From Candidatus Poseidoniaceae archaeon (GTDB taxonomy: Archaea; Thermoplasmatota; Poseidoniia; Poseidoniales; Poseidoniaceae), in the NCBI GenBank assembly GCA_965659685.1, contig CBFHXB010000009.1, positions 17,508-81,507 on the forward strand: a stretch of DNA of 64,000 nucleotides, in the 5' to 3' direction. Shown one piece after another: positions 1 to 64,000 of the stretch; position 1 is the first letter of the stretch, and the number at the start of each line of letters is the position of its first letter. Below the pieces are notes generated by a model. The model did no database searches and was not told the origin of the DNA. It worked only from the letters and a program-made list of their open reading frames with translations. Made by a program: the position numbers and the translations under genes.

Positions 1-7767: not shown

Positions 7768-10680
7768 TCAAGGTGATGTTCCGACCGTATCCGCTTTGGT
7801 CAAGGCCAATCGCATGATCTTCCTGAATTCGTCCATGACCAAGACGGTGGACGCCACGAGGATCACCACGAACCAATCTTGTGATTCCAAGGTGGTTGTT
7901 TTCAACAGGTCACCGATCACCACGTCTCCAAAGGGGAGGCCAACGTCTGCGCCTTGGACGAAGATGAGCAACAGCCCCATCGAAATCAGTGTGGCGTAAT
8001 TGATCGCTCGGTTTGAGAACACGCCAAGATCAAACACGATGGAGCGTTCACCTGAACGACAGTTCAGCACATTGAACAACTGGTAGACGATAAACACGGA
8101 GAAGGCCATGGTGCGTGATTGCCGTAATTCTTGATCCCACGCCTCGTACAGTGGTCCCTCTCCGGCCTCCTCTTGTTCGAGGCATGACGCCACGTCAAAG
8201 TCAGCACCCATGCCCTGGCATGGCCCTGTGATCACCTCGCCGCCAGCAAGTCCGAACACGATCATCGTCCCTGTGACCATGACGACTCCAAGGAACAGAA
8301 TCAGGCTGATGTCCTGGGCGTTCGGCAACGGTTCACTCACCGGTCGTGGAGGACGGTCCATGACCTCTCCATGCCGTTTCTCCATGCCCAAGGCGACCGC
8401 AGGCGGCCCGTCCATGAGGATGTTGATCACCAGAATTTGAGTGGCCGTCAGCGGCAATTCCCACCCCAGCACCAAGGTGCTGACGAACAAGAGCAGGACC
8501 GCTGCAACGTTCGTGGAAATTTGGTAACGTACGAAGTTCCTGATGTTGGAGTAGATCTTCCGACCTTCTTCGACGGCCTGAACGATGTTGGCAAAGTTGT
8601 CGTCTTGAAGGATCATGTCTGCGGCGTCCTTGGCCACGTCAGTGCCCGCAATGCCCATCGCCACACCGATGTTTGCTTGAGCCAGTGCAGGCGCGTCGTT
8701 GACGCCGTCACCGGTCATCGCCACCACGTGACCCTTCTCTTGTAGGGCGGTGACGATCCGCATCTTGTCCATCGGCGTGACGCGTGAGTAGATGCTTGCA
8801 CCTTCAGCTCGATGCTTGAGTTCGTCGTCGTCCATGTCCCGAAGTTCACGGCCGCTGATCGACGCTCCGTCATCGCAACCGAGGTCGTGGGCGATGGCCT
8901 CCGCGGTGGCTTGTTGATCACCCGTGATCATCTTGACGTCAATCCCGGCCCGATGGCAGCGTGCGATGGCATCCGCGACCTCGGCTCGTGGCGGATCGAT
9001 GATGCCGACGGAACCGAGAAGCACCAAGTCGTGTTCAAGCGACACGTCTGGATCAAGGACTTCATCATCCCCGAGTTTTCGAGCGGCAAAGGTGATCACA
9101 CGCATGGCGCGATCTGCAAGTGTGCCAACGCGGGCTCGGTAGTCAAGGGCTTCCTGTGCATCCATCGTCGTCGTGTCGCTCCCTTGGAACCGGTGGGAAC
9201 AAAGCGGAAGCAGAGATGATGTTGCGCCCTTGACGAAGAGCCATCGCTCACCTTCGTATTCGTGGACGGTTGACATGCGCTTCCGGACGCTGTCGAACAC
9301 CTGCTCATGCAGGCGGGGATGGAGGGAAGCGAACTTCGTGACATCACCGTTGATCTTCCATCCCGCCACGGCACACGCAGCGTCCGTCGGGTCACCAATG
9401 GCCGTCCAAAGACCGTCGTCCTCTTGGACCACGGCGTTGTGCGACAACGAAAGTCCAGCAACAAGAAGGCGGAATGGTTTGTCGCGTTGCAACGCAGCCA
9501 TCGCCTCTTCATCGAGGGCATCAGACCCGCGCTTCAACGAACCTGTGGGCTTGTATCCCTCTCCGCCCACTTCAAAGCTCTCATGAAACGTTGCAAGTGC
9601 CTTGACGGTCATTTGATTCGTGGTCAGGGTACCCGTCTTGTCCGAACAGATGACCGTTGTCGAACCCAAGGTTTCGACGGCTTTCATTTGGCGGATGATG
9701 GCACGGTGCCGGGCCATGTTCCGCATGCCCAATGAGAGCGTGATGATGAGGATGATGGGGAGACCTTCAGGCACGATGGCCACAAAGATGGCAATGGCCA
9801 CGATGAATTGGTCAATGACCACGGAGAACAAGTCCCCTTGCCCGTCGATGATAGCCTTCCCAAGTTCGACGCCGACAACGACAACGGCCACGACGAGGGC
9901 AATGAAACCGAGGAATCGACCGAGGGATTCCAACTTCAATTCCAAGGGTGTTTTCGGTGGTTCAGCCTCTTGGATGTCGGTGGCGATCATGCCCAATTGC
10001 GTCTGCATGCCGATGCTGACGACCATGCCATGACCACGGCCCGTGGCCACCGTGGTGCCCATGTAGGCCATGTTGTCACGGTCCGCGAGAAGCAAGTCTT
10101 CTGCGAGTGGTTCCGCTCCCTTTTTTCGTGGAATGGATTCGCCGGTCAGGGCGGATTCATCGACGGTAAACTGCATCACGCTGGTCAGCCGAACGTCTGC
10201 AGGGACCTTCTGTCCTTCTTCGAGGCGAACGACATCACCAGGCAGGAGCATGTCGGTTGGTATCTCTATGTCCCTTCCCTCACGAACCACGACGCATTGG
10301 CTGATGGCGCTGGATTTGAGACGCTCAACGGCTTCCTCCGCCTTGCCTTCTTGCCAGTATCCGAACGCGGCGTTGCCGGTCAGCACGATGAAGATGAAGA
10401 TGGCATCACCGGGCTTATCCGGGTGGATAGCGAGGGCGATCAGCGCTGCACCGATGAGGAGGAAATTCAGTGGATCGTTGTACTGATTGAGAAACCGCAA
10501 CCATGCAGGTTCCTTGGCTTTGGACGTGAGGCGATTGAACCCATGCCGCTCGCGGAGGTCAAAGACTTGGGAGTCACCGAGGCCATCGGGACCCGATTCC
10601 AACTGTTCAGAAACGCGTTCGGTTTCCAAGGCATGCCAAGGAATACCTTCTCCCCTTTGGAGATGGTCCGTGGGACCCAT
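7768..10680 (-). CDS. cation-transporting P-type ATPase (type II, Ca2+-ATPase-like)
   Basis: 970 aa. Contains the phosphorylation motif ICSDKTGTLTTN, MITGDQ, the hinge TGDGVNDAPAL, and multiple TM helices at both ends. Confidence 0.9.
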   Translation of the reverse strand: MGPTDHLQRGEGIPWHALETERVSEQLESGPDGLGDSQVFDLRERHGFNRLTSKAKEPAWLRFLNQYNDPLNFLLIGAALIALAIHPDKPGDAIFIFIVLTGNAAFGYWQEGKAEEAVERLKSSAISQCVVVREGRDIEIPTDMLLPGDVVRLEEGQKVPADVRLTSVMQFTVDESALTGESIPRKKGAEPLAEDLLLADRDNMAYMGTTVATGRGHGMVVSIGMQTQLGMIATDIQEAEPPKTPLELKLESLGRFLGFIALVVAVVVVGVELGKAIIDGQGDLFSVVIDQFIVAIAIFVAIVPEGLPIILIITLSLGMRNMARHRAIIRQMKAVETLGSTTVICSDKTGTLTTNQMTVKALATFHESFEVGGEGYKPTGSLKRGSDALDEEAMAALQRDKPFRLLVAGLSLSHNAVVQEDDGLWTAIGDPTDAACAVAGWKINGDVTKFASLHPRLHEQVFDSVRKRMSTVHEYEGERWLFVKGATSSLLPLCSHRFQGSDTTTMDAQEALDYRARVGTLADRAMRVITFAARKLGDDEVLDPDVSLEHDLVLLGSVGIIDPPRAEVADAIARCHRAGIDVKMITGDQQATAEAIAHDLGCDDGASISGRELRDMDDDELKHRAEGASIYSRVTPMDKMRIVTALQEKGHVVAMTGDGVNDAPALAQANIGVAMGIAGTDVAKDAADMILQDDNFANIVQAVEEGRKIYSNIRNFVRYQISTNVAAVLLLFVSTLVLGWELPLTATQILVINILMDGPPAVALGMEKRHGEVMDRPPRPVSEPLPNAQDISLILFLGVVMVTGTMIVFGLAGGEVITGPCQGMGADFDVASCLEQEEAGEGPLYEAWDQELRQSRTMAFSVFIVYQLFNVLNCRSGERSIVFDLGVFSNRAINYATLISMGLLLIFVQGADVGLPFGDVVIGDLLKTTTLESQDWFVVILVASTVLVMDEFRKIMRLALTKADTVGTSP

Positions 10681-10707
10681 GTTTCCCTACGACGAAATGG
10701 TCCATCC

Positions 10708-12825
10708 ATGAAGGTGATGGTCCGAGACCACCTCCGATGCTTTGACGGTGAACGGACGATTCGGGGTGTCGTGAGCGCCACGGAGGACCCCTTCATTCCC
10801 CCCGACGTGACCATCCCTGAGTTGACCGTTCGTGCGGTCGGAGTGGGCATCGTTCTCGGCGTCCTCATGACGGCAGCAAACGCATACTTGGGGCTCTATG
10901 CAGGGATGACGGTTTCCGCCAGCATCCCCGCCGCCGTGATGTCGATGATCATCCTTCGGTTGATGTTCAACGACGTGACCATCCTCGAGAACAACAGCGT
11001 CCAAACCATGGCCAGCGCCGGAGAAAGCTTGGCCGCGGGTGTCATCTTCACTGTGCCTGCCTTCCTTGTCGTTGGCCTCTGGACCGACATCAATTGGGGC
11101 ATCACCTTGGCCATCGCCTTGTTGGGTGGGTGGCTCGGGACCATGTTCACCATCGCCCTCAGGCGCTTGTTCATCGTCGAAGAAGCCCTGCCCTACCCGG
11201 AGGGTGTTGCGTGCCGCGAAGTCTTGGTCGCCGGTGAAGAGGGCGGTGATGGGATGGTCGCGATTCTGTACGCCCTCGGCATTGGGGCCCTGTACGGTTT
11301 CGTGGTGAAGGTCACGGCCTCCGTTCACCATGCCGTTGAAGGCGCCATCAATTTCCTCGGCACCCGACTCTATGCGGGTGCTGATCTGTCCGTCGCGCTG
11401 TTCTCGGTCGGTTTCATCGTCGGCCTGCGGATTGCTTCGTTCATCTTCCTGGGTGGTGTGATCGGGTTCGGCATCCTCACGCCCGTGTACGGTCTCATCA
11501 ATGGATGGCCGGAAGGTGACCTCGCAGCGGGTTTCACCTCCATTTTCCTCAGCCAAATCCGCTACATCGGGGTCGGCGCAATGGTGGTGGGAGGTGTCCA
11601 CACCCTTTGGACGATGAGGACCACCATCATCGAAGGCCTCTCTGGGGCGTTCAAGGCAGGTGACGGCGAAGCCGAACGCTTGTTGCGCACGGAACAAGAC
11701 ATTCCCCTGCGCTATGTTGCCATGGCGGTTGGTGTCTTGGTCATCCTGACCTTCTTGTTTTACTGGCAGACGACCGGTTCATTGGTGCTCGCGCTTGCAG
11801 GGGCCCTTTTCCTCGCCTTGGTGGCGTTCTTCTTCAGCGCGGTTGCCGGGTATATTGCCGGTGTGGTTGGTTCCTCCAATTCCCCGGTGTCAGGCATGAC
11901 GATCGCCACGCTGCTGTTCACCGTGTTGTTGGTCTGGGTGGTCGGTGATCTCATCCTCAACTTGGCCACCGAGGAGCTCATCCTTGCGACCCTGCTCATC
12001 GCAGCTGTGGTCGCTTCTTCGAGCGCCATTGCAGGAGACGTGATGCAGGACCTGAAGACAGGAAACATGGTCGGTGCAACGCCGTGGAGGCAACAGACCG
12101 CAGAAGTGGTCGGTGTGACGGTCGGAGCTTTGGTCATTGGACCGGTGCTGAGTTTGCTCCACAACGCCTTCAGAATTTCCGCCACGGCTTGCCTCGCCGA
12201 CCCGCTCCCGGGCGATCCCACCTGCTCCAGGGCTTTGTTTGCTCCACAAGCAGAGTTGATCGGGGCCATCGCACAGGGTGCCTTTGGTGGTTCGATCAAC
12301 ATCCAAATGGTCATGCTTGGGGTCCTCTTTGCCCTCGCCCTCATCCGGCTGAAAATGCCGGTCATGTCGGTCGCCATTGGCCTCTATTTGCCGCTCAAGC
12401 TCTCGGTCCCTATCATGCTCGGTGGCTTGATTGCAGCCACGATGGGGGGTGTCATCGTCCGCCGCATTGACGGGGATATGGAAGGGGAGCCGTCGGTCGA
12501 AGCCAAGAATGCCGTGGACACCATGCAAGCACGTGGCGTGCTCATTGGCGCCGGATACATCGCGGGAGAATCCCTCCTCGGCGTGCTGTTGGCCGTCATG
12601 ATCGTGCTTGACGTCGACTTGTCCGCCATGCTTGGCATCACGGCGTTGGGGGACCTTGCCTCGCTCTTGTTCTTCCTGTGGTTCGTGGGCGTCTTTGTTG
12701 CGCTCGTGTCGCAAACCATGCCACGAGGAATCACACCGGGCATGGTGGTCGCTGTGATCGTCGGGTCTGTGCAGCGCACGCTTCAACGCATGATTCCAAG
12801 CGTGTTGCGCCCTGACGAGTCCTGA
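10708..12825 (+). CDS. OPT-family oligopeptide transporter
   Basis: The conserved OPT N-terminus is ELTVRAVGVGIVLGVLMTAANAYLGLYAGMTVSASIPAAVMS, and the whole protein is polytopic. The track ORF (9808-12825) extends antisense into the ATPase, so I took the first in-frame ATG after 10680. Confidence 0.8.
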   Translation: MKVMVRDHLRCFDGERTIRGVVSATEDPFIPPDVTIPELTVRAVGVGIVLGVLMTAANAYLGLYAGMTVSASIPAAVMSMIILRLMFNDVTILENNSVQTMASAGESLAAGVIFTVPAFLVVGLWTDINWGITLAIALLGGWLGTMFTIALRRLFIVEEALPYPEGVACREVLVAGEEGGDGMVAILYALGIGALYGFVVKVTASVHHAVEGAINFLGTRLYAGADLSVALFSVGFIVGLRIASFIFLGGVIGFGILTPVYGLINGWPEGDLAAGFTSIFLSQIRYIGVGAMVVGGVHTLWTMRTTIIEGLSGAFKAGDGEAERLLRTEQDIPLRYVAMAVGVLVILTFLFYWQTTGSLVLALAGALFLALVAFFFSAVAGYIAGVVGSSNSPVSGMTIATLLFTVLLVWVVGDLILNLATEELILATLLIAAVVASSSAIAGDVMQDLKTGNMVGATPWRQQTAEVVGVTVGALVIGPVLSLLHNAFRISATACLADPLPGDPTCSRALFAPQAELIGAIAQGAFGGSINIQMVMLGVLFALALIRLKMPVMSVAIGLYLPLKLSVPIMLGGLIAATMGGVIVRRIDGDMEGEPSVEAKNAVDTMQARGVLIGAGYIAGESLLGVLLAVMIVLDVDLSAMLGITALGDLASLLFFLWFVGVFVALVSQTMPRGITPGMVVAVIVGSVQRTLQRMIPSVLRPDES

Positions 12826-12872
12826 CGTGGAATGTGAAAGGATGAAAGGCCCACCTCAAGGGTTCGCCGGCG

Positions 12873-13700
12873 ATGACCGCCGACATCGATGCACTCGAAG
12901 AGCAAGCCCGACGTTGTCGAGTTGAAATCGTCAAGATGGTTCACCGTGCCCAAGCGGGTCATCCCGGTGGTTCACTGTCGGAAATCGACCTCTTGGTCGG
13001 ACTGTACGGAAGCGTCCTGAACGTGCGACCCGACGAACCGGACTGGGAAGACAGGGACCGATTCGTGCTCTCGAAGGGCCACGCGTCCCCAGGCATGTAC
13101 GCCGTGCTTGCAGAGCATGGATTCATCCAGCATGAAGACCTGAAATCGTACCGCGTCAAAGGTGGCGTCTGCCAAGGGCACGTCGACATGAAGTGGTGCC
13201 CAGGCGTCGATTTTTCAGCAGGCTCCCTCGGCATGGGCCTCTCCTTTGGCCTCGGTTGCGCCCTTGCGGCCAGGCTCGACGGTTCCGACCGAAATGCATG
13301 GGTCATGCTTGGCGACGGTGAAGTGCAAGAAGGCAGCGTCTGGGAAGCGGTCATGGCCGCAAAGCACCACAACGTTGGCAACCTGAAGGCGATCGTTGAC
13401 GTCAACCGCATCCAAAACGACGACTTCTGCATCGAGCAAATGGAGTTGCATGACTTGGAAGCGACCTGGGCATCTTTCGGTTGGGAAGTGTTCAGCGTTG
13501 ACGGCCATGACATGAGTGCGGTCGTCGGGGCCTTGATGGCTGTTGCAGCCCACTCTGAAGGTCCCGCTGTGTTGCTCGCTCAAACCGTCAAGGGCAAGGG
13601 CGTCTCCTACATGGAAGACAACCCCTCCTTCCACGGAGCTGCGCCGAACGACGAGCAATTTGCTCAAGCCATGGTCGAACTCGGGGAGGTGGCGGCATGA
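12873..13700 (+). CDS. transketolase, N-terminal (TPP-binding) subunit
   Basis: 275 aa. Contains GHPGGSLS, SKGHASP and GDGEVQEG. There is a 4-nt overlap with the next gene. Confidence 0.9.
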   Translation: MTADIDALEEQARRCRVEIVKMVHRAQAGHPGGSLSEIDLLVGLYGSVLNVRPDEPDWEDRDRFVLSKGHASPGMYAVLAEHGFIQHEDLKSYRVKGGVCQGHVDMKWCPGVDFSAGSLGMGLSFGLGCALAARLDGSDRNAWVMLGDGEVQEGSVWEAVMAAKHHNVGNLKAIVDVNRIQNDDFCIEQMELHDLEATWASFGWEVFSVDGHDMSAVVGALMAVAAHSEGPAVLLAQTVKGKGVSYMEDNPSFHGAAPNDEQFAQAMVELGEVAA

Positions 13701-14632
13701 CGCGCATGGCGGCCACACGTGACGGCTATGGTGCCGCATTGATGGAACTCGCAAGCAACGGCAAGGTCGTCGTGCTCGAGGCCGACCTTGGCAAGTCGAC
13801 CAAGTCGCAATTGTTCAGGAAAGCGCACCCGGAACGGACCATCTCGTGCGGGATCGGCGAGCAAAACATGCTCCTCACGGCAGCGGGATTGGCATCCTCT
13901 GGATACATCCCCTTCGCCAGCACCTTCGCCATTTTCACCGAACGTGCGTTTGAACAAATGCGCAACGGTGTTGCCCGACCAAACCTTGCCGTGCATCTGT
14001 GCGGTTCGCACGGTGGTACGCACACAGGGACCGACGGTTCCTCCGCACAGTCCATCGAGGACTTGGCCATCTACAGAACGCTACCCAACGTGACCGTGCT
14101 GCATCCAGCCGACGACGTGTCGACCAAACTCCTCACGAAGCAATTGGCCGCACACAACGGCCCGTCCTACACACGCACGGCGCGGAACAAAACGCCCGTG
14201 CTGTACGATGGCCGTGAGAACGAAGTGGCCATCGGCAAAGGCATCGTTCACGGCAGCGGAGAGGACGTGACCATCGTGGCGTGTGGCGTGATGGTTTCGC
14301 GCTCCATCGATGCAGCCGAGCTTCTTCGAGAAGAGGGCATCAACGCGACCGTCGTGGACATGCACACCCTGAAGCCGCTCGACACCGAATTGCTGGATCG
14401 CCTCTCGGCCAAGAGTGGATGCATGGTGACCGCCGAGGACCACTCCATCATCGGAGGCCTAGGTGGCGCCGTCGCTGAACATCTGGTTTCCAGCCAACCG
14501 GTCCCCTTGGAGCGCGTCGGTGTGAACGACAGGTTTGGGGAATCGGCCCAAGCCGAGGAAATGTTGGAGATGATGGGACTCACGGCCAGCGATGTTGCAG
14601 AAGCGGCAAAGCGCGCGATGTCCCGGAAGTGA
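13697..14632 (+). CDS. transketolase, C-terminal (pyrimidine-binding) subunit
   Basis: 311 aa. Contains [26 protein letters not shown] and a C-terminal TK domain. Translationally coupled to the N-terminal subunit. Confidence 0.9.
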
Positions 14633-14675
14633 AAACCCCCCAAGATTCAAGGAACGTCCTCAGACGCTCGTCATC

Positions 14676-15335
14676 ATGGAATTCTTCCTGGACACGGCTG
14701 ACGTCGATGAGATTCGTGAAATCGCTGCTTGGGGCATCCTCGACGGCGTGACGACCAACCCCTCGCTCATCAAGAAGAGCGGTCGCGACTTCAGGGAAGT
14801 CGTTCGCGAAATTGCGGGCATTTGCTCTGGACCGATTTCGGCCGAAGTGACCGCGATGGACACCGCAGGCATGGTGGAGCAAGGCAGGGCCCTGAAGGCA
14901 GACCTACCTGACAACGTCATCATCAAGATTCCTTGCACGCCTGAAGGCCTTGCGGCCACTAAGATCCTGACCAAGGACGGCATCGACACCAACGTGACGC
15001 TCATCTTTTCCGCATCTCAGGCCTTGATGGCCGCGAAGGCAGGCGCCACGTACGTTTCACCCTTCATTGGACGAATTGATGACACGGGTCATGACGGCAT
15101 GGAATTGATCGCCGAGATCATGAACACCTGGGCCAACTACGACCTCGACACCAAAGTCCTGGCAGCGTCCGTGCGCCATCCAACCCACGTGCTTCAGTGC
15201 ATCCAACTTGGAGCGCACACCGCCACGATGCCCGCCAAGACCTTCCGACAACTCATGAGTCACCCGTTGACCGACCGCGGTTTGGAAGGGTTCATGCGTG
15301 ACTGGGCTGAGGTCGAGGCCCAAGGCAAGGCCTGA
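14676..15335 (+). CDS. transaldolase / fructose-6-phosphate aldolase family (short TalC/Fsa type)
   Basis: Begins [32 protein letters not shown] and contains [11 protein letters not shown] and [13 protein letters not shown] at 14676. Confidence 0.9.
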
Positions 15336-15388
15336 TTTTGCGAGGGAGCCTTCATCAAGGAGGCATTCGACGCCAAGCCGGTGACCGC

Positions 15389-15961
15389 ATGAGCCTACCG
15401 GATGACCAACTTCGCCGTCTCCTTGACGGGGAGATTGATGCCGGCGAACTTGCGGGTGACCGCGTCATGGCCAGCATCGCCGACCGGGTGTTTGGGGTCA
15501 AGGTAGATCCTGCGGTCCGACCCGTCAAGCCCAGGGAAGCCGACGGAATCGGTCAGAGCCCCATTGCGTCGAGCATGGGTGAACCAGACATGCTGGTTGA
15601 GATCATTCCCGGCGGCGTGACCCCACTCCCTGCCCCCCTTGAAGCACCACCGGGTGGAGTTGTTCCTCCCTTGGAAACACCTGCTGCCATCAAGCGCAGG
15701 CGCAAGGGCTTGATCCTCCTTGGAGTCCTCGGCATGGCCACCGCACTGTACAACGTGTTCATGGGTTTGGGCGAATTCATCCCCACCTGCGACCCGAGCG
15801 TGCACGTCTCCTGCGGTCAAGCCCTCAAACTGAACTGGTACGACGCATACCGCACGTCGGAGCACATCGCCTGGGGCGAGACCGGCGTGTGGGGAATCCC
15901 CGACATGGTCGCCACCGGCGCGAGTGCGTTGCTGATGCTCTTCGGTTTCAAGAAGCGTTGA
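15389..15961 (+). CDS. hypothetical membrane protein
   Basis: 190 aa from the ATG at 15389. It has a Pro-rich linker, RRRKG followed by TM helix LILLGVLGMATALYNVFMGL, and a C-terminal hydrophobic segment. Antisense to nothing conserved. Confidence 0.4.
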   Translation: MSLPDDQLRRLLDGEIDAGELAGDRVMASIADRVFGVKVDPAVRPVKPREADGIGQSPIASSMGEPDMLVEIIPGGVTPLPAPLEAPPGGVVPPLETPAAIKRRRKGLILLGVLGMATALYNVFMGLGEFIPTCDPSVHVSCGQALKLNWYDAYRTSEHIAWGETGVWGIPDMVATGASALLMLFGFKKR

Positions 15962-16000
15962 CGCCGTCATCTTGATGGCTCGGCGCGCAGGGCCTCGTCC

Positions 16001-17518
16001 ATGGGCAAGAAGGTGGCCAAGGCCAACCGAGGCATTCCGTCGAAGTCCGAAGCGTTCACTGAATGGTACCCGTTCATCGTTGAAGCGGCCGAGTTGGTCG
16101 ACAAGCGCTATCCGATCAAAGGCATGGACGTCTGGAGGCCGTACGGCTGGAAGACCATGCGCCTCATCGACGCCCTGACGCACGGGGAAATGGAGCGTAC
16201 GAACCACGAAGAGGTCAATTTTCCGCTCCTCATTCCAGAGGTGTTGTTGGAAAAAGAAAACGCGCTTGTCGCCCGCCTGAAGCGAGCCAGGGAAGAAGGG
16301 GTCGACCCTGACGAGCTCCGCGACGAAGAAGAGGAAGCCGGATTCAAGAAGGAAGTCTACTGGGTCCGACACGCCGGTGAAAATGAATTGGATGTACCGA
16401 TGTTCCTTCGTCCAACGTCCGAGACCGCGATGTACACCATGTTCCCGCTGTGGATTCGCTCCCATGCCGATCTCCCGCTCAAGGTGTACCAAACCGTGAA
16501 CACCTTCCGCTACGAAACCAAACAGACACGTTCCTTCATTCGTGTTCGAGAAATCCACTTCTTCGAAGCCCACACTGCTCACGTTGACGAGGACGACGCC
16601 ACGGCGCAAATCGAACAAGACCTCGACATCGTGGACCGCTTGATGCACAAACTCTGCTTGCCGGTTCTGAAGGCCAAGCGTCCCGTTTGGGACACCTTCC
16701 CTGGAGCATGGTACACCATCGGCATCGACGCCATCATGCCCAATGGGCGAACCTTGCAGGTTGCATCCTGCCACCACTACCGGGACCAGTGGGCCAAAGC
16801 CTTCGACATCACGTACGAAACGAAGGATGCAACGCAGGCTCACGTTCACCAGACCACTTACGGCATGTCCGAACGTCTCCTGGGCGCCGTGGTCGGCATG
16901 CACGGTGACGATTCTGGTTTGATCATGCCACCCGCCATTGCCCCCATCCAGGTGGTGATTTGCCCGCTCGTGCGAAAGAACGCGACCGTGGACACCGTCG
17001 CAGTCGCGCATGACGTCGCAGAGCGACTCCGTGATGCCGGTTTGCGGGTGAAAGTGGACGACCGAGACCTGCACCCCGGTCAGAAGTACTACGATTGGGA
17101 AATCAAGGGCGTTCCGCTCCGCCTCGAGGTCGGCCCCCGCGACGTGGAGCAAGGCAGCGTCTTTGCCGCACGTCGAACCGGTGGAAAATCCCCGATTCCG
17201 ATGGATGAACTCGAAAGCGGTGTCCGCTCGACCCTCGATGAGATCGCAGAAGAGTTGCGAACACGCGCCCATGCCCACGTCGATGAAATCGTTCAACCCC
17301 TGCCTGCCTGGACCGAAGGCGGGTTGGCCACGCCGGTCGAAGAAGGCCGGATCTACGAATTGGCGTTCGACGGCAGTGACGCTGACGCAGAACGCCTTGA
17401 GCGAGCCACTGGGCTCGGGTTCCTTGGCGACGCCACGGAGCCTTATCCCGAACCTCGCCCGTGCCATGCCACAGGTTCGCCCACCACACGCCGGGTTCTG
17501 CTGTCAAGGTCATATTGA
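16001..17518 (+). CDS. proS: prolyl-tRNA synthetase (archaeal/eukaryotic type)
   Basis: Contains FTEWYPFIV, RPTSETAMY, QTVNTFRYETKQTRSFIRVREIHFFEAHTAH and the class II motifs. Confidence 0.9.
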   Translation: MGKKVAKANRGIPSKSEAFTEWYPFIVEAAELVDKRYPIKGMDVWRPYGWKTMRLIDALTHGEMERTNHEEVNFPLLIPEVLLEKENALVARLKRAREEGVDPDELRDEEEEAGFKKEVYWVRHAGENELDVPMFLRPTSETAMYTMFPLWIRSHADLPLKVYQTVNTFRYETKQTRSFIRVREIHFFEAHTAHVDEDDATAQIEQDLDIVDRLMHKLCLPVLKAKRPVWDTFPGAWYTIGIDAIMPNGRTLQVASCHHYRDQWAKAFDITYETKDATQAHVHQTTYGMSERLLGAVVGMHGDDSGLIMPPAIAPIQVVICPLVRKNATVDTVAVAHDVAERLRDAGLRVKVDDRDLHPGQKYYDWEIKGVPLRLEVGPRDVEQGSVFAARRTGGKSPIPMDELESGVRSTLDEIAEELRTRAHAHVDEIVQPLPAWTEGGLATPVEEGRIYELAFDGSDADAERLERATGLGFLGDATEPYPEPRPCHATGSPTTRRVLLSRSY

Positions 17519-17527
17519 CGGCGCCGA

Positions 17528-18160
17528 TTGTCAGCCAAGGCTTACATGAGGACAATGCTTGCAACGCCCATGAAAGAGCTGCAAGCCTTTGCGCTGGCTT
17601 TTGTCCTCGTTTCAGGACTCGTCCTTGGAATCACCGAACCATGGGACAATGCAACACCACAAGGGAGCACCAGCGCTGACGAGGACGGAACCAGTGGAGA
17701 AACTTCAGCGCCCGAGGATGGAATGAGCGAAAGAGCCGATGCTGCTGCACAACCTTCGGAACCGGCAACAGCACCCCGATCTGAGCAGTGCTTGGACAGT
17801 CACAATTCCTTAGCCATGCACATTCACCCGAGGGTTGAATTGGTCATTGATGGCCAGAGCATCGCTGTCCCGGATGACCTTGGTATCGACACCTCAGCAT
17901 GCGTTCAAGCCATGCACCTTCTCCACACGCACGACGCAACCGGCAAACTTCACATCGAAGGGTACGAGACCTTCTCTCCGACCGCCCAACTCATTTTCGA
18001 GGTCTGGAACATCAGTTTCCCAGAAGATGACACGTTGCAGCCATTGTTCGACGAGCCGGCCAGGGTGAGTATCACGGTCAACGGTGTGGCCACCGAGGCT
18101 GCTTGGGACGACATCGAGCTCAAGGACGGTGAAACCTTGCGCATCGAGCACACACCCTGA
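17528..18160 (+). CDS. hypothetical secreted or membrane-anchored protein
   Basis: 210 aa. It has an N-terminal hydrophobic helix LQAFALAFVLVSGLVLGI, an acidic low-complexity linker, and a His-rich conserved-looking core HIHPRVELVIDG...HLLHTHDATGKLHIEG. Confidence 0.45.
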   Translation: MSAKAYMRTMLATPMKELQAFALAFVLVSGLVLGITEPWDNATPQGSTSADEDGTSGETSAPEDGMSERADAAAQPSEPATAPRSEQCLDSHNSLAMHIHPRVELVIDGQSIAVPDDLGIDTSACVQAMHLLHTHDATGKLHIEGYETFSPTAQLIFEVWNISFPEDDTLQPLFDEPARVSITVNGVATEAAWDDIELKDGETLRIEHTP

Positions 18161-18210
18161 ATCAGACATACGGCAAGGACCTGGGCTGAAACGTCAGGTG
18201 TTCGGTGGTG

Positions 18211-19581
18211 TCAGAACGGCAGGGAATCCCCATCGAGGTCCATTTCGCCCTCTTTCATCATCTTCCGCATCTGCTTGTTGAGACGACGGTTTCCACCCAT
18301 TCCCTTCATCATCTTCCTCGAACGGTTCCACTGACCGATCAACTCCCGCACGTCTTTTTCCTTGACACCGGAGCCTTTGGCGATGCGTCGAACGCGTTCG
18401 ACCTTGATCTTTGCAGGTTCGTTCTTCTCCCACGTGGTCATGCTGTCCATGATCACTCGATAGCGGTCCAGATTGGCTTGCATGGCTTCCTTTTGGGACT
18501 TTGAGGCTTGGGCCATGCCGCCAAGCATGCCGCCCGGCAAAAAGGACATCAACTTGTCAATCGTACCGACTTTGGACATCATCTCCATTTGCTTGTACAT
18601 GTCGTTGAGGGTGAAGCGACCCGACATCAGCCGTTGCGTCAAACGCATGGCCTCTTCTTCGTCGAGGTCCTCTGGGGCAAGGTCGATCAAGCCCTGAATG
18701 TCACCCATTCCAAGCAAACGAGAGATGAATCGGTCGGACTCGAACCGCTCCAGATCCTTGACTTGTTCGCCAACACCGACGTGCACGATGGGCGCGCCAG
18801 TTGCGGCGACAGCAGAAAGGGCGCCACCACCGCGTGCCGTACCGTCGAGTTTTGTGATGACGATGCCCGTTACACCGGCCAAATCGTGGAACGATGCGGC
18901 GACCGGTCCAGCGGCTTGACCGACCTGTGCATCGATCACCAGCCAGCGTTCTTCGGCTTGGGCAAGCGCAGCAATGTCGTCGAGTTCGACGACCAATTCC
19001 TCGTCAAGTTCGTGGCGGCCGGCCGTGTCAATGATGACGAAATCGGCCGAAGCAGTGGCTTGGAGACCGTTTCGAACGATGGTTGCAGCATCCTTTGTTT
19101 CTGGTTCACCGTAGACTTGGACCGAAGTGCCCTCGAGAAGCTGGCTCAACTGAGCGTAGGCACCGGGACGGTGCACGTCAGCCTCAATCACCGCCACGCG
19201 AACGCCGTGCTTCTTCCGGTACCACTCCGCCAATTTGGCGGTCGTGGTGGTCTTTCCTTGACCGTACAAACCCACCAAGAGAAGCGTGGAACCGTGAGGC
19301 CGGAATTCAGCCGAAGGTCCGAGGAGCCGAACGAGTTCGGTGTAGAGGATGTTCATTGCGTGCGTTTGCAGCGTGATGCCTGGGCGGGGTTCTTCTTCCC
19401 GCATCCTCGACTCAAGACGTTCGACGATTTCCTTGGTCTGCCTGACGTTGAAATCTGCCTCCTGCAAGGCTCGACGAAGGCTCTTCGTCATGTCACGGAG
19501 CTCTTCTTCATCCAACCGACGCTTCGACTTGAGGAAGCCAAGGGACCGGAAAATGCCCTTTGAGAGGCCCTCAAGCGCCAT
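18211..19581 (-). CDS. srp54: signal recognition particle protein SRP54
   Basis: Contains [33 protein letters not shown], and a Met-rich C-terminal M domain ([19 protein letters not shown]). Confidence 0.9.
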
Positions 19582-19606
19582 GGACCATGCTCCCGTTGGG
19601 TTGGTT

Positions 19607-20866
19607 TCAACCTGTTGACGCCGAAGGACGTGGCACGGTCAGGTGCAACACTTCACCACGGAAACGTGCAACGACAGTGCTGGCTTTGACCGCACTTGAC
19701 GTGGGGACGTGACGCTCGTGCCCGTTGACCCCCACCAAAAGACGCCCCTCTTCGCTTCGCAGACTCAGGTCTTCACGGGCCAATCCCGGAAGGTGAAGTT
19801 GGATGGTCTCTTCGTCGTCCTCTTGATGCACGACCATCGACCGGTGCAATTCGTGGTGAAGCGGCGCTCCCATCGAATGAGGGCCAATGCCATCTGGAAT
19901 CTGAACGAGGTCACCGTACAACACGTCTGCGAGGGCCCGTAGCCCCTCGAGACCATGGACCTCGGTGTCCATCAACGGGACGCACACCGGGGTATGGTCC
20001 CCCAACGCTTCTTCCAGTTCCTGAATGCGACCTTGCTCCTCTGCCCGACGTCGTTCGAGGAAGGGATGATCCAAGGCCGGCGTGACCCTGTTGACCACAC
20101 AACCCGTGACCGGAAGTTTGTGATGTTGGAGCGCTTCGTTGGCACGCACGGTTTCGTTGACGCCCATTCGTTCTGGGATGGTCACGAGGGTAAACCGTGT
20201 GGTCGACGGGTCGGAAAGAATGCGCCGGATGTGGAGGACCCGACGGCGAAAGCGTTCAAGCTCGTCCTTCATGGCGTCGCTTTCCTTCCGGCCAAAGAGC
20301 ATCGAGCGCAGACCACCGGACGCCCTCATCAAACGAAGAAGACGGTCCGACCACGCATCGATGAGTTCGGGCAAAGCCAGGAAGCGCAAGGTGTGGCCCG
20401 TTGGGGCGGTGTCGAAGACCACCACGTCCCAGCGGAGGTCTTCGATGTGCTTGAGCAATTCATCGAACGCCAACGCTTCGTCAAGACCGGGTAAGAGCAA
20501 ATCCGAGGCTTCGACCTCGTTGCCGACGTCCGCAGCGGCACCACCGAGGTCGCCACCCGCCATGCCTGCCAAACCTGCGAAGGGACCGCCACCGCCAAGC
20601 CCTTGCATGGCTTCACTGATCTTCGGCATGGCCTGAGCCACGCGTGCTTCAGGGTCCATTTCCAAACCGAACAAGCCCGGCACGCCGTCCACAGGCGTGG
20701 GTTCTGGCCCCAATTCGATGCCGAGGGAGTCGGACGTCGAGTGGGCAGGGTCGCTGGACACCAACAACACCCTCAGACCCGCGTCTGCAAGTCGAATGGC
20801 GCTTGCTGCTGAGCATGTGGTCTTGCCCACACCACCTTTGCCGCCAAAGAGCAGAAGTCGGGCCAT
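19607..20866 (-). CDS. ArsA/Get3-family ATPase with a C-terminal HSP20-like domain
   Basis: Contains GGKGGVGKTTCSAASA, SSDPAHSTSDSL and DTAPTGHTLRFL. The last ~90 aa (IQLHLPGLAREDLSLRSEEGRLLVGV...VVARFRGEVLHLTVPR) look like an alpha-crystallin/HSP20-type beta sandwich. Confidence 0.8.
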   Translation of the reverse strand: MARLLLFGGKGGVGKTTCSAASAIRLADAGLRVLLVSSDPAHSTSDSLGIELGPEPTPVDGVPGLFGLEMDPEARVAQAMPKISEAMQGLGGGGPFAGLAGMAGGDLGGAAADVGNEVEASDLLLPGLDEALAFDELLKHIEDLRWDVVVFDTAPTGHTLRFLALPELIDAWSDRLLRLMRASGGLRSMLFGRKESDAMKDELERFRRRVLHIRRILSDPSTTRFTLVTIPERMGVNETVRANEALQHHKLPVTGCVVNRVTPALDHPFLERRRAEEQGRIQELEEALGDHTPVCVPLMDTEVHGLEGLRALADVLYGDLVQIPDGIGPHSMGAPLHHELHRSMVVHQEDDEETIQLHLPGLAREDLSLRSEEGRLLVGVNGHERHVPTSSAVKASTVVARFRGEVLHLTVPRPSASTG

Positions 20867-20909
20867 GGTCGTCGCGGGGAACGGCGAGGTTTGAACCTCT
20901 CGACGTGGG

Positions 20910-21701
20910 ATGCTTCATCAACATGCGGTCCAGCCTCCGACCATGCAAGAGGCCGTGGTCTTCCAGATCGCGGCCCTTCTGGCGCTCTTAGGCATGGGCC
21001 TTGCATGGCGTGGCGTGATGACCCAGTATGCGGGATTCTATGATCTGTCGCTGGCGTGGAGCCATGTGCTCTGGGGCTGTGTTCTCGGCGCCGTGGTCGC
21101 GACCCTCGAATTCCAAACCTTGTTCATTCCGTACTACGATGTCGTCGTGGGTGGCGCACCCGCCACTCAGGGGCCCAACTTGTTCGTGCTCTTGTGGTTT
21201 GTCGGCATGCATTCAGCGGCCGCGCACCTGATCCTCCGACGGTCGAAAGTGCGCGAAGCAAGCGCGCAAACAACGTCGGGTTGGGCGCTTGGAGCCGCCA
21301 TGGGCGGCATGCAGGGCTTGTTCCTCAGCGCACAACTCCTGAACGCCACGGGCAGCTTCACCGCTTCGCATCGATGGCTCGGTGCTGCGGCGTTTGGGCT
21401 CCTCCTCCCACGATTGGAGGCCACCCTGACGGCTTGGCAGGGGCACATGATGCTCCAAGGTCGCCGCCTTGGCGCGGTCTTTCGCGCCGCTGCATGGCGA
21501 ATGGTGCTTCTGACGTTGGCCTATTTCGCGTTCTTCCAGCCCCTCATTTGGCTCACGTCTGTCGTTATCCTCTTGTCCGCTGAGCCGCGCGTCGGGGGTT
21601 GGGTATGGGACGGATTGAGCCCACAAGCCAAGCGAGCGTTGCGACGCGTGCGTGCAGAACGGGCCCGTGAAGCCCGCACCCGTGAACGCGAAGAGGAGTG
21701 A
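20910..21701 (+). CDS. hypothetical polytopic membrane protein
   Basis: 263 aa with about 7 hydrophobic segments and a basic RRVRAERAREARTREREEE tail. The start could instead be the ATG at 20943. Confidence 0.45.
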   Translation: MLHQHAVQPPTMQEAVVFQIAALLALLGMGLAWRGVMTQYAGFYDLSLAWSHVLWGCVLGAVVATLEFQTLFIPYYDVVVGGAPATQGPNLFVLLWFVGMHSAAAHLILRRSKVREASAQTTSGWALGAAMGGMQGLFLSAQLLNATGSFTASHRWLGAAAFGLLLPRLEATLTAWQGHMMLQGRRLGAVFRAAAWRMVLLTLAYFAFFQPLIWLTSVVILLSAEPRVGGWVWDGLSPQAKRALRRVRAERAREARTREREEE

Positions 21702-21731
21702 TTCCCCCAAGGAAGCGTTAAACGGCGCCGG

Positions 21732-23282
21732 TTGGCAGAAGGAGGCATGGGCACCTGCCCACACTGCCGTGCGGTCACGCTGCCCGGCGATGCCGTATGC
21801 TACACCTGCGGCCGATTTCTTCAGGGCAAAGGGGCAGGGTATTCCATGCCCACGGCCCCGAAAAAACGCGGCGTGGTCGTTGACCAGAAGGGCCGCACTC
21901 GAAACATCATGAAGCGACGCCGAAACAGGCAACGTTCTGTGTTCATGCTGGCGTTTGTCATCTTCGCCTTCCTCTCCCCACAAGCGAGGGAAGCTGCGTT
22001 TGGGACCGTCGACAACCTCGACGAATACCTCGCTCAATTGCTGGAAGGCCCGCTGATCTATCCGGTTGAGGCATCGTTTGGCGTGGAACGTTCCTACGTG
22101 GTTGAGAACCATCTCGAGCGACCGGGCTTCTTGCAGGAGACCATTCGTCTCCCGGTGGACCTCACCAGCGCCTACGGCATGGCCACGTCCATCAATGGAA
22201 GCACGCCGATGCAACTCCAAACCCCTGAATCCTTCGTCGTTACAGTCGCCGGTGAAAGCGTCAGTGTCCCGCTCGACGGATCGGTGCTTGAACGGGACAA
22301 TGCATGGACTTCCGCACAAGGTCACGAAGTGTGGTGGCCCAGTGAAGCCATTGGGGATCAGGAACACTGCTCCATTGCCGCGTGCGTCAAAATCCGACTC
22401 AACATGCAAGCCGGAGACGTGGTTGAGTTCAGTGCAGTTTCCAACGTGGCGGTCTCGAGCCACACCTGGTGGGACCACGACAGGGTCGATGGCCGCATCC
22501 CCGGTGGAGCCAGTGGCATCAGCTTGGAACGCTCAGGCACCTTTGCGGACCTTGATGACCGAAGGGACGGTCAGCGCGTGAACGAGTACACCGACCCGAA
22601 GTGGTACAACCTCGGCACCTATGAGAACGGCTCCGCCCGAGGACACGCGATTGACGCCACCGCCCAGATCGTCCAAGATACCGCCAACCTGATCTCGATG
22701 AGGTTGCCCGAGGGGCGGCAAGACAACGTCTACGCGTTCGCAAGGGCGGCGTTCGACTGGATGCACGAGAGCGTTCCTTACGATGACTTCGCCCTGACAA
22801 CGCCCCGCTCTGGGCCCACATGCCTTGCCGATGGATTGGGCGATTGCGACGAACAGACCAACGCCTACCTGTCCATCCTACGGACCAAGGGGATCCCTGG
22901 ATGGTTCGTGTTTGGTGCACTGGTGGACCCACTGAGTTTCACGACGTGGGAACTTCACGCCTGGGGATACATCATGCTCCCACTTGACGAAGGATGGTGC
23001 ACGTCCCAGGGCATTGCCGCCAACGACTGCTTTGTTGAGGCAAGCGTTGACGTGGTCAACAACAAGTGGCTGCTTCACACCACCAACGCTTACGTGGATT
23101 GGATCGAAGAGCCCGACCCCACCGGCAACGCGATTGCTTCCGCGTACCAGAGCACGATTTTCACGGCTGCCAACATCGGCGAGCGTTCCATCGAACGCAA
23201 CATGCTGGTCAGCACCGCGGAGGGCGTGCAACTCGATGGCGGAACGTACCGGGTCACCAAGATGGCCGAGGATTTGAGGTGA
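21732..23282 (+). CDS. membrane-anchored transglutaminase-like (cysteine protease fold) protein with an N-terminal zinc ribbon
   Basis: Has the ribbon CPHC..(12)..CYTC, the TM helix VFMLAFVIFAFL, and the TGase core GLGDCDEQTNAYLSILRTKGIPGWFVFG followed by ELHAWGYIMLP. Confidence 0.65.
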   Translation: MAEGGMGTCPHCRAVTLPGDAVCYTCGRFLQGKGAGYSMPTAPKKRGVVVDQKGRTRNIMKRRRNRQRSVFMLAFVIFAFLSPQAREAAFGTVDNLDEYLAQLLEGPLIYPVEASFGVERSYVVENHLERPGFLQETIRLPVDLTSAYGMATSINGSTPMQLQTPESFVVTVAGESVSVPLDGSVLERDNAWTSAQGHEVWWPSEAIGDQEHCSIAACVKIRLNMQAGDVVEFSAVSNVAVSSHTWWDHDRVDGRIPGGASGISLERSGTFADLDDRRDGQRVNEYTDPKWYNLGTYENGSARGHAIDATAQIVQDTANLISMRLPEGRQDNVYAFARAAFDWMHESVPYDDFALTTPRSGPTCLADGLGDCDEQTNAYLSILRTKGIPGWFVFGALVDPLSFTTWELHAWGYIMLPLDEGWCTSQGIAANDCFVEASVDVVNNKWLLHTTNAYVDWIEEPDPTGNAIASAYQSTIFTAANIGERSIERNMLVSTAEGVQLDGGTYRVTKMAEDLR

Positions 23283-23286
23283 GCCA

Positions 23287-24705
23287 ATGCTGGTGATCAT
23301 TGCGGGCGCCGGAAGGGTCGGACTTGGTTTGGCGGAGGCGCTCATCAAGGAACAGAAAAACGACGTTGTTCTGTTGGACATGAGTTCGAGGGCCGTCAAA
23401 AACGCTCAGGCCTTCGACATGCTCGTGCTGCACGGGGACGTGTTGGACCGACAGGCCCTCATCGAAGCCGGCATCGACCGTGCTGACGTGTTCATTGCGG
23501 CCACAGACAACGACGACCGCAACGTCTTGGCATGTGGACTTGCCAAGCACCTCCACGACCTTCGTGGTGGCCAGCGTGAGAACCTGCTCACCTTGTGCCG
23601 AATCCGTGACGAAAGCATCCTCGAAGAACAGGCCCATGGTGGCCTGAAGGCTTGGGCTGAAGTGGACCGGGCCATTGACCCCATCGATGGAGCCATCAGT
23701 CGACTCTCATCCGGCATCCGCGCCTCTTCCTTTGCCGAAGTGATTCCGTTCGACCACGAGGCGTACCTCGTCGAATTGGAAATCACCGAAGATTGCAGGC
23801 TTCCTCTTGACGTGCCGCTTTCTGAGGTTGAAAAGGAAGTTGGGACGCCGGTCCCACTCCTGATCGGACTCAAGCGCAAGGGAACGCGGAGCAAGGTTCC
23901 TTCAGGGACGACGGTTCTTCGCCCAGGGGACAGAATCGCCGTAGCCACCACGGGACTCGGCTCCTTTGACGACTTGGTCCACACCTTCGGGCACGACGTC
24001 CGTGCTTTCCCAAGCCAACCAAAGGTGGTCGTTGTCGGTGGGTCAACCCTTGGACTCCGCATCGCTGCTCACTGGCTTGAGGAAGGGGCGCACGTGATGA
24101 TCGTCGAAGGCGACCTGCAAACGGCCAACGCCATTTCGGGTCACCGTATCGGTGGACACCCAGAATTGGAAGTCATTCACGGCGACCACGTCTCCAGGGA
24201 AACCATGGAAGAAGTGGGGATGGGTGGCATGGACGTCGCCATCGGCGCCCTCGATGACGACCACGCCAACATCGCTGCGATGCTCTTCGCCATGGACCTC
24301 GGCGTGACCAACACCGGCCTGATCCTCAACGACAACGACTTGGTTCACGTCGTTCAACGGATGGGCATCAGTTTCTCGGTGGACATCACCCGGGTGGCCG
24401 TCGATGAATTGCTCACCCAAGTCCATCGAAAACTTGCAGGCCATTACGCGGTGCTGTCGACCATTCCGAACGTGGTCGGCGTCACGCACGAGGTGACGAA
24501 AGCCGCCAAGTTTTGCGGTCGTCGCATTCGAGAGGGCGGTTTCCCCGATTGGATGCGCATCGCCTTCATTCAACGCAGCGATTCCCATGGACGTTGGTCT
24601 TCCCATGACCCGCATCCTGACGAGACCCTGATTGAACATGACCGCCTCATCATCTTCACGTCCCCCGACCACGTCGCTGATGTGGAGAAGAAATTCCGGG
24701 TGTGA
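23287..24705 (+). CDS. trkA: Trk potassium uptake system, NAD-binding subunit TrkA
   Basis: Begins MLVIIAGAGRVGLGLAEAL. A second Rossmann motif is VVVVGGSTLGLRIA. Shows tandem RCK N and C domains. Confidence 0.85.
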   Translation: MLVIIAGAGRVGLGLAEALIKEQKNDVVLLDMSSRAVKNAQAFDMLVLHGDVLDRQALIEAGIDRADVFIAATDNDDRNVLACGLAKHLHDLRGGQRENLLTLCRIRDESILEEQAHGGLKAWAEVDRAIDPIDGAISRLSSGIRASSFAEVIPFDHEAYLVELEITEDCRLPLDVPLSEVEKEVGTPVPLLIGLKRKGTRSKVPSGTTVLRPGDRIAVATTGLGSFDDLVHTFGHDVRAFPSQPKVVVVGGSTLGLRIAAHWLEEGAHVMIVEGDLQTANAISGHRIGGHPELEVIHGDHVSRETMEEVGMGGMDVAIGALDDDHANIAAMLFAMDLGVTNTGLILNDNDLVHVVQRMGISFSVDITRVAVDELLTQVHRKLAGHYAVLSTIPNVVGVTHEVTKAAKFCGRRIREGGFPDWMRIAFIQRSDSHGRWSSHDPHPDETLIEHDRLIIFTSPDHVADVEKKFRV

Positions 24706-24708
24706 TGC

Positions 24709-26319
24709 ATGCGTTGGGACGTGCTCTACCTCATCCTCGGTTGGACCGTGGGTGCCTTGACCGTGCCTTTGGCTCTGGTGGGCATCGCCACGGCCTTCCT
24801 CGATGACGTGCAGATGGCGCTTGTCGCCTTTCTTCCGTCGACCCTCTTTGCCGTGACGTCCAGTTGGCTGATGTTGACGTACGGCACGACACCAGAAACC
24901 CCGGACCGATTGAGGGACAGGGAGGCCTTTGCAACCGTTGCATTGGCGTATCCAGTGGTCGTGGCCTTCGGTGCCATGCCCTTCTGGTTGGGCGGGATGT
25001 TTCACGGCCCCTTCACCGACGACGTGACCTTGCTGATCGCCCTTGAAGGATTGATTCATTCAGGTTTTGAGGCCATGTCAGGCTTTACCACCACGGGAAC
25101 GACAATCATCGACATCTCGACCTCCCCGAATTGTTTTGCCAACACCGAGGATTGCATCGGTGCACAATCCAGAGGATTGTTGCTGTGGCGCTCGACCATG
25201 CAGTGGTTGGGTGGCATGGGTGTGATCATGCTGAGCATGGTCGTGCTTTCCCGCGTGCTTGGCGGTGGCATGGCACTGGCGAGAGCTGAACTGACCGGGC
25301 CATCCCTCTCCCGGCTCCGACCCAAGTTGGCCCAGACCGCCCAAGCGCTTTGGATCATGTACCTCGTGCTGACCCTGCTCGAAATCGTCCTCTTGGTTGG
25401 GCTGACGCCGATGGACACCTATGAGGCGGTGAACCACGGATTGACGACCATGCCCAGCGGTGGATTTTCGACCACCGACGACAGCATCGGGCACTGGAAC
25501 GATCCCATGTTGGAATCCATCATCATCGTCTTCATGTTCTTGGCTGGTGTCAATTTCACCCTGTTGTACTTCATCGTCCAACGTCAACCCGGCAAGATGT
25601 GGGCCGATGAGGAATTCAAAACCTACCTCGCCTACCTCGCGGGCGCCACCGCGATCATCACCGGAGCACTGCTCTTGCAAGGCGGAGACACGGGAAGCGA
25701 ACCCCTCCGAAAGTCCCTGTTCCAGGTCGTTGCCATCGCGACATCAACGGGGTACGGGACGGCCGATTACATGCTGTGGCCCGTGATTGCACAACTTGTC
25801 ATCCTGATGTTGATGGTCGTCGGTGCATCCGCAGGCTCCACCGCCGGTGGCCTGAAATTGCTCCGCATCAGCCTCGCCATCAAGGTGGCTCGGCGTCAAC
25901 TGAATCGACTGACTCACCCAAGGCGCATCCACACCGTTCGAATGAACGGAGAACAGGTCGAGCAGGAACAGGTGGAACTGATCGTTGGGATGTTGTTGGT
26001 GTGGATCTTGCTGTTCGCAGGAGCATCGCTGCTCATGGCCCTCATCATGGCCCCGATGGGGGCCGACCTGGACGTGCTCTCGGTCATCGGCGTGGTCGCC
26101 AGCGCCCTCGGGAACACGGGACCTGCGATGGGTGAATTTGGTCCCGCCGTAACGTGGGCCGCAATGCCCAACACCGGACTGATCCTGACGGGGATCCTGA
26201 TGTGGTTCGGCCGTCTCGAACTTTTGACCGCAGTCATCCTCTTCTCACCCTCGACCTGGCGGGAGCCCGGTGCACGCAAGAAGGACATCGAAGACGAAGA
26301 TCAGAACAGCGTGGTCTGA
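24709..26319 (+). CDS. trkH: Trk potassium uptake system, membrane subunit TrkH
   Basis: 536-aa polytopic protein with MSGFTTTG and GFSTTD selectivity-filter-like motifs. Only a 3-nt gap after trkA. Confidence 0.85.
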   Translation: MRWDVLYLILGWTVGALTVPLALVGIATAFLDDVQMALVAFLPSTLFAVTSSWLMLTYGTTPETPDRLRDREAFATVALAYPVVVAFGAMPFWLGGMFHGPFTDDVTLLIALEGLIHSGFEAMSGFTTTGTTIIDISTSPNCFANTEDCIGAQSRGLLLWRSTMQWLGGMGVIMLSMVVLSRVLGGGMALARAELTGPSLSRLRPKLAQTAQALWIMYLVLTLLEIVLLVGLTPMDTYEAVNHGLTTMPSGGFSTTDDSIGHWNDPMLESIIIVFMFLAGVNFTLLYFIVQRQPGKMWADEEFKTYLAYLAGATAIITGALLLQGGDTGSEPLRKSLFQVVAIATSTGYGTADYMLWPVIAQLVILMLMVVGASAGSTAGGLKLLRISLAIKVARRQLNRLTHPRRIHTVRMNGEQVEQEQVELIVGMLLVWILLFAGASLLMALIMAPMGADLDVLSVIGVVASALGNTGPAMGEFGPAVTWAAMPNTGLILTGILMWFGRLELLTAVILFSPSTWREPGARKKDIEDEDQNSVV

Positions 26320-27830
26320 CCAGGATTTGATGCAACGTCGTCAGGTTGCTCCTCCTTGACGGCTGCTTCAGGTTCGGGCTCAGGCGTTGGCACGGCAGGT
26401 TCTGATTGCGCTTGAAGACGGTCGCTGAGCACCTCGTCGTAGTGACGCACCAAATCCTTGGCTGAACGTCGGCTCATGGCCAACCCGGTCAAGGCAACAT
26501 GTTCGCTCGCAGACAAACCGAGGTTGAGGGACATGTCGAGGTGCTCATGGTCACCCATCGTCCCTTCCGCGTTGAGCGAGGCCGACAAAATCGGAAGCAG
26601 TTCGGCCCGCATGCCGGCTTTGCTCGCACCGCATGCCTCTGCCAGCGCTTCAGCCACGGAAGTCGTCCGGCTTGCCGTCCGTCGAAGATGGGCCGGATAA
26701 CCGGTGTAGACTTTCTTTTGCACGGGTTCTGCGTTGGCGACCGACGCGGCAAGGCTGCTCAGATGCAGCGACCAGTACGAGGACCGATGTGCGGTGCTGA
26801 GGTAACGCGAGGCTGCAGCCCGGTCCGCCAAAGCAAGACTTTCAGCGGCCCGAAAGCGAGAGGCAGATTGCGTGAACACCGTCCCGTTGTTCCAGTGAAC
26901 CCAATCCACGAGTTCTGCCGGATCTTTGTCGAGGGTCGCGGCATGACGCACCGCATCCTCGGCCGTTCGGGATTGGTACACTGCTCCAAGGCCGGGGAAG
27001 ACGCCCATGGTGAGGTCTCGGCCACCGCTTTCGATTCGGGCACGCACGATGTCTGCGGTCAAGACACGATCAAACCCTTCGCAAAGCACCTGGAGGTCCC
27101 GAACCAAAGCACGCAAATCGCCTGGATTGTGGTTGACCAGGAGATCGAGGGCCTCGCCGTCAAAGGTCACCCCTTCTTCGCGAAGAACACGACGGGCGAT
27201 GCGCCGGATGGCGTCGTTTGAGACCCGATCGAAGGTCAGCGTGATCACGTGGCGTGAAAAGCGGTCACGCGTTGAACGCCACGAGGAACCTGAGCCCCAG
27301 AGACGCATCACGTCGTTGCACGCCAGCACCACCGGTTGGCTGGTCATTTCCAACAATCGGAGCAGTTCTGCTTTGCCACCAGAGTCTCCCTTCAGGGCGT
27401 CCTTCTCGTCGTCGTCCATCAATTGACCACGAACACGGTCATCGCTGACCGCCCGCAGGCCACCTGAAAGGTGGTCGACTTCATCCAACAGGATCAGCGT
27501 ACGTTGTGCGGGTTTGTTTGGGTCGTGGAAGAGCGAGCGGTGGGTGGCACCGTGCGTGGCAGCCCGTCGAATGGCCGCTGCGTTCCTGTCGTCGGATGCG
27601 TTGAGCTCAATGACGCTCCAGCCCATGTCCGCAGCCACGGCCCGCACCACGGAGGTTTTGCCGACGCCGGGAGGACCCACAAGGAGAACGCCAGGCCGAT
27701 TTGGGCGACCTGTTCGCCATGAATCGAGCCATTCACGGAGACGGCTCCTCTGGGCGTCGTTGCCCTCGAGTTGTCGCTCGGAGGACGGACGGTGCCGTTC
27801 CGTCCAATCGCTCACGGGCATGACGCTCAT
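26301..27830 (-). CDS. rfcL: replication factor C large subunit
   Basis: Contains WTERHRP, LLVGPPGVGKTS, ELNASDDR and LILLDEVD. I chose the ATG at 27830 (cat at 27828-27830) because the longer ORF overlaps glyS. The 3' end overlaps trkH convergently by 19 nt. Confidence 0.8.
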   Translation of the reverse strand: MSVMPVSDWTERHRPSSERQLEGNDAQRSRLREWLDSWRTGRPNRPGVLLVGPPGVGKTSVVRAVAADMGWSVIELNASDDRNAAAIRRAATHGATHRSLFHDPNKPAQRTLILLDEVDHLSGGLRAVSDDRVRGQLMDDDEKDALKGDSGGKAELLRLLEMTSQPVVLACNDVMRLWGSGSSWRSTRDRFSRHVITLTFDRVSNDAIRRIARRVLREEGVTFDGEALDLLVNHNPGDLRALVRDLQVLCEGFDRVLTADIVRARIESGGRDLTMGVFPGLGAVYQSRTAEDAVRHAATLDKDPAELVDWVHWNNGTVFTQSASRFRAAESLALADRAAASRYLSTAHRSSYWSLHLSSLAASVANAEPVQKKVYTGYPAHLRRTASRTTSVAEALAEACGASKAGMRAELLPILSASLNAEGTMGDHEHLDMSLNLGLSASEHVALTGLAMSRRSAKDLVRHYDEVLSDRLQAQSEPAVPTPEPEPEAAVKEEQPDDVASNPGQTTLF

Positions 27831-27858
27831 GCGGTTGCGACGGTGTATCAACCCGCCG

Positions 27859-29559
27859 TCAAGCACGCGTCGAGAGGCGGTGAATCGCTTCATCAATGGA
27901 GAGTCTCGTTTGTTCCCCTGTGTCACGTTCCCTCCATGTCACGGTCCCGTCTTCGAGGGTCGTGTGATCCACCGTCAAGCAGCACGGGACACCGATTTCA
28001 TCGGCCCGCGCATACCGTCGACCGATCGAACCGCTCGCGTCGTACACCGCCAACACACCACGTGACGCACAAAGACGAAGGTGCAGGTCCGATGCGATCT
28101 CCCCCATACCGTCCTTCTCGAAGAGAGGAAGCACGGCCGCATCGATTGGTGCAACGTCGTGATGAAGGTGCATTCGAACGTACAGGTCGTCGCCATCTCC
28201 TGCTTCTTGGTACGCGTGATCGATGATATGCCAGATGATGCGATCGATGCCAAAAGCGGGTTCCACCACATGCGGGATGAACCATTCGCCCGCCACCGAT
28301 TCCGTTCGCTGAACACGCTTGACGTGTTCGGGTTCGACGACGGCCTCTTCGCCGTTCTCGAGAATCAAAGATGCTGGGAAAGCCGCGTCAGCCGGAAGCG
28401 ATTCGACCTTGGCCTTCACCTGTCCAGCAAGGGCTCGGAAGGCTGGACCGGCTTTCGCACCGTCCGTGGTCCAGCCGTCGATTTCCACGATCTTGGGTTC
28501 GGCGTAGTTGCGCCAAGCGCGCATCCGCTGTCCTGTGGCGCGCTCGTGTGCTTCAAGGTCGTAGCAGCCGCGGTGGGCGATGCCGACGCATTCCACCCAG
28601 CCATAGGAACCGTGGAGTTCCACGTCCCAACAGTCCAACGCGTAGTGTGCCATTTCATCCCGGGCGTGTTGCCGGAACCGAAGCTTGTCGAGGTCGATGC
28701 CCAAAGCGTGCAACAGGTCGTGGGTCCGGGCCATGTACCATGCCACGGTTGGGTGAAGGATGACGCCGTTGTCCAAAGCATCCGGGATGGTGGATTGGAA
28801 GGGATCACCTTCGGCAGGAACCAGATGGACGGAGGTCGAACGCCATGGTGTGAAATCGTGGGACACCTCGGCTTCCGGGTCGATGAAATACTCCAATTCT
28901 GCCATGTTGAATTCTCGCAGCCGGATCATCCCCTGACGAGGAGAGATCTCGTTGCGGTAGCCACGGCCGAGTTGCATCGCACCGAAGGGCAAGCGCTCAC
29001 GGAAGTGGCGGTAAATGGCAGGGTAGGTCGTGAACATCCCTTGCGCTGTCTCAGGGCGGAGGAAGGCAGCACGGCCTGAGGAACCCGCACCGATGACCGT
29101 GTCGAACATCAAATTCTCAGCCGCAATGGACGACCATTCGGTGGCACCGCATGCTGGGCAGGGCGGTGAGGCCTCGTCCAAGAGGGCCTGAAGTTCGCTC
29201 ATGGAGAGGGAATCGGGATTCGGATGATGAGCCTCGAGCATCGTGTCGGCGCGGCTTGCTTCGTTGCAGGCTTGGCAGACGGTCATAAAATCGCTGAATT
29301 CCGCGACGTGCCCGCTCGCTTCGAGCACGGCAAAGGGCGTGACGGTCGGACAGGAAATCTCCACCACGTCGCCCTGACTCAACCAATGGTCTCGCCAAAC
29401 GTCCTGAACTTTGGCACGGAGACGGCCGCCCACCGGACCAAAATCGTAGAGGCCTTTGGCACCCCCATGAATCTCAAACGCGGGGAGGATGACGCCACGT
29501 CGCCGCAGCATCCCGGTCAAACGCTCGAGCCGGCCCATGACGTTCTGACCTTCGACCAT
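27859..29559 (-). CDS. glyS: glycyl-tRNA synthetase (archaeal/eukaryotic alpha2 type)
   Basis: Contains RRGVILPAFEIHGGAKGLYDFGPVGG, FRNEISPRQGMIRLREFNMAELEYF and an anticodon-binding C-terminal domain. Confidence 0.9.
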   Translation of the reverse strand: MVEGQNVMGRLERLTGMLRRRGVILPAFEIHGGAKGLYDFGPVGGRLRAKVQDVWRDHWLSQGDVVEISCPTVTPFAVLEASGHVAEFSDFMTVCQACNEASRADTMLEAHHPNPDSLSMSELQALLDEASPPCPACGATEWSSIAAENLMFDTVIGAGSSGRAAFLRPETAQGMFTTYPAIYRHFRERLPFGAMQLGRGYRNEISPRQGMIRLREFNMAELEYFIDPEAEVSHDFTPWRSTSVHLVPAEGDPFQSTIPDALDNGVILHPTVAWYMARTHDLLHALGIDLDKLRFRQHARDEMAHYALDCWDVELHGSYGWVECVGIAHRGCYDLEAHERATGQRMRAWRNYAEPKIVEIDGWTTDGAKAGPAFRALAGQVKAKVESLPADAAFPASLILENGEEAVVEPEHVKRVQRTESVAGEWFIPHVVEPAFGIDRIIWHIIDHAYQEAGDGDDLYVRMHLHHDVAPIDAAVLPLFEKDGMGEIASDLHLRLCASRGVLAVYDASGSIGRRYARADEIGVPCCLTVDHTTLEDGTVTWRERDTGEQTRLSIDEAIHRLSTRA

Positions 29560-29648
29560 GCCTCTTGGCTCCTTCGCAGGCCCTTGAAACCCTCGGCCAA
29601 AATTGGGCGTTGGACAGGACTCAAAAGGTCGGCCGCTGACCTCCGGCC

Positions 29649-29963
29649 ATGGGCCAAGCCATGGTGGGCATCACCGACTCGGCCTGCACCGGGTGTGATC
29701 TCTGCATCCCCTTCTGTCCGTTCGAAGCCTTGCTTCCTCTGGCCGAGAACCCTGAGGGACGGAGCCATCCCAAACGTCCGGTGATCGTCGTTGAAGCCGC
29801 ATGCGTCGGCTGTTTGTCGTGCATTGGGTCCTGCCCGACCGGAGCCTTGCACGAGGTCCCGCTGCCGCCAAGCAACGAAACCTCTCCTCTGCTCGACCCT
29901 CCAGCACCTCCTGAAACAGAGCCTGTCCTCCGCTGGGGGCGCCGCGGAATCGGATGGGCCTGA
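29649..29963 (+). CDS. 2x[4Fe-4S] ferredoxin-like protein
   Basis: Carries two cluster motifs, CTGCDLCIPFCP and CVGCLSCIGSCP. The C-terminal tail is Pro-rich. Confidence 0.7.
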   Translation: MGQAMVGITDSACTGCDLCIPFCPFEALLPLAENPEGRSHPKRPVIVVEAACVGCLSCIGSCPTGALHEVPLPPSNETSPLLDPPAPPETEPVLRWGRRGIGWA

Positions 29964-29983
29964 AGCCTCAACCATTCCATTCG

Positions 29984-29991
29984 TTTATATA
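29984..29991 (+). promoter_or_regulatory. candidate archaeal TATA box for the Lhr gene
   Basis: tttatata at 29984-29991, 44 nt upstream of the ATG at 30035. It is one of very few A/T-only octamers in this GC-rich window. Confidence 0.4.
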
Positions 29992-30034
29992 CGTCACATC
30001 CACGAGGCCACGGCACGGGCGTCGTGAGAAAAAC

Positions 30035-33000
30035 ATGCCAGAAATCACTTACCTCGATTCGTTCGATGATACGGATGCCTTGGCGGCCCGTTTGAGCGAA
30101 CCTGTTCGACGTTGGTTCCTGGATACATTCCCAGATTTCACCGACCCGCAGAAAATGGCGATTCCGGCCATCATGGAAGGCGAACACCTCCTGCTCTGCA
30201 GCCCAACCGGTTCAGGAAAAACGCTCACAGCATTCCTGACGGTCATCGACGACCTGGTCCGAAAGGCACTCGATGGATCGCTCAAGGATCAGGTGTACTG
30301 CATCTACATCTCACCGATCAAAGCCCTCGCCAACGACATCGAGCGAAACCTGCTCGGGCCACTCGCTGAAATCAAAGAACGATACTTGCCGGACAGGGCC
30401 AAAGAAATTCGCGTCGGGTTGCGGACCGGAGACACCTCCCAATCCGACCGGCAGAAGATGCTCCGAAAGCCTCCGCACATCCTCATCACCACACCAGAAA
30501 GCATGGCCATCGCGGTTGGGTCCTCGAGGTTTCAACCGATCGTGTCCCGCGTCAAGTGGATGATCATCGACGAATTGCACAGTTTGGTCCCCACCAAGCG
30601 TGGCGTGCACCTGAGCCTGACCCTCTCTTTCCTCGACACCTTGCTGAAAGATCCCGTGCAGCGGATTGGAATTTCAGCAACGATGGAGCCACTGGACACG
30701 GTCGCGGAATACCTTGTGGCCAGCGACGACCGAGAATCGAGGGGCGAAGATCAGCGCATCATGGTCGCCAAAATTTCTGGGTCCAGGGAGCTCGACCTCG
30801 ACATTCTGATCACCCACCCACGTTTCGCCGACCGTTCTGTGGCGCAGACCCTGGAAGCCAACGTCGAGGCCATCGCGGACTTGATTTCGGCCCACACCAC
30901 GACCTTGGTCTTCGCCAACACGAGGAAAATGACCGAAACCCTCGTTCAACGCCTCAGGCCCTTCCTCGGTGAACTCATCGCCGGCCACCACGGATCGATG
31001 GACAAGAACATCCGACTCGAAGTCGAGCGGAAGTTGAAGTTGGGCCACCTCCGTGCTGTGGTGACCTCCTCATCGCTCGAAATGGGGATTGACATCGGTT
31101 CGGTTGATCTCGTCGTTCAGGTCGGTTCACCGGGAGACATCGCCACCGCACTCCAACGAATTGGGCGAGCAGGCCACCACGTCGGTGGAATTCCCCGCGC
31201 CCGTTTCTTGCCTTCTTCGGTGGACGATTTGCTCGAATTGGCGGCGTTGCAAGCCGCGATTCAAACCGGAGACATGGACCGTCTCTCGTTCCCGCAAAAC
31301 TGCCTTGATGTGGTGGCTCAATTCCTGATTGGCTTGGTCATCAACGAAGAACTCGACATCGACGAGGCCTACGAAATCGTGGTCAACGCGTGGAGTTACC
31401 GAAACTTCGCGTACGACGATTTCATCGAAGTCCTCGACCTGTTGGAAGACGAGCGTCGCATTTGGGTGGACTGGGAAGAGAACACCTTCGGAAAGCGTGG
31501 CTATTCCAGGATGATTTACTACACCAACATCGGGACCATCGCCCCTGACAATTCCTACCTGGTGTTCAACGCCGAAGGTTCCATCCTCGGAAAATTGTCC
31601 TCGTCCTTCGTTGCCAGCCTCCGCACCAGCGACGTCATCCTCCTCGGCGGTTCGACCTACCGAGTCAACAACATTCAGGGCACGCGGGTCAACGTCAGCA
31701 ACGTCACAGGATACCGTCCAACCGTGCCCTCTTGGTCCGGTGAAGCACGATCAAGGTCGGCTGAACTGTCGTCTTCCCTGCTCGACCTCATCGGCCGCTG
31801 TACGGTTGCTCTCCGACGAGAAGTCGATCCACGAACGGTCCTGAGCGAAGCCTATTCGTTGGGCCGGGATTCGGCCGAAATCATTGCACGTCATCTCGAG
31901 GAGCACGTGCTTACCACCTTCCAAGTGCCGGACAAAGACCGCATCTTGGTCGAACAAATTGTCGGCGGCGCTCATCCGACCTACCTCGTCACCACCTGCC
32001 GTGGCCGAGGGTTCAACACCGCCTTGGGTTACTTCATGGCGGGGCTGGCCGAGCGCGCGAGCATTCCGGTCATCGAGATGTCCTTCGACGAGAATGGACT
32101 TCTGCTTAAAACCGCACAAGACGTTGATCCCGGAGCCATGTACGAGGCCTTTGCTGCAGGCGACCACATGGAGGTCATCGAACGCTACATCATCGGCACC
32201 CAGATCTTCGCCAAGCGGTTCAGGGAAGTGGCCGGTCGGAGCCTGATCATCCCCAAGCGCATCGGTGCTGAGGAGATCAGCCCTCAACAATTCCAGCAGC
32301 GAGCCGACGCTTTGCTGAACCGACATCGCACCTTGGAGGGCTCCATCCTCATCCGCGAAGCGAAGAACGAGATCCTCTACGGCGACATTGACCTCGGTGG
32401 GTTGGAACAATTCCTCACGGCATGCCGCGAAGGGCAAGCACGCATCGTCCACATGCGAACGACGTTGCCGAGCAGGTTGGGCATGTCGCTCTACATGTCC
32501 GCGTTCGAAGACCTGATGTCGATGCGCACCCGCGCGTTCTTGGTCAAAGACATCGATCCTGCCATCCTTGAACGCCTCCTCGGCCGTCGTTCCCTCGCCA
32601 CCGAGATGACGAACGAACAAATCGAGGCGTACTACACGGACAAAGTTCCCGTCCCCACGGATGCGGACACCTTGTTGGCCCTCATGGAGCACGGTGGAGG
32701 TCTGGACCGCTCCTTTGACAATCCGTTGTACCGAGAGAAATTGAGCGGAATCGACCATGACGTGATTCGCGGTTGGGTGGAAGAACTCTGCACCACCGGA
32801 CTGATCACCAAAATCGAAGGGACCGGAATGGAGGAATTGGACGGCAAGTGGTTCAGTTCCTACATGGGTGAAATCCACGGCACCCTCGGTTGCTTGGCGG
32901 CCAACGGTGGCCGTGACGTGGAAGACTTGCTGACCTTGCATACGGCAGGTTTGACCTACCGGATGGCTTCCGCGTTCAACGGCACGAAGGTGAGTGATTG

Positions 33001-35323
33001 GAACGACATGGAACTTGGCGACCCGCAAGAGGCGCTCCGGGTCAAACTCATCGAAATGCTCGGTTCCGAAGGGCCTCAAACCGCCGACCAACTCGAGGAA
33101 CGCCTGCCGTTCCCACGTACGATGGTTGAGCGCACCATTCACCAACTCGAGACACGGAACGTCATCAGCATCGGCTTCTTCACGCAAACCGAGGAAGCCG
33201 AATTCATCCTCAAGGTGGACGAACACCGCATCACGGGTGGCGAGGAGGACGTCGTCGAGTACCGTTCAATCCAGAACATGATCCTCGACAAATCGTTCAC
33301 GATGTACGACGACGTCGACCAAGCCTTCGACAAGCACCTCCTCTTCCAGAAGCAGCAGGAACTGCTCTACCGCATCAACGATTTCAGGTTCAGCGATTGG
33401 AAGGACCTCCAACTCGACCGCGACATCGTCAACGGTCGTCTCCTTCACAACCGTCAGGGCTACACCACACGGCGCAACCTCCCCATGCTTCTCGGCCTGA
33501 AGCCAGAGCCCTACATCGGAGCGATAGAAGCCGACCTGCTGGACCGCATCCTGCCGGGCGAAGAACCCCAACGCTCAGAAATTGTGGCGATGTATCCCAA
33601 GGGCGAGGAACACAGACAACTGCAGCGCGACGTGAAAAACGGTCTCGCAAATTTGGAACGCCAATTGTTGGTCGCAAAGCAATTCGAAGAAGTCCCTGGA
33701 CGGCGCCGACGCTTGTCCTTCTACCACCGGGTTCACGAGGTCTACGACGGCCTTTCCTTTGAGGACGCCTTGTGCGAAGTGATTCACCGCATTGGTCCGA
33801 TCAAAGCCAACACCCTTCGCTTCTACGTCAGCAGAGCCTACGAAGAATTGGTCATCGCCCTCAAGGCGCTGGAAGCCGATGGGCGCATCAGCAGGGTGAC
33901 CACCCTCGTGCCGGAACCAGAGGACTTCTACTGCGCTCCGCAGGAAGTGGGCACGTTCCGTCGTGCCCGACGAGAGGACCGCGTGATGCGCATCCTGACC
34001 CAATCCGACCCTTACGTCTCGCGCTTCATATGGGAAGTCAGGGCCATGCTCGACCGAGGCTGGTACCTGCCGGTGTTCAAGGGAATCGATCCCGTGGGCA
34101 AGGTCCTGATGTTCAAGGTCAACGATTACCTCGAAGTGAAGGACATTCAGATTCCAGCCGCCTATCTGGAAGAGTTCTGTGAGTCCTTCGACGTCCTGCT
34201 TGAAAACCACGCTGAGCAATTGGTTGACGTTGCGGTCTTGAGCGGCATCAACGGACAACCGATCAGTGAAGTGGACCAAGTGTGGCGGGATGCGCTGAGC
34301 GGCATCGGTTTCAAGCTCGCAGGCGAGCGAATGATTCGTGGCGGAATCGTCGAAACACAGCCCAGAACCCTGGCCGATCGCGCCTTGTTCCACAAGCATC
34401 ACCTGCATCAATCGTCGAGGTTGGAAAACGAATTCCTCGCCCTCAAGCGCATTCGTGAGGTGCGCGATGACTTTGCGCTTCGTGGCCGAGCTGAGCTCTA
34501 TCGCGTGGACCTCAAGAGCATGGCGAGCGCCAACCGCCTCCACCAAGGCGTCAACCTTCGAGGGCACCAATCATGGGCTTCCTACGAGCATTTCCAGACC
34601 TTGTTGGCCATACGCGGCATCGAACCGGAGGAAGACCTCGCGGACGTGTTGGATTTCTTCTCAAACCACTCCGACCATGAGTTGTTCAAGGAACGCTATG
34701 CGTTGAGCCAATCCGAATTTCGAAAATTGGTGCAACCCTTGATTCGCACCGGTCACATCGTTCAAGATTTTAGAGGCGGATTCCGCACCGTCGCGGAGGA
34801 CCCGAGTTTGGACCGCTCCGTGCTGAGGAAAGAATACCTCCGGTCCCTTGTCGCCGATTTCCCGGTGATGACCATCAAGCAATTGCTGTCCTTGGCAGGG
34901 AGCCATTTCAAGCCAGAGGAAGTCAAAGCCATTTTGACGGAATTCGAGGAAGACGAGACGCTGATCAAGGGGTTCCTCATCGACGATCTGCACGAGGTCT
35001 GTTGGGGTCGAAAGGACCTGCTGGCGGACGCCAAGGAACTCCAACCCATGCGTGACTTCGTGCTTCCGCCTTCCGACCCAATCGCACCGTATTTCTCGGG
35101 CACCCTCAAGGAGAAGTTCGGGTTCGGAAGCGCCTATCTTGTGTTCAAGAACGGAGAACCTGCGGCGGCCTTCAAGGCCAACACCCGAAACCGTATCATC
35201 GAGGTCACGGATTACGAAGGACGTGAGGACGCATGGCGAATCGTCAAGGAATTCGCGTGGGAGCACCAAATGCCGCTCACGTCAGAAATACGCATCGGCG
35301 GGCGACGATTGAGCAGCTCTTGA
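30035..35323 (+). CDS. lhr: Lhr-type superfamily-2 DEAD/DEAH helicase with a very long C-terminal extension
   Basis: 1762 aa from the ATG at 30035. Helicase motifs are CSPTGSGKTL (I), IIDELHSL (II), ISATM (III), HHGSM, and VTSSSLEMGIDIG/RIGRAGH (V/VI). About 800 further residues follow the Lhr core. Confidence 0.85.
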   Translation: MPEITYLDSFDDTDALAARLSEPVRRWFLDTFPDFTDPQKMAIPAIMEGEHLLLCSPTGSGKTLTAFLTVIDDLVRKALDGSLKDQVYCIYISPIKALANDIERNLLGPLAEIKERYLPDRAKEIRVGLRTGDTSQSDRQKMLRKPPHILITTPESMAIAVGSSRFQPIVSRVKWMIIDELHSLVPTKRGVHLSLTLSFLDTLLKDPVQRIGISATMEPLDTVAEYLVASDDRESRGEDQRIMVAKISGSRELDLDILITHPRFADRSVAQTLEANVEAIADLISAHTTTLVFANTRKMTETLVQRLRPFLGELIAGHHGSMDKNIRLEVERKLKLGHLRAVVTSSSLEMGIDIGSVDLVVQVGSPGDIATALQRIGRAGHHVGGIPRARFLPSSVDDLLELAALQAAIQTGDMDRLSFPQNCLDVVAQFLIGLVINEELDIDEAYEIVVNAWSYRNFAYDDFIEVLDLLEDERRIWVDWEENTFGKRGYSRMIYYTNIGTIAPDNSYLVFNAEGSILGKLSSSFVASLRTSDVILLGGSTYRVNNIQGTRVNVSNVTGYRPTVPSWSGEARSRSAELSSSLLDLIGRCTVALRREVDPRTVLSEAYSLGRDSAEIIARHLEEHVLTTFQVPDKDRILVEQIVGGAHPTYLVTTCRGRGFNTALGYFMAGLAERASIPVIEMSFDENGLLLKTAQDVDPGAMYEAFAAGDHMEVIERYIIGTQIFAKRFREVAGRSLIIPKRIGAEEISPQQFQQRADALLNRHRTLEGSILIREAKNEILYGDIDLGGLEQFLTACREGQARIVHMRTTLPSRLGMSLYMSAFEDLMSMRTRAFLVKDIDPAILERLLGRRSLATEMTNEQIEAYYTDKVPVPTDADTLLALMEHGGGLDRSFDNPLYREKLSGIDHDVIRGWVEELCTTGLITKIEGTGMEELDGKWFSSYMGEIHGTLGCLAANGGRDVEDLLTLHTAGLTYRMASAFNGTKVSDWNDMELGDPQEALRVKLIEMLGSEGPQTADQLEERLPFPRTMVERTIHQLETRNVISIGFFTQTEEAEFILKVDEHRITGGEEDVVEYRSIQNMILDKSFTMYDDVDQAFDKHLLFQKQQELLYRINDFRFSDWKDLQLDRDIVNGRLLHNRQGYTTRRNLPMLLGLKPEPYIGAIEADLLDRILPGEEPQRSEIVAMYPKGEEHRQLQRDVKNGLANLERQLLVAKQFEEVPGRRRRLSFYHRVHEVYDGLSFEDALCEVIHRIGPIKANTLRFYVSRAYEELVIALKALEADGRISRVTTLVPEPEDFYCAPQEVGTFRRARREDRVMRILTQSDPYVSRFIWEVRAMLDRGWYLPVFKGIDPVGKVLMFKVNDYLEVKDIQIPAAYLEEFCESFDVLLENHAEQLVDVAVLSGINGQPISEVDQVWRDALSGIGFKLAGERMIRGGIVETQPRTLADRALFHKHHLHQSSRLENEFLALKRIREVRDDFALRGRAELYRVDLKSMASANRLHQGVNLRGHQSWASYEHFQTLLAIRGIEPEEDLADVLDFFSNHSDHELFKERYALSQSEFRKLVQPLIRTGHIVQDFRGGFRTVAEDPSLDRSVLRKEYLRSLVADFPVMTIKQLLSLAGSHFKPEEVKAILTEFEEDETLIKGFLIDDLHEVCWGRKDLLADAKELQPMRDFVLPPSDPIAPYFSGTLKEKFGFGSAYLVFKNGEPAAAFKANTRNRIIEVTDYEGREDAWRIVKEFAWEHQMPLTSEIRIGGRRLSSS

Positions 35324-35360
35324 CATCAAACCACATCAACCAACAGATTTGAAGAGGAGC

Positions 35361-35377
35361 CTTCCTTTCTTTTTCCC
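35361..35377 (+). terminator. pyrimidine/oligo-T tract, a possible archaeal terminator for lhr
   Basis: cttcctttctttttccc lies 38 nt after the lhr stop and directly abuts the next ATG. The assignment is tentative. Confidence 0.25.
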
Positions 35378-38300
35378 ATGCAGCATGGCTCACATCGCGC
35401 ACTCGCCTTGGTCAGCTTGCTCGTCTTGTCCACCACGATGGCCGTGGTGGCACCGACCGCTGGAGCAGAATCTTCCTTGGACATTCAGGTCATTGACACC
35501 AAAGTCAACCCCGCGAACAACCACACATACCACCTCCTTTCCGCCTCGTCGTGGACCGAAGCCGCCCAAGCCGCGCGCGGATTGGAAGGTTTCCTCGTGA
35601 CTGTGGACGACGAAGCCGAGAATTCGTGGCTCCACGCCACGTGGGGGAACGATGGCAACGTGACCCGGCACCTCTGGACCGGTCTCAGCGACGCGGGCGA
35701 AGAAGGCGTCTTCCGTTGGCATGACGGCACGCCGTTCCTCCATCGACAATGGGGCGAGAACCAGCCCAGCATGACCGATGTTGAGGACTACGTTCACATC
35801 ACTGGACCCAACATGGGATCCATTGAACCAGGCGACTGGAACGATTTGGAAAACGACCCGCAGTATTTCCCGGTGTACGGCGTGGTGGAACTTGGCCCGG
35901 GTGCAGATTTTGCCCTCCGCTTTGATGGCGATGACGACCACGTCATCACGTCCGACGACACCTCCCTCCAAGCCCCCGCGGCCTCGGGTGAACTCACCAT
36001 TGAAGCAAGGATTCAGCCGGTTGAAACCGACGGAATCCACACCATCGTGATGTACGGCGACCACGGTTACGGCCTGTACCTCGACGACGGACGACTCGGT
36101 TACGCCTCTGAATACAGCCTCTCGAAGAACCCCCTGAGCGATGTCAACATGACCGTCCCGGAAGGCGTCTGGTCAACGGTCGCTGTCGCCGTGAACGCGA
36201 CCACCGGTGGCACCTTCTTCCTCAACGGGGAAGCCATCGGTTCGTTTGGAGCAGACCAAGCGGAGATCCCCGCAGGAGATTTCGGCTCAAACGATTGCTA
36301 CGAGGCCGGACTTTCGTGCGAGAACCTTGTGATTGGACGCCATGGAGCCGGTGCAGACCGTTACCACTTCAGCGGCATGATTGACGACGTGAGCATCGCC
36401 GCCATCGACGCACGCATCGCAGGGCCAAACGGCAGCATCGGCCTCGGTCCGTTCACAGAAACGTTGTCTGAATGGACCTTCGGGGAAGGTGAAGGTGACC
36501 AAACCTACGACCACATGAACCGCACGGGAGCCATCGAAGGCGCTGCATGGGTGATGCCTGACGGATCCATCGTTGCCCAGGCCATGGAACTCGAGAACGG
36601 TGACGAACTCAACCTGGACGGCATCAGCGCCGGAGACACCTTGCTGTTTTTCTCTGAACTGCCTGAGTACACCCGTAGCTTGAGCGTCCAAGCCTTTGCA
36701 TGGGCCGAAAACGAAGGCAAGGAAGATGGAGAAGCGGAATTCGTGTTGTACCACGACGTGGACCGTGTCCCTTCGGCCTGGTCCCACATGGACGAGGTCG
36801 AGGACTGGGGCTGGGGCGGCGTGTTTGCCTCCTACACGTGGCCAGAAGCCGGCGTGCATTGGTTTGCACTCCAAGCAACGTCCTCCCTGGATGAATTCAG
36901 CCTGTGGGCGGAGTGGGAAGTGGCCGAAGCCCCTCCGTCCTTGGACGAGATGATTGAACTCAAACACGGCATTCCCGTGGCCGACCAAGACCTCCAAGGC
37001 CAGCGGGAGAACGAATTTGGCGAATCCATCCAATATTACGTCAACGTGACCGAACCGCTCGCTGACCTTTCGGTCAAGACCTACGGTGGTGAAGGCAACG
37101 TGGACCTCGCCATCTCCTACGGCGGCCCGCCTGACCCCTTCGGCATCTGGGGTGAATGGGACATCGGGTTCCCAAGTGTGTCTGGTGATGGAGACGAGGT
37201 CGAATTCGAGGACTGGTCTGTCGGCATGGGGACGGAGGAAGAAGTCCACCTCTACAACCTGCAACCCGGGACCTACTACATCACGGCCTACACGTGGCGC
37301 ATGGCCCGCGATTACAGCATCGTGGCAGACCTGACGCCTCTGCCGACCAATGCGGAAGCGTCCGATGCCATCGAGCTCACGCCCGGGGTTCCCTACGGGC
37401 CATTCTCGGGCTACGAAGGACTGAACCAATATTTTTCCATCGACGTGCCGGAAGGCACCGAACGGCTCGAGATCAGCCTTGACGACGGCACCGGCGAAGC
37501 CGACCTGCACCTCGCTTACGAATCCACACCAACCTCGACGGTGTTCGATGAGCGAAGCGTGGCACCCGGACCGAACGACAGGGTGGCCTTCAACGATCCA
37601 ACACCTGGCACATGGATGATCCTCGTCCACACCGATCGCGTGTTCAGCGGCACCAGCATCCTTGCAGAATTCACCGACCGTTACGTGTGGGACTGGGACG
37701 GTGAGCCCATTCAGCTGTTCAACGGTGAGTCGATCGAAGGCATCGAAGCCCCCGAGGGCACAATGCTCGAATTCTATGGAATCCTCGAGCGCCCTGTTTC
37801 CCCGTTGGAGATCGACACCTGGGGTGAATCCGGCGAAGTTGAACTCGACGTGGAAGCCGAGCCTTACGACTGGGAGACCTTCTTTGACGACGGACCACGC
37901 GGTCGCCAATTTGACGGCGAAAGCTGGATGGAAGGCGAGGGCGTCGAGTGGACGTGGTCCATGAACACTGCAGCAAACGGCCGTTTTGACGTTACTGTGG
38001 ACGTCTTGGAAGACGTGAGCGGCTTTGGCATCGTGGCCTCTTGGACCGAATCGGAGCTCCCGCCCGTTGACGACGATGACGACGACGACGCAGGCAACGA
38101 AGAGCCGTTCGAACCAGAAGGGTGCCTCGAACGAACGAAGGCGTGGTTCGAATCCTTGGACCGGGACCGTGATGGCATCGTGACCTTGGACGAACATCGA
38201 CCTCATCCATCGACCGGCACCCCCGGTCAAGACCTTGACCTGAACGAAGACGAGCGTTTGCAGATGGGAGAGCTGGAAGTCGACCTGTGTTCGTGCAGCG

Positions 38301-38914
38301 AGGAATTCTGGTACATTTGGGAGCAAGCCGAAGACGTGGATGCCATCACCGTCGATGACCTGAGTGGCGTGGTGTACGTCAACGGCATCGACCTTGAAGC
38401 CATGGACCGTGACAACGACGGCGACATCGGCTTTGCTGAAGCCGAACGGCACAGCCTCGCGTGCACCACCACCTACGACCCTCTGGACCTCGATGGCGAC
38501 GGAGTCCCCAACGAGGAGGACGCGTTCCCAGAAGACCCCAAGGAAAGCGAGGATTCCGATGGCGACGGTGTTGGCGACAACGCCGACTTGGTGGCAGGCG
38601 TCAACGATTCGGTGGTGACTTACGGCGCAGTCGTTGCGGTGCTTGGATTGATTGTGCTGCTCTTGCTCACCATGTTGCGTCGAGGACCGGGCGGATCTCA
38701 AGCGGTCGACCCCTGGGCCGACATGGGCGACGAGAAGCAAATGCCTGAGTTGTTTGGACCATCACAGATGGCGACAGAGCACGAACCAAGGCTTGGGATG
38801 AACCCGCTTCAGGAGGAAGAAATTCCACCACGAGAAACGGAAATCCCCAGCATGACGGATCTCCCACCGCCCCTCGAAGAGGCCATTCCAAGTGGCCCCT
38901 TGGAATGGCGCTGA
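35378..38914 (+). CDS. large secreted type-I membrane protein: C-type-lectin-like, LamG-like, PPC-like, EF-hand and TSP3-like repeats, then a TM helix and cytoplasmic tail
   Basis: Signal peptide: ALALVSLLVLSTTMAVVAPTAGA. CTLD signature: WTEAAQAA..GFLVTV..EN.WL..LWTGLSD..EGVFRWHDG..W..NQPS..EDYVHI..GDWNDLEND. LamG-like: LRFDGDDDHV...LTIEARI...FSGMIDDVSI. PPC-like: QYYVNVTEPLADLSVKTYGGEGNVDLAISYG and QYFSIDVPEGTERLEISLDDGTGEADLHLAYE. EF loops: DRDRDGIVTLDE (38159-38194) and DRDNDGDIGFAE (38405-38440). TSP3-like: DLDGDGVPNEEDAFPEDPKESEDSDGDGVGDNAD. TM helix: AVVAVLGLIVLLLLTML followed by RR, then about 80 aa of tail. Confidence 0.8.
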   Translation: MQHGSHRALALVSLLVLSTTMAVVAPTAGAESSLDIQVIDTKVNPANNHTYHLLSASSWTEAAQAARGLEGFLVTVDDEAENSWLHATWGNDGNVTRHLWTGLSDAGEEGVFRWHDGTPFLHRQWGENQPSMTDVEDYVHITGPNMGSIEPGDWNDLENDPQYFPVYGVVELGPGADFALRFDGDDDHVITSDDTSLQAPAASGELTIEARIQPVETDGIHTIVMYGDHGYGLYLDDGRLGYASEYSLSKNPLSDVNMTVPEGVWSTVAVAVNATTGGTFFLNGEAIGSFGADQAEIPAGDFGSNDCYEAGLSCENLVIGRHGAGADRYHFSGMIDDVSIAAIDARIAGPNGSIGLGPFTETLSEWTFGEGEGDQTYDHMNRTGAIEGAAWVMPDGSIVAQAMELENGDELNLDGISAGDTLLFFSELPEYTRSLSVQAFAWAENEGKEDGEAEFVLYHDVDRVPSAWSHMDEVEDWGWGGVFASYTWPEAGVHWFALQATSSLDEFSLWAEWEVAEAPPSLDEMIELKHGIPVADQDLQGQRENEFGESIQYYVNVTEPLADLSVKTYGGEGNVDLAISYGGPPDPFGIWGEWDIGFPSVSGDGDEVEFEDWSVGMGTEEEVHLYNLQPGTYYITAYTWRMARDYSIVADLTPLPTNAEASDAIELTPGVPYGPFSGYEGLNQYFSIDVPEGTERLEISLDDGTGEADLHLAYESTPTSTVFDERSVAPGPNDRVAFNDPTPGTWMILVHTDRVFSGTSILAEFTDRYVWDWDGEPIQLFNGESIEGIEAPEGTMLEFYGILERPVSPLEIDTWGESGEVELDVEAEPYDWETFFDDGPRGRQFDGESWMEGEGVEWTWSMNTAANGRFDVTVDVLEDVSGFGIVASWTESELPPVDDDDDDDAGNEEPFEPEGCLERTKAWFESLDRDRDGIVTLDEHRPHPSTGTPGQDLDLNEDERLQMGELEVDLCSCSEEFWYIWEQAEDVDAITVDDLSGVVYVNGIDLEAMDRDNDGDIGFAEAERHSLACTTTYDPLDLDGDGVPNEEDAFPEDPKESEDSDGDGVGDNADLVAGVNDSVVTYGAVVAVLGLIVLLLLTMLRRGPGGSQAVDPWADMGDEKQMPELFGPSQMATEHEPRLGMNPLQEEEIPPRETEIPSMTDLPPPLEEAIPSGPLEWR

Positions 38915-38919
38915 GCCAC

Positions 38920-39888
38920 CTAGGACCCTTTTGGCCGGAGGGCCAAACGGATGGGTCGCATCAGCCGGAGGACGTGCGCGTGGAGTTCCGGCAGGATTCT
39001 GAACATCACCAAGGCCAAGCCGTACATCGCAAGAAGGGCGACCACACGGGCGGCATACGTGTGGGCAAATTCGAACATCCGTAATCCGAAGACTTCCACT
39101 TCGCCATGGATGGCGTGAAGCCACACGATGCCGGCGTTTCGGAAGATGTTCAGCACGTGGATCAAGGGTAGGGTCAACAGCAGGGCACGCAGGCGTCGCT
39201 TCCATGGCATGTCCAACACCGCGATGGCCCCCACGAAGACGATCATCGACTGGAGGGCCGTGCAAGCCAACACAATGTTGACCCCAACAGAGGAGCCGTC
39301 GGCCCACACCAAGTCGGTTTGAATCGGATATTCACCGAAGGGCTGGCTCCAAAACCAGACGTTACCTTCCCATTCTTGCCAGAGGACCTGACCCTCTGGC
39401 GTGCTGACGTAAGTCTCCCCAACGTGAACATCACCGGCGCCGGTGAACCTCAACATCAGTGCAGATTGAGAAGCGACGGCGACGATGGCCAAGCGGCTCA
39501 ACCACGGCACGTGGTAGGTCGCAAGGTAGGGGAGCCCCGCCAAAGCCACGGCACCCTTGAGCCAACGAAGCGCCGATTTGTCACGCACCTCCTCCACGTT
39601 CCACTCCCACCAAGCCACGCCCAAGGACGCCGGCAAGGCTGCGCTGAGCATCACGGTCAGCACGGGGTCTCCCTCCTGCCAATAGCCGTCTGCCATGAGG
39701 AAAAATCCGAAGCCGACCAAGGGCCAACCCACGAGGCTCGCGCGTTGCACGAGCGGGTGCTTCGACAGCGAGAGGCCCAAGAGCAGCATGCCCGAGGCAA
39801 GCAGTCCAATGGACTCCACGGACGCTCCCGCCATGGCCCCAAATGCTCGGCGTTGGTCTTCAACCCTCTGCGTTGAACCGCGCACCAT
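38920..39888 (-). CDS. archaeosortase/exosortase-family transpeptidase-like membrane protein
   Basis: Polytopic. It has a candidate catalytic Cys in IVLACTALQSMIVF and a conserved-type PLIHVLNIFRNAGIVWLH (N..R then H) about 35 aa downstream. I chose the ATG at 39888 because the 446-aa track ORF runs antisense into the next gene. Confidence 0.6.
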   Translation of the reverse strand: MVRGSTQRVEDQRRAFGAMAGASVESIGLLASGMLLLGLSLSKHPLVQRASLVGWPLVGFGFFLMADGYWQEGDPVLTVMLSAALPASLGVAWWEWNVEEVRDKSALRWLKGAVALAGLPYLATYHVPWLSRLAIVAVASQSALMLRFTGAGDVHVGETYVSTPEGQVLWQEWEGNVWFWSQPFGEYPIQTDLVWADGSSVGVNIVLACTALQSMIVFVGAIAVLDMPWKRRLRALLLTLPLIHVLNIFRNAGIVWLHAIHGEVEVFGLRMFEFAHTYAARVVALLAMYGLALVMFRILPELHAHVLRLMRPIRLALRPKGS

Positions 39889-39933
39889 GAATACGGTGAC
39901 CAACCTCAAGGGCCAAGGAGGGAGAGGGGAGCC

Positions 39934-40548
39934 ATGGACGGTCCGTTGGTGCACGCCCTCCGCTCGTTCCCCGGGGGGGCGGTGGATGCACCCATCGCCT
40001 TCCTTGACCGTGACGGCGTGCTCAACGTGAGCCTCGACGGCTACGTCAACACCCCTGAAGAATTGAGCTTGATTCGAGGCACAGCGGAGGCAATGCGAGC
40101 ACTCCGCGAGGCCGGTTTCTTGCTGTGCGTGGTCACCAATCAGTCCGCCGTGGATCGAGGGCACTGGGGCGAGGAACGCCTGCATCAGATCCACGACCGG
40201 CTCCATGATGTGCTCAAGGAAGACGATGCACAACCCGACCTCATCCTCTCCTGTCCACATCTGCCATGGGCTCGGTGCGGTTGCCGCAAGCCGGGAACTG
40301 GAATGTTGGAACTGGGGTCACACCTGCTTCGCTCATCGGACGGTTTCGGACCGATGCGAGAACGATGGACAGAACCGTATGCAGGAACCGCACATGCGGG
40401 CGACGTCATGGTCGGCGATCGAAGGTCTGACGTTCAGGCCGGTCTGGATTTCGGCGCACGTTCCTTCTTTTCACGAAGGGACGTTGGCCTGTCCCACCTG
40501 GTGGCGCGTGTGCTTGATTTCGACGACCAAGGTGACGGAGTGGGCTGA
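39934..40548 (+). CDS. HAD-IIIA phosphatase, GmhB (D,D-heptose 1,7-bisphosphate phosphatase)-like
   Basis: Contains IAFLDRDGVLN, CVVTNQSAV, CGCRKPGTGM and MVGDRRSDVQAG. Confidence 0.7.
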   Translation: MDGPLVHALRSFPGGAVDAPIAFLDRDGVLNVSLDGYVNTPEELSLIRGTAEAMRALREAGFLLCVVTNQSAVDRGHWGEERLHQIHDRLHDVLKEDDAQPDLILSCPHLPWARCGCRKPGTGMLELGSHLLRSSDGFGPMRERWTEPYAGTAHAGDVMVGDRRSDVQAGLDFGARSFFSRRDVGLSHLVARVLDFDDQGDGVG

Positions 40549-41781
40549 ATGGGTTGGCTGGGCTTGGACGACACCGACCACTTGGGGGGCGGTTGCACCA
40601 CGTGGACCATGCACGTCGTGTTGTCCAACCTTCCACGCGGCGTTCGACCGCTGAACGATCCATGCCTCGTGCGCTTGTATCCCATGGCCAAAGCAAGAAC
40701 GCGAGGGAACGCCGCCCTCGCCGCTGAACTCCACGTGGACATTCCTCGAGAGGAATGGTTCGCTTGGCTCCAACAGATGTGGAAGGAACATGTTGCTCCC
40801 CTTGCAGGCCGACGTACGGAATCAAGCCACGCCACCAGGAAACAGGTCGCGAGCGATCCCGGCATGGTCTGGTTTGAAAACAAGCCCAGTAGCCGGTTCT
40901 ATAGCCTTGCCGTTCGTCAGGAAACGTCGCTTGCTGAAGCACCAAAACCCGATTGGGAAGCAGGCGGGTTGGGAAAAATCGGAGCGATTGCGGCCGTGTC
41001 TTGGCCAAATGAAGTCAGCACATGGGAGGGCATCGCGTGGCGTGGCGAATTGGACGGGCCGCGGACCCTCGACGAAAACGTGTTGAAGCATCTCGATGGA
41101 GACCAACGCCTCGTCGCTTGCCGAGACCCGCGTCAAGGACGTGGACTCCTCGCCCCCAGAGGTACTTCACCGGTGCTGTTTGGCCTTCGAGGAACCGTAC
41201 GCAGCGCCGTGAAGGACGGCATGGCGGCGCTCATGGCAGGGAGCGGAACCGAACCCAACACAGGTTCCTCCTTGTTTCGCACGAACCAAGGAAGCGGAGA
41301 TCATCTGACCGCGCCCACATCGGCTACCGTGGAGAAGGTCCAGGTGCTCCGAGGAGGGCACGTTGCCTTGACCACGAGCGATGGCACATGGTTGGCCTTC
41401 GCTCCCTCTGGCCCGGTCCGAGACCTCGCCGCTCAGCTCATGCCCGGCGATCGTGTGCTGGGAATTGGTCTGGTCGGTGAGGACGAGGGGCGCAAAGGTC
41501 GCCACCTTGAGGCGTTGAAACACCTCAGTGGACCCGTTCGTCAACGACGTCGACCGTCCTGCACTGCCTGTGGTCGTCGCATGAAATCAGCAGGCCGAGA
41601 CCAAGGATTGCGCTGCCCCACATGCAAACACCGGGACGTGGATCGCTGGGTCGGGGAGGAGGTCATGCCAACGGCGTGGATTCAACCGCCCGTGGACCGT
41701 CGACGCCACCTCGCCCCCGACATCAACACGTGGGCTTCAGAACGGCCTGACTGGACCGAACAAGGACCGGCACCTTCCTAA
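40549..41781 (+). CDS. tiaS: tRNA(Ile2) 2-agmatinylcytidine synthetase TiaS
   Basis: Begins MGWLGLDDTDHLGGGCTTW. Also contains LVRLYPMAKARTRGNAA, the C-terminal Zn ribbon CTACGRRMKSAGRDQGLRCPTCKHR, and PPVDRRRHL. Confidence 0.85.
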   Translation: MGWLGLDDTDHLGGGCTTWTMHVVLSNLPRGVRPLNDPCLVRLYPMAKARTRGNAALAAELHVDIPREEWFAWLQQMWKEHVAPLAGRRTESSHATRKQVASDPGMVWFENKPSSRFYSLAVRQETSLAEAPKPDWEAGGLGKIGAIAAVSWPNEVSTWEGIAWRGELDGPRTLDENVLKHLDGDQRLVACRDPRQGRGLLAPRGTSPVLFGLRGTVRSAVKDGMAALMAGSGTEPNTGSSLFRTNQGSGDHLTAPTSATVEKVQVLRGGHVALTTSDGTWLAFAPSGPVRDLAAQLMPGDRVLGIGLVGEDEGRKGRHLEALKHLSGPVRQRRRPSCTACGRRMKSAGRDQGLRCPTCKHRDVDRWVGEEVMPTAWIQPPVDRRRHLAPDINTWASERPDWTEQGPAPS

Positions 41782-41804
41782 TCCGCCGGTCATGATGGGG
41801 GCTC

Positions 41805-42044
41805 ATGTCCGAACAAACCACCGTGACCATCACAACGGCGCTGGCCGGCTTGATGTTCCTCGCCTTGGTGGGCTTTGTCATCTGGAAAGCACGGCAAAAC
41901 CGCGCTTTGGCCTTGAGCAAGACCGCCCCGAAGGTGGCGGGTGAAGACCCACTCGAAGGAGGAGCGCGACGTCCCGAGGATTTCGAGGAGCCAAGCGATG
42001 AAGACCTTGAAATGATGGGTGATCTCCTCGGAGAAATTGAGTGA
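41805..42044 (+). CDS. small single-pass membrane protein with an acidic tail
   Basis: 79 aa. TM helix ALAGLMFLALVGFVIW. Codon position 3 is G/C-rich. The stop directly abuts the stop of the convergent gene. Confidence 0.45.
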   Translation: MSEQTTVTITTALAGLMFLALVGFVIWKARQNRALALSKTAPKVAGEDPLEGGARRPEDFEEPSDEDLEMMGDLLGEIE

Positions 42045-42626
42045 TCAGACCGCTTCGAGCCCTTCATCGACGATGCGGACCCGTTGCTCTCCCTCTGGCC
42101 CTTCCAAGCGTCGAATCCCGGTGACGTCGACGACCAACCTCCACGATTCGAACCCCGCCTCTTCAAGCCGTTCGTTCCCACGGACCCTGAACCCGTCCTC
42201 CGCGTCCATATCCGTTCCAAGTTTGGTCGTGGCCAACAACGGAATACCGTCCAAACCCTTGGCCAGCGCGCTCAACGCATCCATCGATGCTGCAGGGATG
42301 CGGCCTGTCGCAGGCGCCCAATCGTCCATGACCACAAGGCCAACACCCGGCAAGGACGTGGCCGCTTGGAGGAGGGATTTCGTGACCAGATCCATGCGTC
42401 CAACCAGGTTCATCGCGTGGAACCTCGTGGCCGTGGTGGGCGGCAGCCCACCGATGATTTGGGCGAAACGCGCCGGATCCGGCATCTCAGGTGAAGCCCA
42501 CAGCACGCGCTTGCCGTCTTCCAACGCACGCAGTGCCATGTGAAGCGCCAAGCATGTGGCACCGGCACCGGATTCGCTGGCGAGGTGAACCTTCGAGGTC
42601 GCAAAGGGTGGTCGCCACGACGCCAT
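42045..42626 (-). CDS. RecA/KaiC-superfamily-like protein with a degenerate P-loop
   Basis: 193 aa from the ATG at 42626. VHLASESGAGATCLALHMALRALEDGKRVLWASPE resembles a KaiC/RadA-type Walker A region but lacks the Lys (GAGAT). LVVMDDW resembles Walker B. Confidence 0.4.
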   Translation of the reverse strand: MASWRPPFATSKVHLASESGAGATCLALHMALRALEDGKRVLWASPEMPDPARFAQIIGGLPPTTATRFHAMNLVGRMDLVTKSLLQAATSLPGVGLVVMDDWAPATGRIPAASMDALSALAKGLDGIPLLATTKLGTDMDAEDGFRVRGNERLEEAGFESWRLVVDVTGIRRLEGPEGEQRVRIVDEGLEAV

Positions 42627-42703
42627 GCACACCCACCCGTGACGAAGGAGAAAGACGCTTCCGGTGTCGGAACGCTCTTGATGTGGCAGTGGGACGACAA
42701 TGC

Positions 42704-42919
42704 ATGGCCGAGGAAACGCGGAGCGCGGAACGCATCCCACGCCGTCCCGCCCCCGAGTTCACCGAAGTCAAGTCCTTTGGCGAGGCCCTGAAGACACACG
42801 GTCTCATCGGGACCGCCGTCGACGACAAGAACCAGTACGGACCCGTTGGCATGATGGTGTTGTTGTTCATCGTGGCGGCCATCACCTCCCTCGGACTTCT
42901 GCTCATTCGCTCCTCCTGA
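42704..42919 (+). CDS. small tail-anchored membrane protein
   Basis: 71 aa from the ATG at 42704. Single C-terminal TM helix MMVLLFIVAAITSLGLLLI. Good G/C third-position bias. It is not the first ATG of the track ORF 42491-42919. Confidence 0.4.
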   Translation: MAEETRSAERIPRRPAPEFTEVKSFGEALKTHGLIGTAVDDKNQYGPVGMMVLLFIVAAITSLGLLLIRSS

Positions 42920-42940
42920 GGCGCAAGGGCTATTCATCCC

Positions 42941-43396
42941 ATGAGCCGGTTTTCGGCCATGGACGGAAGCCATCCTCCCGCAACGATGGCCTTCACCGAC
43001 CGTCGCTGGACCATCATGGCTGCTCTCTTGGGTTCCAACACCGCCGTGATGCTTGTGCATGGCCTTCAGCAAGAGATGAATCCGAGTGTGACCCGCGAAT
43101 TTGCCTTGACCCTCATCGCCGTGACCTTGCCGTTCCAAGCGGTCTACTTCATGATCCACACCTATGCAGATTCCTTCGCCACTCACCTCGCACCCGCTGA
43201 ACGCAGGACCCTTGAACGGCTGTCCACGGTCTGCCAGATCATTGCGTATGCATCGCTGCTTGGTCTGGCCATCCTATGGAGCAACGTCTCACCCTTCGTC
43301 GGTGGAGGTTTCCTCATCGCGTCCTTCTGCGCTTTGCTGATGGTGCGCATGGCCATGAGGGAAGCGCGGTCCTCCGAAGCCGCTCAATCCCCCTGA
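42941..43396 (+). CDS. hypothetical four-helix membrane protein
   Basis: 151 aa with four hydrophobic segments. It follows the previous small ORF by 21 nt. Confidence 0.45.
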   Translation: MSRFSAMDGSHPPATMAFTDRRWTIMAALLGSNTAVMLVHGLQQEMNPSVTREFALTLIAVTLPFQAVYFMIHTYADSFATHLAPAERRTLERLSTVCQIIAYASLLGLAILWSNVSPFVGGGFLIASFCALLMVRMAMREARSSEAAQSP

Positions 43397-43442
43397 GGAC
43401 CGGCCTGCGAAGGTTGATGGGGCGACCACAACGCCGGGGAAC

Positions 43443-44792
43443 ATGGCCTTCTGTCCGTTGGATTACCGCTACGGCTGTCAAGACTTCAAGCAGATTTGGT
43501 CCGAGGACGGGCGTCACGAACGTCAACTCGAGGTGGAACGGGCCCTTGTGTGGGCGCACCAACAGATGGGCCGCGTCAGCGCCGAGGACTATGCGGTCAT
43601 CGAGCGCATCGCCGTCCCTGACGTGGTGACCAAGCAGCGCGTCAGTGAAATCGAAGCCGAAACACGTCACGACATCATGGCCTTGACCAAGGCCATGGCC
43701 GAGGCCGCAGGCGACGCCGGTTGGTGCGTCCATCTCGGCGCGACGTCCAACGACATCGTGGACACCGCAGTGGGCCTCCAACTTAGGGACAGCCTCGTGC
43801 TCCTACGAAAGGCCCTCTGCGACCTCATTTCGGTCTGTGCAGACGTGTCCGAGCGTGAGCGGGACACCGTCATGCTCGGTCGGACCCATGGACAGGCCGC
43901 GGTGCCCATCACCTTCGGACTCAAGGCCGCGGTGTGGCTGGATGAGCTCCGACGCCACTTGATCCGCATCGACGAGGCCAGCCCGAGGATTGCCGTCGGG
44001 AAATTCCTCGGAGCCGTCGGCACCGGAGCGGCTCAAGGGGAAGGCGCTCGAGAACTCCAGCGGCTCATTCTTGAGCACCTTGGCCTCGGCGTGCCCTTGG
44101 CCACCACCCAGGTGGTTGGACGTGACCGGTACATCGAGTACGTTCATTGGATGTCCAACACCGCCACGACCTGTCAGAAAATCCTCACCGAGGTCCGAAA
44201 CCTTCAGCGTTCAGAAATTGCTGAAGCGGGCGAAGGATTCGACGTCAAGAAGCAAGTGGGTTCGTCCACCATGGCCCACAAGAAGAACCCCATCACGAGC
44301 GAAAACGCCAGTGGCCTTGCTCGCATCGTGCGCTCTTTCATCGCACCAAGCCACGAGAACGCCATCCTTTGGCACGAGCGAGACCTTGCCAACTCGAGTG
44401 CAGAACGCTTCACCCTCTCGCATGCCTCCGCGCTGTGCGAGGACGTGTTGGCGAAGACCGCGAAGGTCCTGCGAGGGATGTGGGTCGACGCGGCACGCTG
44501 CCTCAAGAACATCGAGGACCAACGCGGCTTGGTCATGGCAGAGAAGGTCATGATTGAGTTGACCGCTCATGGCATTGGTCGTGACGAGGCCCACGAGATC
44601 CTTCGGACGGCCTCCTTTACCGCCGTTGAAACCGGCGAGCACCTGATGGACATCTGCATGCGAACTCCGGAGATCACCGCGGTGTTCAGCGTTGAAGACT
44701 TGGAGGCGATGTTCAACCCGGCCAATCACATCGGGGTGTCGGGAGAACTCGTCGACGAAGCCGTCGCGCTGGCACGCGCCGCCGTTGCTTGA
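43443..44792 (+). CDS. purB: adenylosuccinate lyase
   Basis: Contains GATSNDIVDTA, GRTHGQAAVPITFG and the fumarate-lyase signature SSTMAHKKNP. Confidence 0.9.
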   Translation: MAFCPLDYRYGCQDFKQIWSEDGRHERQLEVERALVWAHQQMGRVSAEDYAVIERIAVPDVVTKQRVSEIEAETRHDIMALTKAMAEAAGDAGWCVHLGATSNDIVDTAVGLQLRDSLVLLRKALCDLISVCADVSERERDTVMLGRTHGQAAVPITFGLKAAVWLDELRRHLIRIDEASPRIAVGKFLGAVGTGAAQGEGARELQRLILEHLGLGVPLATTQVVGRDRYIEYVHWMSNTATTCQKILTEVRNLQRSEIAEAGEGFDVKKQVGSSTMAHKKNPITSENASGLARIVRSFIAPSHENAILWHERDLANSSAERFTLSHASALCEDVLAKTAKVLRGMWVDAARCLKNIEDQRGLVMAEKVMIELTAHGIGRDEAHEILRTASFTAVETGEHLMDICMRTPEITAVFSVEDLEAMFNPANHIGVSGELVDEAVALARAAVA

Positions 44793-45437
44793 TCAGGTCA
44801 CGATGAGATGCCCTCGCCTTCCGTCCCACACCTGGGTCCATGTGAGGTCCAAACCTTCAGGGAACATCGGGGCGCGAACCACCAGCGTCTCGTACTCACC
44901 GCCCTCTCCATCCACGTTGAACCTGTGCACTTTTGACAGCGCCTCCAAGTCATCGAGCGCGTCGTCGTTCAACGTACGGCCAAGCCATGCCGCGTCGAGT
45001 CCTTCTGCGGACACCGAAGTGACCACCACATCAAATCCATGCGCAGCCAAGCCTCGGAGATGGTCCATTGGACGTTGATGCCACAAGGGCGTCCACGTGC
45101 GCAAGCCGAGTTTCTCACCCAAGCGCTCCAACCGGTTCCGTTGGTAATCTGAACGCAGGGCCCCGCTGACGAACCCGTCCAACTTGTGATCCTTGAGCAT
45201 GGATTCGAGGGCCACAAAATCTGGCCCTTCCGTGCCGTCGATGACCCTGTGGTCCCAGGCCACACCGGCCGCGGCGGCTTGTTCCCCAACGAGGCGGGTG
45301 TTCGGAACTTGGAACATCGGCGAGTCGCCCTCGACGATCAGCGTGACGACCACGGGCACCTCCCATCCTCGGCAGACGGCCCACCACCACGCTGCACACG
45401 AGTCCTTTCCACCGGAGGAGAGCACCGCGACGCGCAT
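44793..45437 (-). CDS. diphthine-ammonia ligase (Dph6/MJ0570-type ATP pyrophosphatase)
   Basis: Begins MRVAVLSSGGKDSCAAWWWA (PP-loop SGGKDS). The 214-aa size and downstream pattern are typical of the archaeal MJ0570 family. Confidence 0.75.
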   Translation of the reverse strand: MRVAVLSSGGKDSCAAWWWAVCRGWEVPVVVTLIVEGDSPMFQVPNTRLVGEQAAAAGVAWDHRVIDGTEGPDFVALESMLKDHKLDGFVSGALRSDYQRNRLERLGEKLGLRTWTPLWHQRPMDHLRGLAAHGFDVVVTSVSAEGLDAAWLGRTLNDDALDDLEALSKVHRFNVDGEGGEYETLVVRAPMFPEGLDLTWTQVWDGRRGHLIVT

Positions 45438-45548
45438 GCCCTTGCGGTGCAGAAGGGCTTCATCAGTCTGTCACCGGAGAAAGAGGGTTCAAATGGGGTG
45501 GACCCGCGGTTCAACCGTAGGCGGCACAGCCGTCTTGGAGGCAACAGT

Positions 45549-46271
45549 ATGCAACCCAGCGGACGAGGTTACGACCACGGAATCACCACCTTCAGCCCAG
45601 ACGGCCGACTCTTTCAGGTCGAATACGCCCGTGAATCCGTCAAGCGCGGCACCACCACGGCCGGTCTGAAGTTCCGCGACGGCGTGGTCCTGGTCTGCGA
45701 CAAGCGCATTGTTTCCCGCCTGATCATCCCCGAGTCCATCGAGAAGGTGTTCAAGGTCGACGAGCACGTTGGCGTCGCCACCTCAGGCCTTGTGGCCGAT
45801 GCTCGTCAATTGGTCGGACGCGCCCGCGTGGAAGCGCAAATCAACCGCATCACCTACGCCGACAGCATCCCTGTGGACGTTCTCGTGAAGAAAATCTGCG
45901 ACTTCAAGCAATCCTTCACCCAGTACGGTGGCTCCCGTCCCTTCGGCACCGCGCTCCTCATCGGTGGCGTGGACCCTGAGGGCATCCACCTCTACGAAAC
46001 GGACCCCTCCGGTGCCTACCAGAGCTACCACGCGGGTGCCATCGGCAGCGGCCGGAACACCGTCATCGAATTCTTTGAGCAGAAGTGGAAGGAGGGCCTG
46101 ACCCTCAACGCCGCGATGAAGCTCGGCCTGGAAGCATTGCAGCACGCCAACGACAGCAACCTGAACAGGGAGGCCGTCGAAGTTGCAACCATCACGGCAG
46201 AGGGCTACAACGTCCTCGACCGTGCGGCCGTGAACAAGCAGATCGACCGGCTCAAGCCCATCGACGAGTGA
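45549..46271 (+). CDS. psmA: proteasome alpha subunit
   Basis: Begins MQPSGRGYDHGITTFSPDGRLFQVEYARE. ATG at 45549 with ggagg 8 nt upstream. The upstream part of the track ORF is antisense to the Dph6 gene. Confidence 0.9.
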   Translation: MQPSGRGYDHGITTFSPDGRLFQVEYARESVKRGTTTAGLKFRDGVVLVCDKRIVSRLIIPESIEKVFKVDEHVGVATSGLVADARQLVGRARVEAQINRITYADSIPVDVLVKKICDFKQSFTQYGGSRPFGTALLIGGVDPEGIHLYETDPSGAYQSYHAGAIGSGRNTVIEFFEQKWKEGLTLNAAMKLGLEALQHANDSNLNREAVEVATITAEGYNVLDRAAVNKQIDRLKPIDE

Positions 46272-46285
46272 AGCGGTGACCGGCC

Positions 46286-46978
46286 ATGGTCTCCCTCGAT
46301 GACGCGGTGGTCGCGCGCTGGGAGTACGGTGGAAAACGGTACGAGGTGCTCCTCAGTCCCGAGTTGGTCGAAGCATTTCGCGAAGATCCTGATTCGGTCA
46401 GCCTCGATGACCTGATGGCCGTGGAGGACGTCTTTCACGACGCCCGCCAAGGTGAGCGGCCCACGGTGGACGATGTGGTGGCCACCTTCGGAACCGAAGA
46501 CATGGGCACCGTCACACGGACCATTCTCGAGCGCGGAAGCATCCAATTGACCACGGCTCAACGAAAGGCGCGGGTCGAGACCATGCGACAACGCATCATC
46601 CACCGCATTCACAGCGAAGCGGTCGACCCCCGTTCCAAGTCGCCTCATCCCAAGGCGCGTCTCGAACTTGCCCTCGAAGAAAGCCGCTTCTCCGTGGATC
46701 CGTTCAAACGACTCGAAGCCCAAGTCAAGGACGCCATTGCCGTGCTGAAACCGCTGATTCCCCTTTCTTTTGAGCGAATCAAATTGGCCTTCAAGGTCAG
46801 CGGTGCAGCGTACGGCCGTGCGCACCAGCTCCTTCGTGGAGACCTGCGGCGAGAGGAATGGCTTGGCGACGGCTCTTGGGTCGGTGTGGTGGACGTTCCT
46901 GCTGCAAGAAAAGCCGACCTCATCGGTGAAATCATGCGGCTAGACCGCGAAGCGGAAGTCAAAGAACTCCCATCGTAG
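46286..46978 (+). CDS. SBDS-family ribosome maturation protein
   Basis: 230 aa. Contains VVARWEYGGKRYEVLLSPELV and DVFHDARQGERP, with a three-domain SBDS-like layout. It sits directly after psmA, as in many archaea. Confidence 0.85.
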   Translation: MVSLDDAVVARWEYGGKRYEVLLSPELVEAFREDPDSVSLDDLMAVEDVFHDARQGERPTVDDVVATFGTEDMGTVTRTILERGSIQLTTAQRKARVETMRQRIIHRIHSEAVDPRSKSPHPKARLELALEESRFSVDPFKRLEAQVKDAIAVLKPLIPLSFERIKLAFKVSGAAYGRAHQLLRGDLRREEWLGDGSWVGVVDVPAARKADLIGEIMRLDREAEVKELPS

Positions 46979-46991
46979 GGAGGCAGGACGG

Positions 46992-47007
46992 TCAGGCCTT
47001 GGCCTGA
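46992..47007. terminator. GC-rich hairpin between convergent genes
   Basis: tcaggc-cttg-gcctga has a perfect 6-bp stem. A second inverted repeat, cgctgag...ctcagcg (47009-47036), follows. A function as a terminator is not established for archaea. Confidence 0.25.
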
Positions 47008-47030
47008 ACGCTGAGTCGCTGCGAAGAGCC

Positions 47031-48056
47031 TCAGCGGGAAGCGAGGGTGAGGTTCTTCCACATGTCCTCGGGGACTTCCATGGACAAACGCAGGCCACCC
47101 ATGGCGCCCAAGCGGACGGGGTCATCGACGACGTGAACGTTGACGTCACCCATGTCGGAGAGCCGGCGTTCGATCATCGCACCGAGGCCACGAATGCCAG
47201 AGCCGCCACCGGCCAGGACCATGTTGCGGCGGAATTCGTCGTGGAATTCTGGGTTCGAGCCCGCAATGAGCTTCTTGACGTTCTCAACGATGGGGTCAAC
47301 GATGGATTCGCATGCGCGCTGCACACAATCGGTGATGTCGAGGGTCATGGCTTTGCCTTCAATCGAGAAATCCACCATGATGGGGTCTTCAGGAGGGGAG
47401 GTGGAGACGAAGGAATGCTGTTCCTTCCAGCGGCGGGCCATGTCCTTGGTAACCTGAGCGCCGTTGTACTTGCCTTGGACTTCCTTGATGATCTGACCGT
47501 CGACGTAGTCGCCGGCGTATCCGGTGTGCATCTGGTCGCCAGGACCTGGGATGGTCCCATAGACGCGGCACAGGTCGGTGGTTCCCGCCCCGATGTCAAT
47601 GACGAGGGTGTGCTCGAGCATGTCGAGGGCGTAGGCCACCGCGAAGGGCTCGGAGATGATCATGGCCGCGTTGACGGAGCCTGCGGCTGCGTCGAAGATG
47701 GCGGTCTTGTCCACGTGGCTTGCTTCGGCCGGTGCGCCGATCACGGCGACAACACGGTCGTAGGTCTCAGGGTCGGAAAGTCCGATGAGGTGGGTGATGA
47801 AGTGAGCGATGTATTGCCGGTCTTCGGGCGTGTCTTTGATGACACCGAGTTCGAGGGGGCGATACAGGTTGAGGGCGAGTCGGTTCTTCAGGGCCTCTTC
47901 GCCAAACAGCACGTCGCGCTTCAGGAAATTGCGGGCAACAGGGTCTTTTGGCGTTCCAATGACGGTCAATTCTTCCACTTCGTGGGATGCAGAGGACACC
48001 ATGACGGAACGAAAGGTTCCGAGGTCGATTCCAATGTAAAGCGTCTCTTTGGCCAT
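47031..48056 (-). CDS. actin-fold ATPase (MreB/MamK/ParM-like cytoskeletal family)
   Basis: Has phosphate-1 LYIGIDLGTFRS, adenosine/phosphate-2 LVIDIGAGTTDL, and MVLAGGGSGIRGL. There is no Hsp70 substrate-binding domain. The start could instead be the ATG at 48089. Confidence 0.7.
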   Translation of the reverse strand: MAKETLYIGIDLGTFRSVMVSSASHEVEELTVIGTPKDPVARNFLKRDVLFGEEALKNRLALNLYRPLELGVIKDTPEDRQYIAHFITHLIGLSDPETYDRVVAVIGAPAEASHVDKTAIFDAAAGSVNAAMIISEPFAVAYALDMLEHTLVIDIGAGTTDLCRVYGTIPGPGDQMHTGYAGDYVDGQIIKEVQGKYNGAQVTKDMARRWKEQHSFVSTSPPEDPIMVDFSIEGKAMTLDITDCVQRACESIVDPIVENVKKLIAGSNPEFHDEFRRNMVLAGGGSGIRGLGAMIERRLSDMGDVNVHVVDDPVRLGAMGGLRLSMEVPEDMWKNLTLASR

Positions 48057-48107
48057 GGGCCAACGAGCGTGGTTTCGCTTATGAACCATCCCTTGGGCAA
48101 GTTGGGG

Positions 48108-49160
48108 TCAGCACCACGCATCACAGGTGTGGCAATACCATGCTGCATGCTCGGGGTAAAGTTCAGCCATGCCGGAGCAAGAGGTGCATTCTTTCTGAGC
48201 TTGGTCACCGAATATTTGCATCACGATGGACACGTGGTGATGGTCGTCGATGCCGAGTTGTTGTCGCATGGCCCAAAGCAGTTGATCCTCCGACGGTGAG
48301 ATGATGCCGTCCTCGAGCACCAGTTCAACGACGCTCCGGTAATCGTCGACCACCTGAATCTCGCGATGGTCAAGTCGAACGCCGCCCTTCTCAGCCACGA
48401 TGTCTTGACCGCCAGGGTCGTCCGCGAACACCACCAAGGAATTGGCCTTGAACGAGTCATCGCGGAGTTCCAGGTGAATGCTGCTCCCCTCAAGGTTGGC
48501 GTAAACCAAACGCGAATGACGGTTGATGGTGTTCGTGATCGACCGAGCCGTGTCCTCCTTTGTTCGTCCTCGACGCCATCCAGTCGGGCTGGATTCGTTG
48601 TAGGCGTAGAACTCGGTCCCGTATCCCGGATATTCCAAGCGCAGTTCCTCACCGCCGTCAAAATCGTTGGTCAGAATGTGGAAAGCTGCGATCCTTGTCG
48701 AGAGCAAATTGTCGTCGTCGTCGAAGCTGATCATCAGTGGTTTGCGTTCTTCGGCTGCTGCGTTGAACTGCCCTTGCATGCCGCTCATCCATTTGTCTTC
48801 GAGGCGCTTCAGGCTCGCTTCTTGTTCCCCAGAGAGCCCTGTCTCAATCCCGAGCATGCCGCGGAGTTCACCCGATTGGAGGTCTTGCTTGAACTGGTCG
48901 ATCAACTCAGTGTTGTAGTGGTGATCGTCACGTACAGGACCTGAATTTGAGTCAACGTGGTTGGGGTCTGCCCACTCGTATCGACACTTCGAACACGCCA
49001 AGTATCCGGTCAAGGTCGACGGCTGTGCGTCTCCACCACAGCGTGGGCAATCGCCCTCCTCGTTCACGGCCAAGTTGTCTGCGGCTTCGCGACGTCCTCG
49101 GCGGGGATTGAATCCAGCCATACCCCCCGAGGGACCGAGCCCGGACTTCAAGGTGTTCAT
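48108..49160 (-). CDS. hypothetical protein with N- and C-terminal zinc ribbons and a TerB-like helical segment
   Basis: 350 aa. Ribbons are CPRCGG...CSKCRYEW and CTSCSG...CHTCDAWC. VLEDGIISPSEDQLLWAMRQQLGI resembles TerB/DjlA-N-type helices. The start overlaps the upstream stop by 4 nt (ATGA). Confidence 0.5.
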   Translation of the reverse strand: MNTLKSGLGPSGGMAGFNPRRGRREAADNLAVNEEGDCPRCGGDAQPSTLTGYLACSKCRYEWADPNHVDSNSGPVRDDHHYNTELIDQFKQDLQSGELRGMLGIETGLSGEQEASLKRLEDKWMSGMQGQFNAAAEERKPLMISFDDDDNLLSTRIAAFHILTNDFDGGEELRLEYPGYGTEFYAYNESSPTGWRRGRTKEDTARSITNTINRHSRLVYANLEGSSIHLELRDDSFKANSLVVFADDPGGQDIVAEKGGVRLDHREIQVVDDYRSVVELVLEDGIISPSEDQLLWAMRQQLGIDDHHHVSIVMQIFGDQAQKECTSCSGMAELYPEHAAWYCHTCDAWC

Positions 49161-49981
49161 GCCGAAGGCGAAACGGCCTTTCTCCCATACCGAAGGACCC
49201 CGTCTTGGGCGTAGACACGTCGCACGACCAAACCCATCGTGTCATCGATGGCGACCTGACTTGGGAGTCCATCGACATGAAGGAAGACGCCCGAAGGGCC
49301 TTGGTCAAAGGCGAGGATCATGGACGTCAACCCACCGAGAAATGGCGCTCGAATCGCGAATTCCGACGGGCAACCCGCTGCGATCAGTTTCGTCCATGAC
49401 ACGACTCGGGCCGTCGTGGTCAGCAACGGACCTTGGGCCGGGGCAGACCCGTCCGACGTCGCCCCCCGGGGTGGCCACATGGGACCGGCCTGTGCTCGCA
49501 TGCCCAAACGGGCTTCCATGCCAAGGTCGTGGACTTGACCAGAAACGTAGGCGCCTTGAGAGACGTTGGTTTCCTTCATTTCACGGTTCCACGCATCGTG
49601 AATGGCCGTGTGGTCGTCAAGGTCCATGTCGATGCGCAGATTCGGGTCCACCGAAACCGCATGAGCGTCGAAATCATGGTTTCGTGGAAGGACGGCTGCG
49701 CCGTGTTTCATGCGGTGAAGGACAGCATCTGCATCGTCGTCGATTTGGAGCCATGGAAGGCTTGCCTGGACCACAGGGAGTTCGTGGTCGTTCAACGGAA
49801 CCGCCACAGACGTGCCGTGCCCCTTTCGATGCCATGCCTCAAGGGCGTCGATGATCATCGTCACGACGTCTTCATCGGGACCAAACACGCGACGTTCGTT
49901 AACGTGGAAACGGGACGCCGCCACGACCCCTTCGTCCAAATGATGCACAGCAACACCAAATTCACCGGCGGCAAGGATCAT
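49157..49981 (-). CDS. DUF35-type OB-fold protein (thiolase/HMGCS-associated family) with an atypical N-terminal domain
   Basis: The C-terminal segment TARVVSWTKLIAAGCPSEFAIRAPFLGGLTSMILAFDQGPSGVFLHVDG...IDDTMGLVVRRV fits the DUF35 OB pattern. The usual Zn ribbon is absent. The N-terminal VNERRVFGPDEDVVTMIIDALEAW is reminiscent of an HMG-CoA synthase N-terminus. There is an ATGA overlap with the thiolase stop. Confidence 0.45.
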   Translation of the reverse strand: MILAAGEFGVAVHHLDEGVVAASRFHVNERRVFGPDEDVVTMIIDALEAWHRKGHGTSVAVPLNDHELPVVQASLPWLQIDDDADAVLHRMKHGAAVLPRNHDFDAHAVSVDPNLRIDMDLDDHTAIHDAWNREMKETNVSQGAYVSGQVHDLGMEARLGMRAQAGPMWPPRGATSDGSAPAQGPLLTTTARVVSWTKLIAAGCPSEFAIRAPFLGGLTSMILAFDQGPSGVFLHVDGLPSQVAIDDTMGLVVRRVYAQDGVLRYGRKAVSPSA

Positions 49982-51147
49982 TCCAACGACCTCCCGAAGA
50001 CATGGACGGCACACGTGGCGCCCGAGCCACCGACGTTGTGCGTCAAGCCAACTTCGGCATCACGAACTTGACGTGGGCCGGCTTCGCCTCGGAGTTGCTT
50101 GAACACCTCGACCGCCTGACCCGCCCCGGTGGCGCCCAACGGATGCCCCTTGGCCTTCAGACCACCAGAGCCGTTGACCGTGGTTCGCCCTTCGTTCCGA
50201 CGGCCCTCACCGTCCCGAGCAAAGCGGCCGCCGTGCCCCGTTGGGGTGAGACCAAGGTCTTCTGTGGCCAACAGCTCAGCGACGGTAAAACAGTCGTGAA
50301 CCTCTGCCAAATCGAGGTCGGTGGCGGACAAACCGGATTGGGTGTAGGCCTGGGATGCCGCGGAGCGTGTGGCGGCCAGCGTGGTCAAGCTCGGACGATC
50401 GTGGAGCGCAAGATGGTCTGCAGCCGCACCGCTCCCTCGCATCCACACCGGAGTGTCCGTCAGGCGCCGTGCAACGTCTGCAGATGCAAGCACGACGCAC
50501 GCCGCACCGTCGGAGGTCGGGCAGCAATCGTAGAGGGTCAATGGGTCGGCGATCACCGTGCCTCCTGCCGCTTTCTCGAAGGACACGTCCTTCCTAAGGT
50601 GCGCATGAGGGTTCTCAAGCGCATGTGCGTGGTTCTTGACGCTGATGTGCACCAGGTCATCGTGCGTGGAGCCGTGTTCGTGCATGTGACGGCGCGCCAT
50701 GAGGGCGTAGGTTCCAGGGAAGGTCAAGCCGGCCAAGCGCTCCCATTCGGTGTCGCCCGAAACGCCAAGCCAGAAGCGCTTCCGTTCGGGCGTCAGGTCG
50801 TTCATCTTCTCAACCCCTCCAACCACGACCACGTCGGCACGGCCGCTCGCAATGGCCGCCCATCCGTCACGCAGGGCAAATCCGGAGGACGCGCACGCGT
50901 TTTCGATGCGACGTGCGGGGACCCCTGCCATGCCGGCGTGCTCTGCCAAGTAAGCAGCCGTGTTCCCAAGTTGCCCACCGCCAAAGGCCGTTGAGCCAAG
51001 GAAAACCTCGTCCACAGTGGATGGCGCAAGGTCACCGTCGATCGAGGAAAAACAGGACCTCACGGCTTCGGCCCACATGTCCTTCAGGGCACCCGGGTGG
51101 TTGCCGTAGGGCGTTTGACCCGCGCCGACCATGGCGACATCGACCAT
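49978..51147 (-). CDS. acetyl-CoA C-acetyltransferase (archaeal thiolase)
   Basis: 389 aa. Contains the active-site region RIENACASSGFAL, VHDCFTVAEL and NGSGGLKAKGHPLGATG. Confidence 0.9.
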   Translation of the reverse strand: MVDVAMVGAGQTPYGNHPGALKDMWAEAVRSCFSSIDGDLAPSTVDEVFLGSTAFGGGQLGNTAAYLAEHAGMAGVPARRIENACASSGFALRDGWAAIASGRADVVVVGGVEKMNDLTPERKRFWLGVSGDTEWERLAGLTFPGTYALMARRHMHEHGSTHDDLVHISVKNHAHALENPHAHLRKDVSFEKAAGGTVIADPLTLYDCCPTSDGAACVVLASADVARRLTDTPVWMRGSGAAADHLALHDRPSLTTLAATRSAASQAYTQSGLSATDLDLAEVHDCFTVAELLATEDLGLTPTGHGGRFARDGEGRRNEGRTTVNGSGGLKAKGHPLGATGAGQAVEVFKQLRGEAGPRQVRDAEVGLTHNVGGSGATCAVHVFGRSLE

Positions 51148-51230
51148 GTGTGTCCATCCACCCCCAGCACTTGACCATCACGGTAGCGCGGGCCGATGAT
51201 GCTATGAACCATGCGCGGGGGGGGGAAATC

Positions 51231-51914
51231 ATGCTGCGTCAGTGTCGAGAGCACGGTCATTTCAGCGGGACCAACTGCCCCGTTTGCAACGAAGAAGGGA
51301 AATTCATCATGTCCGACCGCGAAGCCAACGCCGTTGGCCGTATCCTCGCGCTCGTGTTGCGTCACGCTCCAGAGAAGTTCAACGTGGACATGGACATCAA
51401 CGGCTGGGTCGAAACCCGCGAATTGTCCAAGTCCATTGCGGACAGCCGCCGCCACCTCCACTGGGTCCGTGCATGGCACTTCGAAGCCATCGCAAACGCC
51501 GACGAAAAGGGCCGTTGGCAAGTTGAGAACGAGATGATCCGGGCCACCTACGGCCATTCCATCGAAATCGAACTCGACCTTCCCACCGACGACATCCCCG
51601 ATGCATTGTACTGGCCGTGTGAAGCGACCGAAGTTGAATCCTTGCTCAAGTTTGGTATCCTCTCCGGTGACCGCAAGCACATCCACTTGTCCCGCACGAT
51701 TGGCAACGCGCTCGAGGCCGGCCACGTTCGCATCAACCGACCCTCCGTCATTGAAGTGGACACCATCCGTGCCATCACCGACGGACACACGATTTACCGT
51801 GCAGGCACCACCGTCTTCCTGACCGAAGAAGTGCCTCCCTCGGCCTTGTTCCCGGTTGGAGAGGACGATCCAATCGTCCAGGAAACCTTCGCCCGGTGGG
51901 ACGAAGAAGAGTGA
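51231..51914 (+). CDS. kptA: RNA 2'-phosphotransferase (Tpt1/KptA) with an N-terminal Cys/His knuckle
   Basis: Contains ILALVLRHAPEKFNVDMDINGWV, HIHLSRT and VFLTEEVPPSAL. The N-terminus is CREHGHFSGTNCPVC. An alternative ATG lies at 51204. Confidence 0.75.
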   Translation: MLRQCREHGHFSGTNCPVCNEEGKFIMSDREANAVGRILALVLRHAPEKFNVDMDINGWVETRELSKSIADSRRHLHWVRAWHFEAIANADEKGRWQVENEMIRATYGHSIEIELDLPTDDIPDALYWPCEATEVESLLKFGILSGDRKHIHLSRTIGNALEAGHVRINRPSVIEVDTIRAITDGHTIYRAGTTVFLTEEVPPSALFPVGEDDPIVQETFARWDEEE

Positions 51915-52241
51915 TCACCGCGAACCGCAGGCTGGACAGAAGTCCAGCTCAGGGTCCAACAGGGCTCCGCATGATTCGCACACGCCTGCAGCCAGCGTGG
52001 ACATCGTTTCCCTGACTTCCGATTCAACGGTGCGTTGTTGGGGGCGAACCGAGACCGTCGGGTCCAGGCCCAAGCGAATCCGTTCGTCATGAACGGCGAC
52101 AAATCGCATGGCTTCCTGCAGGGCCGCCTGCAGCTGACGGCGACGCTGCTCGCGCTCAACGGCATCCGCAATGGTGTCCGTGGCTTCGAGTTCCGCCTGA
52201 AGATGGCGCATCAACACGTTGACCGTTGCTTCGTCGCCCAT
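51915..52241 (-). CDS. small coiled-coil protein with a C-terminal zinc ribbon
   Basis: CESCGALLDPELDFCPACG at the C-terminus. The start is uncertain, with ATG candidates at 52271, 52241 and 52211. Confidence 0.35.
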   Translation of the reverse strand: MGDEATVNVLMRHLQAELEATDTIADAVEREQRRRQLQAALQEAMRFVAVHDERIRLGLDPTVSVRPQQRTVESEVRETMSTLAAGVCESCGALLDPELDFCPACGSR

Positions 52242-52315
52242 GAAAGGACTTGGACAGCGGTCCGTCTTCAATCCTCGCGAGGCACCCTCATGAAGCGACG
52301 CTCCGTGGACCCACC

Positions 52316-53131
52316 ATGAGGCGCGCCGTGGTCGTCAAACTCGGCGGAGGCCTCATCACCGACAAAACGCGCCTGACCACCCTCCGACCCGACCTGCTGG
52401 GACGCTTGGCACAGGAGCTCGCCTCCGCGGTCGCTGCTGGTGTGGACGTGCTCGTGGTTCACGGTGCGGGTTCCTTCGGGCATCTTCGGGCCAAAGCATG
52501 GTCCCTTGCAAACGGCAAGTCCGACGTCCAAGGCGACGACGGATGCGCGAGCCAAGAGGAGGCGGTCAACTTGGTCCGGGAGGACATGATCACACTGTCT
52601 GAGCACGTCTGCGGAGCCTTGCAGCGGGCCGGACTGACCACCAACGCTCATCCACCCCATCGTTGGGCGATGGGCGTTGGCCCGTCGTTCGAGGGCGACA
52701 TTCTGCCGCTCCGGCCCTCATCGAATGTCCCGGTGACGTGGGGCGATGTGGTTCCCGTTCCAGGAGAGGCCGCGTTTGGCATCCTCTCCGGGGATGACCT
52801 CGTCCACCGATGTGCGGTTGAACTGCCGAACGTCACCCGTGTGGTGTTCGCCATGGGCGGCGCGGACGGTGTCCTTCGTCGGCCTCCAGACGTCGCCACG
52901 GAGGCAGACCTGATCACCGAGTGGAACGACGACGCGTCCTTCGAAGGACATCACGCGAACGAGATGGACGTGACCGGAGGCATTGGACTCAAGGTCGAAC
53001 GGGCACGTAGCATTGCCTCGCACGGCATCGAAACGCTGTTTGTCAACGGCGAGGTTCCTGGTCGGCTTGAGGCGGCCCTGACGGGACAGCCCGTCCGTGG
53101 AACCCGTTTTCCATCCGAGCAGAAGGGATGA
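52316..53131 (+). CDS. ipk: isopentenyl phosphate kinase
   Basis: Begins MRRAVVVKLGGGLITDK. Contains VVHGAGSFGH and the amino-acid-kinase fold pattern. The stop overlaps the next start (ATGA at 53128-53131). Confidence 0.8.
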   Translation: MRRAVVVKLGGGLITDKTRLTTLRPDLLGRLAQELASAVAAGVDVLVVHGAGSFGHLRAKAWSLANGKSDVQGDDGCASQEEAVNLVREDMITLSEHVCGALQRAGLTTNAHPPHRWAMGVGPSFEGDILPLRPSSNVPVTWGDVVPVPGEAAFGILSGDDLVHRCAVELPNVTRVVFAMGGADGVLRRPPDVATEADLITEWNDDASFEGHHANEMDVTGGIGLKVERARSIASHGIETLFVNGEVPGRLEAALTGQPVRGTRFPSEQKG

Positions 53132-54885
53132 AGTGTCGAAGGCCACACCGAACGTCCATGGCTTCCGCCATGAGAACCGACGTCGCTGCTGAGGACGCGG
53201 AAGTCCTCGATGGGTTGGACGCCGAACAAGTGGACATGATGGCCGAGGCCGTCATTTTGGTCGACGAACACGACAACCCGCTTGGAAGGACCTCAAAGGT
53301 GAACGCGCACCGTCATGCGGGCGCCTATCACCGGGCCTTCTCCGTGATGCTCTTCGATGAGGAGAACCGCTTGCTTCTGCAGCGCAGGGCCGACGACAAG
53401 ATCACCTTCCCAGGGATTTGGGCCAACACCTGTTGTTCCCACCCCCTCGACGTCCCCGAGGAGCGTGAGGAAGAGGACGGAAGGGGCGTTCGACGTGCAG
53501 CGGTTCGCAAACTCAAGCAGGAACTTGGCATCGACGGGATGAGCACGGACGATCTGACCTATGTCGGTCGATTCCGATACCAAGCCCGCCAAGACGAGAC
53601 CTGGATTGAGCGGGAGGTCGACCACCTGCTCATCGGCCGTGTGACCGACCTCAGCCTCGAACCGAACCCCAATGAAGTGGCAGAAGTACGTTGGGTCAGC
53701 CAAGACGACCTTGAGGACATGCTCATTGAGGAATCACCTGACCACCCGATCGCTCCGTGGTTCCGTTGCATTGCAGCACGCTTGATGACCGATGCGTGGT
53801 GGAACGCCCGAACCAAGGAAGACATCGCCGCATTGCGTGACGATCACATCCACGACCTCGGGGACGTCAGCCACATGCTACCCGGTGCCATTGGAGCCGA
53901 CCTGCCGACTTCGGTGATGGAAGTCCTCCCGCTCATCGAATCCCGCATCGCCGCTCGACTGACCGCGTCGAGGCATCCCCGCTTGGGTCAGGCGATGATG
54001 CACCTCATCGAAGGTGGGGGCAAGCGCATGCGAGCTTCGCTCCCGTGGTTGGTTGCCAAAGCCATTGGCGACTCCCACAGCGGGTTGCTCGACGTCGGGG
54101 CCGCCATCGAAATCATCCACAACTTCACCCTCGTCCATGACGATATCATGGACGATGATCCAGTTCGTCGAGGACGACCCGCCGTGCACGTGGCCTACGA
54201 CGTACCGACGGCGATCAACGCTGGCGACGCCATGCTCGCCATCGCGTTCGAACACCTTTGCGATGCACCCGCGTTCGACATGAGTCTCCTGCCGGAGATT
54301 GTTGAGCGCATCGCATGGATGGTGCGACGTGTCTCTGAAGGCCAGCAACTTGACATCGAATTCGAGCACGACAGCAACGTCACCGAACCGAGGTACCTCG
54401 AGATGATCGAAGGGAAAACGGCCGTGATGTTCCAAGTGTGCTCAGAATTGGGTGCGTTGCTTTCCGGAGCCGACGAAGCGACCGTGGATTGCATGCGAGA
54501 GTGGGGCCTCAACGTTGGCCTCTGCTTCCAGTTGATGGACGACCTGATCGACGTCGTGTCCGACACGGCGACCCTGGGCAAACCCGCAGGCTCCGATGTC
54601 GCACAAGGCAAGCGGACCCTCATGGTCATCCACGCCCTCGACCAAGCAGACGGCCCTGCAAAGGACGCTTTGCTGCGGGCTCTGGGCAAGGGCGAGGAAG
54701 CGACCTCTGAGGACATTGAGGCCGCCCATGCAGGCCTCGAATCCTCTGGCTCCATCGCGTATGGGCGAGAACGCGCAACGGCGTACCACGCTGCAGCGCA
54801 TGCGTGCCTCGACCGGCTGCCCAACAGCCCCGCGCTTCGCGCGCTCCGCGAATTCACGGACCTTCAATTGGCCCGTCTTTCCTGA
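53128..54885 (+). CDS. fusion protein: type-1 isopentenyl-diphosphate isomerase (Nudix fold) plus geranylgeranyl/polyprenyl diphosphate synthase
   Basis: N-terminal half: HRAFSVMLF, FPGIWANTCCSHPL, RAAVRKLKQELGI. C-terminal half: first Asp-rich motif LVHDDIMDDDPVRRGRP and second Asp-rich motif FQLMDDLIDV. Confidence 0.85.
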   Translation: MKCRRPHRTSMASAMRTDVAAEDAEVLDGLDAEQVDMMAEAVILVDEHDNPLGRTSKVNAHRHAGAYHRAFSVMLFDEENRLLLQRRADDKITFPGIWANTCCSHPLDVPEEREEEDGRGVRRAAVRKLKQELGIDGMSTDDLTYVGRFRYQARQDETWIEREVDHLLIGRVTDLSLEPNPNEVAEVRWVSQDDLEDMLIEESPDHPIAPWFRCIAARLMTDAWWNARTKEDIAALRDDHIHDLGDVSHMLPGAIGADLPTSVMEVLPLIESRIAARLTASRHPRLGQAMMHLIEGGGKRMRASLPWLVAKAIGDSHSGLLDVGAAIEIIHNFTLVHDDIMDDDPVRRGRPAVHVAYDVPTAINAGDAMLAIAFEHLCDAPAFDMSLLPEIVERIAWMVRRVSEGQQLDIEFEHDSNVTEPRYLEMIEGKTAVMFQVCSELGALLSGADEATVDCMREWGLNVGLCFQLMDDLIDVVSDTATLGKPAGSDVAQGKRTLMVIHALDQADGPAKDALLRALGKGEEATSEDIEAAHAGLESSGSIAYGRERATAYHAAAHACLDRLPNSPALRALREFTDLQLARLS

Positions 54886-55354
54886 GACGGACGGCATCGC
54901 CCGGTCGGAGTTCACCTTCGACGAGCACTTCGGCGTACCAACGTGTTCGATCGTAGCGTGCGTTGGCGTCGATGGCTCGGAACGTGCCGTCGGTGAAGGC
55001 AGCCTGGATGGTTCGGCAAGGGGGAGCAGGACACGTCAATCGGGCCCGGACGGCACCCACCTCGAGCACGTCACCTTCGGAGAGGTCAGCAAAGGAGAGC
55101 CCCTTGATGAGCACGTTTTCACCGACGTCGCCTGGACGAACAGGATGACCTTCTTGACGAAGGGTTTGCAGCACCTCAAAGCTCCACAAACAAAGGGCGC
55201 GTGTGGGACCGCCGTGGTGCTTCAAATCGCGCTGGCGATCACCGACGCATCCGCCCTTCGTCACGGAAAGGGTCGGGACGGCGGGTTTGGGCACGCCACC
55301 TTCAGGTGCAGCGTGAAGCGAGACGACGCTCGCTTCGACGACCATGCGACTCAC
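54854..55354 (-). CDS. MOSC-domain protein
   Basis: Contains KHHGGPTRALCLW, VRPGDVGENVLIKGL and PCRTI. The GTG start at 55354 overlaps the aEF-2 stop (GTGA); an alternative ATG lies at 55345. The 3' end overlaps the IDI-GGPPS gene convergently by 32 nt. Confidence 0.7.
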   Translation of the reverse strand: MSRMVVEASVVSLHAAPEGGVPKPAVPTLSVTKGGCVGDRQRDLKHHGGPTRALCLWSFEVLQTLRQEGHPVRPGDVGENVLIKGLSFADLSEGDVLEVGAVRARLTCPAPPCRTIQAAFTDGTFRAIDANARYDRTRWYAEVLVEGELRPGDAVRLRKDGPIEGP

Positions 55355-57567
55355 TCGGCGTAGTAGGCTTCACCGTAGGGCTCGGGCTTGAGGCCCTTGC
55401 GCGTGCGGATGTCACCGACGACCTTGTCGAAGAGGTGCTCGGGGAGTTTCTCGAATCCGAGGTTCTCGGTGTTCCAGACCGCGCGTCCTTGCGAAGCAGC
55501 ACGGATGTCGTTGGAGAAACCGAAGGTCTCTGCGATGGGCAGCACACCGACGACGGTGGTCACTTCGCCCTCGCTGGGCATGTCTTCGATGATGCCACGG
55601 CGGTTGGTGACCTCACGGGTGACCTGACCAAGCCAGTCGTTGGGAACGGACACGAAGGCCTTCTGCATCGGCTCCATGATGACCGTGCGGCCACGAATCA
55701 TGGCGCCCTTGATGGCGTTGCGCACGGCGGGGATGGTCTGAGCCGGACCGCGGTGGATGGCGTCTTCGTGGAGCTTGGCGTCCACGACACGGACCATCAT
55801 GCCGGTCACGGGTTCTTCCGCAACGGGTCCCTTCTTGCAGACTTCGTTGAAGGCTTCAATGATCAGTTCCCGCGTCTCGTGCAGGCCTTGGATACCCTTG
55901 GTGTCGTTGACCAGGACGTTTGTGCCGTGGATGGCGTAGATCTTTCGCATCAGGTCCTTGTTCATGCCAAACTCGGCAAACTTGTCGCCGGTGGCTTTGG
56001 AGTCCTTGTCACGCACGGTGCCGTCACCAAAGTGGCCGTCGCGAAGGGCTTCGGTCACTTCATTGGACAAGGGTTCCACTTCGATGAAGAAGCGGTTGTG
56101 CCGGTTCGGCGACTTGCCTTCGAAGGCTCGACCGCTGTTGTTGGACTCAAGGCCCTCACGGTAGACCACGATGGGCGGGCTGACCTGGACCTTGATGTTC
56201 TGCTCTTCTTCAATGCGGTACACCGTGATCTCAAGGTGAAGTTCACCCATGCCAGCAAGCAACGCTTCACCGGTCTCTTGGTTGGTGGTCACTTGGAGCG
56301 AAGCGTCAGCCTTGGCCAAGGAACGCAAAGCGTCGATGAACTTCGGCAGGTCCTTCATGGACTTGGGTTCGACGGCCACGGTGACCACAGGGTCCGAGTA
56401 GTGACGAATGGCTTCGAAGGGGGTGAAGTCCTTGTCGCGAGAAAGGGTCACACCGGCCGCTGCGGACTTGATGCCCGTGATGGCTGCGATGTTGCCGGCC
56501 ACGACCTTGGGCACCGTGATGCGGTCTGCACCGACCATCATGGCCACTTGCTGCACACGCTCTGGCTTTGCAGCACCGATGGCGAACACGGATTCACCTT
56601 GGTTGATGGCACCGGAGTAGATCCGACCCACGGCCACCTCGCCGGCGTGTGGGTCCATCCAAATCTTGGTGATCATCATGGCCAACTCGGCATCGGGGTC
56701 GCAGGTGACCATGGCCTTGCCGATGTCGGAATCTGGGTCGCCGTTCCAAATGTTGGGAATACGGTAGGGCTGGGCCTGAACCGGGCTTGGGAGTTCTGCG
56801 ACGGCCATGTCGAGGAGCACCTCGTGAACAGGAGCCTTCTGTGCGAGGGTCTTCTGGTCCTCGTTGTTGCAGTACTCGAAGATCTCCTTGAAGGAGATGC
56901 CCGACTTCTGCATGTAAGGCACAGTGATGCCCCAGTTGTGGTACGCGGAGCCGAAGGCAACGGTACCGGAGCCCACGTCAACCTGCCATGACTTCCTGAA
57001 CTCTTCAGGAGCAAACTGGCGGATGAGCTTGTTGACCTTCTTGATGGTCTCTTGGAAGCGGGCCATCATGTCCTCAGGGGTCACCTGCAGTTCGTTGATC
57101 AGGCGGTCCACCTTGTTGATGAAAAGCACCGGCTTGACCTTCTCTTTGAGGGCTTGACGAACGACGGTCTCGGTCTGGGGCATTGGCCCCTCGACCGCAC
57201 AAGCGAGGATGAAACAGCCGTCAACGGCGCGCATGGCACGCGTGACGTCACCGCCGAAGTCAACGTGACCAGGGGTGTCGATGAGGTTGATCAGGAAATC
57301 CGTGCTCTCGTAGGTGTGCACCATCGAAGCGCTCGCTGCGTTGATGGTGATACCACGTGCGGACTCTTGCTCGTCGAAGTCGAGCACGCGGGCGGCGCCC
57401 GCGAGGTCGGAGGACATCATGCCGGCACCTGCGATCAGGTTGTCCGACAACGTGGTCTTCCCGTGGTCGATGTGTGCGGCGATGCAGAGGTTGCGGATCT
57501 GAGGGAGATCGTGCATGACCTCTGTGGCCTTCTTGATGTTGTCTTCCTTACGTCCCATGGTGACCAC
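55351..57567 (-). CDS. fusA: translation elongation factor 2 (aEF-2)
   Basis: Contains NLCIAAHIDHGKTTLSD, DTPGHVDF and the diphthamide-site context HEDAIHRGPAQ. 738 aa. Confidence 0.95.
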   Translation of the reverse strand: MVTMGRKEDNIKKATEVMHDLPQIRNLCIAAHIDHGKTTLSDNLIAGAGMMSSDLAGAARVLDFDEQESARGITINAASASMVHTYESTDFLINLIDTPGHVDFGGDVTRAMRAVDGCFILACAVEGPMPQTETVVRQALKEKVKPVLFINKVDRLINELQVTPEDMMARFQETIKKVNKLIRQFAPEEFRKSWQVDVGSGTVAFGSAYHNWGITVPYMQKSGISFKEIFEYCNNEDQKTLAQKAPVHEVLLDMAVAELPSPVQAQPYRIPNIWNGDPDSDIGKAMVTCDPDAELAMMITKIWMDPHAGEVAVGRIYSGAINQGESVFAIGAAKPERVQQVAMMVGADRITVPKVVAGNIAAITGIKSAAAGVTLSRDKDFTPFEAIRHYSDPVVTVAVEPKSMKDLPKFIDALRSLAKADASLQVTTNQETGEALLAGMGELHLEITVYRIEEEQNIKVQVSPPIVVYREGLESNNSGRAFEGKSPNRHNRFFIEVEPLSNEVTEALRDGHFGDGTVRDKDSKATGDKFAEFGMNKDLMRKIYAIHGTNVLVNDTKGIQGLHETRELIIEAFNEVCKKGPVAEEPVTGMMVRVVDAKLHEDAIHRGPAQTIPAVRNAIKGAMIRGRTVIMEPMQKAFVSVPNDWLGQVTREVTNRRGIIEDMPSEGEVTTVVGVLPIAETFGFSNDIRAASQGRAVWNTENLGFEKLPEHLFDKVVGDIRTRKGLKPEPYGEAYYAE

Positions 57568-57855
57568 CTTGCGGTGATTCGGGCCACCTGAACTGGGTTC
57601 TTAAGTGCCGCGCTGCGGACCTGACGGAAAGCCAAGGCTGAGCACGAAGAAGAGGAACCAAATCGGGCCTCAATCCTGCACAGCATCCAAAGCCGTACGA
57701 ACGTGAAACTACAGGGCCACCAACGAACCGGCCACGAGCATGGCGTTGGCCGTGACGTGAAGCGTCTCGAGCATGCCGGCGGCAGCATGGACAACGACGT
57801 CCAACGCTTGGACGAACAGGACCGCAACAAAAGCGCGATTCAGGGGTGCAAGGAC

Positions 57856-58473
57856 TCACCGGGCCGAGGCCGCGATTCGCTCAAGTTCTTCCTTCTTCGC
57901 CACGGCGAAGGAGGTCACGTCACCCGTGCTGGCCTTCGTCAACTCGTTGACGATGCACTGCTTCAGCGTGCGCTTGGACTTCCGGGTGCCGGACGCTGCG
58001 CCGGCCGCAAGGTTGCGAAGGGCGATGTCCAGACGACGGGATGGCGAAGCGTCAACGGCCTTGGGCTGAGACACTGCACCGAATTTGATTCGGGTGATTT
58101 CCTCCATGGGCGCCGCGTAGCACAGGGCGTCCACAAAGAGTTGGAGCGGGTTGTCGCCGGATCGCTCGGCCATGGCGTCAAGGGCTTGCTCGAAGGCCTT
58201 CATCGCACCCTGCTTCTTGCCGGTGTACTTGCCGGTTCGCATGAGTTTGTTGACGTAGCGCTCAACGACGCTGAGCTTGGACTTGCCAAACCACGCGTTG
58301 GCGTGGCGGCCACCGGTGTGGGGAACACCCACGGTGGTGAGGTTGACGTATGGCGCCAATCCGGGGTCGCGGCAGGTGACTTCGCTTGCGTCCCACTTGC
58401 CAAACACCTTGGTGCCAATTCCGGCGATGGGGCGGACCTCGGGGGCCTCTTGTTCGACGACTTCTTCGCTCAT
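57856..58473 (-). CDS. rps7: 30S ribosomal protein S7 (uS7)
   Basis: 205 aa. Carries the archaeal uS7 pattern with the C-terminal AKKEELERIAASAR. Confidence 0.95.
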   Translation of the reverse strand: MSEEVVEQEAPEVRPIAGIGTKVFGKWDASEVTCRDPGLAPYVNLTTVGVPHTGGRHANAWFGKSKLSVVERYVNKLMRTGKYTGKKQGAMKAFEQALDAMAERSGDNPLQLFVDALCYAAPMEEITRIKFGAVSQPKAVDASPSRRLDIALRNLAAGAASGTRKSKRTLKQCIVNELTKASTGDVTSFAVAKKEELERIAASAR

Positions 58474-58482
58474 GGAATCACC

Positions 58483-58911
58483 TCAGCGAACTGGCTTCTC
58501 CTTTCGACCGCGGACCATCTCGTCAAGCGAGACACCGTTGACCTGGATGACCTTGTAGCGGACACCGGGGATGTCACCGTACGAACGACCCATGCGACCG
58601 CCGATACCTTCGACCATCACTTCGTCGTGCTCGTCGATGAAGTTGATTGCACCGTCGCCTGGGGCGAAGGCGGTGAGTTTGTTTCCGTTCTTGATCAAGG
58701 AGATCTTCACGGCCTTGCGGATACCGCTGTTGGGTTGCTTGGCTTCGATGCCGACTTTTTCGATAACGATGCCCTTGGCTTGGGTGGAACCACCAAGCGG
58801 GTCGTGACGCTCACGCGTCTTCAACATCCGCTTCTTGTATCGACGATCGGACCAGCGGAACTTCTGCCGATCTTTTGCCATCTTGGCACCAGCAAAGAGT
58901 CCCCGACCCAC
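58483..58911 (-). CDS. rps12: 30S ribosomal protein S12 (uS12)
   Basis: Contains [30 protein letters not shown]. 142 aa. Confidence 0.95.
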
Positions 58912-58951
58912 ATCATCACCTCATTGAAGCACGTCGCCCACCGACGCCCCC

Positions 58952-58959
58952 TATATCAA
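58952..58959 (-). promoter_or_regulatory. candidate TATA-like box upstream of rps12
   Basis: The minus strand reads ttgatata, 41-48 nt upstream of the rps12 ATG. It is the only A/T-rich island in the 117-nt divergent spacer. Confidence 0.3.
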
Positions 58960-59028
58960 AGCCACGATGAGGGGAAGGAGCCCACATTCGTCCGTGACGT
59001 TGAAGCCTAGCCGCCCTAAGGGGGGTCC

Positions 59029-60306
59029 ATGGCGTTCAGAGACCACCTCGATGCGGCCGTCACCGTGGCCGAACCGGTCAGCCTTGTGCACGGCCTTTGG
59101 CGCTGGTCGTACGCCAACGGCGGCGCCATGGCGATCTTCGAATCGCTGGTGGAGTCCCCAGGGCACAGGGCCGCGGTCAACATGCTCACGCGGGACCGCT
59201 TGTGTGCCGCCATCGGCATCGAACCCGAAGCCTACATCGACACCCTTGGTTGGGCGATGGCGAACCCCCAAACGCCGGTGATGGTCCCCGAATCGGAAGC
59301 GGAGGTCTTCCAAGTCCGTCGAGAGCAACCCGAACTCAGCACCTTGCCCATTCCCCACCACTGGCCGGAGGACGCGGGCAGGTACATGTCCGCGTCCGTG
59401 ATCGTGGCCGATGATGGTGAGCGGCGCAACATCAGTTTCCACCGCCAGTTGTTGAGGGACGACGACCACCTTGTGGTTCGGCTCGTTCCCCGGCACCTTC
59501 GCACGATGGTGGACGAGGCACGCGCCAAAGGCCGAGACGTCGACATCGCCATCGTGAACGCACCGGACCCTGTCGTCTTGCTCGCCGCTGCCTCAACCTT
59601 CTCGGAGTTCCTTGACGAAATGACCGTGGCCGCGGCTCTTCACGAGCGGCTCTACGAACGACCCCTACGGACAACGACCGCACCGAACGGCGTGGTCATC
59701 CCCGCGGATGCGGAATACGTGATGTGGGGACGCATCACGCAAGAGGACGATTCGGAAGGCCCCTACGTGGACATCACCGGCACCGTGGACGACGTCCGGC
59801 AACAACCCGTCATCCACGTCGAAGGGGTCTGCCACCGTGAGCACCCCATTTTCCACGCTCTGATTCCAGGAGAGGCAGAACACAAGACGCTGATGGGGTT
59901 GCCACGCGCACCGACGATCAAGGCCGCCGTGAATCAGGTCGTCACCTGTTTGGACGTCCACATGTCCGACGGCGGATGCGGTTGGCTTGCCAGCGTCATC
60001 AAGATTCGACGTGAACACGAGGACGACCCACGAAAGGCCATCGACGCCGCGTTCCGAGGTCATCCTTCAATGAAGTCGGTGACCGTGGTGGACGAGGACA
60101 TCGACATCACCGACCCAAATGCGGTGGAATGGGCGATGATGACCCGTTGGCAGCCAGACCGAGACACCGTCATCTTCCGCGACCAGCGTGGTTCATCCCT
60201 CGATCCTTCACGGTACGACGACGGAAGGACGTCCAAGGTTGGCTTCGACGCCACCGTGCCGTGGGGAGCAGAACGAAGCGCATTCTCAACGGTGCAACGA
60301 CCCTGA
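59029..60306 (+). CDS. UbiD-family (prenyl-FMN-dependent) decarboxylase
   Basis: 425 aa. Shows UbiD-like segments (RNISFHRQLL, LVVRLVPRHL, YVDITG, HPIFHALIPG) and gggggg 3 nt before the ATG. The substrate cannot be assigned by eye. Confidence 0.75.
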   Translation: MAFRDHLDAAVTVAEPVSLVHGLWRWSYANGGAMAIFESLVESPGHRAAVNMLTRDRLCAAIGIEPEAYIDTLGWAMANPQTPVMVPESEAEVFQVRREQPELSTLPIPHHWPEDAGRYMSASVIVADDGERRNISFHRQLLRDDDHLVVRLVPRHLRTMVDEARAKGRDVDIAIVNAPDPVVLLAAASTFSEFLDEMTVAAALHERLYERPLRTTTAPNGVVIPADAEYVMWGRITQEDDSEGPYVDITGTVDDVRQQPVIHVEGVCHREHPIFHALIPGEAEHKTLMGLPRAPTIKAAVNQVVTCLDVHMSDGGCGWLASVIKIRREHEDDPRKAIDAAFRGHPSMKSVTVVDEDIDITDPNAVEWAMMTRWQPDRDTVIFRDQRGSSLDPSRYDDGRTSKVGFDATVPWGAERSAFSTVQRP

Positions 60307-60315
60307 GGTGCATCC

Positions 60316-61329
60316 ATGGCGGACGACCTCGAAGCCCGCCTTCAGCACCCTCGCCGTCATCTTGGCGACCGCCATCTGGCGCAGGCCAGGAAATTTCTGA
60401 AACTGGCCGACCGAGACCCAGAGCGGGCTCAGGGAAATTTGGACTGGGCGGAACAACACGCACGACAGGCGCTGCTCTATGATTTCACGCAAGCCGATGC
60501 GTGGAGGCTGCTCATCGATCTCAAGCACCGCGTCGACGACGAAGCCGGCGTGCACGCGGTGTTGGAGGACCTCTTCACCGTCCTCGGCCGTGACCCTGAG
60601 CGGGCGGCTCAGTTGAGGGGCGTGACCCTCTTGCCGGTGGCCGCGGAACTGTTGGAAGCGGCTCTGCTCAAGGACCCGCTCAACGCCGACGCGTGGTGGA
60701 CACGTTTGATGGCCGAGGAACATGCCGACGAAGCCTTGCTCGAATTTGCATCGCGATGCCGGAGGCTGGACTTCACCGACGCCCGTGCATCCGTGATTTT
60801 CGCACGACGCCTGATCCGCGTCCGAACCCGTAACGAGGACCTCTTTGTCGAGCTGTCCACGCATCTGTTGGCTCATCGCCCCCAGAACCATGAGTTGTGG
60901 CTGGACCTTGGGCGCCTCCACGAAACCAGGGAGCGCTACAACGAGGCGTGGCTGTGCTACGACCACGTCCAAACCCTTCGCCCGCACATGGACGTGAGGG
61001 ACCGGTTCCAAGCTCGCCTGAACGCCGGCTTGGAGGGCGAGACCGGGGCACCATGGTCACCGCCTGACGTGGACACCCGTCAGCGCTTCCTTTCTGCCAT
61101 CATGGACCTGCGGACGCGGATTGCCCCGGTCGTGGAACAAGCCCCCGCCCCACCGGTGGAGGTTGAGGAGGAGGTGCGGGATCCTGTGCAGGCGAACATC
61201 GAAGCCCTCCTTGCACAGGGAGAACATGCTGAGGCCTTCTTCCTTGCACGACGGGCCTTGGCCAGCGGCGAGGCATGGGCCCAGGACCTCCTCGAACAAG
61301 CGCGGGCGGGCATGGAGGAACCGGAATGA
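60316..61329 (+). CDS. TPR-like helical repeat protein
   Basis: 337 aa, predicted all-helical, with TPR-like units (for example NHELWLDLGRLHETRERYNEAWLCYDHVQTLRPH). Its stop overlaps the next start. Confidence 0.5.
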   Translation: MADDLEARLQHPRRHLGDRHLAQARKFLKLADRDPERAQGNLDWAEQHARQALLYDFTQADAWRLLIDLKHRVDDEAGVHAVLEDLFTVLGRDPERAAQLRGVTLLPVAAELLEAALLKDPLNADAWWTRLMAEEHADEALLEFASRCRRLDFTDARASVIFARRLIRVRTRNEDLFVELSTHLLAHRPQNHELWLDLGRLHETRERYNEAWLCYDHVQTLRPHMDVRDRFQARLNAGLEGETGAPWSPPDVDTRQRFLSAIMDLRTRIAPVVEQAPAPPVEVEEEVRDPVQANIEALLAQGEHAEAFFLARRALASGEAWAQDLLEQARAGMEEPE

Positions 61330-61730
61330 TCCGCTTTGTGTTGGCTTGGGCCATCGAAGAGGAGGATCCGTTGCTTCCTCTCGGCGAGGGAGGGCGCCTC
61401 CTTCTCGTCAGGCATCCAGAGCGTGGTTGGGAATTTCCGGGTGGACGCATCGAGGACGGCGAGACGCCCGAAGAAGCGATGCACAGGGAATTGTTCGAAG
61501 AGACTGGTCGCCGCGGCACCGTCCTTGGATGGAACACGACCTACTACGACGAAGGATGGGTGGCCCTCATTCGATTGGAACCGGGCCAGGGCACCTTTGA
61601 CGACGAACACGTCGCAGAAACACGCTGGTGGGACGAGGTTCCACCAATGGAAGCGTGGGATGCAGGCGAATTCTCAGACCTCGGTTTGTGGGTCAAGAGC
61701 ATGCATGGTCAGTTGCGCCATCCGCTGTGA
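61326..61730 (+). CDS. Nudix hydrolase
   Basis: Nudix box GGRIEDGETPEEAMHRELFEETG. The ATG at 61326 forms an ATGA overlap with the upstream stop. Confidence 0.75.
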   Translation: MIRFVLAWAIEEEDPLLPLGEGGRLLLVRHPERGWEFPGGRIEDGETPEEAMHRELFEETGRRGTVLGWNTTYYDEGWVALIRLEPGQGTFDDEHVAETRWWDEVPPMEAWDAGEFSDLGLWVKSMHGQLRHPL

Positions 61731-62732
61731 CCACGCATCGGCATCCTCTGCATCGACGTGCTGCATGACGGCACAGAGCATCGGATCTTCCACGCCGTCG
61801 TAGGCGCCGCGCAGGTGGTCGATCACGTCAAGACGGTCGTATCGGGCTGCCAGCAAAGCCACTGCCCGAAGGTCAGGACGTTCTGGTCCGTCGACACGAT
61901 CGCCGCATGCTGAAGCACACCACGCCAGGACCTTCTCGGCCTCGGAACGCAGAACACCGGCCTTCGGTGCTTCGTCACCGACGTTCCTTGGCGTGGCATG
62001 TTCGACCTGCTCGGACATGGCCGTTGCATCTTCGGAAAGATGGGCTTCGGCCATGTCCACGAAGGTGGTGCCGGCCTCGATCGCCAACAAGCGCTGCCCG
62101 GCAAGGATGGCGTAGGTGTGGGAAATCCACAACAGGCGCAGGGCGTCGAACATCTGTCCCAAATCACCGTAAATCCGACCTGCCGACAAGCGGGAAATGG
62201 CGATTGATTCGTTGGCGTGTCCCGCGGTACGTGACATCTCTCCGTACACCTGAAGAGCCATGACCTGCTCTCCCAAGGCCAGATGGAAGGCCGCCTTGTT
62301 CAGCAAGGTCAGATCGTGATCACGCGATGCTTTGGCCACCGACTTGAGCCTCGTTTCAGCCCATGTCAGGTCGTCGCGTGCACCTTCGTGCTCGCCTTGC
62401 TCAAAGCGGAAGAGGCCGCGTTCCATCCGGACCCGTCCCTCAAGCGCCAAGTCCCGGGTGTCTTGAGTTGAACACACGGCAAGGGCCGCTTCGATCACGG
62501 CCTCGTCCAAGGAACCGCGCGCCGCTCGGATGCGGACCATGTCCAATACCGCGGCCTGAGCCGGCGTCAGTTGACCCAACCATCCGTCGACGAGATCGAG
62601 GGCTCCCATGAAGACGGCCGCCTCGCAAAGGTGAAGCCAATCTTCGACCCCTGCCTCGTCCATCCATGCCTGAATATCGTCCAGCGTTGCACCGGACAGG
62701 GCCTTGAGCACGACCTCTTCTGGACCACGCAT
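61674..62732 (-). CDS. hypothetical helical (TPR-like) protein
   Basis: 352 aa from the ATG at 62732, which overlaps the upstream stop by 1 nt (TGATG). The 3' end overlaps the Nudix gene convergently by 57 nt. Confidence 0.4.
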   Translation of the reverse strand: MRGPEEVVLKALSGATLDDIQAWMDEAGVEDWLHLCEAAVFMGALDLVDGWLGQLTPAQAAVLDMVRIRAARGSLDEAVIEAALAVCSTQDTRDLALEGRVRMERGLFRFEQGEHEGARDDLTWAETRLKSVAKASRDHDLTLLNKAAFHLALGEQVMALQVYGEMSRTAGHANESIAISRLSAGRIYGDLGQMFDALRLLWISHTYAILAGQRLLAIEAGTTFVDMAEAHLSEDATAMSEQVEHATPRNVGDEAPKAGVLRSEAEKVLAWCASACGDRVDGPERPDLRAVALLAARYDRLDVIDHLRGAYDGVEDPMLCAVMQHVDAEDADAWSQRMAQLTMHALDPQTEV

Positions 62733-63733
62733 CAGTCCTTCACCTCCGAGCGATTCGTCGAGGCGACGGCGGCAAGCGCCGCGGTTTCCGCGGCGACGCG
62801 ATCGAGGTTCGAGGTCCATCCGGCAGCACCGTCGTGGCCGCCACCTTCACCTCCGTGCACTTCAGCGAGGGACTCGAAGAGTTGCCCAAGATGCAATCCG
62901 TCCCGGCACGCCTGAGCCCTTGCGCGGCCTGTCACACGCGTCCTGCCGTCACGGTGACGCACGACGAAACACACGTCTGCACCGGTGCCGAGCAGCAAAG
63001 AGGCAACCCTGCCTTCAAGGGTCCCGGCGCGGGTGGTGACCAAACGCCACGAGCCGGCGTCTGTGGTCTTGGCCCGTTGAAGCCCTTTCAGCAACGCACC
63101 GTGGTCGCTTGAGGTCAAGTCCGCGTCCGTCTCGATGCGGTCCACAAGACCACGATAATCCAGACCATCATCGTCCAACAAGGCCACTGCAGATTGGAAG
63201 GAGGACGAACCAGCGTGCTTGAATCGACCGGTATCGGTGATCAACCCCGCCATCAACAAGCGACGAACGGGGAGCGTCAAGGCCTCCGGAGCGTGACGGG
63301 AAAGGTAGGCCGTGACGATTTCAGTGGTGGCGGACACGGGCCAACGAAGGCTCAGGTCCTCGGAGTCTAGGTCCCACCCGTCGGTGGCGTGGTGGTCCAG
63401 CACGCAGATTGGCACGCCTTCGGGCAAATCGAGGTCAAGTTGGCTTGGTGCTGCCGCATCGACCACGACAAGGCCGCCCAGCGATGCCGGCCACGCCGTC
63501 GGTCGGCTAAGGCGACGAAATGGCGCCTGTTCCTCTTCGACCAAACGCTTGGCAAGCCGGCCGAGATGCCGGCCACAGGCCATCGCTTGGGGCAGAGCAG
63601 ATGCAAGTCCCACGGCCGAAGCCACGGTGTCCATGTCGCCGTTGGCGCCGCAGACCACGGGGACGGCCCCTCGTTCTGCAGCAGCCTTCAGCCAGGCATG
63701 AAGCCGATTTAGGTCGGCTTCGGGGGTCGTCAC
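62732..63733 (-). CDS. DHH/DHHA1-family phosphoesterase (NrnA/RecJ-like)
   Basis: Contains GANGDMDTVASAVG (motif I), VVVDAA (II), VLDHH (III) and GGGHDGAAG (DHHA1). The GTG start overlaps the prefoldin stop (GTGA). Confidence 0.75.
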   Translation of the reverse strand: MTTPEADLNRLHAWLKAAAERGAVPVVCGANGDMDTVASAVGLASALPQAMACGRHLGRLAKRLVEEEQAPFRRLSRPTAWPASLGGLVVVDAAAPSQLDLDLPEGVPICVLDHHATDGWDLDSEDLSLRWPVSATTEIVTAYLSRHAPEALTLPVRRLLMAGLITDTGRFKHAGSSSFQSAVALLDDDGLDYRGLVDRIETDADLTSSDHGALLKGLQRAKTTDAGSWRLVTTRAGTLEGRVASLLLGTGADVCFVVRHRDGRTRVTGRARAQACRDGLHLGQLFESLAEVHGGEGGGHDGAAGWTSNLDRVAAETAALAAVASTNRSEVKD

Positions 63734-64000
63734 GCAGATCCCTCGATGTCCTTGCGCATCGTTTCGTAGGCTTCGATGAGCCGTGCTTCGTGCTCTGTGA
63801 GACGCTTCAGGTGTTCCTGAAGGCGAGCATGGCTCGTTTTGAGATCGCTGATGAGTCCCTCGCGGTCGCCGACTTCGATAAGCACACCACCAAGGTGACG
63901 GTGAAGGGCCAAACCCTCGGGTTGGCCTTCGACGGCGGCGATGGTGCCTTCCAATTCCGCCACTTGGTTTCGCACCGTGGCCACTTGTTGCCGTGCAGTT
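63730..64000 (-). CDS. prefoldin beta-like subunit (5' end beyond the window)
   Basis: Coiled-coil / beta-hairpin / coiled-coil pattern, with HRHLGGVLIEVGDREGLISDL flanked by heptad-like helices. The frame stays open to position 64000, so the gene is truncated by the window edge. Confidence 0.5.
   Translation of the reverse strand, partial: TARQQVATVRNQVAELEGTIAAVEGQPEGLALHRHLGGVLIEVGDREGLISDLKTSHARLQEHLKRLTEHEARLIEAYETMRKDIEGSA

What the first reader, a model, noticed from the sequence alone, without database searches (positions are those of the whole stretch)
35378..38914. Eukaryote-like adhesion-receptor architecture in one 1178-aa archaeal surface protein
The domain order, read directly from the sequence, is:
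1. Sec-type signal peptide.
2. A cysteine-free C-type-lectin-like domain that retains WTEA, WTGLSD, EGVFRWHDG, a QPS tripeptide at the position of the EPN/QPD sugar-specificity motif, and WND.
3. A LamG/concanavalin-like domain.
4. At least two PPC-like beta domains.
5. A D-rich linker (DDDDDDD).
6. Two canonical 12-residue EF-hand loops (DRDRDGIVTLDE, DRDNDGDIGFAE) plus a possible third (DLNEDERLQMGE).
7. TSP type-3-like Ca-binding repeats.
8. One TM helix.
9. An ~80-aa Pro/Glu-rich cytoplasmic tail (PPPLEE).

A Ca-dependent lectin, EF-hand and TSP3 ectodomain with a signalling-style tail is a combination usually discussed for metazoan receptors. It points to Ca-regulated glycan or particle attachment.
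Basis: partly seen in the sequence, partly recalled or inferred. Interest (0 to 1): 0.65.

Follow-up and report, generated by a model that had tools for sequence, protein, structure and literature searches.

The report
Conserved stalked surface lectin of MGII archaea
This gene encodes a membrane-anchored, calcium-binding surface protein with a sugar-binding-type head, found in the same genomic spot in at least 189 species of the abundant ocean archaea Poseidoniales; it is probably their attachment protein, and it is built from domains that many marine microbes use, not from an animal-style receptor.

Summary
Profile and fold evidence support these parts, in order:
- signal peptide
- Cys-free C-type lectin domain (CTLD)
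- LamG/pentraxin-like jelly-roll
- four (not two) homologous PPC-like beta-sandwiches
- acidic linker
- calmodulin-like module with three conserved EF-hand loops
- two TSP3-type repeats
- TM helix
- cytoplasmic tail

- Distribution: the protein is an order-wide, syntenic gene of Poseidoniales (Marine Group II).
- "Eukaryote-like": Cys-free CTLDs with EPN/QPD and WND motifs are widespread in marine prokaryote surface proteins, so this label misleads.
- Sugar site: it keeps 4 of 5 canonical Ca ligands, with QP[S/G/T] throughout the family. The structure model is unreliable exactly there.
- Calcium: in seawater the Ca sites are more likely structural than regulatory.
- Tail: it is the least conserved part, and the target's clade lacks a 35-aa C-terminal module that most relatives carry.

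Verdict: an uncharacterised, lineage-defining surface adhesin and a new member of a known kind. Interest is moderate.

The parts
35378..35467 (+). Sec-type signal peptide (aa 1-30; hydrophobic core 8-26, ...TAGA|E)
   Evidence: Hydropathy scan. There is no Cys, so no lipobox, and no twin-Arg. This is heuristic only, because no dedicated predictor was available.
35510..35902 (+). Cys-free C-type lectin-like domain (aa 45-175), with QPS129-131, E136 and WND154-156
   Evidence: Pfam Lectin_C 31.7 bits against 22.6. PDB phmmer and profile hits to mannose-receptor-family and DC-SIGN CRDs. hhalign maps QPS onto EPN/QPD, E-D-Y onto E-D-C, and WND onto WND. This is the most conserved domain, with mean column identity 0.82.
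35903..36412 (+). LamG/pentraxin/ConA-like jelly-roll (aa ~176-345) with an invariant Cys307/Cys314 pair, followed by a variable linker to aa 365
   Evidence: Laminin_G_3 scores 45-48 bits in homologues P0005 and P0006. AF2 pLDDT is 75-94 here. Foldseek gives probability 1.0 and TMt 0.55-0.59 to pentraxins, agrin LG3 and neurexin LNS.
36473..38056 (+). Stalk of four tandem PPC-like beta-sandwich domains: D3 (aa 366-522), D4 (523-655), D5 (656-767) and D6 (768-893)
   Evidence: Pfam PPC 57.3 bits, two stretches, best at 684-751. Pairwise hhalign among the four gives probabilities of 72-97%, except D3-D4. Most differences from the 96%-identical homologue lie in D3, D4 and D6.
38057..38122 (+). 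Acidic/Pro-rich linker (aa 894-915, includes DDDDDDD898-904); composition conserved, sequence not
   Evidence: Homologues have PPxDPxEP-type linkers here.
38123..38473 (+). Calmodulin-like EF-hand module (aa 916-1032): loops 928-939, 954-965 and 1010-1021, plus a degenerate fourth helix-loop-helix; four invariant Cys (916, 971, 973, 1029)
   Evidence: Loop positions 1, 3, 5 and 12 are conserved in 121/121 sequences. The profile hits EF-hand proteins and calmodulin at 1e-8 to 1e-6. AF2 pLDDT is about 90 with helix-loop-helix geometry. Foldseek top hits are calmodulin and calcineurin B, probability 0.99. EF-hand_1 scores 25.8 bits against 25.4 on the isolated segment.
38474..38602 (+). Two TSP type-3-like Ca-binding repeats (aa 1033-1075: DLDGDGVPNEEDAFPEDP..DSDGDGVGDNAD)
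   Evidence: Nearly invariant in 121 sequences. The profile hits the OmpA-family TSP3 repeats of 5wtl at 1.7e-8. Pfam TSP_3 scores 19.4 bits, below the 25 cutoff. AF2 confidence is low here.
38612..38680 (+). Single transmembrane helix (aa ~1079-1101) followed by RR
   Evidence: Hydropathy maximum of 2.81. In relatives it is preceded by the conserved motif [AP]SV.ND..[YW].
38681..38914 (+). Cytoplasmic tail (aa 1102-1178, Pro/Glu-rich) and stop codon
   Evidence: Least conserved part, 0.32. W1113 is invariant. The 35-aa C-terminal module of most relatives is missing. No Pfam hit.
38920..39834 (-). Archaeosortase A gene, convergent with the lectin gene (5-nt gap between the two stop codons)
   Evidence: TIGR04125 scores 105.9 bits against a cutoff of 75. 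The likely start gives a 304-aa protein, and Cys191, Arg232 and several His residues are invariant across 68 orthologues. It is the neighbour of the lectin gene in 69/69 testable loci.

Best explanation
The gene encodes a lineage-wide, type I membrane-anchored 'stalked lectin' adhesin of Poseidoniales (Marine Group II archaea).

How it most likely works:
1. Export. After Sec export, the N-terminal CTLD plus LamG head sits at the far end of the molecule.
2. Stalk. A stalk of four PPC-like beta-sandwiches holds the head away from the cell.
3. Membrane-proximal Ca module. Next to the membrane there is a disulfide-stapled, calmodulin-like EF-hand module and two TSP3 repeats. Both bind Ca2+. In seawater these sites are permanently loaded, so they stiffen the base of the stalk and do not act as a switch.
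4. Ligand binding. The head binds a conserved ligand, most plausibly a glycan on particles, algal exopolymers or other cells. Binding would go through a modified C-type site, QP[S/G/T]...E...WND.
5. Anchoring. A single TM helix anchors the protein. A cytoplasmic tail, which in most relatives ends in a conserved 35-aa module, probably contacts an intracellular partner.

Shown: the architecture, its conservation, the synteny and the order-wide distribution. Inferred: surface display, Ca loading, glycan binding and the role of the tail.
For: - Architecture and domain identities.
- Topology: N-terminal signal peptide, a single TM near the C-terminus and an RR stop-transfer.
- Extracellular hallmarks: all six Cys are invariant and lie in ectodomain modules, and there are eight N-x-S/T sequons.
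- Primary-site residues: Q129, P130, N155 and D156 are invariant, and E136 is present in 99/121 sequences. They map onto the EPN/QPD, E and WND positions of DC-SIGN and ASGPR.
- EF-loop and TSP3 Ca ligands are conserved in 121/121 sequences.
- The head (CTLD 0.82) and TSP3 (0.83) are the most conserved parts, while the stalk domains and tail vary. That pattern fits a fixed ligand-binding tip on a variable spacer.
- Distribution: over 300 full-length homologues named from Poseidoniaceae and Thalassarchaeaceae, 189 species representatives, and one conserved genomic position.
- Rinke et al. 2019 (PMC6461757) independently took 'thrombospondin' genes as evidence for adhesion in this order.
Against: - No binding, expression or localisation data exist for any member.
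- The N/D of the EPN/QPD tripeptide, which is a Ca and sugar ligand, is S/G/T throughout the family. E136 is S or A in 21/121 sequences. Classical Ca-dependent sugar binding is therefore not assured.
- The AF2 model has pLDDT of 30-46 across the long-loop region (aa 102-162), so site geometry could not be checked.
- Extreme conservation of the CTLD would also fit a protein-protein or self-assembly interface.
- Foldseek TM-scores for the EF module are low (0.25-0.33).
- Pfam TSP_3 is below its cutoff.
Confidence: 0.6

Rival explanations
1. The protein is the main envelope (S-layer-like or glycocalyx) protein of Poseidoniales, or the dedicated substrate of the adjacent archaeosortase. ArtA would recognise a non-canonical signal: the conserved [AP]SV.ND..[YW] motif, then the TM helix, then basic residues. 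It would cleave the ectodomain from its TM and tail and attach it to lipid.
For: - The ArtA gene is the immediate or near-immediate neighbour in 69/69 testable loci. In 59 the gap is <=60 nt. In six loci it lies directly upstream on the same strand with a 48-58 nt gap, because the lectin gene is inverted in place there and adjacency survives.
- ArtA keeps its invariant Cys and Arg, so it is probably active.
- The segment just before the TM is highly conserved, and the motif/TM/basic layout resembles a tripartite sorting signal.
- It is a universal gene at one conserved locus, with no paralogue in the window or the fetched loci, as expected of an envelope protein.
- Dedicated sortase-substrate pairs are typically adjacent (own knowledge of Haft et al. 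2012).
Against: - There is no PGF motif and no TIGR04126 hit, even at E<=10, on isolated C-terminal pieces.
- The TM is not C-terminal. It is followed by a 76-190 aa tail that carries conserved elements in most relatives, which would be pointless if it were cleaved off.
- The whole block ProRS-Lhr-lectin-ArtA-HAD-TiaS-ADSL is equally conserved, so adjacency may be plain synteny.
- The domain set is that of adhesins. The Pfam S-layer hit is insignificant (E 0.18).
Confidence: 0.15
2. This is the first reader's reading: a Ca-regulated signalling receptor. Ligand or Ca2+ binding to the ectodomain would be transmitted through the TM helix to a signalling-type cytoplasmic tail.
For: - It has type I topology with a real cytoplasmic tail.
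- W1113 next to the membrane is invariant.
- Most relatives carry a conserved 35-aa C-terminal module with invariant G, E, W, R and W, which suggests a cytoplasmic partner.
- The EF-hand module is calmodulin-like.
Against: - The tail has no recognisable signalling domain.
- It is the least conserved region, and the target's clade has lost the module.
- No kinase, response regulator or similar gene is in the conserved neighbourhood.
- Extracellular EF-hands in about 10 mM Ca seawater would be saturated (established knowledge plus inference).
Confidence: 0.1
3. The protein is mainly a target or decoy in virus-host interactions. It would be a virus receptor on the cell surface, and its stalk would evolve quickly under viral pressure. 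Adhesion to particles would be secondary.
For: - 16 of 83 contigs end at, or within 150 nt of, the end of their lectin ORF fragment, most of them truncated fragments. That is typical of strain-variable surface genes.
- Differences from the 96%-identical homologue concentrate in D3, D4, D6 and the tail.
- One clade carries large low-complexity inserts.
Against: - No relative turned up in deposited phage genomes, apart from an unrelated Flavobacterium-phage CTLD, or in IMG/VR.
- The distal head, the part a virus would most likely bind, is the most conserved part.
- Contig breaks were not compared with a background rate.
Confidence: 0.1

Closest known systems
Uncharacterised giant surface proteins of marine prokaryotes with Cys-free CTLDs (e.g. 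Nitrosopumilus QMU54492.1 with 7 CTLDs, Verrucomicrobiales MCP5528023.1 'pre-peptidase C-terminal domain-containing protein', Winogradskyella WP_422108066.1)
   Same: They have disulfide-free CTLDs at 37-48% identity over the whole domain, with EPN/QPD-type and WND motifs. They are often combined with PPC and other beta-sandwich domains.
   Different: Those proteins carry tandem CTLD arrays and other architectures. This family has one CTLD, a fixed CTLD-LamG-4xPPC-EF-TSP3-TM-tail order, a QP[S/G/T] tripeptide, and order-wide synteny. None of these proteins has been characterised experimentally, as far as I could find.
Animal type I CTLD receptors (mannose receptor family such as PLA2R and DEC-205; DC-SIGN; selectins)
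   Same: They are the best solved-structure matches for the CTLD. They also share type I membrane topology with the CTLD at the distal end.
   Different: This protein has no CTLD disulfides. The tripeptide is QPS, not EPN/QPD, and there is an 8-residue insertion between beta3 and beta4. The rest of the architecture is unrelated, and there is no evidence of common descent for the whole protein.
Bacterial OmpA-family proteins with thrombospondin type 3 repeats (PDB 5wtl), and thrombospondin/COMP
   Same: They share the D-x-D-G-D-G-x-x-D-x-x-D Ca-binding repeats. The family profile matches the 5wtl repeats at 1.7e-8.
   Different: This protein has only two repeats, placed just outside the membrane. 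Pfam TSP_3 is below its cutoff. There is no OmpA domain and no thrombospondin C-terminal domain.
Extracellular EF-hand modules such as SPARC/BM-40 (own knowledge), and calmodulin-type four-EF-hand domains
   Same: All have helix-loop-helix Ca sites. The module's length and fold resemble calmodulin. The invariant Cys residues suggest disulfide stapling like the SPARC EC domain, and one homologue gives a weak SPARC_Ca_bdg hit (E 0.0076).
   Different: Here the module is embedded in a prokaryotic surface protein. The third EF-hand of the four is degenerate. TM-scores to calmodulin are only 0.25-0.33.
Ca-stiffened long bacterial adhesins, e.g. the Marinomonas primoryensis ice-binding adhesin (own knowledge)
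   Same: The working principle matches: a ligand/sugar-binding head on a Ca-dependent repetitive beta-sandwich stalk, in a marine or cold-water microbe.
   Different: The domain families are different. That adhesin is exported by type I secretion and held in the outer membrane. This protein is Sec-exported and held by a TM helix in an archaeal membrane.
ArtA substrates with PGF-CTERM, e.g. the Haloferax volcanii S-layer glycoprotein (own knowledge; Haft et al. 2012; Abdul Halim et al. 2013)
   Same: Both are large secreted glycoprotein-type surface proteins with a C-proximal TM helix followed by basic residues. This gene also lies next to an ArtA gene.
   Different: This protein has no PGF motif and no TIGR04126 match. 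A long cytoplasmic tail follows the TM helix.

Membership tests
C-type lectin-like domain (Pfam PF00059, CTLD fold) | Profile HMM score above the curated cutoff | tested here: met
   31.7 bits against 22.6. Homologues score 32-41 bits. The family profile hits CRDs in PDB at about 1e-10.
C-type lectin-like domain (Pfam PF00059, CTLD fold) | Signature WIGL-type and WND motifs and the hydrophobic-core Trp residues | tested here: met
   W59, W100-T-G-L, W114, W125 and W154-N-D are invariant in 120/121 sequences.
C-type lectin-like domain (Pfam PF00059, CTLD fold) | Two conserved disulfides (C1-C4 and C2-C3) | tested here: not met
   There is no Cys in aa 45-175. Y138 aligns with the 'EDC' Cys. The same holds for 80 of 145 top CTLD relatives, so this is a recognisable Cys-free subclass.
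Ca-dependent carbohydrate-binding C-type lectins (CRDs proper) | Five primary-site Ca/sugar ligands: E/Q and N/D of EPN/QPD, a downstream E, and N and D of WND | tested here: inconclusive
   Q129, E136 (99/121), N155 and D156 are present. The N/D position is S/G/T in all 120 homologues aligned there. So 4 of 5 ligands are kept.
Ca-dependent carbohydrate-binding C-type lectins (CRDs proper) | Long-loop region folded to form the Ca/sugar site | tested here: inconclusive
   AF2 pLDDT is 30-46 over aa 102-162, so the model is not usable there.
Ca-dependent carbohydrate-binding C-type lectins (CRDs proper) | Ca-dependent sugar binding | not testable with these tools
   This needs a glycan array or ITC on recombinant protein.
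EF-hand | 12-residue loop with oxygen ligands at positions 1, 3, 5 and 12 (Glu at 12) and a hydrophobic residue at 8 | tested here: met
   Three loops (928-939, 954-965, 1010-1021) are conserved at these positions in 121/121 sequences. The strict PROSITE PS00018 regex fails in the target; by my own reading of the loops it fails only at position 13.
EF-hand | Helix-loop-helix geometry, paired | tested here: met
   In the AF2 model, helices flank all three loops at pLDDT of about 90. Foldseek top hits are calmodulin and calcineurin B, probability 0.99, with low TM-scores.
EF-hand | Pfam score above cutoff | tested here: inconclusive
   The whole protein scores 10-12 bits, below cutoff. The isolated segment gives EF-hand_1 25.8 against 25.4. 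Homologue P0013 scores 38.8-39.8 bits.
Thrombospondin type 3 repeat (PF02412) | Profile score above cutoff | tested here: not met
   19.4 bits against 25, two stretches, E 8e-4 on the isolated segment.
Thrombospondin type 3 repeat (PF02412) | D-x-D-x-D-G-x-x-D-x-x-D Ca-binding motif in tandem | tested here: met
   DLDGDGVPNEED and DSDGDGVGDNAD are invariant at the Asp/Gly positions. The profile matches the 5wtl TSP3 repeats at 1.7e-8.
LamG / concanavalin A-like (PF13385 Laminin_G_3) | Profile score above cutoff and jelly-roll fold | tested here: met
   Pfam does not list it for the target. Homologues at 61-63% identity score 45-48 bits against 27.6. Foldseek gives probability 1.0 and TMt 0.55-0.59 to pentraxin, agrin LG3 and neurexin LNS.
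PPC (bacterial pre-peptidase C-terminal domain, PF04151) | Profile score above cutoff | tested here: met
   57.3 bits against 25.9, two stretches. Two further domains are related by hhalign.
ArtA substrate (PGF-CTERM, TIGR04126) | PGF signature motif immediately before the TM helix | tested here: not met
   No PGF in the target or any homologue tail. No TIGR04126 hit at E<=10.
ArtA substrate (PGF-CTERM, TIGR04126) | Tripartite signal at the extreme C-terminus | tested here: not met
   The TM helix is followed by a tail of 76-190 aa.
ArtA substrate (PGF-CTERM, TIGR04126) | Co-occurrence with an archaeosortase A gene | tested here: met
   ArtA is adjacent in 69/69 testable loci. TIGR04125 scores 84-106 bits against 75 in the window, L001 and L003; the split L002 copy scores 74.3.
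Metazoan adhesion receptors (selectin, mannose receptor, thrombospondin) as a protein family | Shared overall architecture or orthology, not just shared domain types | tested here: not met
   Only the CTLD aligns with animal proteins. Prokaryotic Cys-free CTLDs match it at higher identity (37-48%) than the animal-type arrays (about 30%).

The most novel reading that the evidence does not exclude
The Poseidoniales archaeosortase and this protein form a dedicated enzyme-substrate pair that uses a new, non-PGF and non-terminal sorting signal ([AP]SV.ND..[YW], then TM, then basic residues). Under this reading the protein is the principal envelope glycoprotein of the most abundant planktonic archaea. 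Cleavage would both lipid-anchor the lectin ectodomain and release a TM-plus-tail fragment carrying the conserved cytoplasmic module, which would be an archaeal analogue of regulated receptor processing.
Probability: 0.1. Interest if true: 0.75.

Novelty: new member of a known kind. Interest (0 to 1): 0.42.

Why it matters
Poseidoniales (Marine Group II) are the most abundant archaea in the surface ocean and have never been cultured. Their envelope, their means of attaching to particles and their virus receptors are all unknown. This family gives a concrete, testable candidate for how they touch the outside world. It is found in at least 189 species representatives, sits in one fixed genomic position, and has a highly conserved lectin-type head. 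The recombinant head could be screened against marine glycans. The protein could serve as a lineage-specific surface marker for labelling or sorting. Its invariable pairing with archaeosortase A raises a checkable question about archaeal surface-protein processing. It also shows that disulfide-free C-type lectin domains are common in marine prokaryotes, a point that is not widely appreciated. The finding is not evidence of a eukaryote-like receptor in archaea.

Tried and rejected
1. Structure of the CTLD Ca/sugar site. The AF2 run used a 19-sequence in-family alignment and gave pLDDT of 30-46 exactly there. Both prediction jobs are spent, so this stays unresolved.

2. PGF-CTERM membership. There is no motif and no TIGR04126 hit on isolated C-terminal pieces. 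No PGF-CTERM ORF exists in the 64-kb window. Rejected as a canonical ArtA substrate.

3. ArtA outgroup neighbourhoods. The ArtA homologue search returned only Poseidoniales proteins, so I could not compare what lies next to ArtA in other lineages.

4. Viral connection, prompted by the report of Laminin_G_3 genes in magroviruses. tblastn against deposited phages found only a Flavobacterium-phage CTLD at 34% identity. The IMG/VR scan found nothing. Rejected.

5. DGR-type diversified C-type lectin fold. Considered and rejected, because the CTLD is the most conserved domain rather than a hypervariable one.

6. The cytoplasmic tails and the conserved 35-aa C-terminal module. No Pfam or PDB match.

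7. Paralogues or other proteins sharing the anchor, CTLD or PPC modules. None in the window or in about 1.4 Mb of related loci.

8. Literature. Searches found no description of this family. The only related statement is a KO-level mention of 'thrombospondin genes' in Rinke et al. 2019.

9. The sigma-70 promoter and intrinsic-terminator scan is uninformative for an archaeon.

10. The weak Pfam S-layer hit (E 0.18) and the NCBIfam MtsD and Omp28 hits are not significant.

Full report
**1. What is at the coordinates**

The mechanical ORF list contains a 1178-aa ORF at 35378..38914 on the + strand. The protein has a hydrophobic N-terminus, one strong hydrophobic helix at about 1079-1101 followed by RR, and a tail of about 77 residues rich in Pro and Glu. 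It is very acidic (20% Asp+Glu, 0.7% Lys). It has only six cysteines, none of them in residues 45-175.

**2. Which organism**

Homologues are named by their sources as proteins of Candidatus Poseidonia, Poseidoniaceae, Thalassarchaeaceae and Poseidoniales. The neighbouring genes are:
- an Lhr-type helicase
- archaeosortase A
- a GmhB-like HAD phosphatase
- the archaeal tRNA-agmatidine synthetase TiaS
- prolyl-tRNA synthetase
- adenylosuccinate lyase

**3. Domain by domain**

*CTLD.*
- Pfam Lectin_C scores 31.7 bits against a cutoff of 22.6.
- phmmer against PDB gives mannose-receptor-family and DC-SIGN CRDs.
- A 19-sequence family profile raises these to 3e-45 for PLA2R and about 1e-10 for the single CRDs of CL-P1, CEL-I and DC-SIGN.

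*LamG.*
- Pfam does not call it in the target. It does in homologues P0006 and P0005 (48 and 45 bits against 27.6).
- The AF2 model of this part (pLDDT 75-94) matches pentraxins, agrin LG3, neurexin LNS, CBM40 and the botulinum-toxin HCN jelly-roll, with probability 1.0 and target-normalised TM of 0.55-0.59.

*PPC.*
- Pfam gives 57.3 bits in two stretches.
- Local hhalign of sub-alignments shows that four consecutive segments (366-522, 523-655, 656-767, 768-893) are homologous to one another, with probabilities of 72-97% for five of six pairs. None resembles the LamG domain.
- The stalk therefore has four PPC-like beta-sandwiches, not 'at least two'.

*EF-hands.*
- On the whole protein Pfam is below threshold.
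- On the isolated segment EF-hand_1 just passes, 25.8 against 25.4.
- Homologues pass clearly, for example P0013 at 38.8-39.8 bits.
- The family profile of aa 893-1080 hits calmodulin-type proteins at 1e-8 to 1e-6.
- AF2 folds aa 913-1032 at a pLDDT of about 90, with helices flanking each of the three loops and a fourth, degenerate helix-loop-helix.
- All top Foldseek hits are calmodulin, calcineurin B or CHP (probability 0.99, E about 3e-3, TM only 0.25-0.33).

*TSP3.*
- The same profile hits the TSP3 repeats of a bacterial OmpA-family protein (5wtl, 1.7e-8).
- Pfam TSP_3 itself is below threshold, 19.4 against 25.

**4. Conservation**

I aligned the target with 120 homologues at 43-96% identity.
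- The three EF loops keep D at position 1, D/N at positions 3 and 5, a hydrophobic residue at 8, and Glu at 12 in all 121 sequences.
- The TSP3 Asp and Gly positions are invariant.
- All six Cys are invariant.
- Mean column identity by part: CTLD 0.82, TSP3 0.83, PPC D5 0.74, LamG and the other PPC domains about 0.6, EF module 0.51, tail 0.32.

That test is therefore not met.

**5. The sugar site**

- QPS129-131 aligns with EPN and QPD.
- E136-D137-Y138 aligns with E-D-C.
- WND154-156 aligns with WND.
- There is an 8-residue insertion between these last two elements.

Q129, P130, N155 and D156 are invariant, and E136 is present in 99/121 sequences. The third tripeptide residue is S (75), G (24) or T (21), and never N or D. 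Four of the five canonical ligands are therefore kept.

The structure model cannot settle whether the site is functional, because pLDDT is 30-46 over aa 102-162.

**6. Is it 'eukaryote-like'?**

I ran an exhaustive phmmer search with the CTLD alone against 1.84 billion cluster representatives.
- It finds 7,073 proteins at E<=1e-3 and 1,941 at E<=1e-10.
- Of the top 145 with full-length CTLD matches, 80 average fewer than one Cys per CTLD. These mostly carry EPN, QPD, EPS, QPN or QPS together with WND. The other 65 are the Cys-rich animal type.
- Labelled Cys-free examples are a seven-CTLD protein of a Nitrosopumilus MAG, a 4,706-aa Verrucomicrobiales 'pre-peptidase C-terminal domain-containing protein', and a Winogradskyella protein. 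The one many-copy, roughly 30%-identity hit that I checked is a mannose-receptor-like protein of a hemichordate.

The domain set is therefore a common marine-prokaryote surface toolkit. The closest CTLD relatives are prokaryotic.

**7. Distribution and synteny**

A pattern-plus-tblastn scan of one genome per GTDB species found 189 genomes with a relative. The 80 loci kept are all Poseidoniales or 'Euryarchaeota' MAGs, apart from three bins with bacterial names that carry the same archaeal block and are probably mis-binned.

In these loci and three more, the order ProRS, Lhr, lectin, ArtA, HAD, TiaS, ADSL is almost invariant.

The archaeosortase A gene scores 105.9 bits on TIGR04125 in the window against a cutoff of 75, and 74-92 bits in other loci. 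It borders the lectin gene in 69 of 69 loci that have enough sequence to judge:
- 63 are convergent.
- 6 have ArtA directly upstream on the same strand, 48-58 nt away, because the lectin gene is inverted in place.
- 10 have one inserted gene between the two.

The enzyme keeps an invariant Cys191 and Arg232.

**8. Is it an ArtA substrate?**

There is no PGF motif in any family member and no TIGR04126 hit at E<=10. The TM helix is followed by 76-190 residues, not by the C-terminus.

The segment before the TM is highly conserved ([AP]SV.ND..[YW]), and the motif/TM/basic layout is reminiscent of a sorting signal. Because the whole block is syntenic, adjacency alone does not prove linkage.

I keep this as a rival and as the basis of the novel case, at low probability.

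**9. The tail**

In the target it is Pro/Glu-rich and poorly conserved. Across the family there is an invariant juxtamembrane Trp (W1113). Most members also end in a module of about 35 residues, LMGM..DG.E.IEYP.GSG..W.R...D..W, with invariant G, G, E, E, W, R and W. That module has no Pfam or PDB match. A second clade ends in ..EVLDDLFD. The target's own clade retains only ..PPPLEEAIPSGPLEWR.

A cytoplasmic partner is plausible for the family. Nothing identifies the tail as a signalling domain.

**10. Mechanism**

The best-supported picture is a Sec-exported, TM-anchored adhesin:
- a conserved CTLD-LamG head
- a four-domain beta-sandwich stalk
- a membrane-proximal Ca2+-binding base, made of a disulfide-stapled four-EF-hand module plus two TSP3 repeats

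Seawater holds about 10 mM Ca2+ and EF-hand affinities are typically micromolar (established knowledge). These sites should therefore be saturated and structural (inference).

The head most likely binds a glycan. Its very high conservation could equally reflect a protein partner or self-association.

Strain-level variation seems to concentrate in the stalk. The 51 differences from the 96% homologue fall mostly in D3, D4, D6 and the tail. Also, 16 of 83 contigs end at, or within 150 nt of, the end of their lectin ORF fragment, most of them truncated fragments. I did not compare that figure with a background rate.

**11. Novelty and literature**

Full-text searches found no paper describing this family. 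Rinke et al. 2019 mention widespread 'thrombospondin' genes in Poseidoniales as support for adhesion. That KO-level label could include this family through its TSP3 repeats, which is my inference and was not checked.

Public annotation already calls members 'lectin-like protein' or 'pre-peptidase C-terminal domain-containing protein'. All the domains are known types, and similar mosaics occur in other marine prokaryotes.

What is new:
- the fixed architecture
- the type I anchor with a conserved cytoplasmic end
- the order-wide conservation at one genomic position
- the constant pairing with ArtA

I therefore file it as a new member of a known kind, with moderate interest. Interest would rise markedly only if the ArtA link proved functional.

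Noticed in passing
window 38920..39834 (-): This is an archaeosortase A gene (TIGR04125 105.9 bits against 75), convergent with the lectin gene. The mechanical ORF runs to 40260 and overlaps the HAD gene. The likely start at 39834 gives a 304-aa protein. Cys191, Arg232 and several His residues are invariant in 68 orthologues.
   Followed up: yes
L009, L012-L014, L020, L022, L025, L036, L044, L045, L048, L051, L061, L062, L080, L083: 16 of 83 contigs end at, or within 150 nt of, the end of their lectin ORF fragment; the fragments are 350-1242 aa, and most are truncated. This suggests an assembly-break hotspot caused by strain-level variation. I did not compare it with a background rate.
   Followed up: partly
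L005, L069, L080: Three MAGs are labelled Salinimicrobium, Salipiger bermudensis and Rhodobiaceae. L005 and L069 carry the archaeal ProRS-Lhr-lectin-ArtA-TiaS block, and L080 carries Lhr plus the lectin gene. These are almost certainly mis-binned Poseidoniales contigs.
   Followed up: no
L009 and L011 (isolate SP212): The same bin carries the gene on two different contigs, at about 87% identity to the query. This is either strain heterogeneity in the bin or a duplication.
   Followed up: no
L001 10712..11851 and nine further loci (L021, L023, L029, L050, L067, L068, L070, L072, L077): A 1.1-2.2 kb gap separates the lectin gene from ArtA. In L001 an Old-Yellow-Enzyme-type Oxidored_FMN gene fills it. 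I did not inspect the other nine loci.
   Followed up: no
Homologues P0018, P0024, P0028 and P0029 (1368-1479 aa): One clade has a long Asn/Ser/Gly/Thr-rich low-complexity insertion after the LamG domain. In the loci checked for this clade (L003, L013-L017) the lectin gene is inverted, so that ArtA lies directly upstream on the same strand.
   Followed up: partly
C-termini of most homologues (alignment A3); absent from window 38681..38911: There is an uncharacterised conserved cytoplasmic module of about 35 aa, LMGM..DG.E.IEYP.GSG..W.R...D..W, with no Pfam or PDB match. A second clade ends in ..EVLDDLFD. The target's clade has lost the module.
   Followed up: partly
Representative-library hits P0121-P0269: Disulfide-free CTLDs with canonical EPN/QPD and WND motifs are widespread, often in tandem arrays of 2-9 copies. 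Examples come from Nitrosopumilus, Verrucomicrobiales and Winogradskyella. I found no literature describing this class.
   Followed up: partly
L001 1099..6382; L002 10665..11592 and 12298..13487: Lhr, ArtA and TiaS are split into two ORFs in two long 'pilon'-polished contigs. These are probably residual indel errors, not pseudogenes.
   Followed up: no
window 29954..35323 (+): The Lhr-type helicase is unusually long at 1789 aa, with about 900 residues beyond the DEAD_assoc domain. A faint AlkZ-like hit is recorded for the L001 orthologue.
   Followed up: no

What the first reader, a model, noticed from the sequence alone, without database searches (positions are those of the whole stretch)
35378..39888. 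Archaeosortase-like gene tail-to-tail with the giant surface protein, which lacks a canonical extreme-C-terminal sorting signal
The archaeosortase-like ORF (Cys in LACTALQS, then NIFRN, then H) ends 6 nt from the stop of the surface-protein gene, in convergent orientation.

Established knowledge: known archaeosortase and exosortase substrates carry a short motif (for example PGF), a TM helix and a basic cluster at the very C-terminus.

Here there is a TM helix followed by RR. I see no PGF/PEP-type motif before it (the preceding sequence is NDSVVTYG), and about 80 more residues follow the basic cluster.

There are two readings. The neighbour may not be the substrate. Alternatively, this may be a sorting-signal variant in which processing would release the ectodomain from a retained cytoplasmic tail.
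Basis: partly seen in the sequence, partly recalled or inferred. Interest (0 to 1): 0.6.

Follow-up and report, generated by a model that had tools for sequence, protein, structure and literature searches.

The report
Archaeosortase A beside unrelated surface protein
The membrane gene is an ordinary archaeosortase A of a marine Group II archaeon. The big surface protein next to it is almost certainly not its substrate: it is a normal membrane-spanning protein whose gene was inserted into a conserved housekeeping gene block.

Summary
The 1178-aa secreted protein (35378-38914, +) stops 5 nt from the stop of a convergent membrane-protein gene (38920-39888, -).

- **The enzyme is archaeosortase A.** It scores 105.9 bits on TIGR04125 (cut-off 75). 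No other sortase subfamily model reaches its cut-off.
- **It is the only copy in this Poseidoniales genome.** Six credible PGF-type C-terminal tails lie on other contigs: a cupredoxin, SCO1/SenC, PhoX and three unknowns.
- **The neighbour is not a PGF-CTERM protein.** It has no P-[GASE]-F anywhere and no PGF-CTERM model hit. After the TM helix and RR it carries a 76-residue tail whose membrane-proximal and terminal blocks are invariant within the genus.
- **This layout is the norm here.** By a heuristic screen, 48 large proteins in the genome have TM, basic residues and a cytoplasmic tail (median 81 aa).
- **The adjacency is inherited gene order.** The block Lhr-ArtA-HAD-TiaS is conserved across the whole order. 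The surface gene sits between Lhr and ArtA only in part of one family. In 11 of 20 genomes sampled from other genera, ArtA abuts Lhr directly. In one genome, two unrelated genes separate the pair.

The variant-signal reading is very unlikely. This is ordinary.

The parts
35378..38914 (+). Gene for a 1178-aa type I membrane surface protein. It has a predicted Sec signal peptide and a very acidic ectodomain (21% D+E, 3.7% K+R), with one C-terminal TM helix and a cytoplasmic tail.
   Evidence: ORF and translation. Composition and coordinates. Orthologues at 31-77% identity occur in 8 genera of one Poseidoniales family.
35378..35467 (+). Predicted N-terminal signal peptide (residues 1-30, ...APTAGA/ESS).
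   Evidence: Read from the sequence; inference, no predictor was run.
35543..35842 (+). C-type lectin domain (residues 56-155).
   Evidence: Pfam PF00059, 31.7 bits against a cut-off of 22.6.
37427..37630 (+). PPC (pre-peptidase C-terminal) domain, best of two matched stretches (residues 684-751).
   Evidence: Pfam PF04151, 57.3 bits, 2 stretches.
38486..38590 (+). Asp-rich calcium-binding-type repeats (DxDGDG, thrombospondin type 3-like), residues 1037-1071.
   Evidence: This is the only part of the protein that matches other surface proteins across the order. There are weak MtsD and Omp28 hits.
38603..38626 (+). Juxtamembrane segment NDSVVTYG. Orthologues have S-V-x-N-D-[IL]-x-Y-[GSA]. There is no Pro-Gly-Phe.
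38627..38683 (+). TM helix AVVAVLGLIVLLLLTML followed by RR (stop-transfer anchor).
38684..38911 (+). Cytoplasmic tail of 76 residues. In 9 sequences of the genus the proximal block (GPGG..VDPWA..GDEK.MP.LF) is conserved. The middle is hypervariable with indels. The end block (MTDLPPxLxxALPxxPLEWR, 38852-38911) is conserved.
   Evidence: Alignment. No paralogue of this region in the genome (phmmer). No Pfam match.
38915..38919 (.). 5-nt spacer between the two convergent stop codons.
38920..39888 (-). Archaeosortase A gene (322 aa from ATG 39888; alternative start ATG 39834). Invariant residues in 21 orthologues are Cys209 (39262-39264), Arg250 (39139-39141), His244 and His276.
   Evidence: TIGR04125, 105.9 bits against a cut-off of 75, and TIGR04178, 62.1 against 23. 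Single copy in the genome. Present in 39 of 41 relatives. Invariant residues.
29954..35323 (+). Lhr-type helicase gene. In most of the order this gene is the direct tail-to-tail neighbour of ArtA.
   Evidence: Translation. Synteny.
39934..41781 (+). HAD-type phosphatase (39934-40548) and TiaS agmatidine synthetase (40549-41781). These housekeeping genes flank ArtA on the other side, order-wide.
   Evidence: Pfam. Synteny.

Best explanation
The membrane gene encodes the single housekeeping archaeosortase A of a Ca. Poseidoniales (Marine Group II) archaeon.

By analogy with Haloferax volcanii ArtA, it should cleave proteins that end in a PGF-type motif, TM helix and short basic tail, and transfer them to a lipid anchor. 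Its likely substrates are about six such proteins encoded elsewhere in the genome. They include a cupredoxin, an SCO1/SenC-like protein and a PhoX phosphatase.

The adjacent 1178-aa protein is not a substrate. It is a conventional type I membrane protein. A signal peptide exports an acidic lectin/PPC/calcium-repeat ectodomain. A stop-transfer TM helix with RR holds the protein in the membrane. A 76-residue tail stays in the cytoplasm, and its conserved proximal and terminal blocks probably bind an intracellular partner.

The two genes are neighbours because the surface-protein gene was inserted at the convergent Lhr/ArtA junction of an order-wide conserved housekeeping block. The insertion happened in the ancestor of one family, and the gene has been inherited vertically since then, with some losses.

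What is shown and what is inferred:
- Shown: enzyme class, absence of the PGF motif, the separate PGF set, the synteny pattern and the tail conservation.
- Inferred: the enzymatic activity, the membrane topology, the tail's binding role and the direction of the gene gain.
For: 1. **Enzyme class.** TIGR04125 (archaeosortase A) scores 105.9 bits (cut-off 75). The next subfamily models all fall far below their cut-offs: XrtH 37.1 against 86, heimdallarchaeosortase 34.7 against 130, ArtE 14.9 against 95, ArtB 13.4 against 150. There is one copy in the genome. Cys209, Arg250 and His244/276 are invariant in 21 orthologues.

2. **A separate substrate set.**
   - TIGR04126 (PGF_CTERM) hits one protein over its cut-off and two just under it, all on other contigs.
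   - My regex screen finds 7 tails of the form P-[GS]-[FM] + TM + basic end. One of these (C26) is probably a multipass false positive.
   - The annotated candidates are a cupredoxin, SCO1/SenC and PhoX.
   - PGF-CTERM hits occur in 36 of 41 relatives, and none lies beside ArtA.

3. **The neighbour fails the signal definition.** It has no PGF-CTERM hit at E<=1 in NCBIfam or Pfam and no P-[GASE]-F anywhere. An HMM built from this genome's own PGF tails does not hit it at E<=10. 76 residues follow RR.

4. **The layout is generic.** By a heuristic screen, 48 proteins of at least 500 aa in this genome have a C-terminal TM, basic residues and a tail of at least 16 aa. The median tail is 81 aa.

5. 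**The tail is under constraint.** Its proximal and terminal blocks are invariant across 9 sequences of the genus, while the middle varies with indels. Seven orthologues from six other genera end in a different conserved module, LMGMxxxxGxExxEWPxGSGxxWxR...W.

6. **Synteny.** The block TrkA-TrkH-AAA-aaRS-Lhr-[SURF]-ArtA-HAD-TiaS...ADSL-Dph-PsmA is conserved in all 20 loci sampled from 19 other genera.
   - The surface gene is present in 8 of these loci. Counting this window's genus, it occurs in 8 genera.
   - It is absent in 11, where ArtA abuts Lhr directly. One locus is uninformative.
   - In G021, two unrelated genes separate ArtA from the surface gene.
   - A four-marker tree puts all carriers in one clade. 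All 8 genomes of the sister family keep ArtA without the surface gene.

7. **Literature** (review PMC6098224).
   - ArtA genomes hold 1-52 dispersed PGF substrates.
   - Permuting PGF to PFG blocks processing.
Against: - The pair is tightly apposed in all 8 genera that carry the surface gene, except in G021. That is somewhat more than a random neighbour would show.
- A juxtamembrane motif (ND-[IL]-x-Y) is conserved among the orthologues. Nothing excludes that a divergent ArtA recognises it.
- H. volcanii has a proven ArtA substrate whose tripartite signal is internal (PMC6098224). Distance from the C-terminus alone therefore does not disqualify a substrate.
- No experimental data exist for any Poseidoniales protein.
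- The PGF set rests partly on my own regex, and only one member passes the curated cut-off.
- The genome is 87% complete.
Confidence: 0.88

Rival explanations
1. The neighbour is a non-canonical ArtA substrate. ArtA would recognise the conserved ND..Y motif, TM helix and RR as an internal sorting signal. It would cleave there, lipid-anchor or release the ectodomain, and leave the 76-residue tail behind as a separate membrane or cytoplasmic fragment.
For: - Convergent adjacency is kept in 8 genera.
- TM and RR are present.
- The juxtamembrane motif is conserved.
- There is a precedent for an internal tripartite ArtA signal in H. volcanii (PMC6098224).
Against: - There is no PGF-like tripeptide and no model hit.
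- The H. volcanii precedent still has PGF and arose from a strain-specific gene fusion.
- PGF-to-PFG permutation abolishes processing.
- The same TM + RR + tail design occurs in about 48 unlinked proteins.
- ArtA is retained in 11 of 20 genomes sampled from other genera that lack this gene.
- No other protein in the genome shares this C-terminal region, so no cognate motif family exists.
Confidence: 0.04
2. The genes are functionally coupled without an enzyme-substrate relation. One option is convergent transcription across the 5-nt spacer, giving antisense interference or shared termination. Another is that the surface protein needs ArtA-anchored partners.
For: - The spacing is very tight (5 nt).
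- Spacing is similarly tight in the other carrier genera.
Against: - Spacing is also tight between ArtA and Lhr where the surface gene is absent (about 20-80 nt between alignment ends). That fits a streamlined genome rather than a specific coupling.
- G021 tolerates two genes inserted between the pair.
- No terminator or RNA evidence was examined.
Confidence: 0.05
3. The membrane protein is an inactive or differently specialised exosortase-family member and not a working ArtA.
For: - It is divergent: 105.9 bits is only moderately above the cut-off of 75.
- Only one PGF-CTERM protein passes the curated cut-off in this genome.
Against: - The Cys, Arg and His positions are invariant.
- It is single-copy and retained in 39 of 41 genomes of the order.
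- It co-occurs with PGF-CTERM hits in 36 of 41 genomes.
Confidence: 0.03

Closest known systems
Archaeosortase A (ArtA, TIGR04125) of Haloferax volcanii, with its PGF-CTERM substrates
   Same: - It scores above the curated ArtA cut-off, and Cys, Arg and His are invariant.
- It is a single housekeeping copy.
- Its PGF-type candidate substrates are dispersed through the genome, including a cupredoxin-type protein.
   Different: - It is divergent in sequence.
- The substrate set is small (about 6), and only one member passes the curated PGF-CTERM cut-off.
- There is no synteny with pssA/pssD-type genes at this locus. The neighbours are Lhr, HAD and TiaS.
- No member of this order has been tested experimentally.
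H. volcanii Tat substrate with an internal PGF tripartite signal (Abdul Halim et al. 2017, as summarised in PMC6098224)
   Same: A TM helix and basic cluster are followed by a long C-terminal extension, which is the formal layout of the neighbour here.
   Different: - That protein keeps the PGF motif, and its extension is a strain-specific fusion to a NifU-domain gene.
- Here PGF is absent. The tail is conserved across genera and typical of about 48 proteins in the genome.
Type I single-pass membrane proteins with cytoplasmic tails, including the shared-tail surface proteins of Poseidoniales noted earlier in this scan
   Same: - Signal peptide, large acidic ectodomain, one TM helix, basic stop-transfer residues.
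- A Pro- and acid-rich linker, then a conserved terminal block.
   Different: - In this genus the terminal block (MTDLPPxLxxALPxxPLEWR) is private to this orthologue group.
- It is not the widespread PxGWTxEQWxxYG module.
- Orthologues in other genera carry a WW-like EWPxGSGxxWxR module instead.

Membership tests
Archaeosortase A (TIGR04125) | Whole-protein score at or above the curated cut-off of the ArtA model, and higher than for any other exosortase or archaeosortase subfamily | tested here: met
   105.9 bits against a cut-off of 75. Every other subfamily model scores far below its own cut-off. The six-frame genome search gives the same result.
Archaeosortase A (TIGR04125) | Exosortase/archaeosortase signature region with conserved Cys, Arg and His | tested here: met
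   TIGR04178 scores 62.1 bits against a cut-off of 23. Cys209, Arg250, His244 and His276 are invariant in 21 Poseidoniales orthologues. Residue-by-residue equivalence to the H. volcanii active-site residues was not mapped.
Archaeosortase A (TIGR04125) | Co-occurrence with PGF-CTERM proteins in the same genome | tested here: met
   One TIGR04126 hit over the cut-off and two just under it in the own genome. Six credible PGF-type tails. Hits in 36 of 41 relatives.
Archaeosortase A (TIGR04125) | Proteolytic cleavage and lipid transfer activity | not testable with these tools
   This needs biochemistry or genetics. A CDP-alcohol phosphatidyltransferase is present elsewhere in the genome, along with a borderline PS-decarboxylase-like hit.
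PGF-CTERM sorting domain (TIGR04126 / PF18204), asked of the 1178-aa neighbour | Pro-Gly-Phe-type signature motif directly before the TM helix | tested here: not met
   The preceding sequence is NDSVVTYG, and there is no P-[GASE]-F anywhere in the protein. None of the orthologues has the motif.
PGF-CTERM sorting domain (TIGR04126 / PF18204), asked of the 1178-aa neighbour | Hydrophobic TM helix followed by a basic cluster | tested here: met
   AVVAVLGLIVLLLLTML followed by RR. This feature is not specific: 48 other proteins share it.
PGF-CTERM sorting domain (TIGR04126 / PF18204), asked of the 1178-aa neighbour | Signal located at the extreme C-terminus | tested here: not met
   76 residues follow RR. 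Tails are 65-160 aa in the orthologues.
PGF-CTERM sorting domain (TIGR04126 / PF18204), asked of the 1178-aa neighbour | Match to the curated models or to this genome's own PGF-tail profile | tested here: not met
   No hit at E<=1 in NCBIfam or Pfam. Not among the hits at E<=10 of the HMM built from the genome's PGF tails.
Dedicated sortase-substrate gene pair (enzyme encoded next to its own target) | Enzyme and target co-occur, and are gained and lost together across genomes | tested here: not met
   ArtA is present without the surface gene in 11 of 20 genomes sampled from other genera. The flanks Lhr, HAD and TiaS are conserved just as well. Two genes intervene in G021.

The most novel reading that the evidence does not exclude
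The conserved ND-[IL]-x-Y + TM + RR unit could be a PGF-less, internal archaeosortase signal. On this reading, Poseidoniales ArtA would cut the lectin-bearing ectodomain from a retained, conserved cytoplasmic tail. That would be a regulated shedding or lipid re-anchoring step for a type I receptor-like protein.
Probability: 0.03. Interest if true: 0.7.

Novelty: new member of a known kind. Interest (0 to 1): 0.15.

Why it matters
It matters little beyond annotation.

- The result shows that Marine Group II archaea carry a standard single ArtA system with a small, dispersed PGF-CTERM substrate set.
- It also shows that gene adjacency to ArtA should not be used to nominate substrates in these streamlined genomes. 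ArtA sits in a fixed housekeeping block.
- The more interesting biology is incidental. Most large surface proteins of this organism are type I proteins with conserved cytoplasmic tail modules rather than sortase-anchored proteins.

Tried and rejected
- **Search for a cognate motif.** I ran phmmer with the last 103 residues (juxtamembrane segment, TM and tail) against all 8570 ORFs of the genome. Nothing came back below E=0.01 except the protein itself, so no motif family can be derived.
- **Pfam scans of the tails.** Scans of this protein's tail and its orthologues' tails at E<=10 gave no meaningful family.
- **Regex for ND..Y before a TM helix.** It found only one other protein (C1, 990 aa, SNDSLF). 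That is too little to call a family.
- **C26 228-aa 'PGF' tail.** I rejected it as a substrate because the protein looks multipass.
- **The 446-aa reading of the ArtA frame.** I rejected it. The model and the orthologue alignments start near residue 125-154, and the extension overlaps the HAD gene.
- **Primary paper on the internal-signal substrate (PMC5350275).** It is not held, so I used the review.
- **Literature search for archaeosortase together with Poseidoniales.** No papers.
- **Not run.**
  - Structure prediction.
  - The large protein-database searches.
  - Neither would bear on the enzyme-substrate question.
Full report
**What is there.** The window comes from a Candidatus Poseidoniales (Marine Group II) metagenome-assembled genome. 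The assembly has 1.89 Mb in 35 contigs and is 87% complete. Two genes make up the finding.
- ORF 35378-38914 (+) encodes a 1178-aa protein.
- ORF 38920-39888 (-) encodes a 322-aa membrane protein.
- Their stop codons are 5 nt apart.
- The minus-strand frame stays open up to 40260. The extra 124 codons overlap the divergent HAD gene and are not covered by the family model or by orthologue alignments. I take ATG 39888 as the start, with ATG 39834 as the alternative.

**The enzyme.** Against NCBIfam the protein scores 105.9 bits on TIGR04125, archaeosortase A (cut-off 75). It scores 62.1 bits on the exosortase/archaeosortase signature TIGR04178 (cut-off 23). All other subfamily models score far below their cut-offs: XrtH, heimdallarchaeosortase, XrtX, pacearchaeosortase, ArtE and ArtB.
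- It is the only such gene in the genome.
- A homologue is found in 39 of 41 genomes sampled across the order, nearly always as one copy.
- In an alignment of 21 orthologues from different genera, Cys209, Arg250, His244 and His276 are invariant.

I conclude it is a bona fide ArtA orthologue. Its activity is inferred from H. volcanii ArtA, as reviewed in PMC6098224.

**The cognate substrates are elsewhere.**
- A six-frame search with TIGR04126 (PGF_CTERM) finds one tail above the cut-off (contig C10). Two more lie just below it (C3, C21), and weaker ones are on C19, C11 and C16.
- A regex for P-[GAS]-[FLYWM] + hydrophobic stretch + short end, applied to all ORFs, recovers these six plus one on C26. 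The tails read SPGFG, APGFA, GPGFV, VPSFA, SPGMA and LPGFG.
- The C26 protein looks like a multipass membrane protein, so I discount it.
- The candidates include a plastocyanin-type cupredoxin, an SCO1/SenC-like protein and a PhoX alkaline phosphatase.
- PGF-CTERM hits occur in 36 of 41 relatives. Comparing coordinates, none lies near ArtA in any genome.
- This matches the known pattern of ArtA as a housekeeping enzyme with 1-52 dispersed substrates per genome (PMC6098224).

**The neighbour is not a PGF-CTERM protein.**
- It gives no PGF-CTERM hit at E<=1 in NCBIfam or Pfam.
- It contains no P-[GASE]-F tripeptide at all.
- A profile built from this genome's own PGF tails does not hit it at E<=10.
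- 76 residues follow the RR.
- None of 16 orthologues has a PGF motif. Their juxtamembrane sequence is S-V-x-N-D-[IL]-x-Y-[GSA].
- Permuting PGF to PFG is enough to block ArtA processing in H. volcanii (PMC6098224).
- The one known substrate with an internal signal keeps PGF and is a strain-specific gene fusion.

**The C-terminal layout is the norm in this genome.** I ran a simple hydropathy screen. It required a length of at least 500 aa, an N-terminal hydrophobic segment and an acidic body. It also required a single TM helix in the last 260 residues, followed by basic residues. It finds 48 proteins with a cytoplasmic tail of at least 16 aa. The median tail is 81 aa and the range is 16-203. 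Only 6 proteins have a shorter end. The protein in question is a typical member of this set. The screen is heuristic and its counts are approximate.

**The tail is conserved, so it is not a leftover of a sorting signal.** Nine sequences of the genus share 72-77% identity overall.
- The membrane-proximal block LRRGPGG..VDPWA..GDEK.MP.LF is essentially invariant.
- So are the last 20 residues, MTDLPPxLxxALPxxPLEWR.
- The 30-45 residues between them vary freely and carry indels.
- Seven orthologues from six other genera have longer tails that end in another conserved module, LMG[MS]xxxxGxExxE[WYH]PxxSGxxWxRxxxxxxW.
- That module also ends two unrelated large proteins of this genome, on C17 (1806 aa) and C2 (1222 aa).
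- No Pfam family matches these tails.
- No other protein in the genome shares this protein's C-terminal 103 residues.

**Why the genes are neighbours.** I fetched 14-20 kb around ArtA from 20 genomes of 19 other genera. Thirteen window proteins were then mapped onto them by tblastn.
- The order TrkA-TrkH-AAA-aaRS-Lhr-ArtA-HAD-TiaS...ADSL-Dph-PsmA is conserved throughout the order.
- The surface gene lies between Lhr and ArtA in 8 of these loci, which come from 7 genera of the window's own family.
- In 11 genomes ArtA is directly tail-to-tail with Lhr. These are all 8 genomes of the sister family, the one genome of a third family and 2 genera of the window's family.
- One contig ends at ArtA and is uninformative.
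- In G021, a GST-like gene and a 398-aa gene sit between ArtA and the surface gene.
- In relatives outside the carriers, a full-length search finds only the short Asp-rich repeat of the surface protein, in other proteins.
- A tree built from four flanking markers places all carriers in one clade. The pattern fits one gain and up to two losses.

The adjacency is therefore inherited gene order. It follows an insertion at a convergent junction, a position where an insertion disturbs no promoter (this last point is inference). It is not enzyme-substrate linkage.

**Mechanism proposed.**
- ArtA processes the PGF-tailed proteins (inferred).
- The 1178-aa protein is exported by its signal peptide. 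It displays a C-type lectin domain (PF00059), two PPC domains (PF04151) and Asp-rich calcium-type repeats.
- It stays anchored by its TM helix. Its tail blocks face the cytoplasm, probably as docking motifs (inferred).

**Comparison and novelty.** The enzyme is a new member of a known family. The neighbour is one more type I surface protein. The functional pairing that made the finding interesting is not supported. Earlier notes from this scan describe shared cytoplasmic tail modules in other Poseidoniales genomes. I saw the same PxGWTxEQWxxYG module on six proteins here, but this protein does not carry it.

Noticed in passing
Own genome, outside the window (e.g. G000 C4, C5, C6, C11, C14, C17, C20, C2, C1, C18): About 48 large predicted type I surface proteins have cytoplasmic tails that end in a few recurrent modules.
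- LPxGWTxEQWxxYGxQWL: 6 proteins.
- WW-like GTEWYEDxxGTWWYR..W: about 8 proteins.
- QGYxxxxAxxYxxQY repeats. The tail of the C1 2257-aa protein hits Pfam UBA at 28.8 bits.
- Zn-ribbon ends: 3 proteins.

   Followed up: partly
window 38852-38911, and loci L048-L055: Orthologues of the surface protein switch their terminal tail module between genera. This genus has MTDLPPxLxxALPxxPLEWR. The other genera have LMGMxxxxGxExxEWPxGSGxxWxR...W. The window's version may be a shortened derivative of the latter.
   Followed up: partly
window 29954-35323: The 1789-aa Lhr-type helicase aligns over its full length (query 1-1786, 57-73% identity) in genomes across the whole order. Its long C-terminal half is therefore a conserved Poseidoniales feature and not a local oddity.
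   Followed up: no
L053 8761-9420; L054 12359-12958: In several other genera a gene of about 200 aa lies between ArtA and the HAD (GmhB-like) gene. It has an NGGSA motif and could be SIS/GmhA-like; I did not verify this. It is missing in this genus, where ArtA and HAD are divergent and only 45 nt apart.
   Followed up: no
L050 10771-12755 (G021): A GST-like 240-aa gene and a 398-aa gene are inserted between ArtA and the surface-protein gene in one genus. The same convergent junction has therefore accepted insertions more than once.
   Followed up: no
Own genome: C1 974 aa, C2 1633 aa, C2 813 aa, C2 831 aa, C5 912 aa: Five large acidic proteins end in a TM helix and a 6-12-residue basic tail but have no clean PGF motif (e.g. 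GGFGLPSVSG..., GLFGGPAGG...). They could be degenerate ArtA signals or simple tail anchors.
   Followed up: no
Own genome C3:10587-10913 and C3:53566-53841: The genome has one CDP-alcohol phosphatidyltransferase hit and a borderline PS-decarboxylase-like hit (22.3 bits, cut-off 22). These are possible counterparts of the PssA/PssD lipid partners of ArtA. They are not linked to artA.
   Followed up: no

What the first reader, a model, noticed from the sequence alone, without database searches (positions are those of the whole stretch)
47031..51147. Operon joining thiolase, a DUF35-like protein, a double-Zn-ribbon protein and an actin-fold ATPase
Seen in the sequence: four consecutive minus-strand genes.
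- Thiolase, 49978-51147.
- A 274-aa ORF, 49157-49981.
- A 350-aa ORF, 48108-49160.
- An actin-fold ATPase, 47031-48056.

The first two junctions are 4-nt ATGA start/stop overlaps (tcat at 49978-49981 and at 49157-49160). The third junction is a gap of 18-51 nt, depending on the start chosen.

Established knowledge: in archaea, thiolase and a DUF35 scaffold normally team with HMG-CoA synthase for the first mevalonate-pathway steps.

Here no HMGCS gene is present. Instead the coupled genes lead into a Zn-ribbon/TerB-like protein and an MreB/MamK/ParM-like filament-type ATPase (DLGT, DIGAGTTD and GGGSGIRGL motifs).

Inference: this could be a lipid-synthesis module physically or regulatorily tied to a cytoskeletal filament and its adaptor. 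It could also be merely compact gene packing. I am not aware of this gene combination being described.
Basis: partly seen in the sequence, partly recalled or inferred. Interest (0 to 1): 0.7.

Follow-up and report, generated by a model that had tools for sequence, protein, structure and literature searches.

The report
Thiolase pair beside archaeal actin pair
The four genes are real, but they look like two neighbouring two-gene units in a marine archaeon: a mevalonate-type thiolase with an unusual helper protein, and a very conserved MamK-type actin with a partner protein found only in this lineage, rather than one operon linking lipid synthesis to a cytoskeleton.

Summary
The window comes from a Marine Group II (Poseidoniales) genome assembled from a metagenome. 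All four minus-strand genes exist where stated.

- **Gene 1** is an archaeal acetoacetyl-CoA thiolase of the type that pairs with DUF35.
- **Gene 2** is a DUF35 protein that has lost its zinc-binding cysteines and gained an N-terminal domain of about 135 aa with unknown fold.
- **Gene 3** has two 4-Cys zinc ribbons around a core with no structural neighbour. The TerB guess is not supported. Its real start is probably 49121 (337 aa).
- **Gene 4** is a MamK-family actin (39% identical to solved MamK, ATPase residues kept). It is as conserved as EF-2 across the order.

The four-gene order holds in 76 of 79 MGIIa loci, but so does the surrounding ten-gene housekeeping order.

The zinc-ribbon gene and the actin gene are adjacent wherever both are seen. 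The thiolase side varies:
- Three MGIIa loci have the actin pair moved away.
- MGIIb-type loci lack the DUF35 gene, and carry a non-orthologous bacterial-type thiolase or none.

TATA-like boxes sit about 30–40 nt upstream of genes 3 and 4.

Verdict: two modules held together by synteny. The actin plus zinc-ribbon pair appears undescribed and is moderately interesting. The lipid–cytoskeleton link remains weakly possible.

The parts
49978..51147 (-). Archaeal SCP-x-type acetoacetyl-CoA thiolase (389 aa)
   Evidence: NF004720 scores 433.8 bits against a cutoff of 420. Pfam Thiolase_C_1 and Thiolase_N match. PDB matches are 7yvy at 270 bits and 6esq_A at 264 bits, full length; 6esq_A is the thiolase of the thiolase/HMGCS/DUF35 complex.
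49157..49981 (-). DUF35-like protein (274 aa). It overlaps the thiolase stop by 4 nt. Residues ~1-135 form a novel alpha/beta domain. Residues ~140-270 are a DUF35 unit (N-helix, Cys-less 'WPPR' ribbon remnant, OB fold).
   Evidence: AlphaFold model has pLDDT 89.6. Foldseek hits DUF35 chains 6esq_G (4e-5), PhlB 5m3k_B, BbsA 7pyt and ChsH2 6ok1. The family profile hits 6esq_E at E=0.007. PF01796 matches 18 of 25 family members, though not this member itself. No Cys is conserved in alignment A1. Homologues seen here come only from Poseidoniales-type sources.
48108..49121 (-). Poseidoniales-specific double zinc-ribbon protein ('Zn350'; probably 337 aa from ATG 49121, with an alternative 350-aa start at 49160). 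The N-terminal ribbon is encoded at about 48984-49049 and the C-terminal ribbon at about 48123-48188.
   Evidence: Eight invariant Cys: C38, C41, C56, C59, C325, C328, C343, C346. 276 homologues; the 120 listed are 61-79% identical, and every organism name given is Poseidoniales, Thermoplasmatota or Euryarchaeota. Model pLDDT is 69 overall and about 85 for residues 155-350. No Foldseek hit in PDB at E<1e-3. Only weak Zn-ribbon Pfam hits. The protein is acidic, pI 4.7.
47031..48056 (-). MamK-family actin-like ATPase (341 aa from ATG 48056; the NCBI 352-aa call starts at 48089)
   Evidence: NCBIfam scores: MamK 355.7, BeeR 206.8, MreB 91 bits. PDB scores: MamK 5ljw 253, BeeR 8r2n 153, MreB about 56 bits. 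39% identity to MamK over 334 aligned positions. The equivalents of MamK E143 and D161 are conserved (alignment). Most homologues are 341 aa.
48078..48085 (-). TATA-like box TTCATAAG, 29 nt upstream of the actin ATG at 48056. It lies inside the 352-aa ORF called by NCBI.
   Evidence: TT[CG]ATAA is found 25-44 nt upstream of the conserved ATG in 77 of 85 loci. The stricter pattern TT[CG]A[TA][AG][AG] hits 72 of 80 loci, against 6% of random 32-nt windows. Flanking spacer sequence is not conserved between clades. Function is inferred, not measured.
49145..49151 (-). Degenerate TATA-like box TTGAAGT, 30 nt upstream of the Zn350 ATG at 49121
   Evidence: Other clades carry TTCATAG or TTGATAG at -30 in 63 of 81 loci. 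The window's own version does not match the strict pattern. Function is inferred.
51167..51176 (-). Conserved box (GGTCAAGTGC; ATCAA[AG]TGC in other clades) about 27-33 nt upstream of the thiolase ATG, in the divergent spacer shared with the KptA gene
   Evidence: Seen in the upstream sequences anchored at the ATG for sampled MGIIa clades. A promoter role is inferred.

Best explanation
Two adjacent but separable modules sit in a deeply syntenic housekeeping region of the Poseidoniales chromosome.

**Module A (thiolase + DUF35-like, translationally coupled).** This makes acetoacetyl-CoA for the mevalonate pathway. The neighbouring IPK and IDI-GGPPS genes belong to the same pathway. The DUF35 protein is a lineage-specific scaffold variant: its ribbon cysteines are lost and it carries an extra N-terminal domain. 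HMGCS is encoded elsewhere.

**Module B (double Zn-ribbon protein + MamK-family actin).** The actin hydrolyses ATP and polymerises into MamK-type filaments. The acidic Zn-ribbon protein is its dedicated partner, acting as an adaptor, anchor or regulator. In this role it is comparable to MamJ, ParR or arcadin, without being homologous to any of them. The filament's cargo or role (cell shape or internal positioning) is unknown.

Each Module B gene has its own TATA-like box, so they are probably transcribed separately from Module A. The adjacency of A and B is inherited synteny.

**Shown:** the gene identities, the conservation patterns, the rearrangements and the boxes.
**Inferred:** polymerisation, partnership between the two Module B proteins, promoter function and the pathway role.
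For: - Identities.
- Zn350 and the actin gene are adjacent on the same strand in every locus where both are present: 72 GTDB loci (in L056 the actin hit is only partial) plus 13 further loci.
- The pair is relocated and inverted as a unit, away from thiolase-DUF35L, in L043, L055 and L063.
- MGIIb-type loci have no DUF35L. They carry a classical thiolase that is 22-24% identical to the window's (L083-L092), or no thiolase at all (L082, L093, L094).
- The ten-gene order from EF-2 to the actin gene is identical in 47 of 49 loci, so the synteny is generic.
- Thiolase-DUF35L spacing is mostly -8 to +17 nt. Median spacers are 43 nt before Zn350 and 123 nt before the actin gene.
- TATA-like boxes are found in 63 of 81 loci (Zn350) and 72 of 80 loci (actin), against a 6% background. 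Some clades also have an SD-like GGTGAG just before the actin ATG.
- Oligo-T runs follow the Zn350 stop in 14 of 79 loci. They follow the thiolase stop in 0 of 76.
- Median identity to the window in distant MGIIa loci: actin 89%, EF-2 88%, thiolase 73%, Zn350 65%, DUF35L 37%.
- MamK-like genes outside Poseidoniales (ANME-2, KSB1) have no thiolase or Zn350 neighbour.
Against: - A thiolase of either type lies directly upstream, in the same orientation, in most loci of both families. In L087-L089 the block KptA-thiolase-Zn350-actin inverted as a unit. This persistence through a non-orthologous replacement could reflect selection for the linkage.
- No transcript data exist. The boxes are inferred, and the window's Zn350 box is degenerate.
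- Read-through from DUF35L into Zn350 is not excluded: oligo-T follows DUF35L in only 3 of 77 loci.
- Polymerisation and Zn350-actin binding are untested.
- Whether Poseidoniales have an HMGCS at all was not established, so the mevalonate role of Module A rests on homology and on the neighbouring genes.
Confidence: 0.62

Rival explanations
1. The four genes form one functional unit in which a filament and its adaptor organise or regulate the first enzymes of isoprenoid lipid synthesis.
For: Four-gene colinearity holds in 76 of 79 MGIIa loci. A thiolase stays immediately upstream of Zn350-actin in MGIIb-type loci even though it is a different, non-orthologous thiolase. The block moves together in L087-L089. 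Isoprenoid genes IPK and IDI-GGPPS lie nearby.
Against: The whole ten-gene neighbourhood is equally colinear. The pair separates from thiolase-DUF35L in L043, L055 and L063. There is no thiolase at all in L082, L093 and L094. Promoter-like boxes precede Zn350 and the actin gene. The proteins evolve at very different rates. MamK relatives in other lineages have no thiolase neighbour.
Confidence: 0.08
2. Zn350 plus the actin is a chromosomal DNA-segregation machine of the ParMRC type. Zn350 would be the DNA-binding adaptor, through its zinc ribbons, and a nearby site would act as centromere.
For: It is a two-gene actin-plus-partner layout. The ribbons resemble the L37ae and IS1595-transposase types. 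The palindrome TCTATAGA lies in the Zn350-actin spacer in 43 of 86 loci. There is a weak PHROG 'partition protein' hit for the actin, 28 bits.
Against: The actin is far closer to MamK than to ParM: no ParM chain is hit in PDB at E<=1e-3. Zn350 is acidic, pI 4.7, with no basic segment. There are no repeat arrays around the genes in the window. The palindrome is absent from the window.
Confidence: 0.1
3. Thiolase and DUF35L do not serve the mevalonate pathway. They would act in other acyl-CoA chemistry, such as lipid or sterol-like side-chain thiolysis or an acyltransferase of the PhlABC or BbsAB type.
For: There is no HMGCS within 10 kb in any locus. DUF35L is highly divergent, has no ribbon cysteines and carries an extra domain. 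The DUF35 fold also matches PhlB, BbsA and ChsH2. The equivalog model for the methanogen thiolase is not reached: 395 bits against a cutoff of 600.
Against: The best solved relatives of the thiolase are acetoacetyl-CoA thiolases, including 6esq_A. IPK and IDI-GGPPS are syntenic neighbours. MGIIb-type loci fill the same slot with a classical thiolase of the Thiolase_N + Thiolase_C architecture.
Confidence: 0.15

Closest known systems
MamK (magnetosome actin) with its acidic partner MamJ
   Same: The alignment to solved MamK is full length (5ljw, 253 bits, 39% identity) and the ATPase residues are kept. MamK is the best NCBIfam family. The partner protein is acidic and encoded next to the actin gene.
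   Different: The score is below the curated MamK cutoff: 355.7 against 400. No magnetosome genes were seen among the neighbours examined, and the context is housekeeping. Zn350 is not homologous to MamJ or to anything known. Closer relatives (42-49% identity) include named proteins from KSB1, ANME-2, Nitrospira, Gemmatimonadota and Acidobacteriota MAGs.
Thiolase/HMG-CoA synthase/DUF35 complex of archaea (PDB 6ESQ/6ET9)
   Same: The thiolase matches 6esq_A at 264 bits. The C-terminal half of the 274-aa protein has the DUF35 fold of 6esq_E/G. The two genes are translationally coupled.
   Different: There is no HMGCS gene in the window or within 10 kb in 94 loci. The DUF35 ribbon cysteines are lost. 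An extra N-terminal domain of about 135 aa has no detectable relative.
Actin-plus-adaptor pairs: ParM/ParR, Alp7A/Alp7R, crenactin/arcadin
   Same: An actin-fold ATPase is encoded next to a lineage-specific partner, and the two genes are always kept together.
   Different: The pair is chromosomal, found across the order and as conserved as EF-2. The partner is a 337-aa acidic double zinc-ribbon protein. There is no centromere-like repeat array. ParM, crenactin and Ta0583 are not hit in PDB at E<=1e-3.
Salactin and volactin (haloarchaeal actins)
   Same: These are archaeal actin-fold proteins related to MamK and MreB. The Pfam Salactin model hits at 51 bits. The Salactin paper places MamK as Salactin's nearest family (PMC10746226).
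   Different: The match is much weaker than to MamK: NCBIfam salactin 59 bits against 355.7 for MamK.

Membership tests
MamK family actin-like protein (NCBIfam NF040964) | HMM score at or above the curated cutoff (400 bits) | tested here: not met
   The score is 355.7 bits. MamK is still the best family by a wide margin (BeeR 206.8, MreB 91).
MamK family actin-like protein (NCBIfam NF040964) | End-to-end similarity to solved MamK, with the ATP-binding and hydrolysis motifs kept | tested here: met
   The match to 5ljw_A is 253 bits, covering residues 12-347 against 7-341, at 39% identity. The equivalents of MamK E143 and D161, and the DLGT, DIGAGTTD and GGGS motifs, are conserved.
MamK family actin-like protein (NCBIfam NF040964) | Location in a magnetosome gene cluster | tested here: not met
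   Neighbours are thiolase, KptA, IPK, IDI-GGPPS, EF-2, SBDS and a proteasome subunit. No magnetosome family was seen among the neighbours examined.
MamK family actin-like protein (NCBIfam NF040964) | ATP-dependent polymerisation into filaments | not testable with these tools
   This needs biochemistry or imaging.
DUF35 (OB-fold plus zinc-ribbon partner of SCP-x-type thiolases) | C-terminal OB-fold domain (PF01796) | tested here: met
   The window protein itself has no Pfam hit at E<=0.1. However, 18 of 25 family members hit PF01796, the family profile hits 6esq_E at E=0.007, and the model matches 6esq_G at 4e-5.
DUF35 (OB-fold plus zinc-ribbon partner of SCP-x-type thiolases) | Four-cysteine zinc ribbon before the OB fold | tested here: not met
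   No cysteine is among the invariant or near-invariant columns of the 25-sequence alignment. Only the 'WPPR' stretch of the ribbon region is kept.
DUF35 (OB-fold plus zinc-ribbon partner of SCP-x-type thiolases) | Encoded next to an SCP-x-type thiolase | tested here: met
   There is a 4-nt overlap with the thiolase in the window. The two genes are adjacent in all MGIIa loci examined.
Archaeal thiolase/HMGCS/DUF35 gene cluster | HMG-CoA synthase gene in the same cluster | tested here: not met
   phmmer with S. aureus MvaS found no ORF at E<=10 in the window or in 94 loci. The query was verified against 1xpk (724 bits) and it detects archaeal 6esq_I at 99 bits.
Archaeal acetoacetyl-CoA thiolase | Curated HMM cutoffs | tested here: inconclusive
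   The subfamily model NF004720 is met (433.8 against 420). The equivalog NF053570 is not met (395 against 600).
   There is no TerB hit in Pfam at E<=0.1. There is no Foldseek PDB hit at E<1e-3.
ParMRC-type (type II) partition system | Small DNA-binding adaptor plus a centromere repeat array next to the actin gene | tested here: not met
   Zn350 is 337 aa and acidic, pI 4.7. There are no repeat arrays in 46000-52000. DNA binding itself is untested.
Single operon (one transcription unit of four genes) | No internal promoters or terminators, and inseparable gene order | tested here: not met
   Conserved TATA-like boxes precede Zn350 and the actin gene. The order is broken in 3 MGIIa loci and in all 13 MGIIb-type loci. 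Transcripts themselves were not measured.

The most novel reading that the evidence does not exclude
The persistent placement of a thiolase directly upstream of the Zn-ribbon/actin pair is selected, not accidental. The thiolase is the archaeal type with DUF35L in MGIIa and a non-orthologous bacterial type in MGIIb. On this reading the MamK-like filament and its Zn-ribbon adaptor would position or scaffold the entry enzymes of isoprenoid (or other acetoacetyl-CoA-derived) lipid synthesis. That would be a cytoskeleton-organised metabolic module in an abundant marine archaeon.
Probability: 0.08. Interest if true: 0.8.

Novelty: new variant of a known kind. Interest (0 to 1): 0.45.

Why it matters
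Poseidoniales (Marine Group II) are among the most abundant archaea in the surface ocean and have never been cultured. Almost nothing is known of their cell biology.

An actin homologue that is as conserved as EF-2 across the whole order is a concrete handle on their cytoskeleton. It is always paired with a protein that has no known relatives. It is currently labelled 'rod shape-determining protein' or 'hypothetical' in databases.

The cysteine-less DUF35 variant with an added domain raises a second question. So does the swap of thiolase type between the two families. Together they ask how these archaea, whose lipid biosynthesis is debated, start the mevalonate pathway.

Tried and rejected
- **HMGCS remnant idea.** The motif FGPDSDxTT..A..ALE in the N-terminal domain of the 274-aa protein recalled the HMGCS N-terminus (from memory). 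The family profile hits no HMGCS chain in PDB at E<=10. Foldseek lists none. phmmer with a verified MvaS sequence does not hit it. Not supported.
- **TerB-like domain in the 350-aa protein.** No Pfam or Foldseek support.
- **Rosetta-stone test.** The N-terminal extensions of KSB1-type MamK fusions and the 1940-aa neighbour of the ANME-2 homologue were compared with Zn350 and DUF35L. No similarity at E<=10.
- **Phage or defence origin.** PHROGs and PADLOC gave only marginal hits.
- **Known RNA elements.** No Rfam match in the window at gathering thresholds.
- **parC-like repeats.** None found.
- **Literature.** Four searches found no description of an MGII/Poseidoniales MamK-like actin. Two searches on MGII/Poseidoniales and the mevalonate pathway or HMGCS found nothing useful.
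- **Third homology search.** It was saturated by Poseidoniales sequences, so it gave no outgroup information.
- **Sigma-70 promoter scan.** Not used, because the organism is an archaeon.
- **Phylogenetic tree.** None was built. Classification rests on HMM and PDB scores.

Full report
**Source and observation.** The actin-like protein is found exactly on NCBI contig NHGQ02000013.1 of assembly GCA_002170075.2. Its relatives are all Poseidoniales (Marine Group II) metagenome-assembled genomes. The four minus-strand ORFs are at the stated coordinates. TCAT is present at 49978-49981 and at 49157-49160. The third junction is 18 or 51 nt, depending on whether ATG 48089 or ATG 48056 is used.

**Gene 1, 49978-51147.** This is an archaeal SCP-x-type thiolase.
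- NF004720 scores 433.8 bits against a cutoff of 420.
- The best solved relatives are acetyl-CoA acetyltransferases 7yvy (270 bits) and 6esq_A (264 bits). 6esq_A is the thiolase of the thiolase/HMGCS/DUF35 complex.

**Gene 2, 49157-49981.** This gene has no Pfam or NCBIfam hit of its own.
- Its homologues form a family seen here only in Poseidoniales-type sources.
- 18 of 25 members hit PF01796. The family profile hits the DUF35 chain 6esq_E at E=0.007.
- A confident model (pLDDT 89.6) matches DUF35 proteins through its C-terminal half: 6esq_G at 4e-5, PhlB, BbsA and ChsH2.
- The alignment has no conserved cysteine, so the zinc ribbon is degenerate and only 'WPPR' survives.
- The first ~135 residues form a well-predicted alpha/beta domain with no sequence or listed structural relative.
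- The 'DUF35-like' label is therefore right, but this is an unusual variant.

**Gene 3, 48108-49160.** Eight invariant cysteines form an N-terminal and a C-terminal CxxC...CxxC ribbon.
- The 276 homologues are Poseidoniales-type. Most are 336-338 aa and begin at the equivalent of Met14. NCBI also aa.
- The likely start is therefore ATG 49121, and the second ATGA overlap is probably incidental.
- The model is moderate overall (pLDDT 69) but about 85 for residues 155-350. It has no Foldseek hit in PDB below E=1e-3.
- Pfam gives only weak ribbon hits. 'TerB-like' is not supported.
- The protein is acidic, pI 4.7.

**Gene 4, 47031-48056.** This is a MamK-family actin.
- NCBIfam scores: MamK 355.7 bits (cutoff 400), BeeR 206.8, MreB 91, salactin 59.
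- PDB scores: MamK 5ljw 253 bits end to end, BeeR 153, MreB about 56. There are no ParM, crenactin or Ta0583 hits at E<=1e-3.
- Identity to MamK is 39% over 334 positions. The equivalents of MamK E143 and D161 are kept.
- Most homologues are 341 aa, which supports ATG 48056.
- Outside Poseidoniales, the nearest representatives are 42-49% identical.
  - Many are proteins of about 500-1200 aa with low-complexity or coiled-coil N-terminal extensions; two of these are named as KSB1 bacteria.
  - The rest are ~350-aa proteins; those with names come from ANME-2/Methanosarcinales, Nitrospira, Gemmatimonadota and Acidobacteriota.
- An ANME-2 locus and a KSB1 locus show no thiolase or Zn-ribbon neighbour.

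**Gene order in MGIIa.** A scan of one genome per GTDB species returned 80 loci, nearly all labelled Poseidoniaceae, Poseidonia, Poseidoniales or with broader archaeal names (one carries a bacterial genus label).
- tblastn shows DUF35L followed by the Zn-ribbon gene in 76 loci. They are separated in 3 (L043, L055, L063), and one locus is uninformative.
- This conservation is not specific to the four genes. The ten-gene order EF-2, MOSC, IDI-GGPPS, IPK, DUF7575, KptA, thiolase, DUF35L, Zn-ribbon, actin is identical in 47 of 49 loci that hold all ten.
- In the three exceptions the Zn-ribbon/actin pair has moved as an inverted unit to a position between DUF7575 and KptA. Thiolase-DUF35L stays behind.

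**Gene order in MGIIb-type loci.** Thirteen further loci were reached through more divergent actin homologues (76-81% identity). One of these MAGs is labelled Thalassarchaeaceae.
- All keep the Zn-ribbon/actin pair and none has DUF35L.
- Ten carry a classical thiolase (Thiolase_N + Thiolase_C) in the same slot. Where compared by tblastn it is only 22-24% identical to the window's enzyme.
- Three carry no thiolase.
- The invariant unit is therefore Zn-ribbon + actin. The thiolase side is variable.

**Transcription signals (inferred).**
- A TT[CG]ATA[AG]-type box lies 30 nt upstream of the conserved Zn-ribbon ATG in 63 of 81 loci. It lies 29-40 nt upstream of the actin ATG in 72 of 80 loci. Random 32-nt windows contain it 6% of the time.
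- Surrounding spacer sequence is not conserved between clades. Several clades have an SD-like GGTGAG just before the actin ATG.
- In the window the actin box is TTCATAAG at 48078-48085. That is inside the NCBI 352-aa ORF and 29 nt before ATG 48056, the spacing expected for a leaderless archaeal mRNA (established knowledge: the TATA box is centred about 26 nt upstream of the start site).
- The window's Zn-ribbon box (TTGAAGT, 49145-49151) is a degenerate version.
- The thiolase has a different conserved box in the divergent spacer it shares with KptA.
- No box was found before DUF35L, which overlaps or closely follows the thiolase (typical spacings -8 to +17 nt; median 14).
- T5+ runs follow the Zn-ribbon stop in 14 of 79 loci, the thiolase stop in 0 of 76 and the DUF35L stop in 3 of 77. 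Background is 4.4%.
- Together this suggests three units: thiolase-DUF35L, then the Zn-ribbon gene, then the actin gene. Read-through cannot be excluded.

**Evolutionary rates.** Median identity to the window in distant MGIIa loci is: actin 89%, EF-2 88%, thiolase 73%, Zn-ribbon 65%, DUF35L 37%. In MGIIb-type loci it is: EF-2 81%, actin 79%, Zn-ribbon 57%. The actin is under constraint comparable to a core translation factor.

**HMGCS.** A recalled S. aureus MvaS sequence was verified against 1xpk (724 bits), and it detects the archaeal HMGCS 6esq_I at 99 bits. Used with phmmer, it finds no ORF at E<=10 in the window or in 94 loci. Pfam on 24 window ORFs also shows none. Whether Poseidoniales encode HMGCS elsewhere could not be checked.

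**Interpretation.** The best reading (confidence about 0.6) is two modules joined by inherited synteny.
- The first is a thiolase with a variant DUF35 scaffold, feeding the mevalonate pathway, next to IPK and IDI-GGPPS.
- The second is a MamK-type filament system with a new, lineage-specific, acidic double zinc-ribbon partner.
- A ParMRC-like segregation role is possible. It is weakened by the acidic partner and by the absence of repeat arrays.

**Novelty.** Searches of the held literature found no description of this actin or its partner in MGII. Databases label the actin 'rod shape-determining protein'. I rate it a new variant of a known kind (actin-like filament plus dedicated partner), of moderate interest.

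Noticed in passing
window 52313-54885 (+): Isopentenyl phosphate kinase (AA_kinase) and a 585-aa fusion of a NUDIX domain (annotated here as IDI) with a polyprenyl synthase (annotated here as GGPPS) overlap by 4 nt (ATGA at 53128-53131). They stay next to the thiolase slot across Poseidoniales.
   Followed up: partly
L083-L092, between the KptA and Zn-ribbon genes (e.g. L085 7680-8822): MGIIb-type loci hold a classical bacterial-type thiolase (Thiolase_N + Thiolase_C) exactly where MGIIa has the archaeal thiolase plus DUF35L. By tblastn it is 22-24% identical to the window enzyme in the loci compared (L083-L086). This looks like a non-orthologous replacement in the same position.
   Followed up: partly
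Zn-ribbon-to-actin spacer of 43 of 86 related loci (e.g. L034, L053); absent from the window: The palindrome TCTATAGA (often TTCTATAGAA) sits about 100 nt upstream of the actin ATG. It accounts for 43 of the 71 occurrences in 1.43 Mb of loci. It could be a regulator site, an alternative TATA box or a termination signal.
   Followed up: partly
window 49577-49981 (-): The N-terminal ~135-aa domain of the DUF35-like protein is predicted with high confidence and has invariant S23, D36, D38 and T41. It has no detectable relative in PDB by sequence or in the listed fold matches.
   Followed up: partly
window ~48708-48809 (-), residues ~118-151 of the 350-aa ORF: The stretch RLEDKWMSGMQGxFNAAxEERKPLMISFDDDDN is almost invariant across the order but is predicted disordered (pLDDT below 50). 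It is a candidate linear docking motif for the actin.
   Followed up: no
L095 7103-12925: The ANME-2 MamK-like gene is followed by a 1940-aa ORF with no Pfam hit. Many of the closest non-Poseidoniales relatives (P0162-P0176; two named as KSB1 bacteria) fuse low-complexity or coiled-coil N-terminal regions of roughly 190-900 aa to the MamK domain.
   Followed up: partly
window 4781-7742 (-) and 59029-60306 (+): Two ORFs hit menaquinone-biosynthesis families (VitK2_biosynth; radical SAM + CofH/MqnC C-terminal region), which I read as futalosine-pathway genes. A UbiD-family decarboxylase is also present in the window.
   Followed up: no
L082 1025-2170, L085 288-1448, L087 12708-13095: A fatty-acid desaturase gene lies beside the EF-2 gene in MGIIb-type loci.
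   Followed up: no
window 29954-38914 (+): Two very large ORFs (1789 and 1178 aa) were not examined.
   Followed up: no
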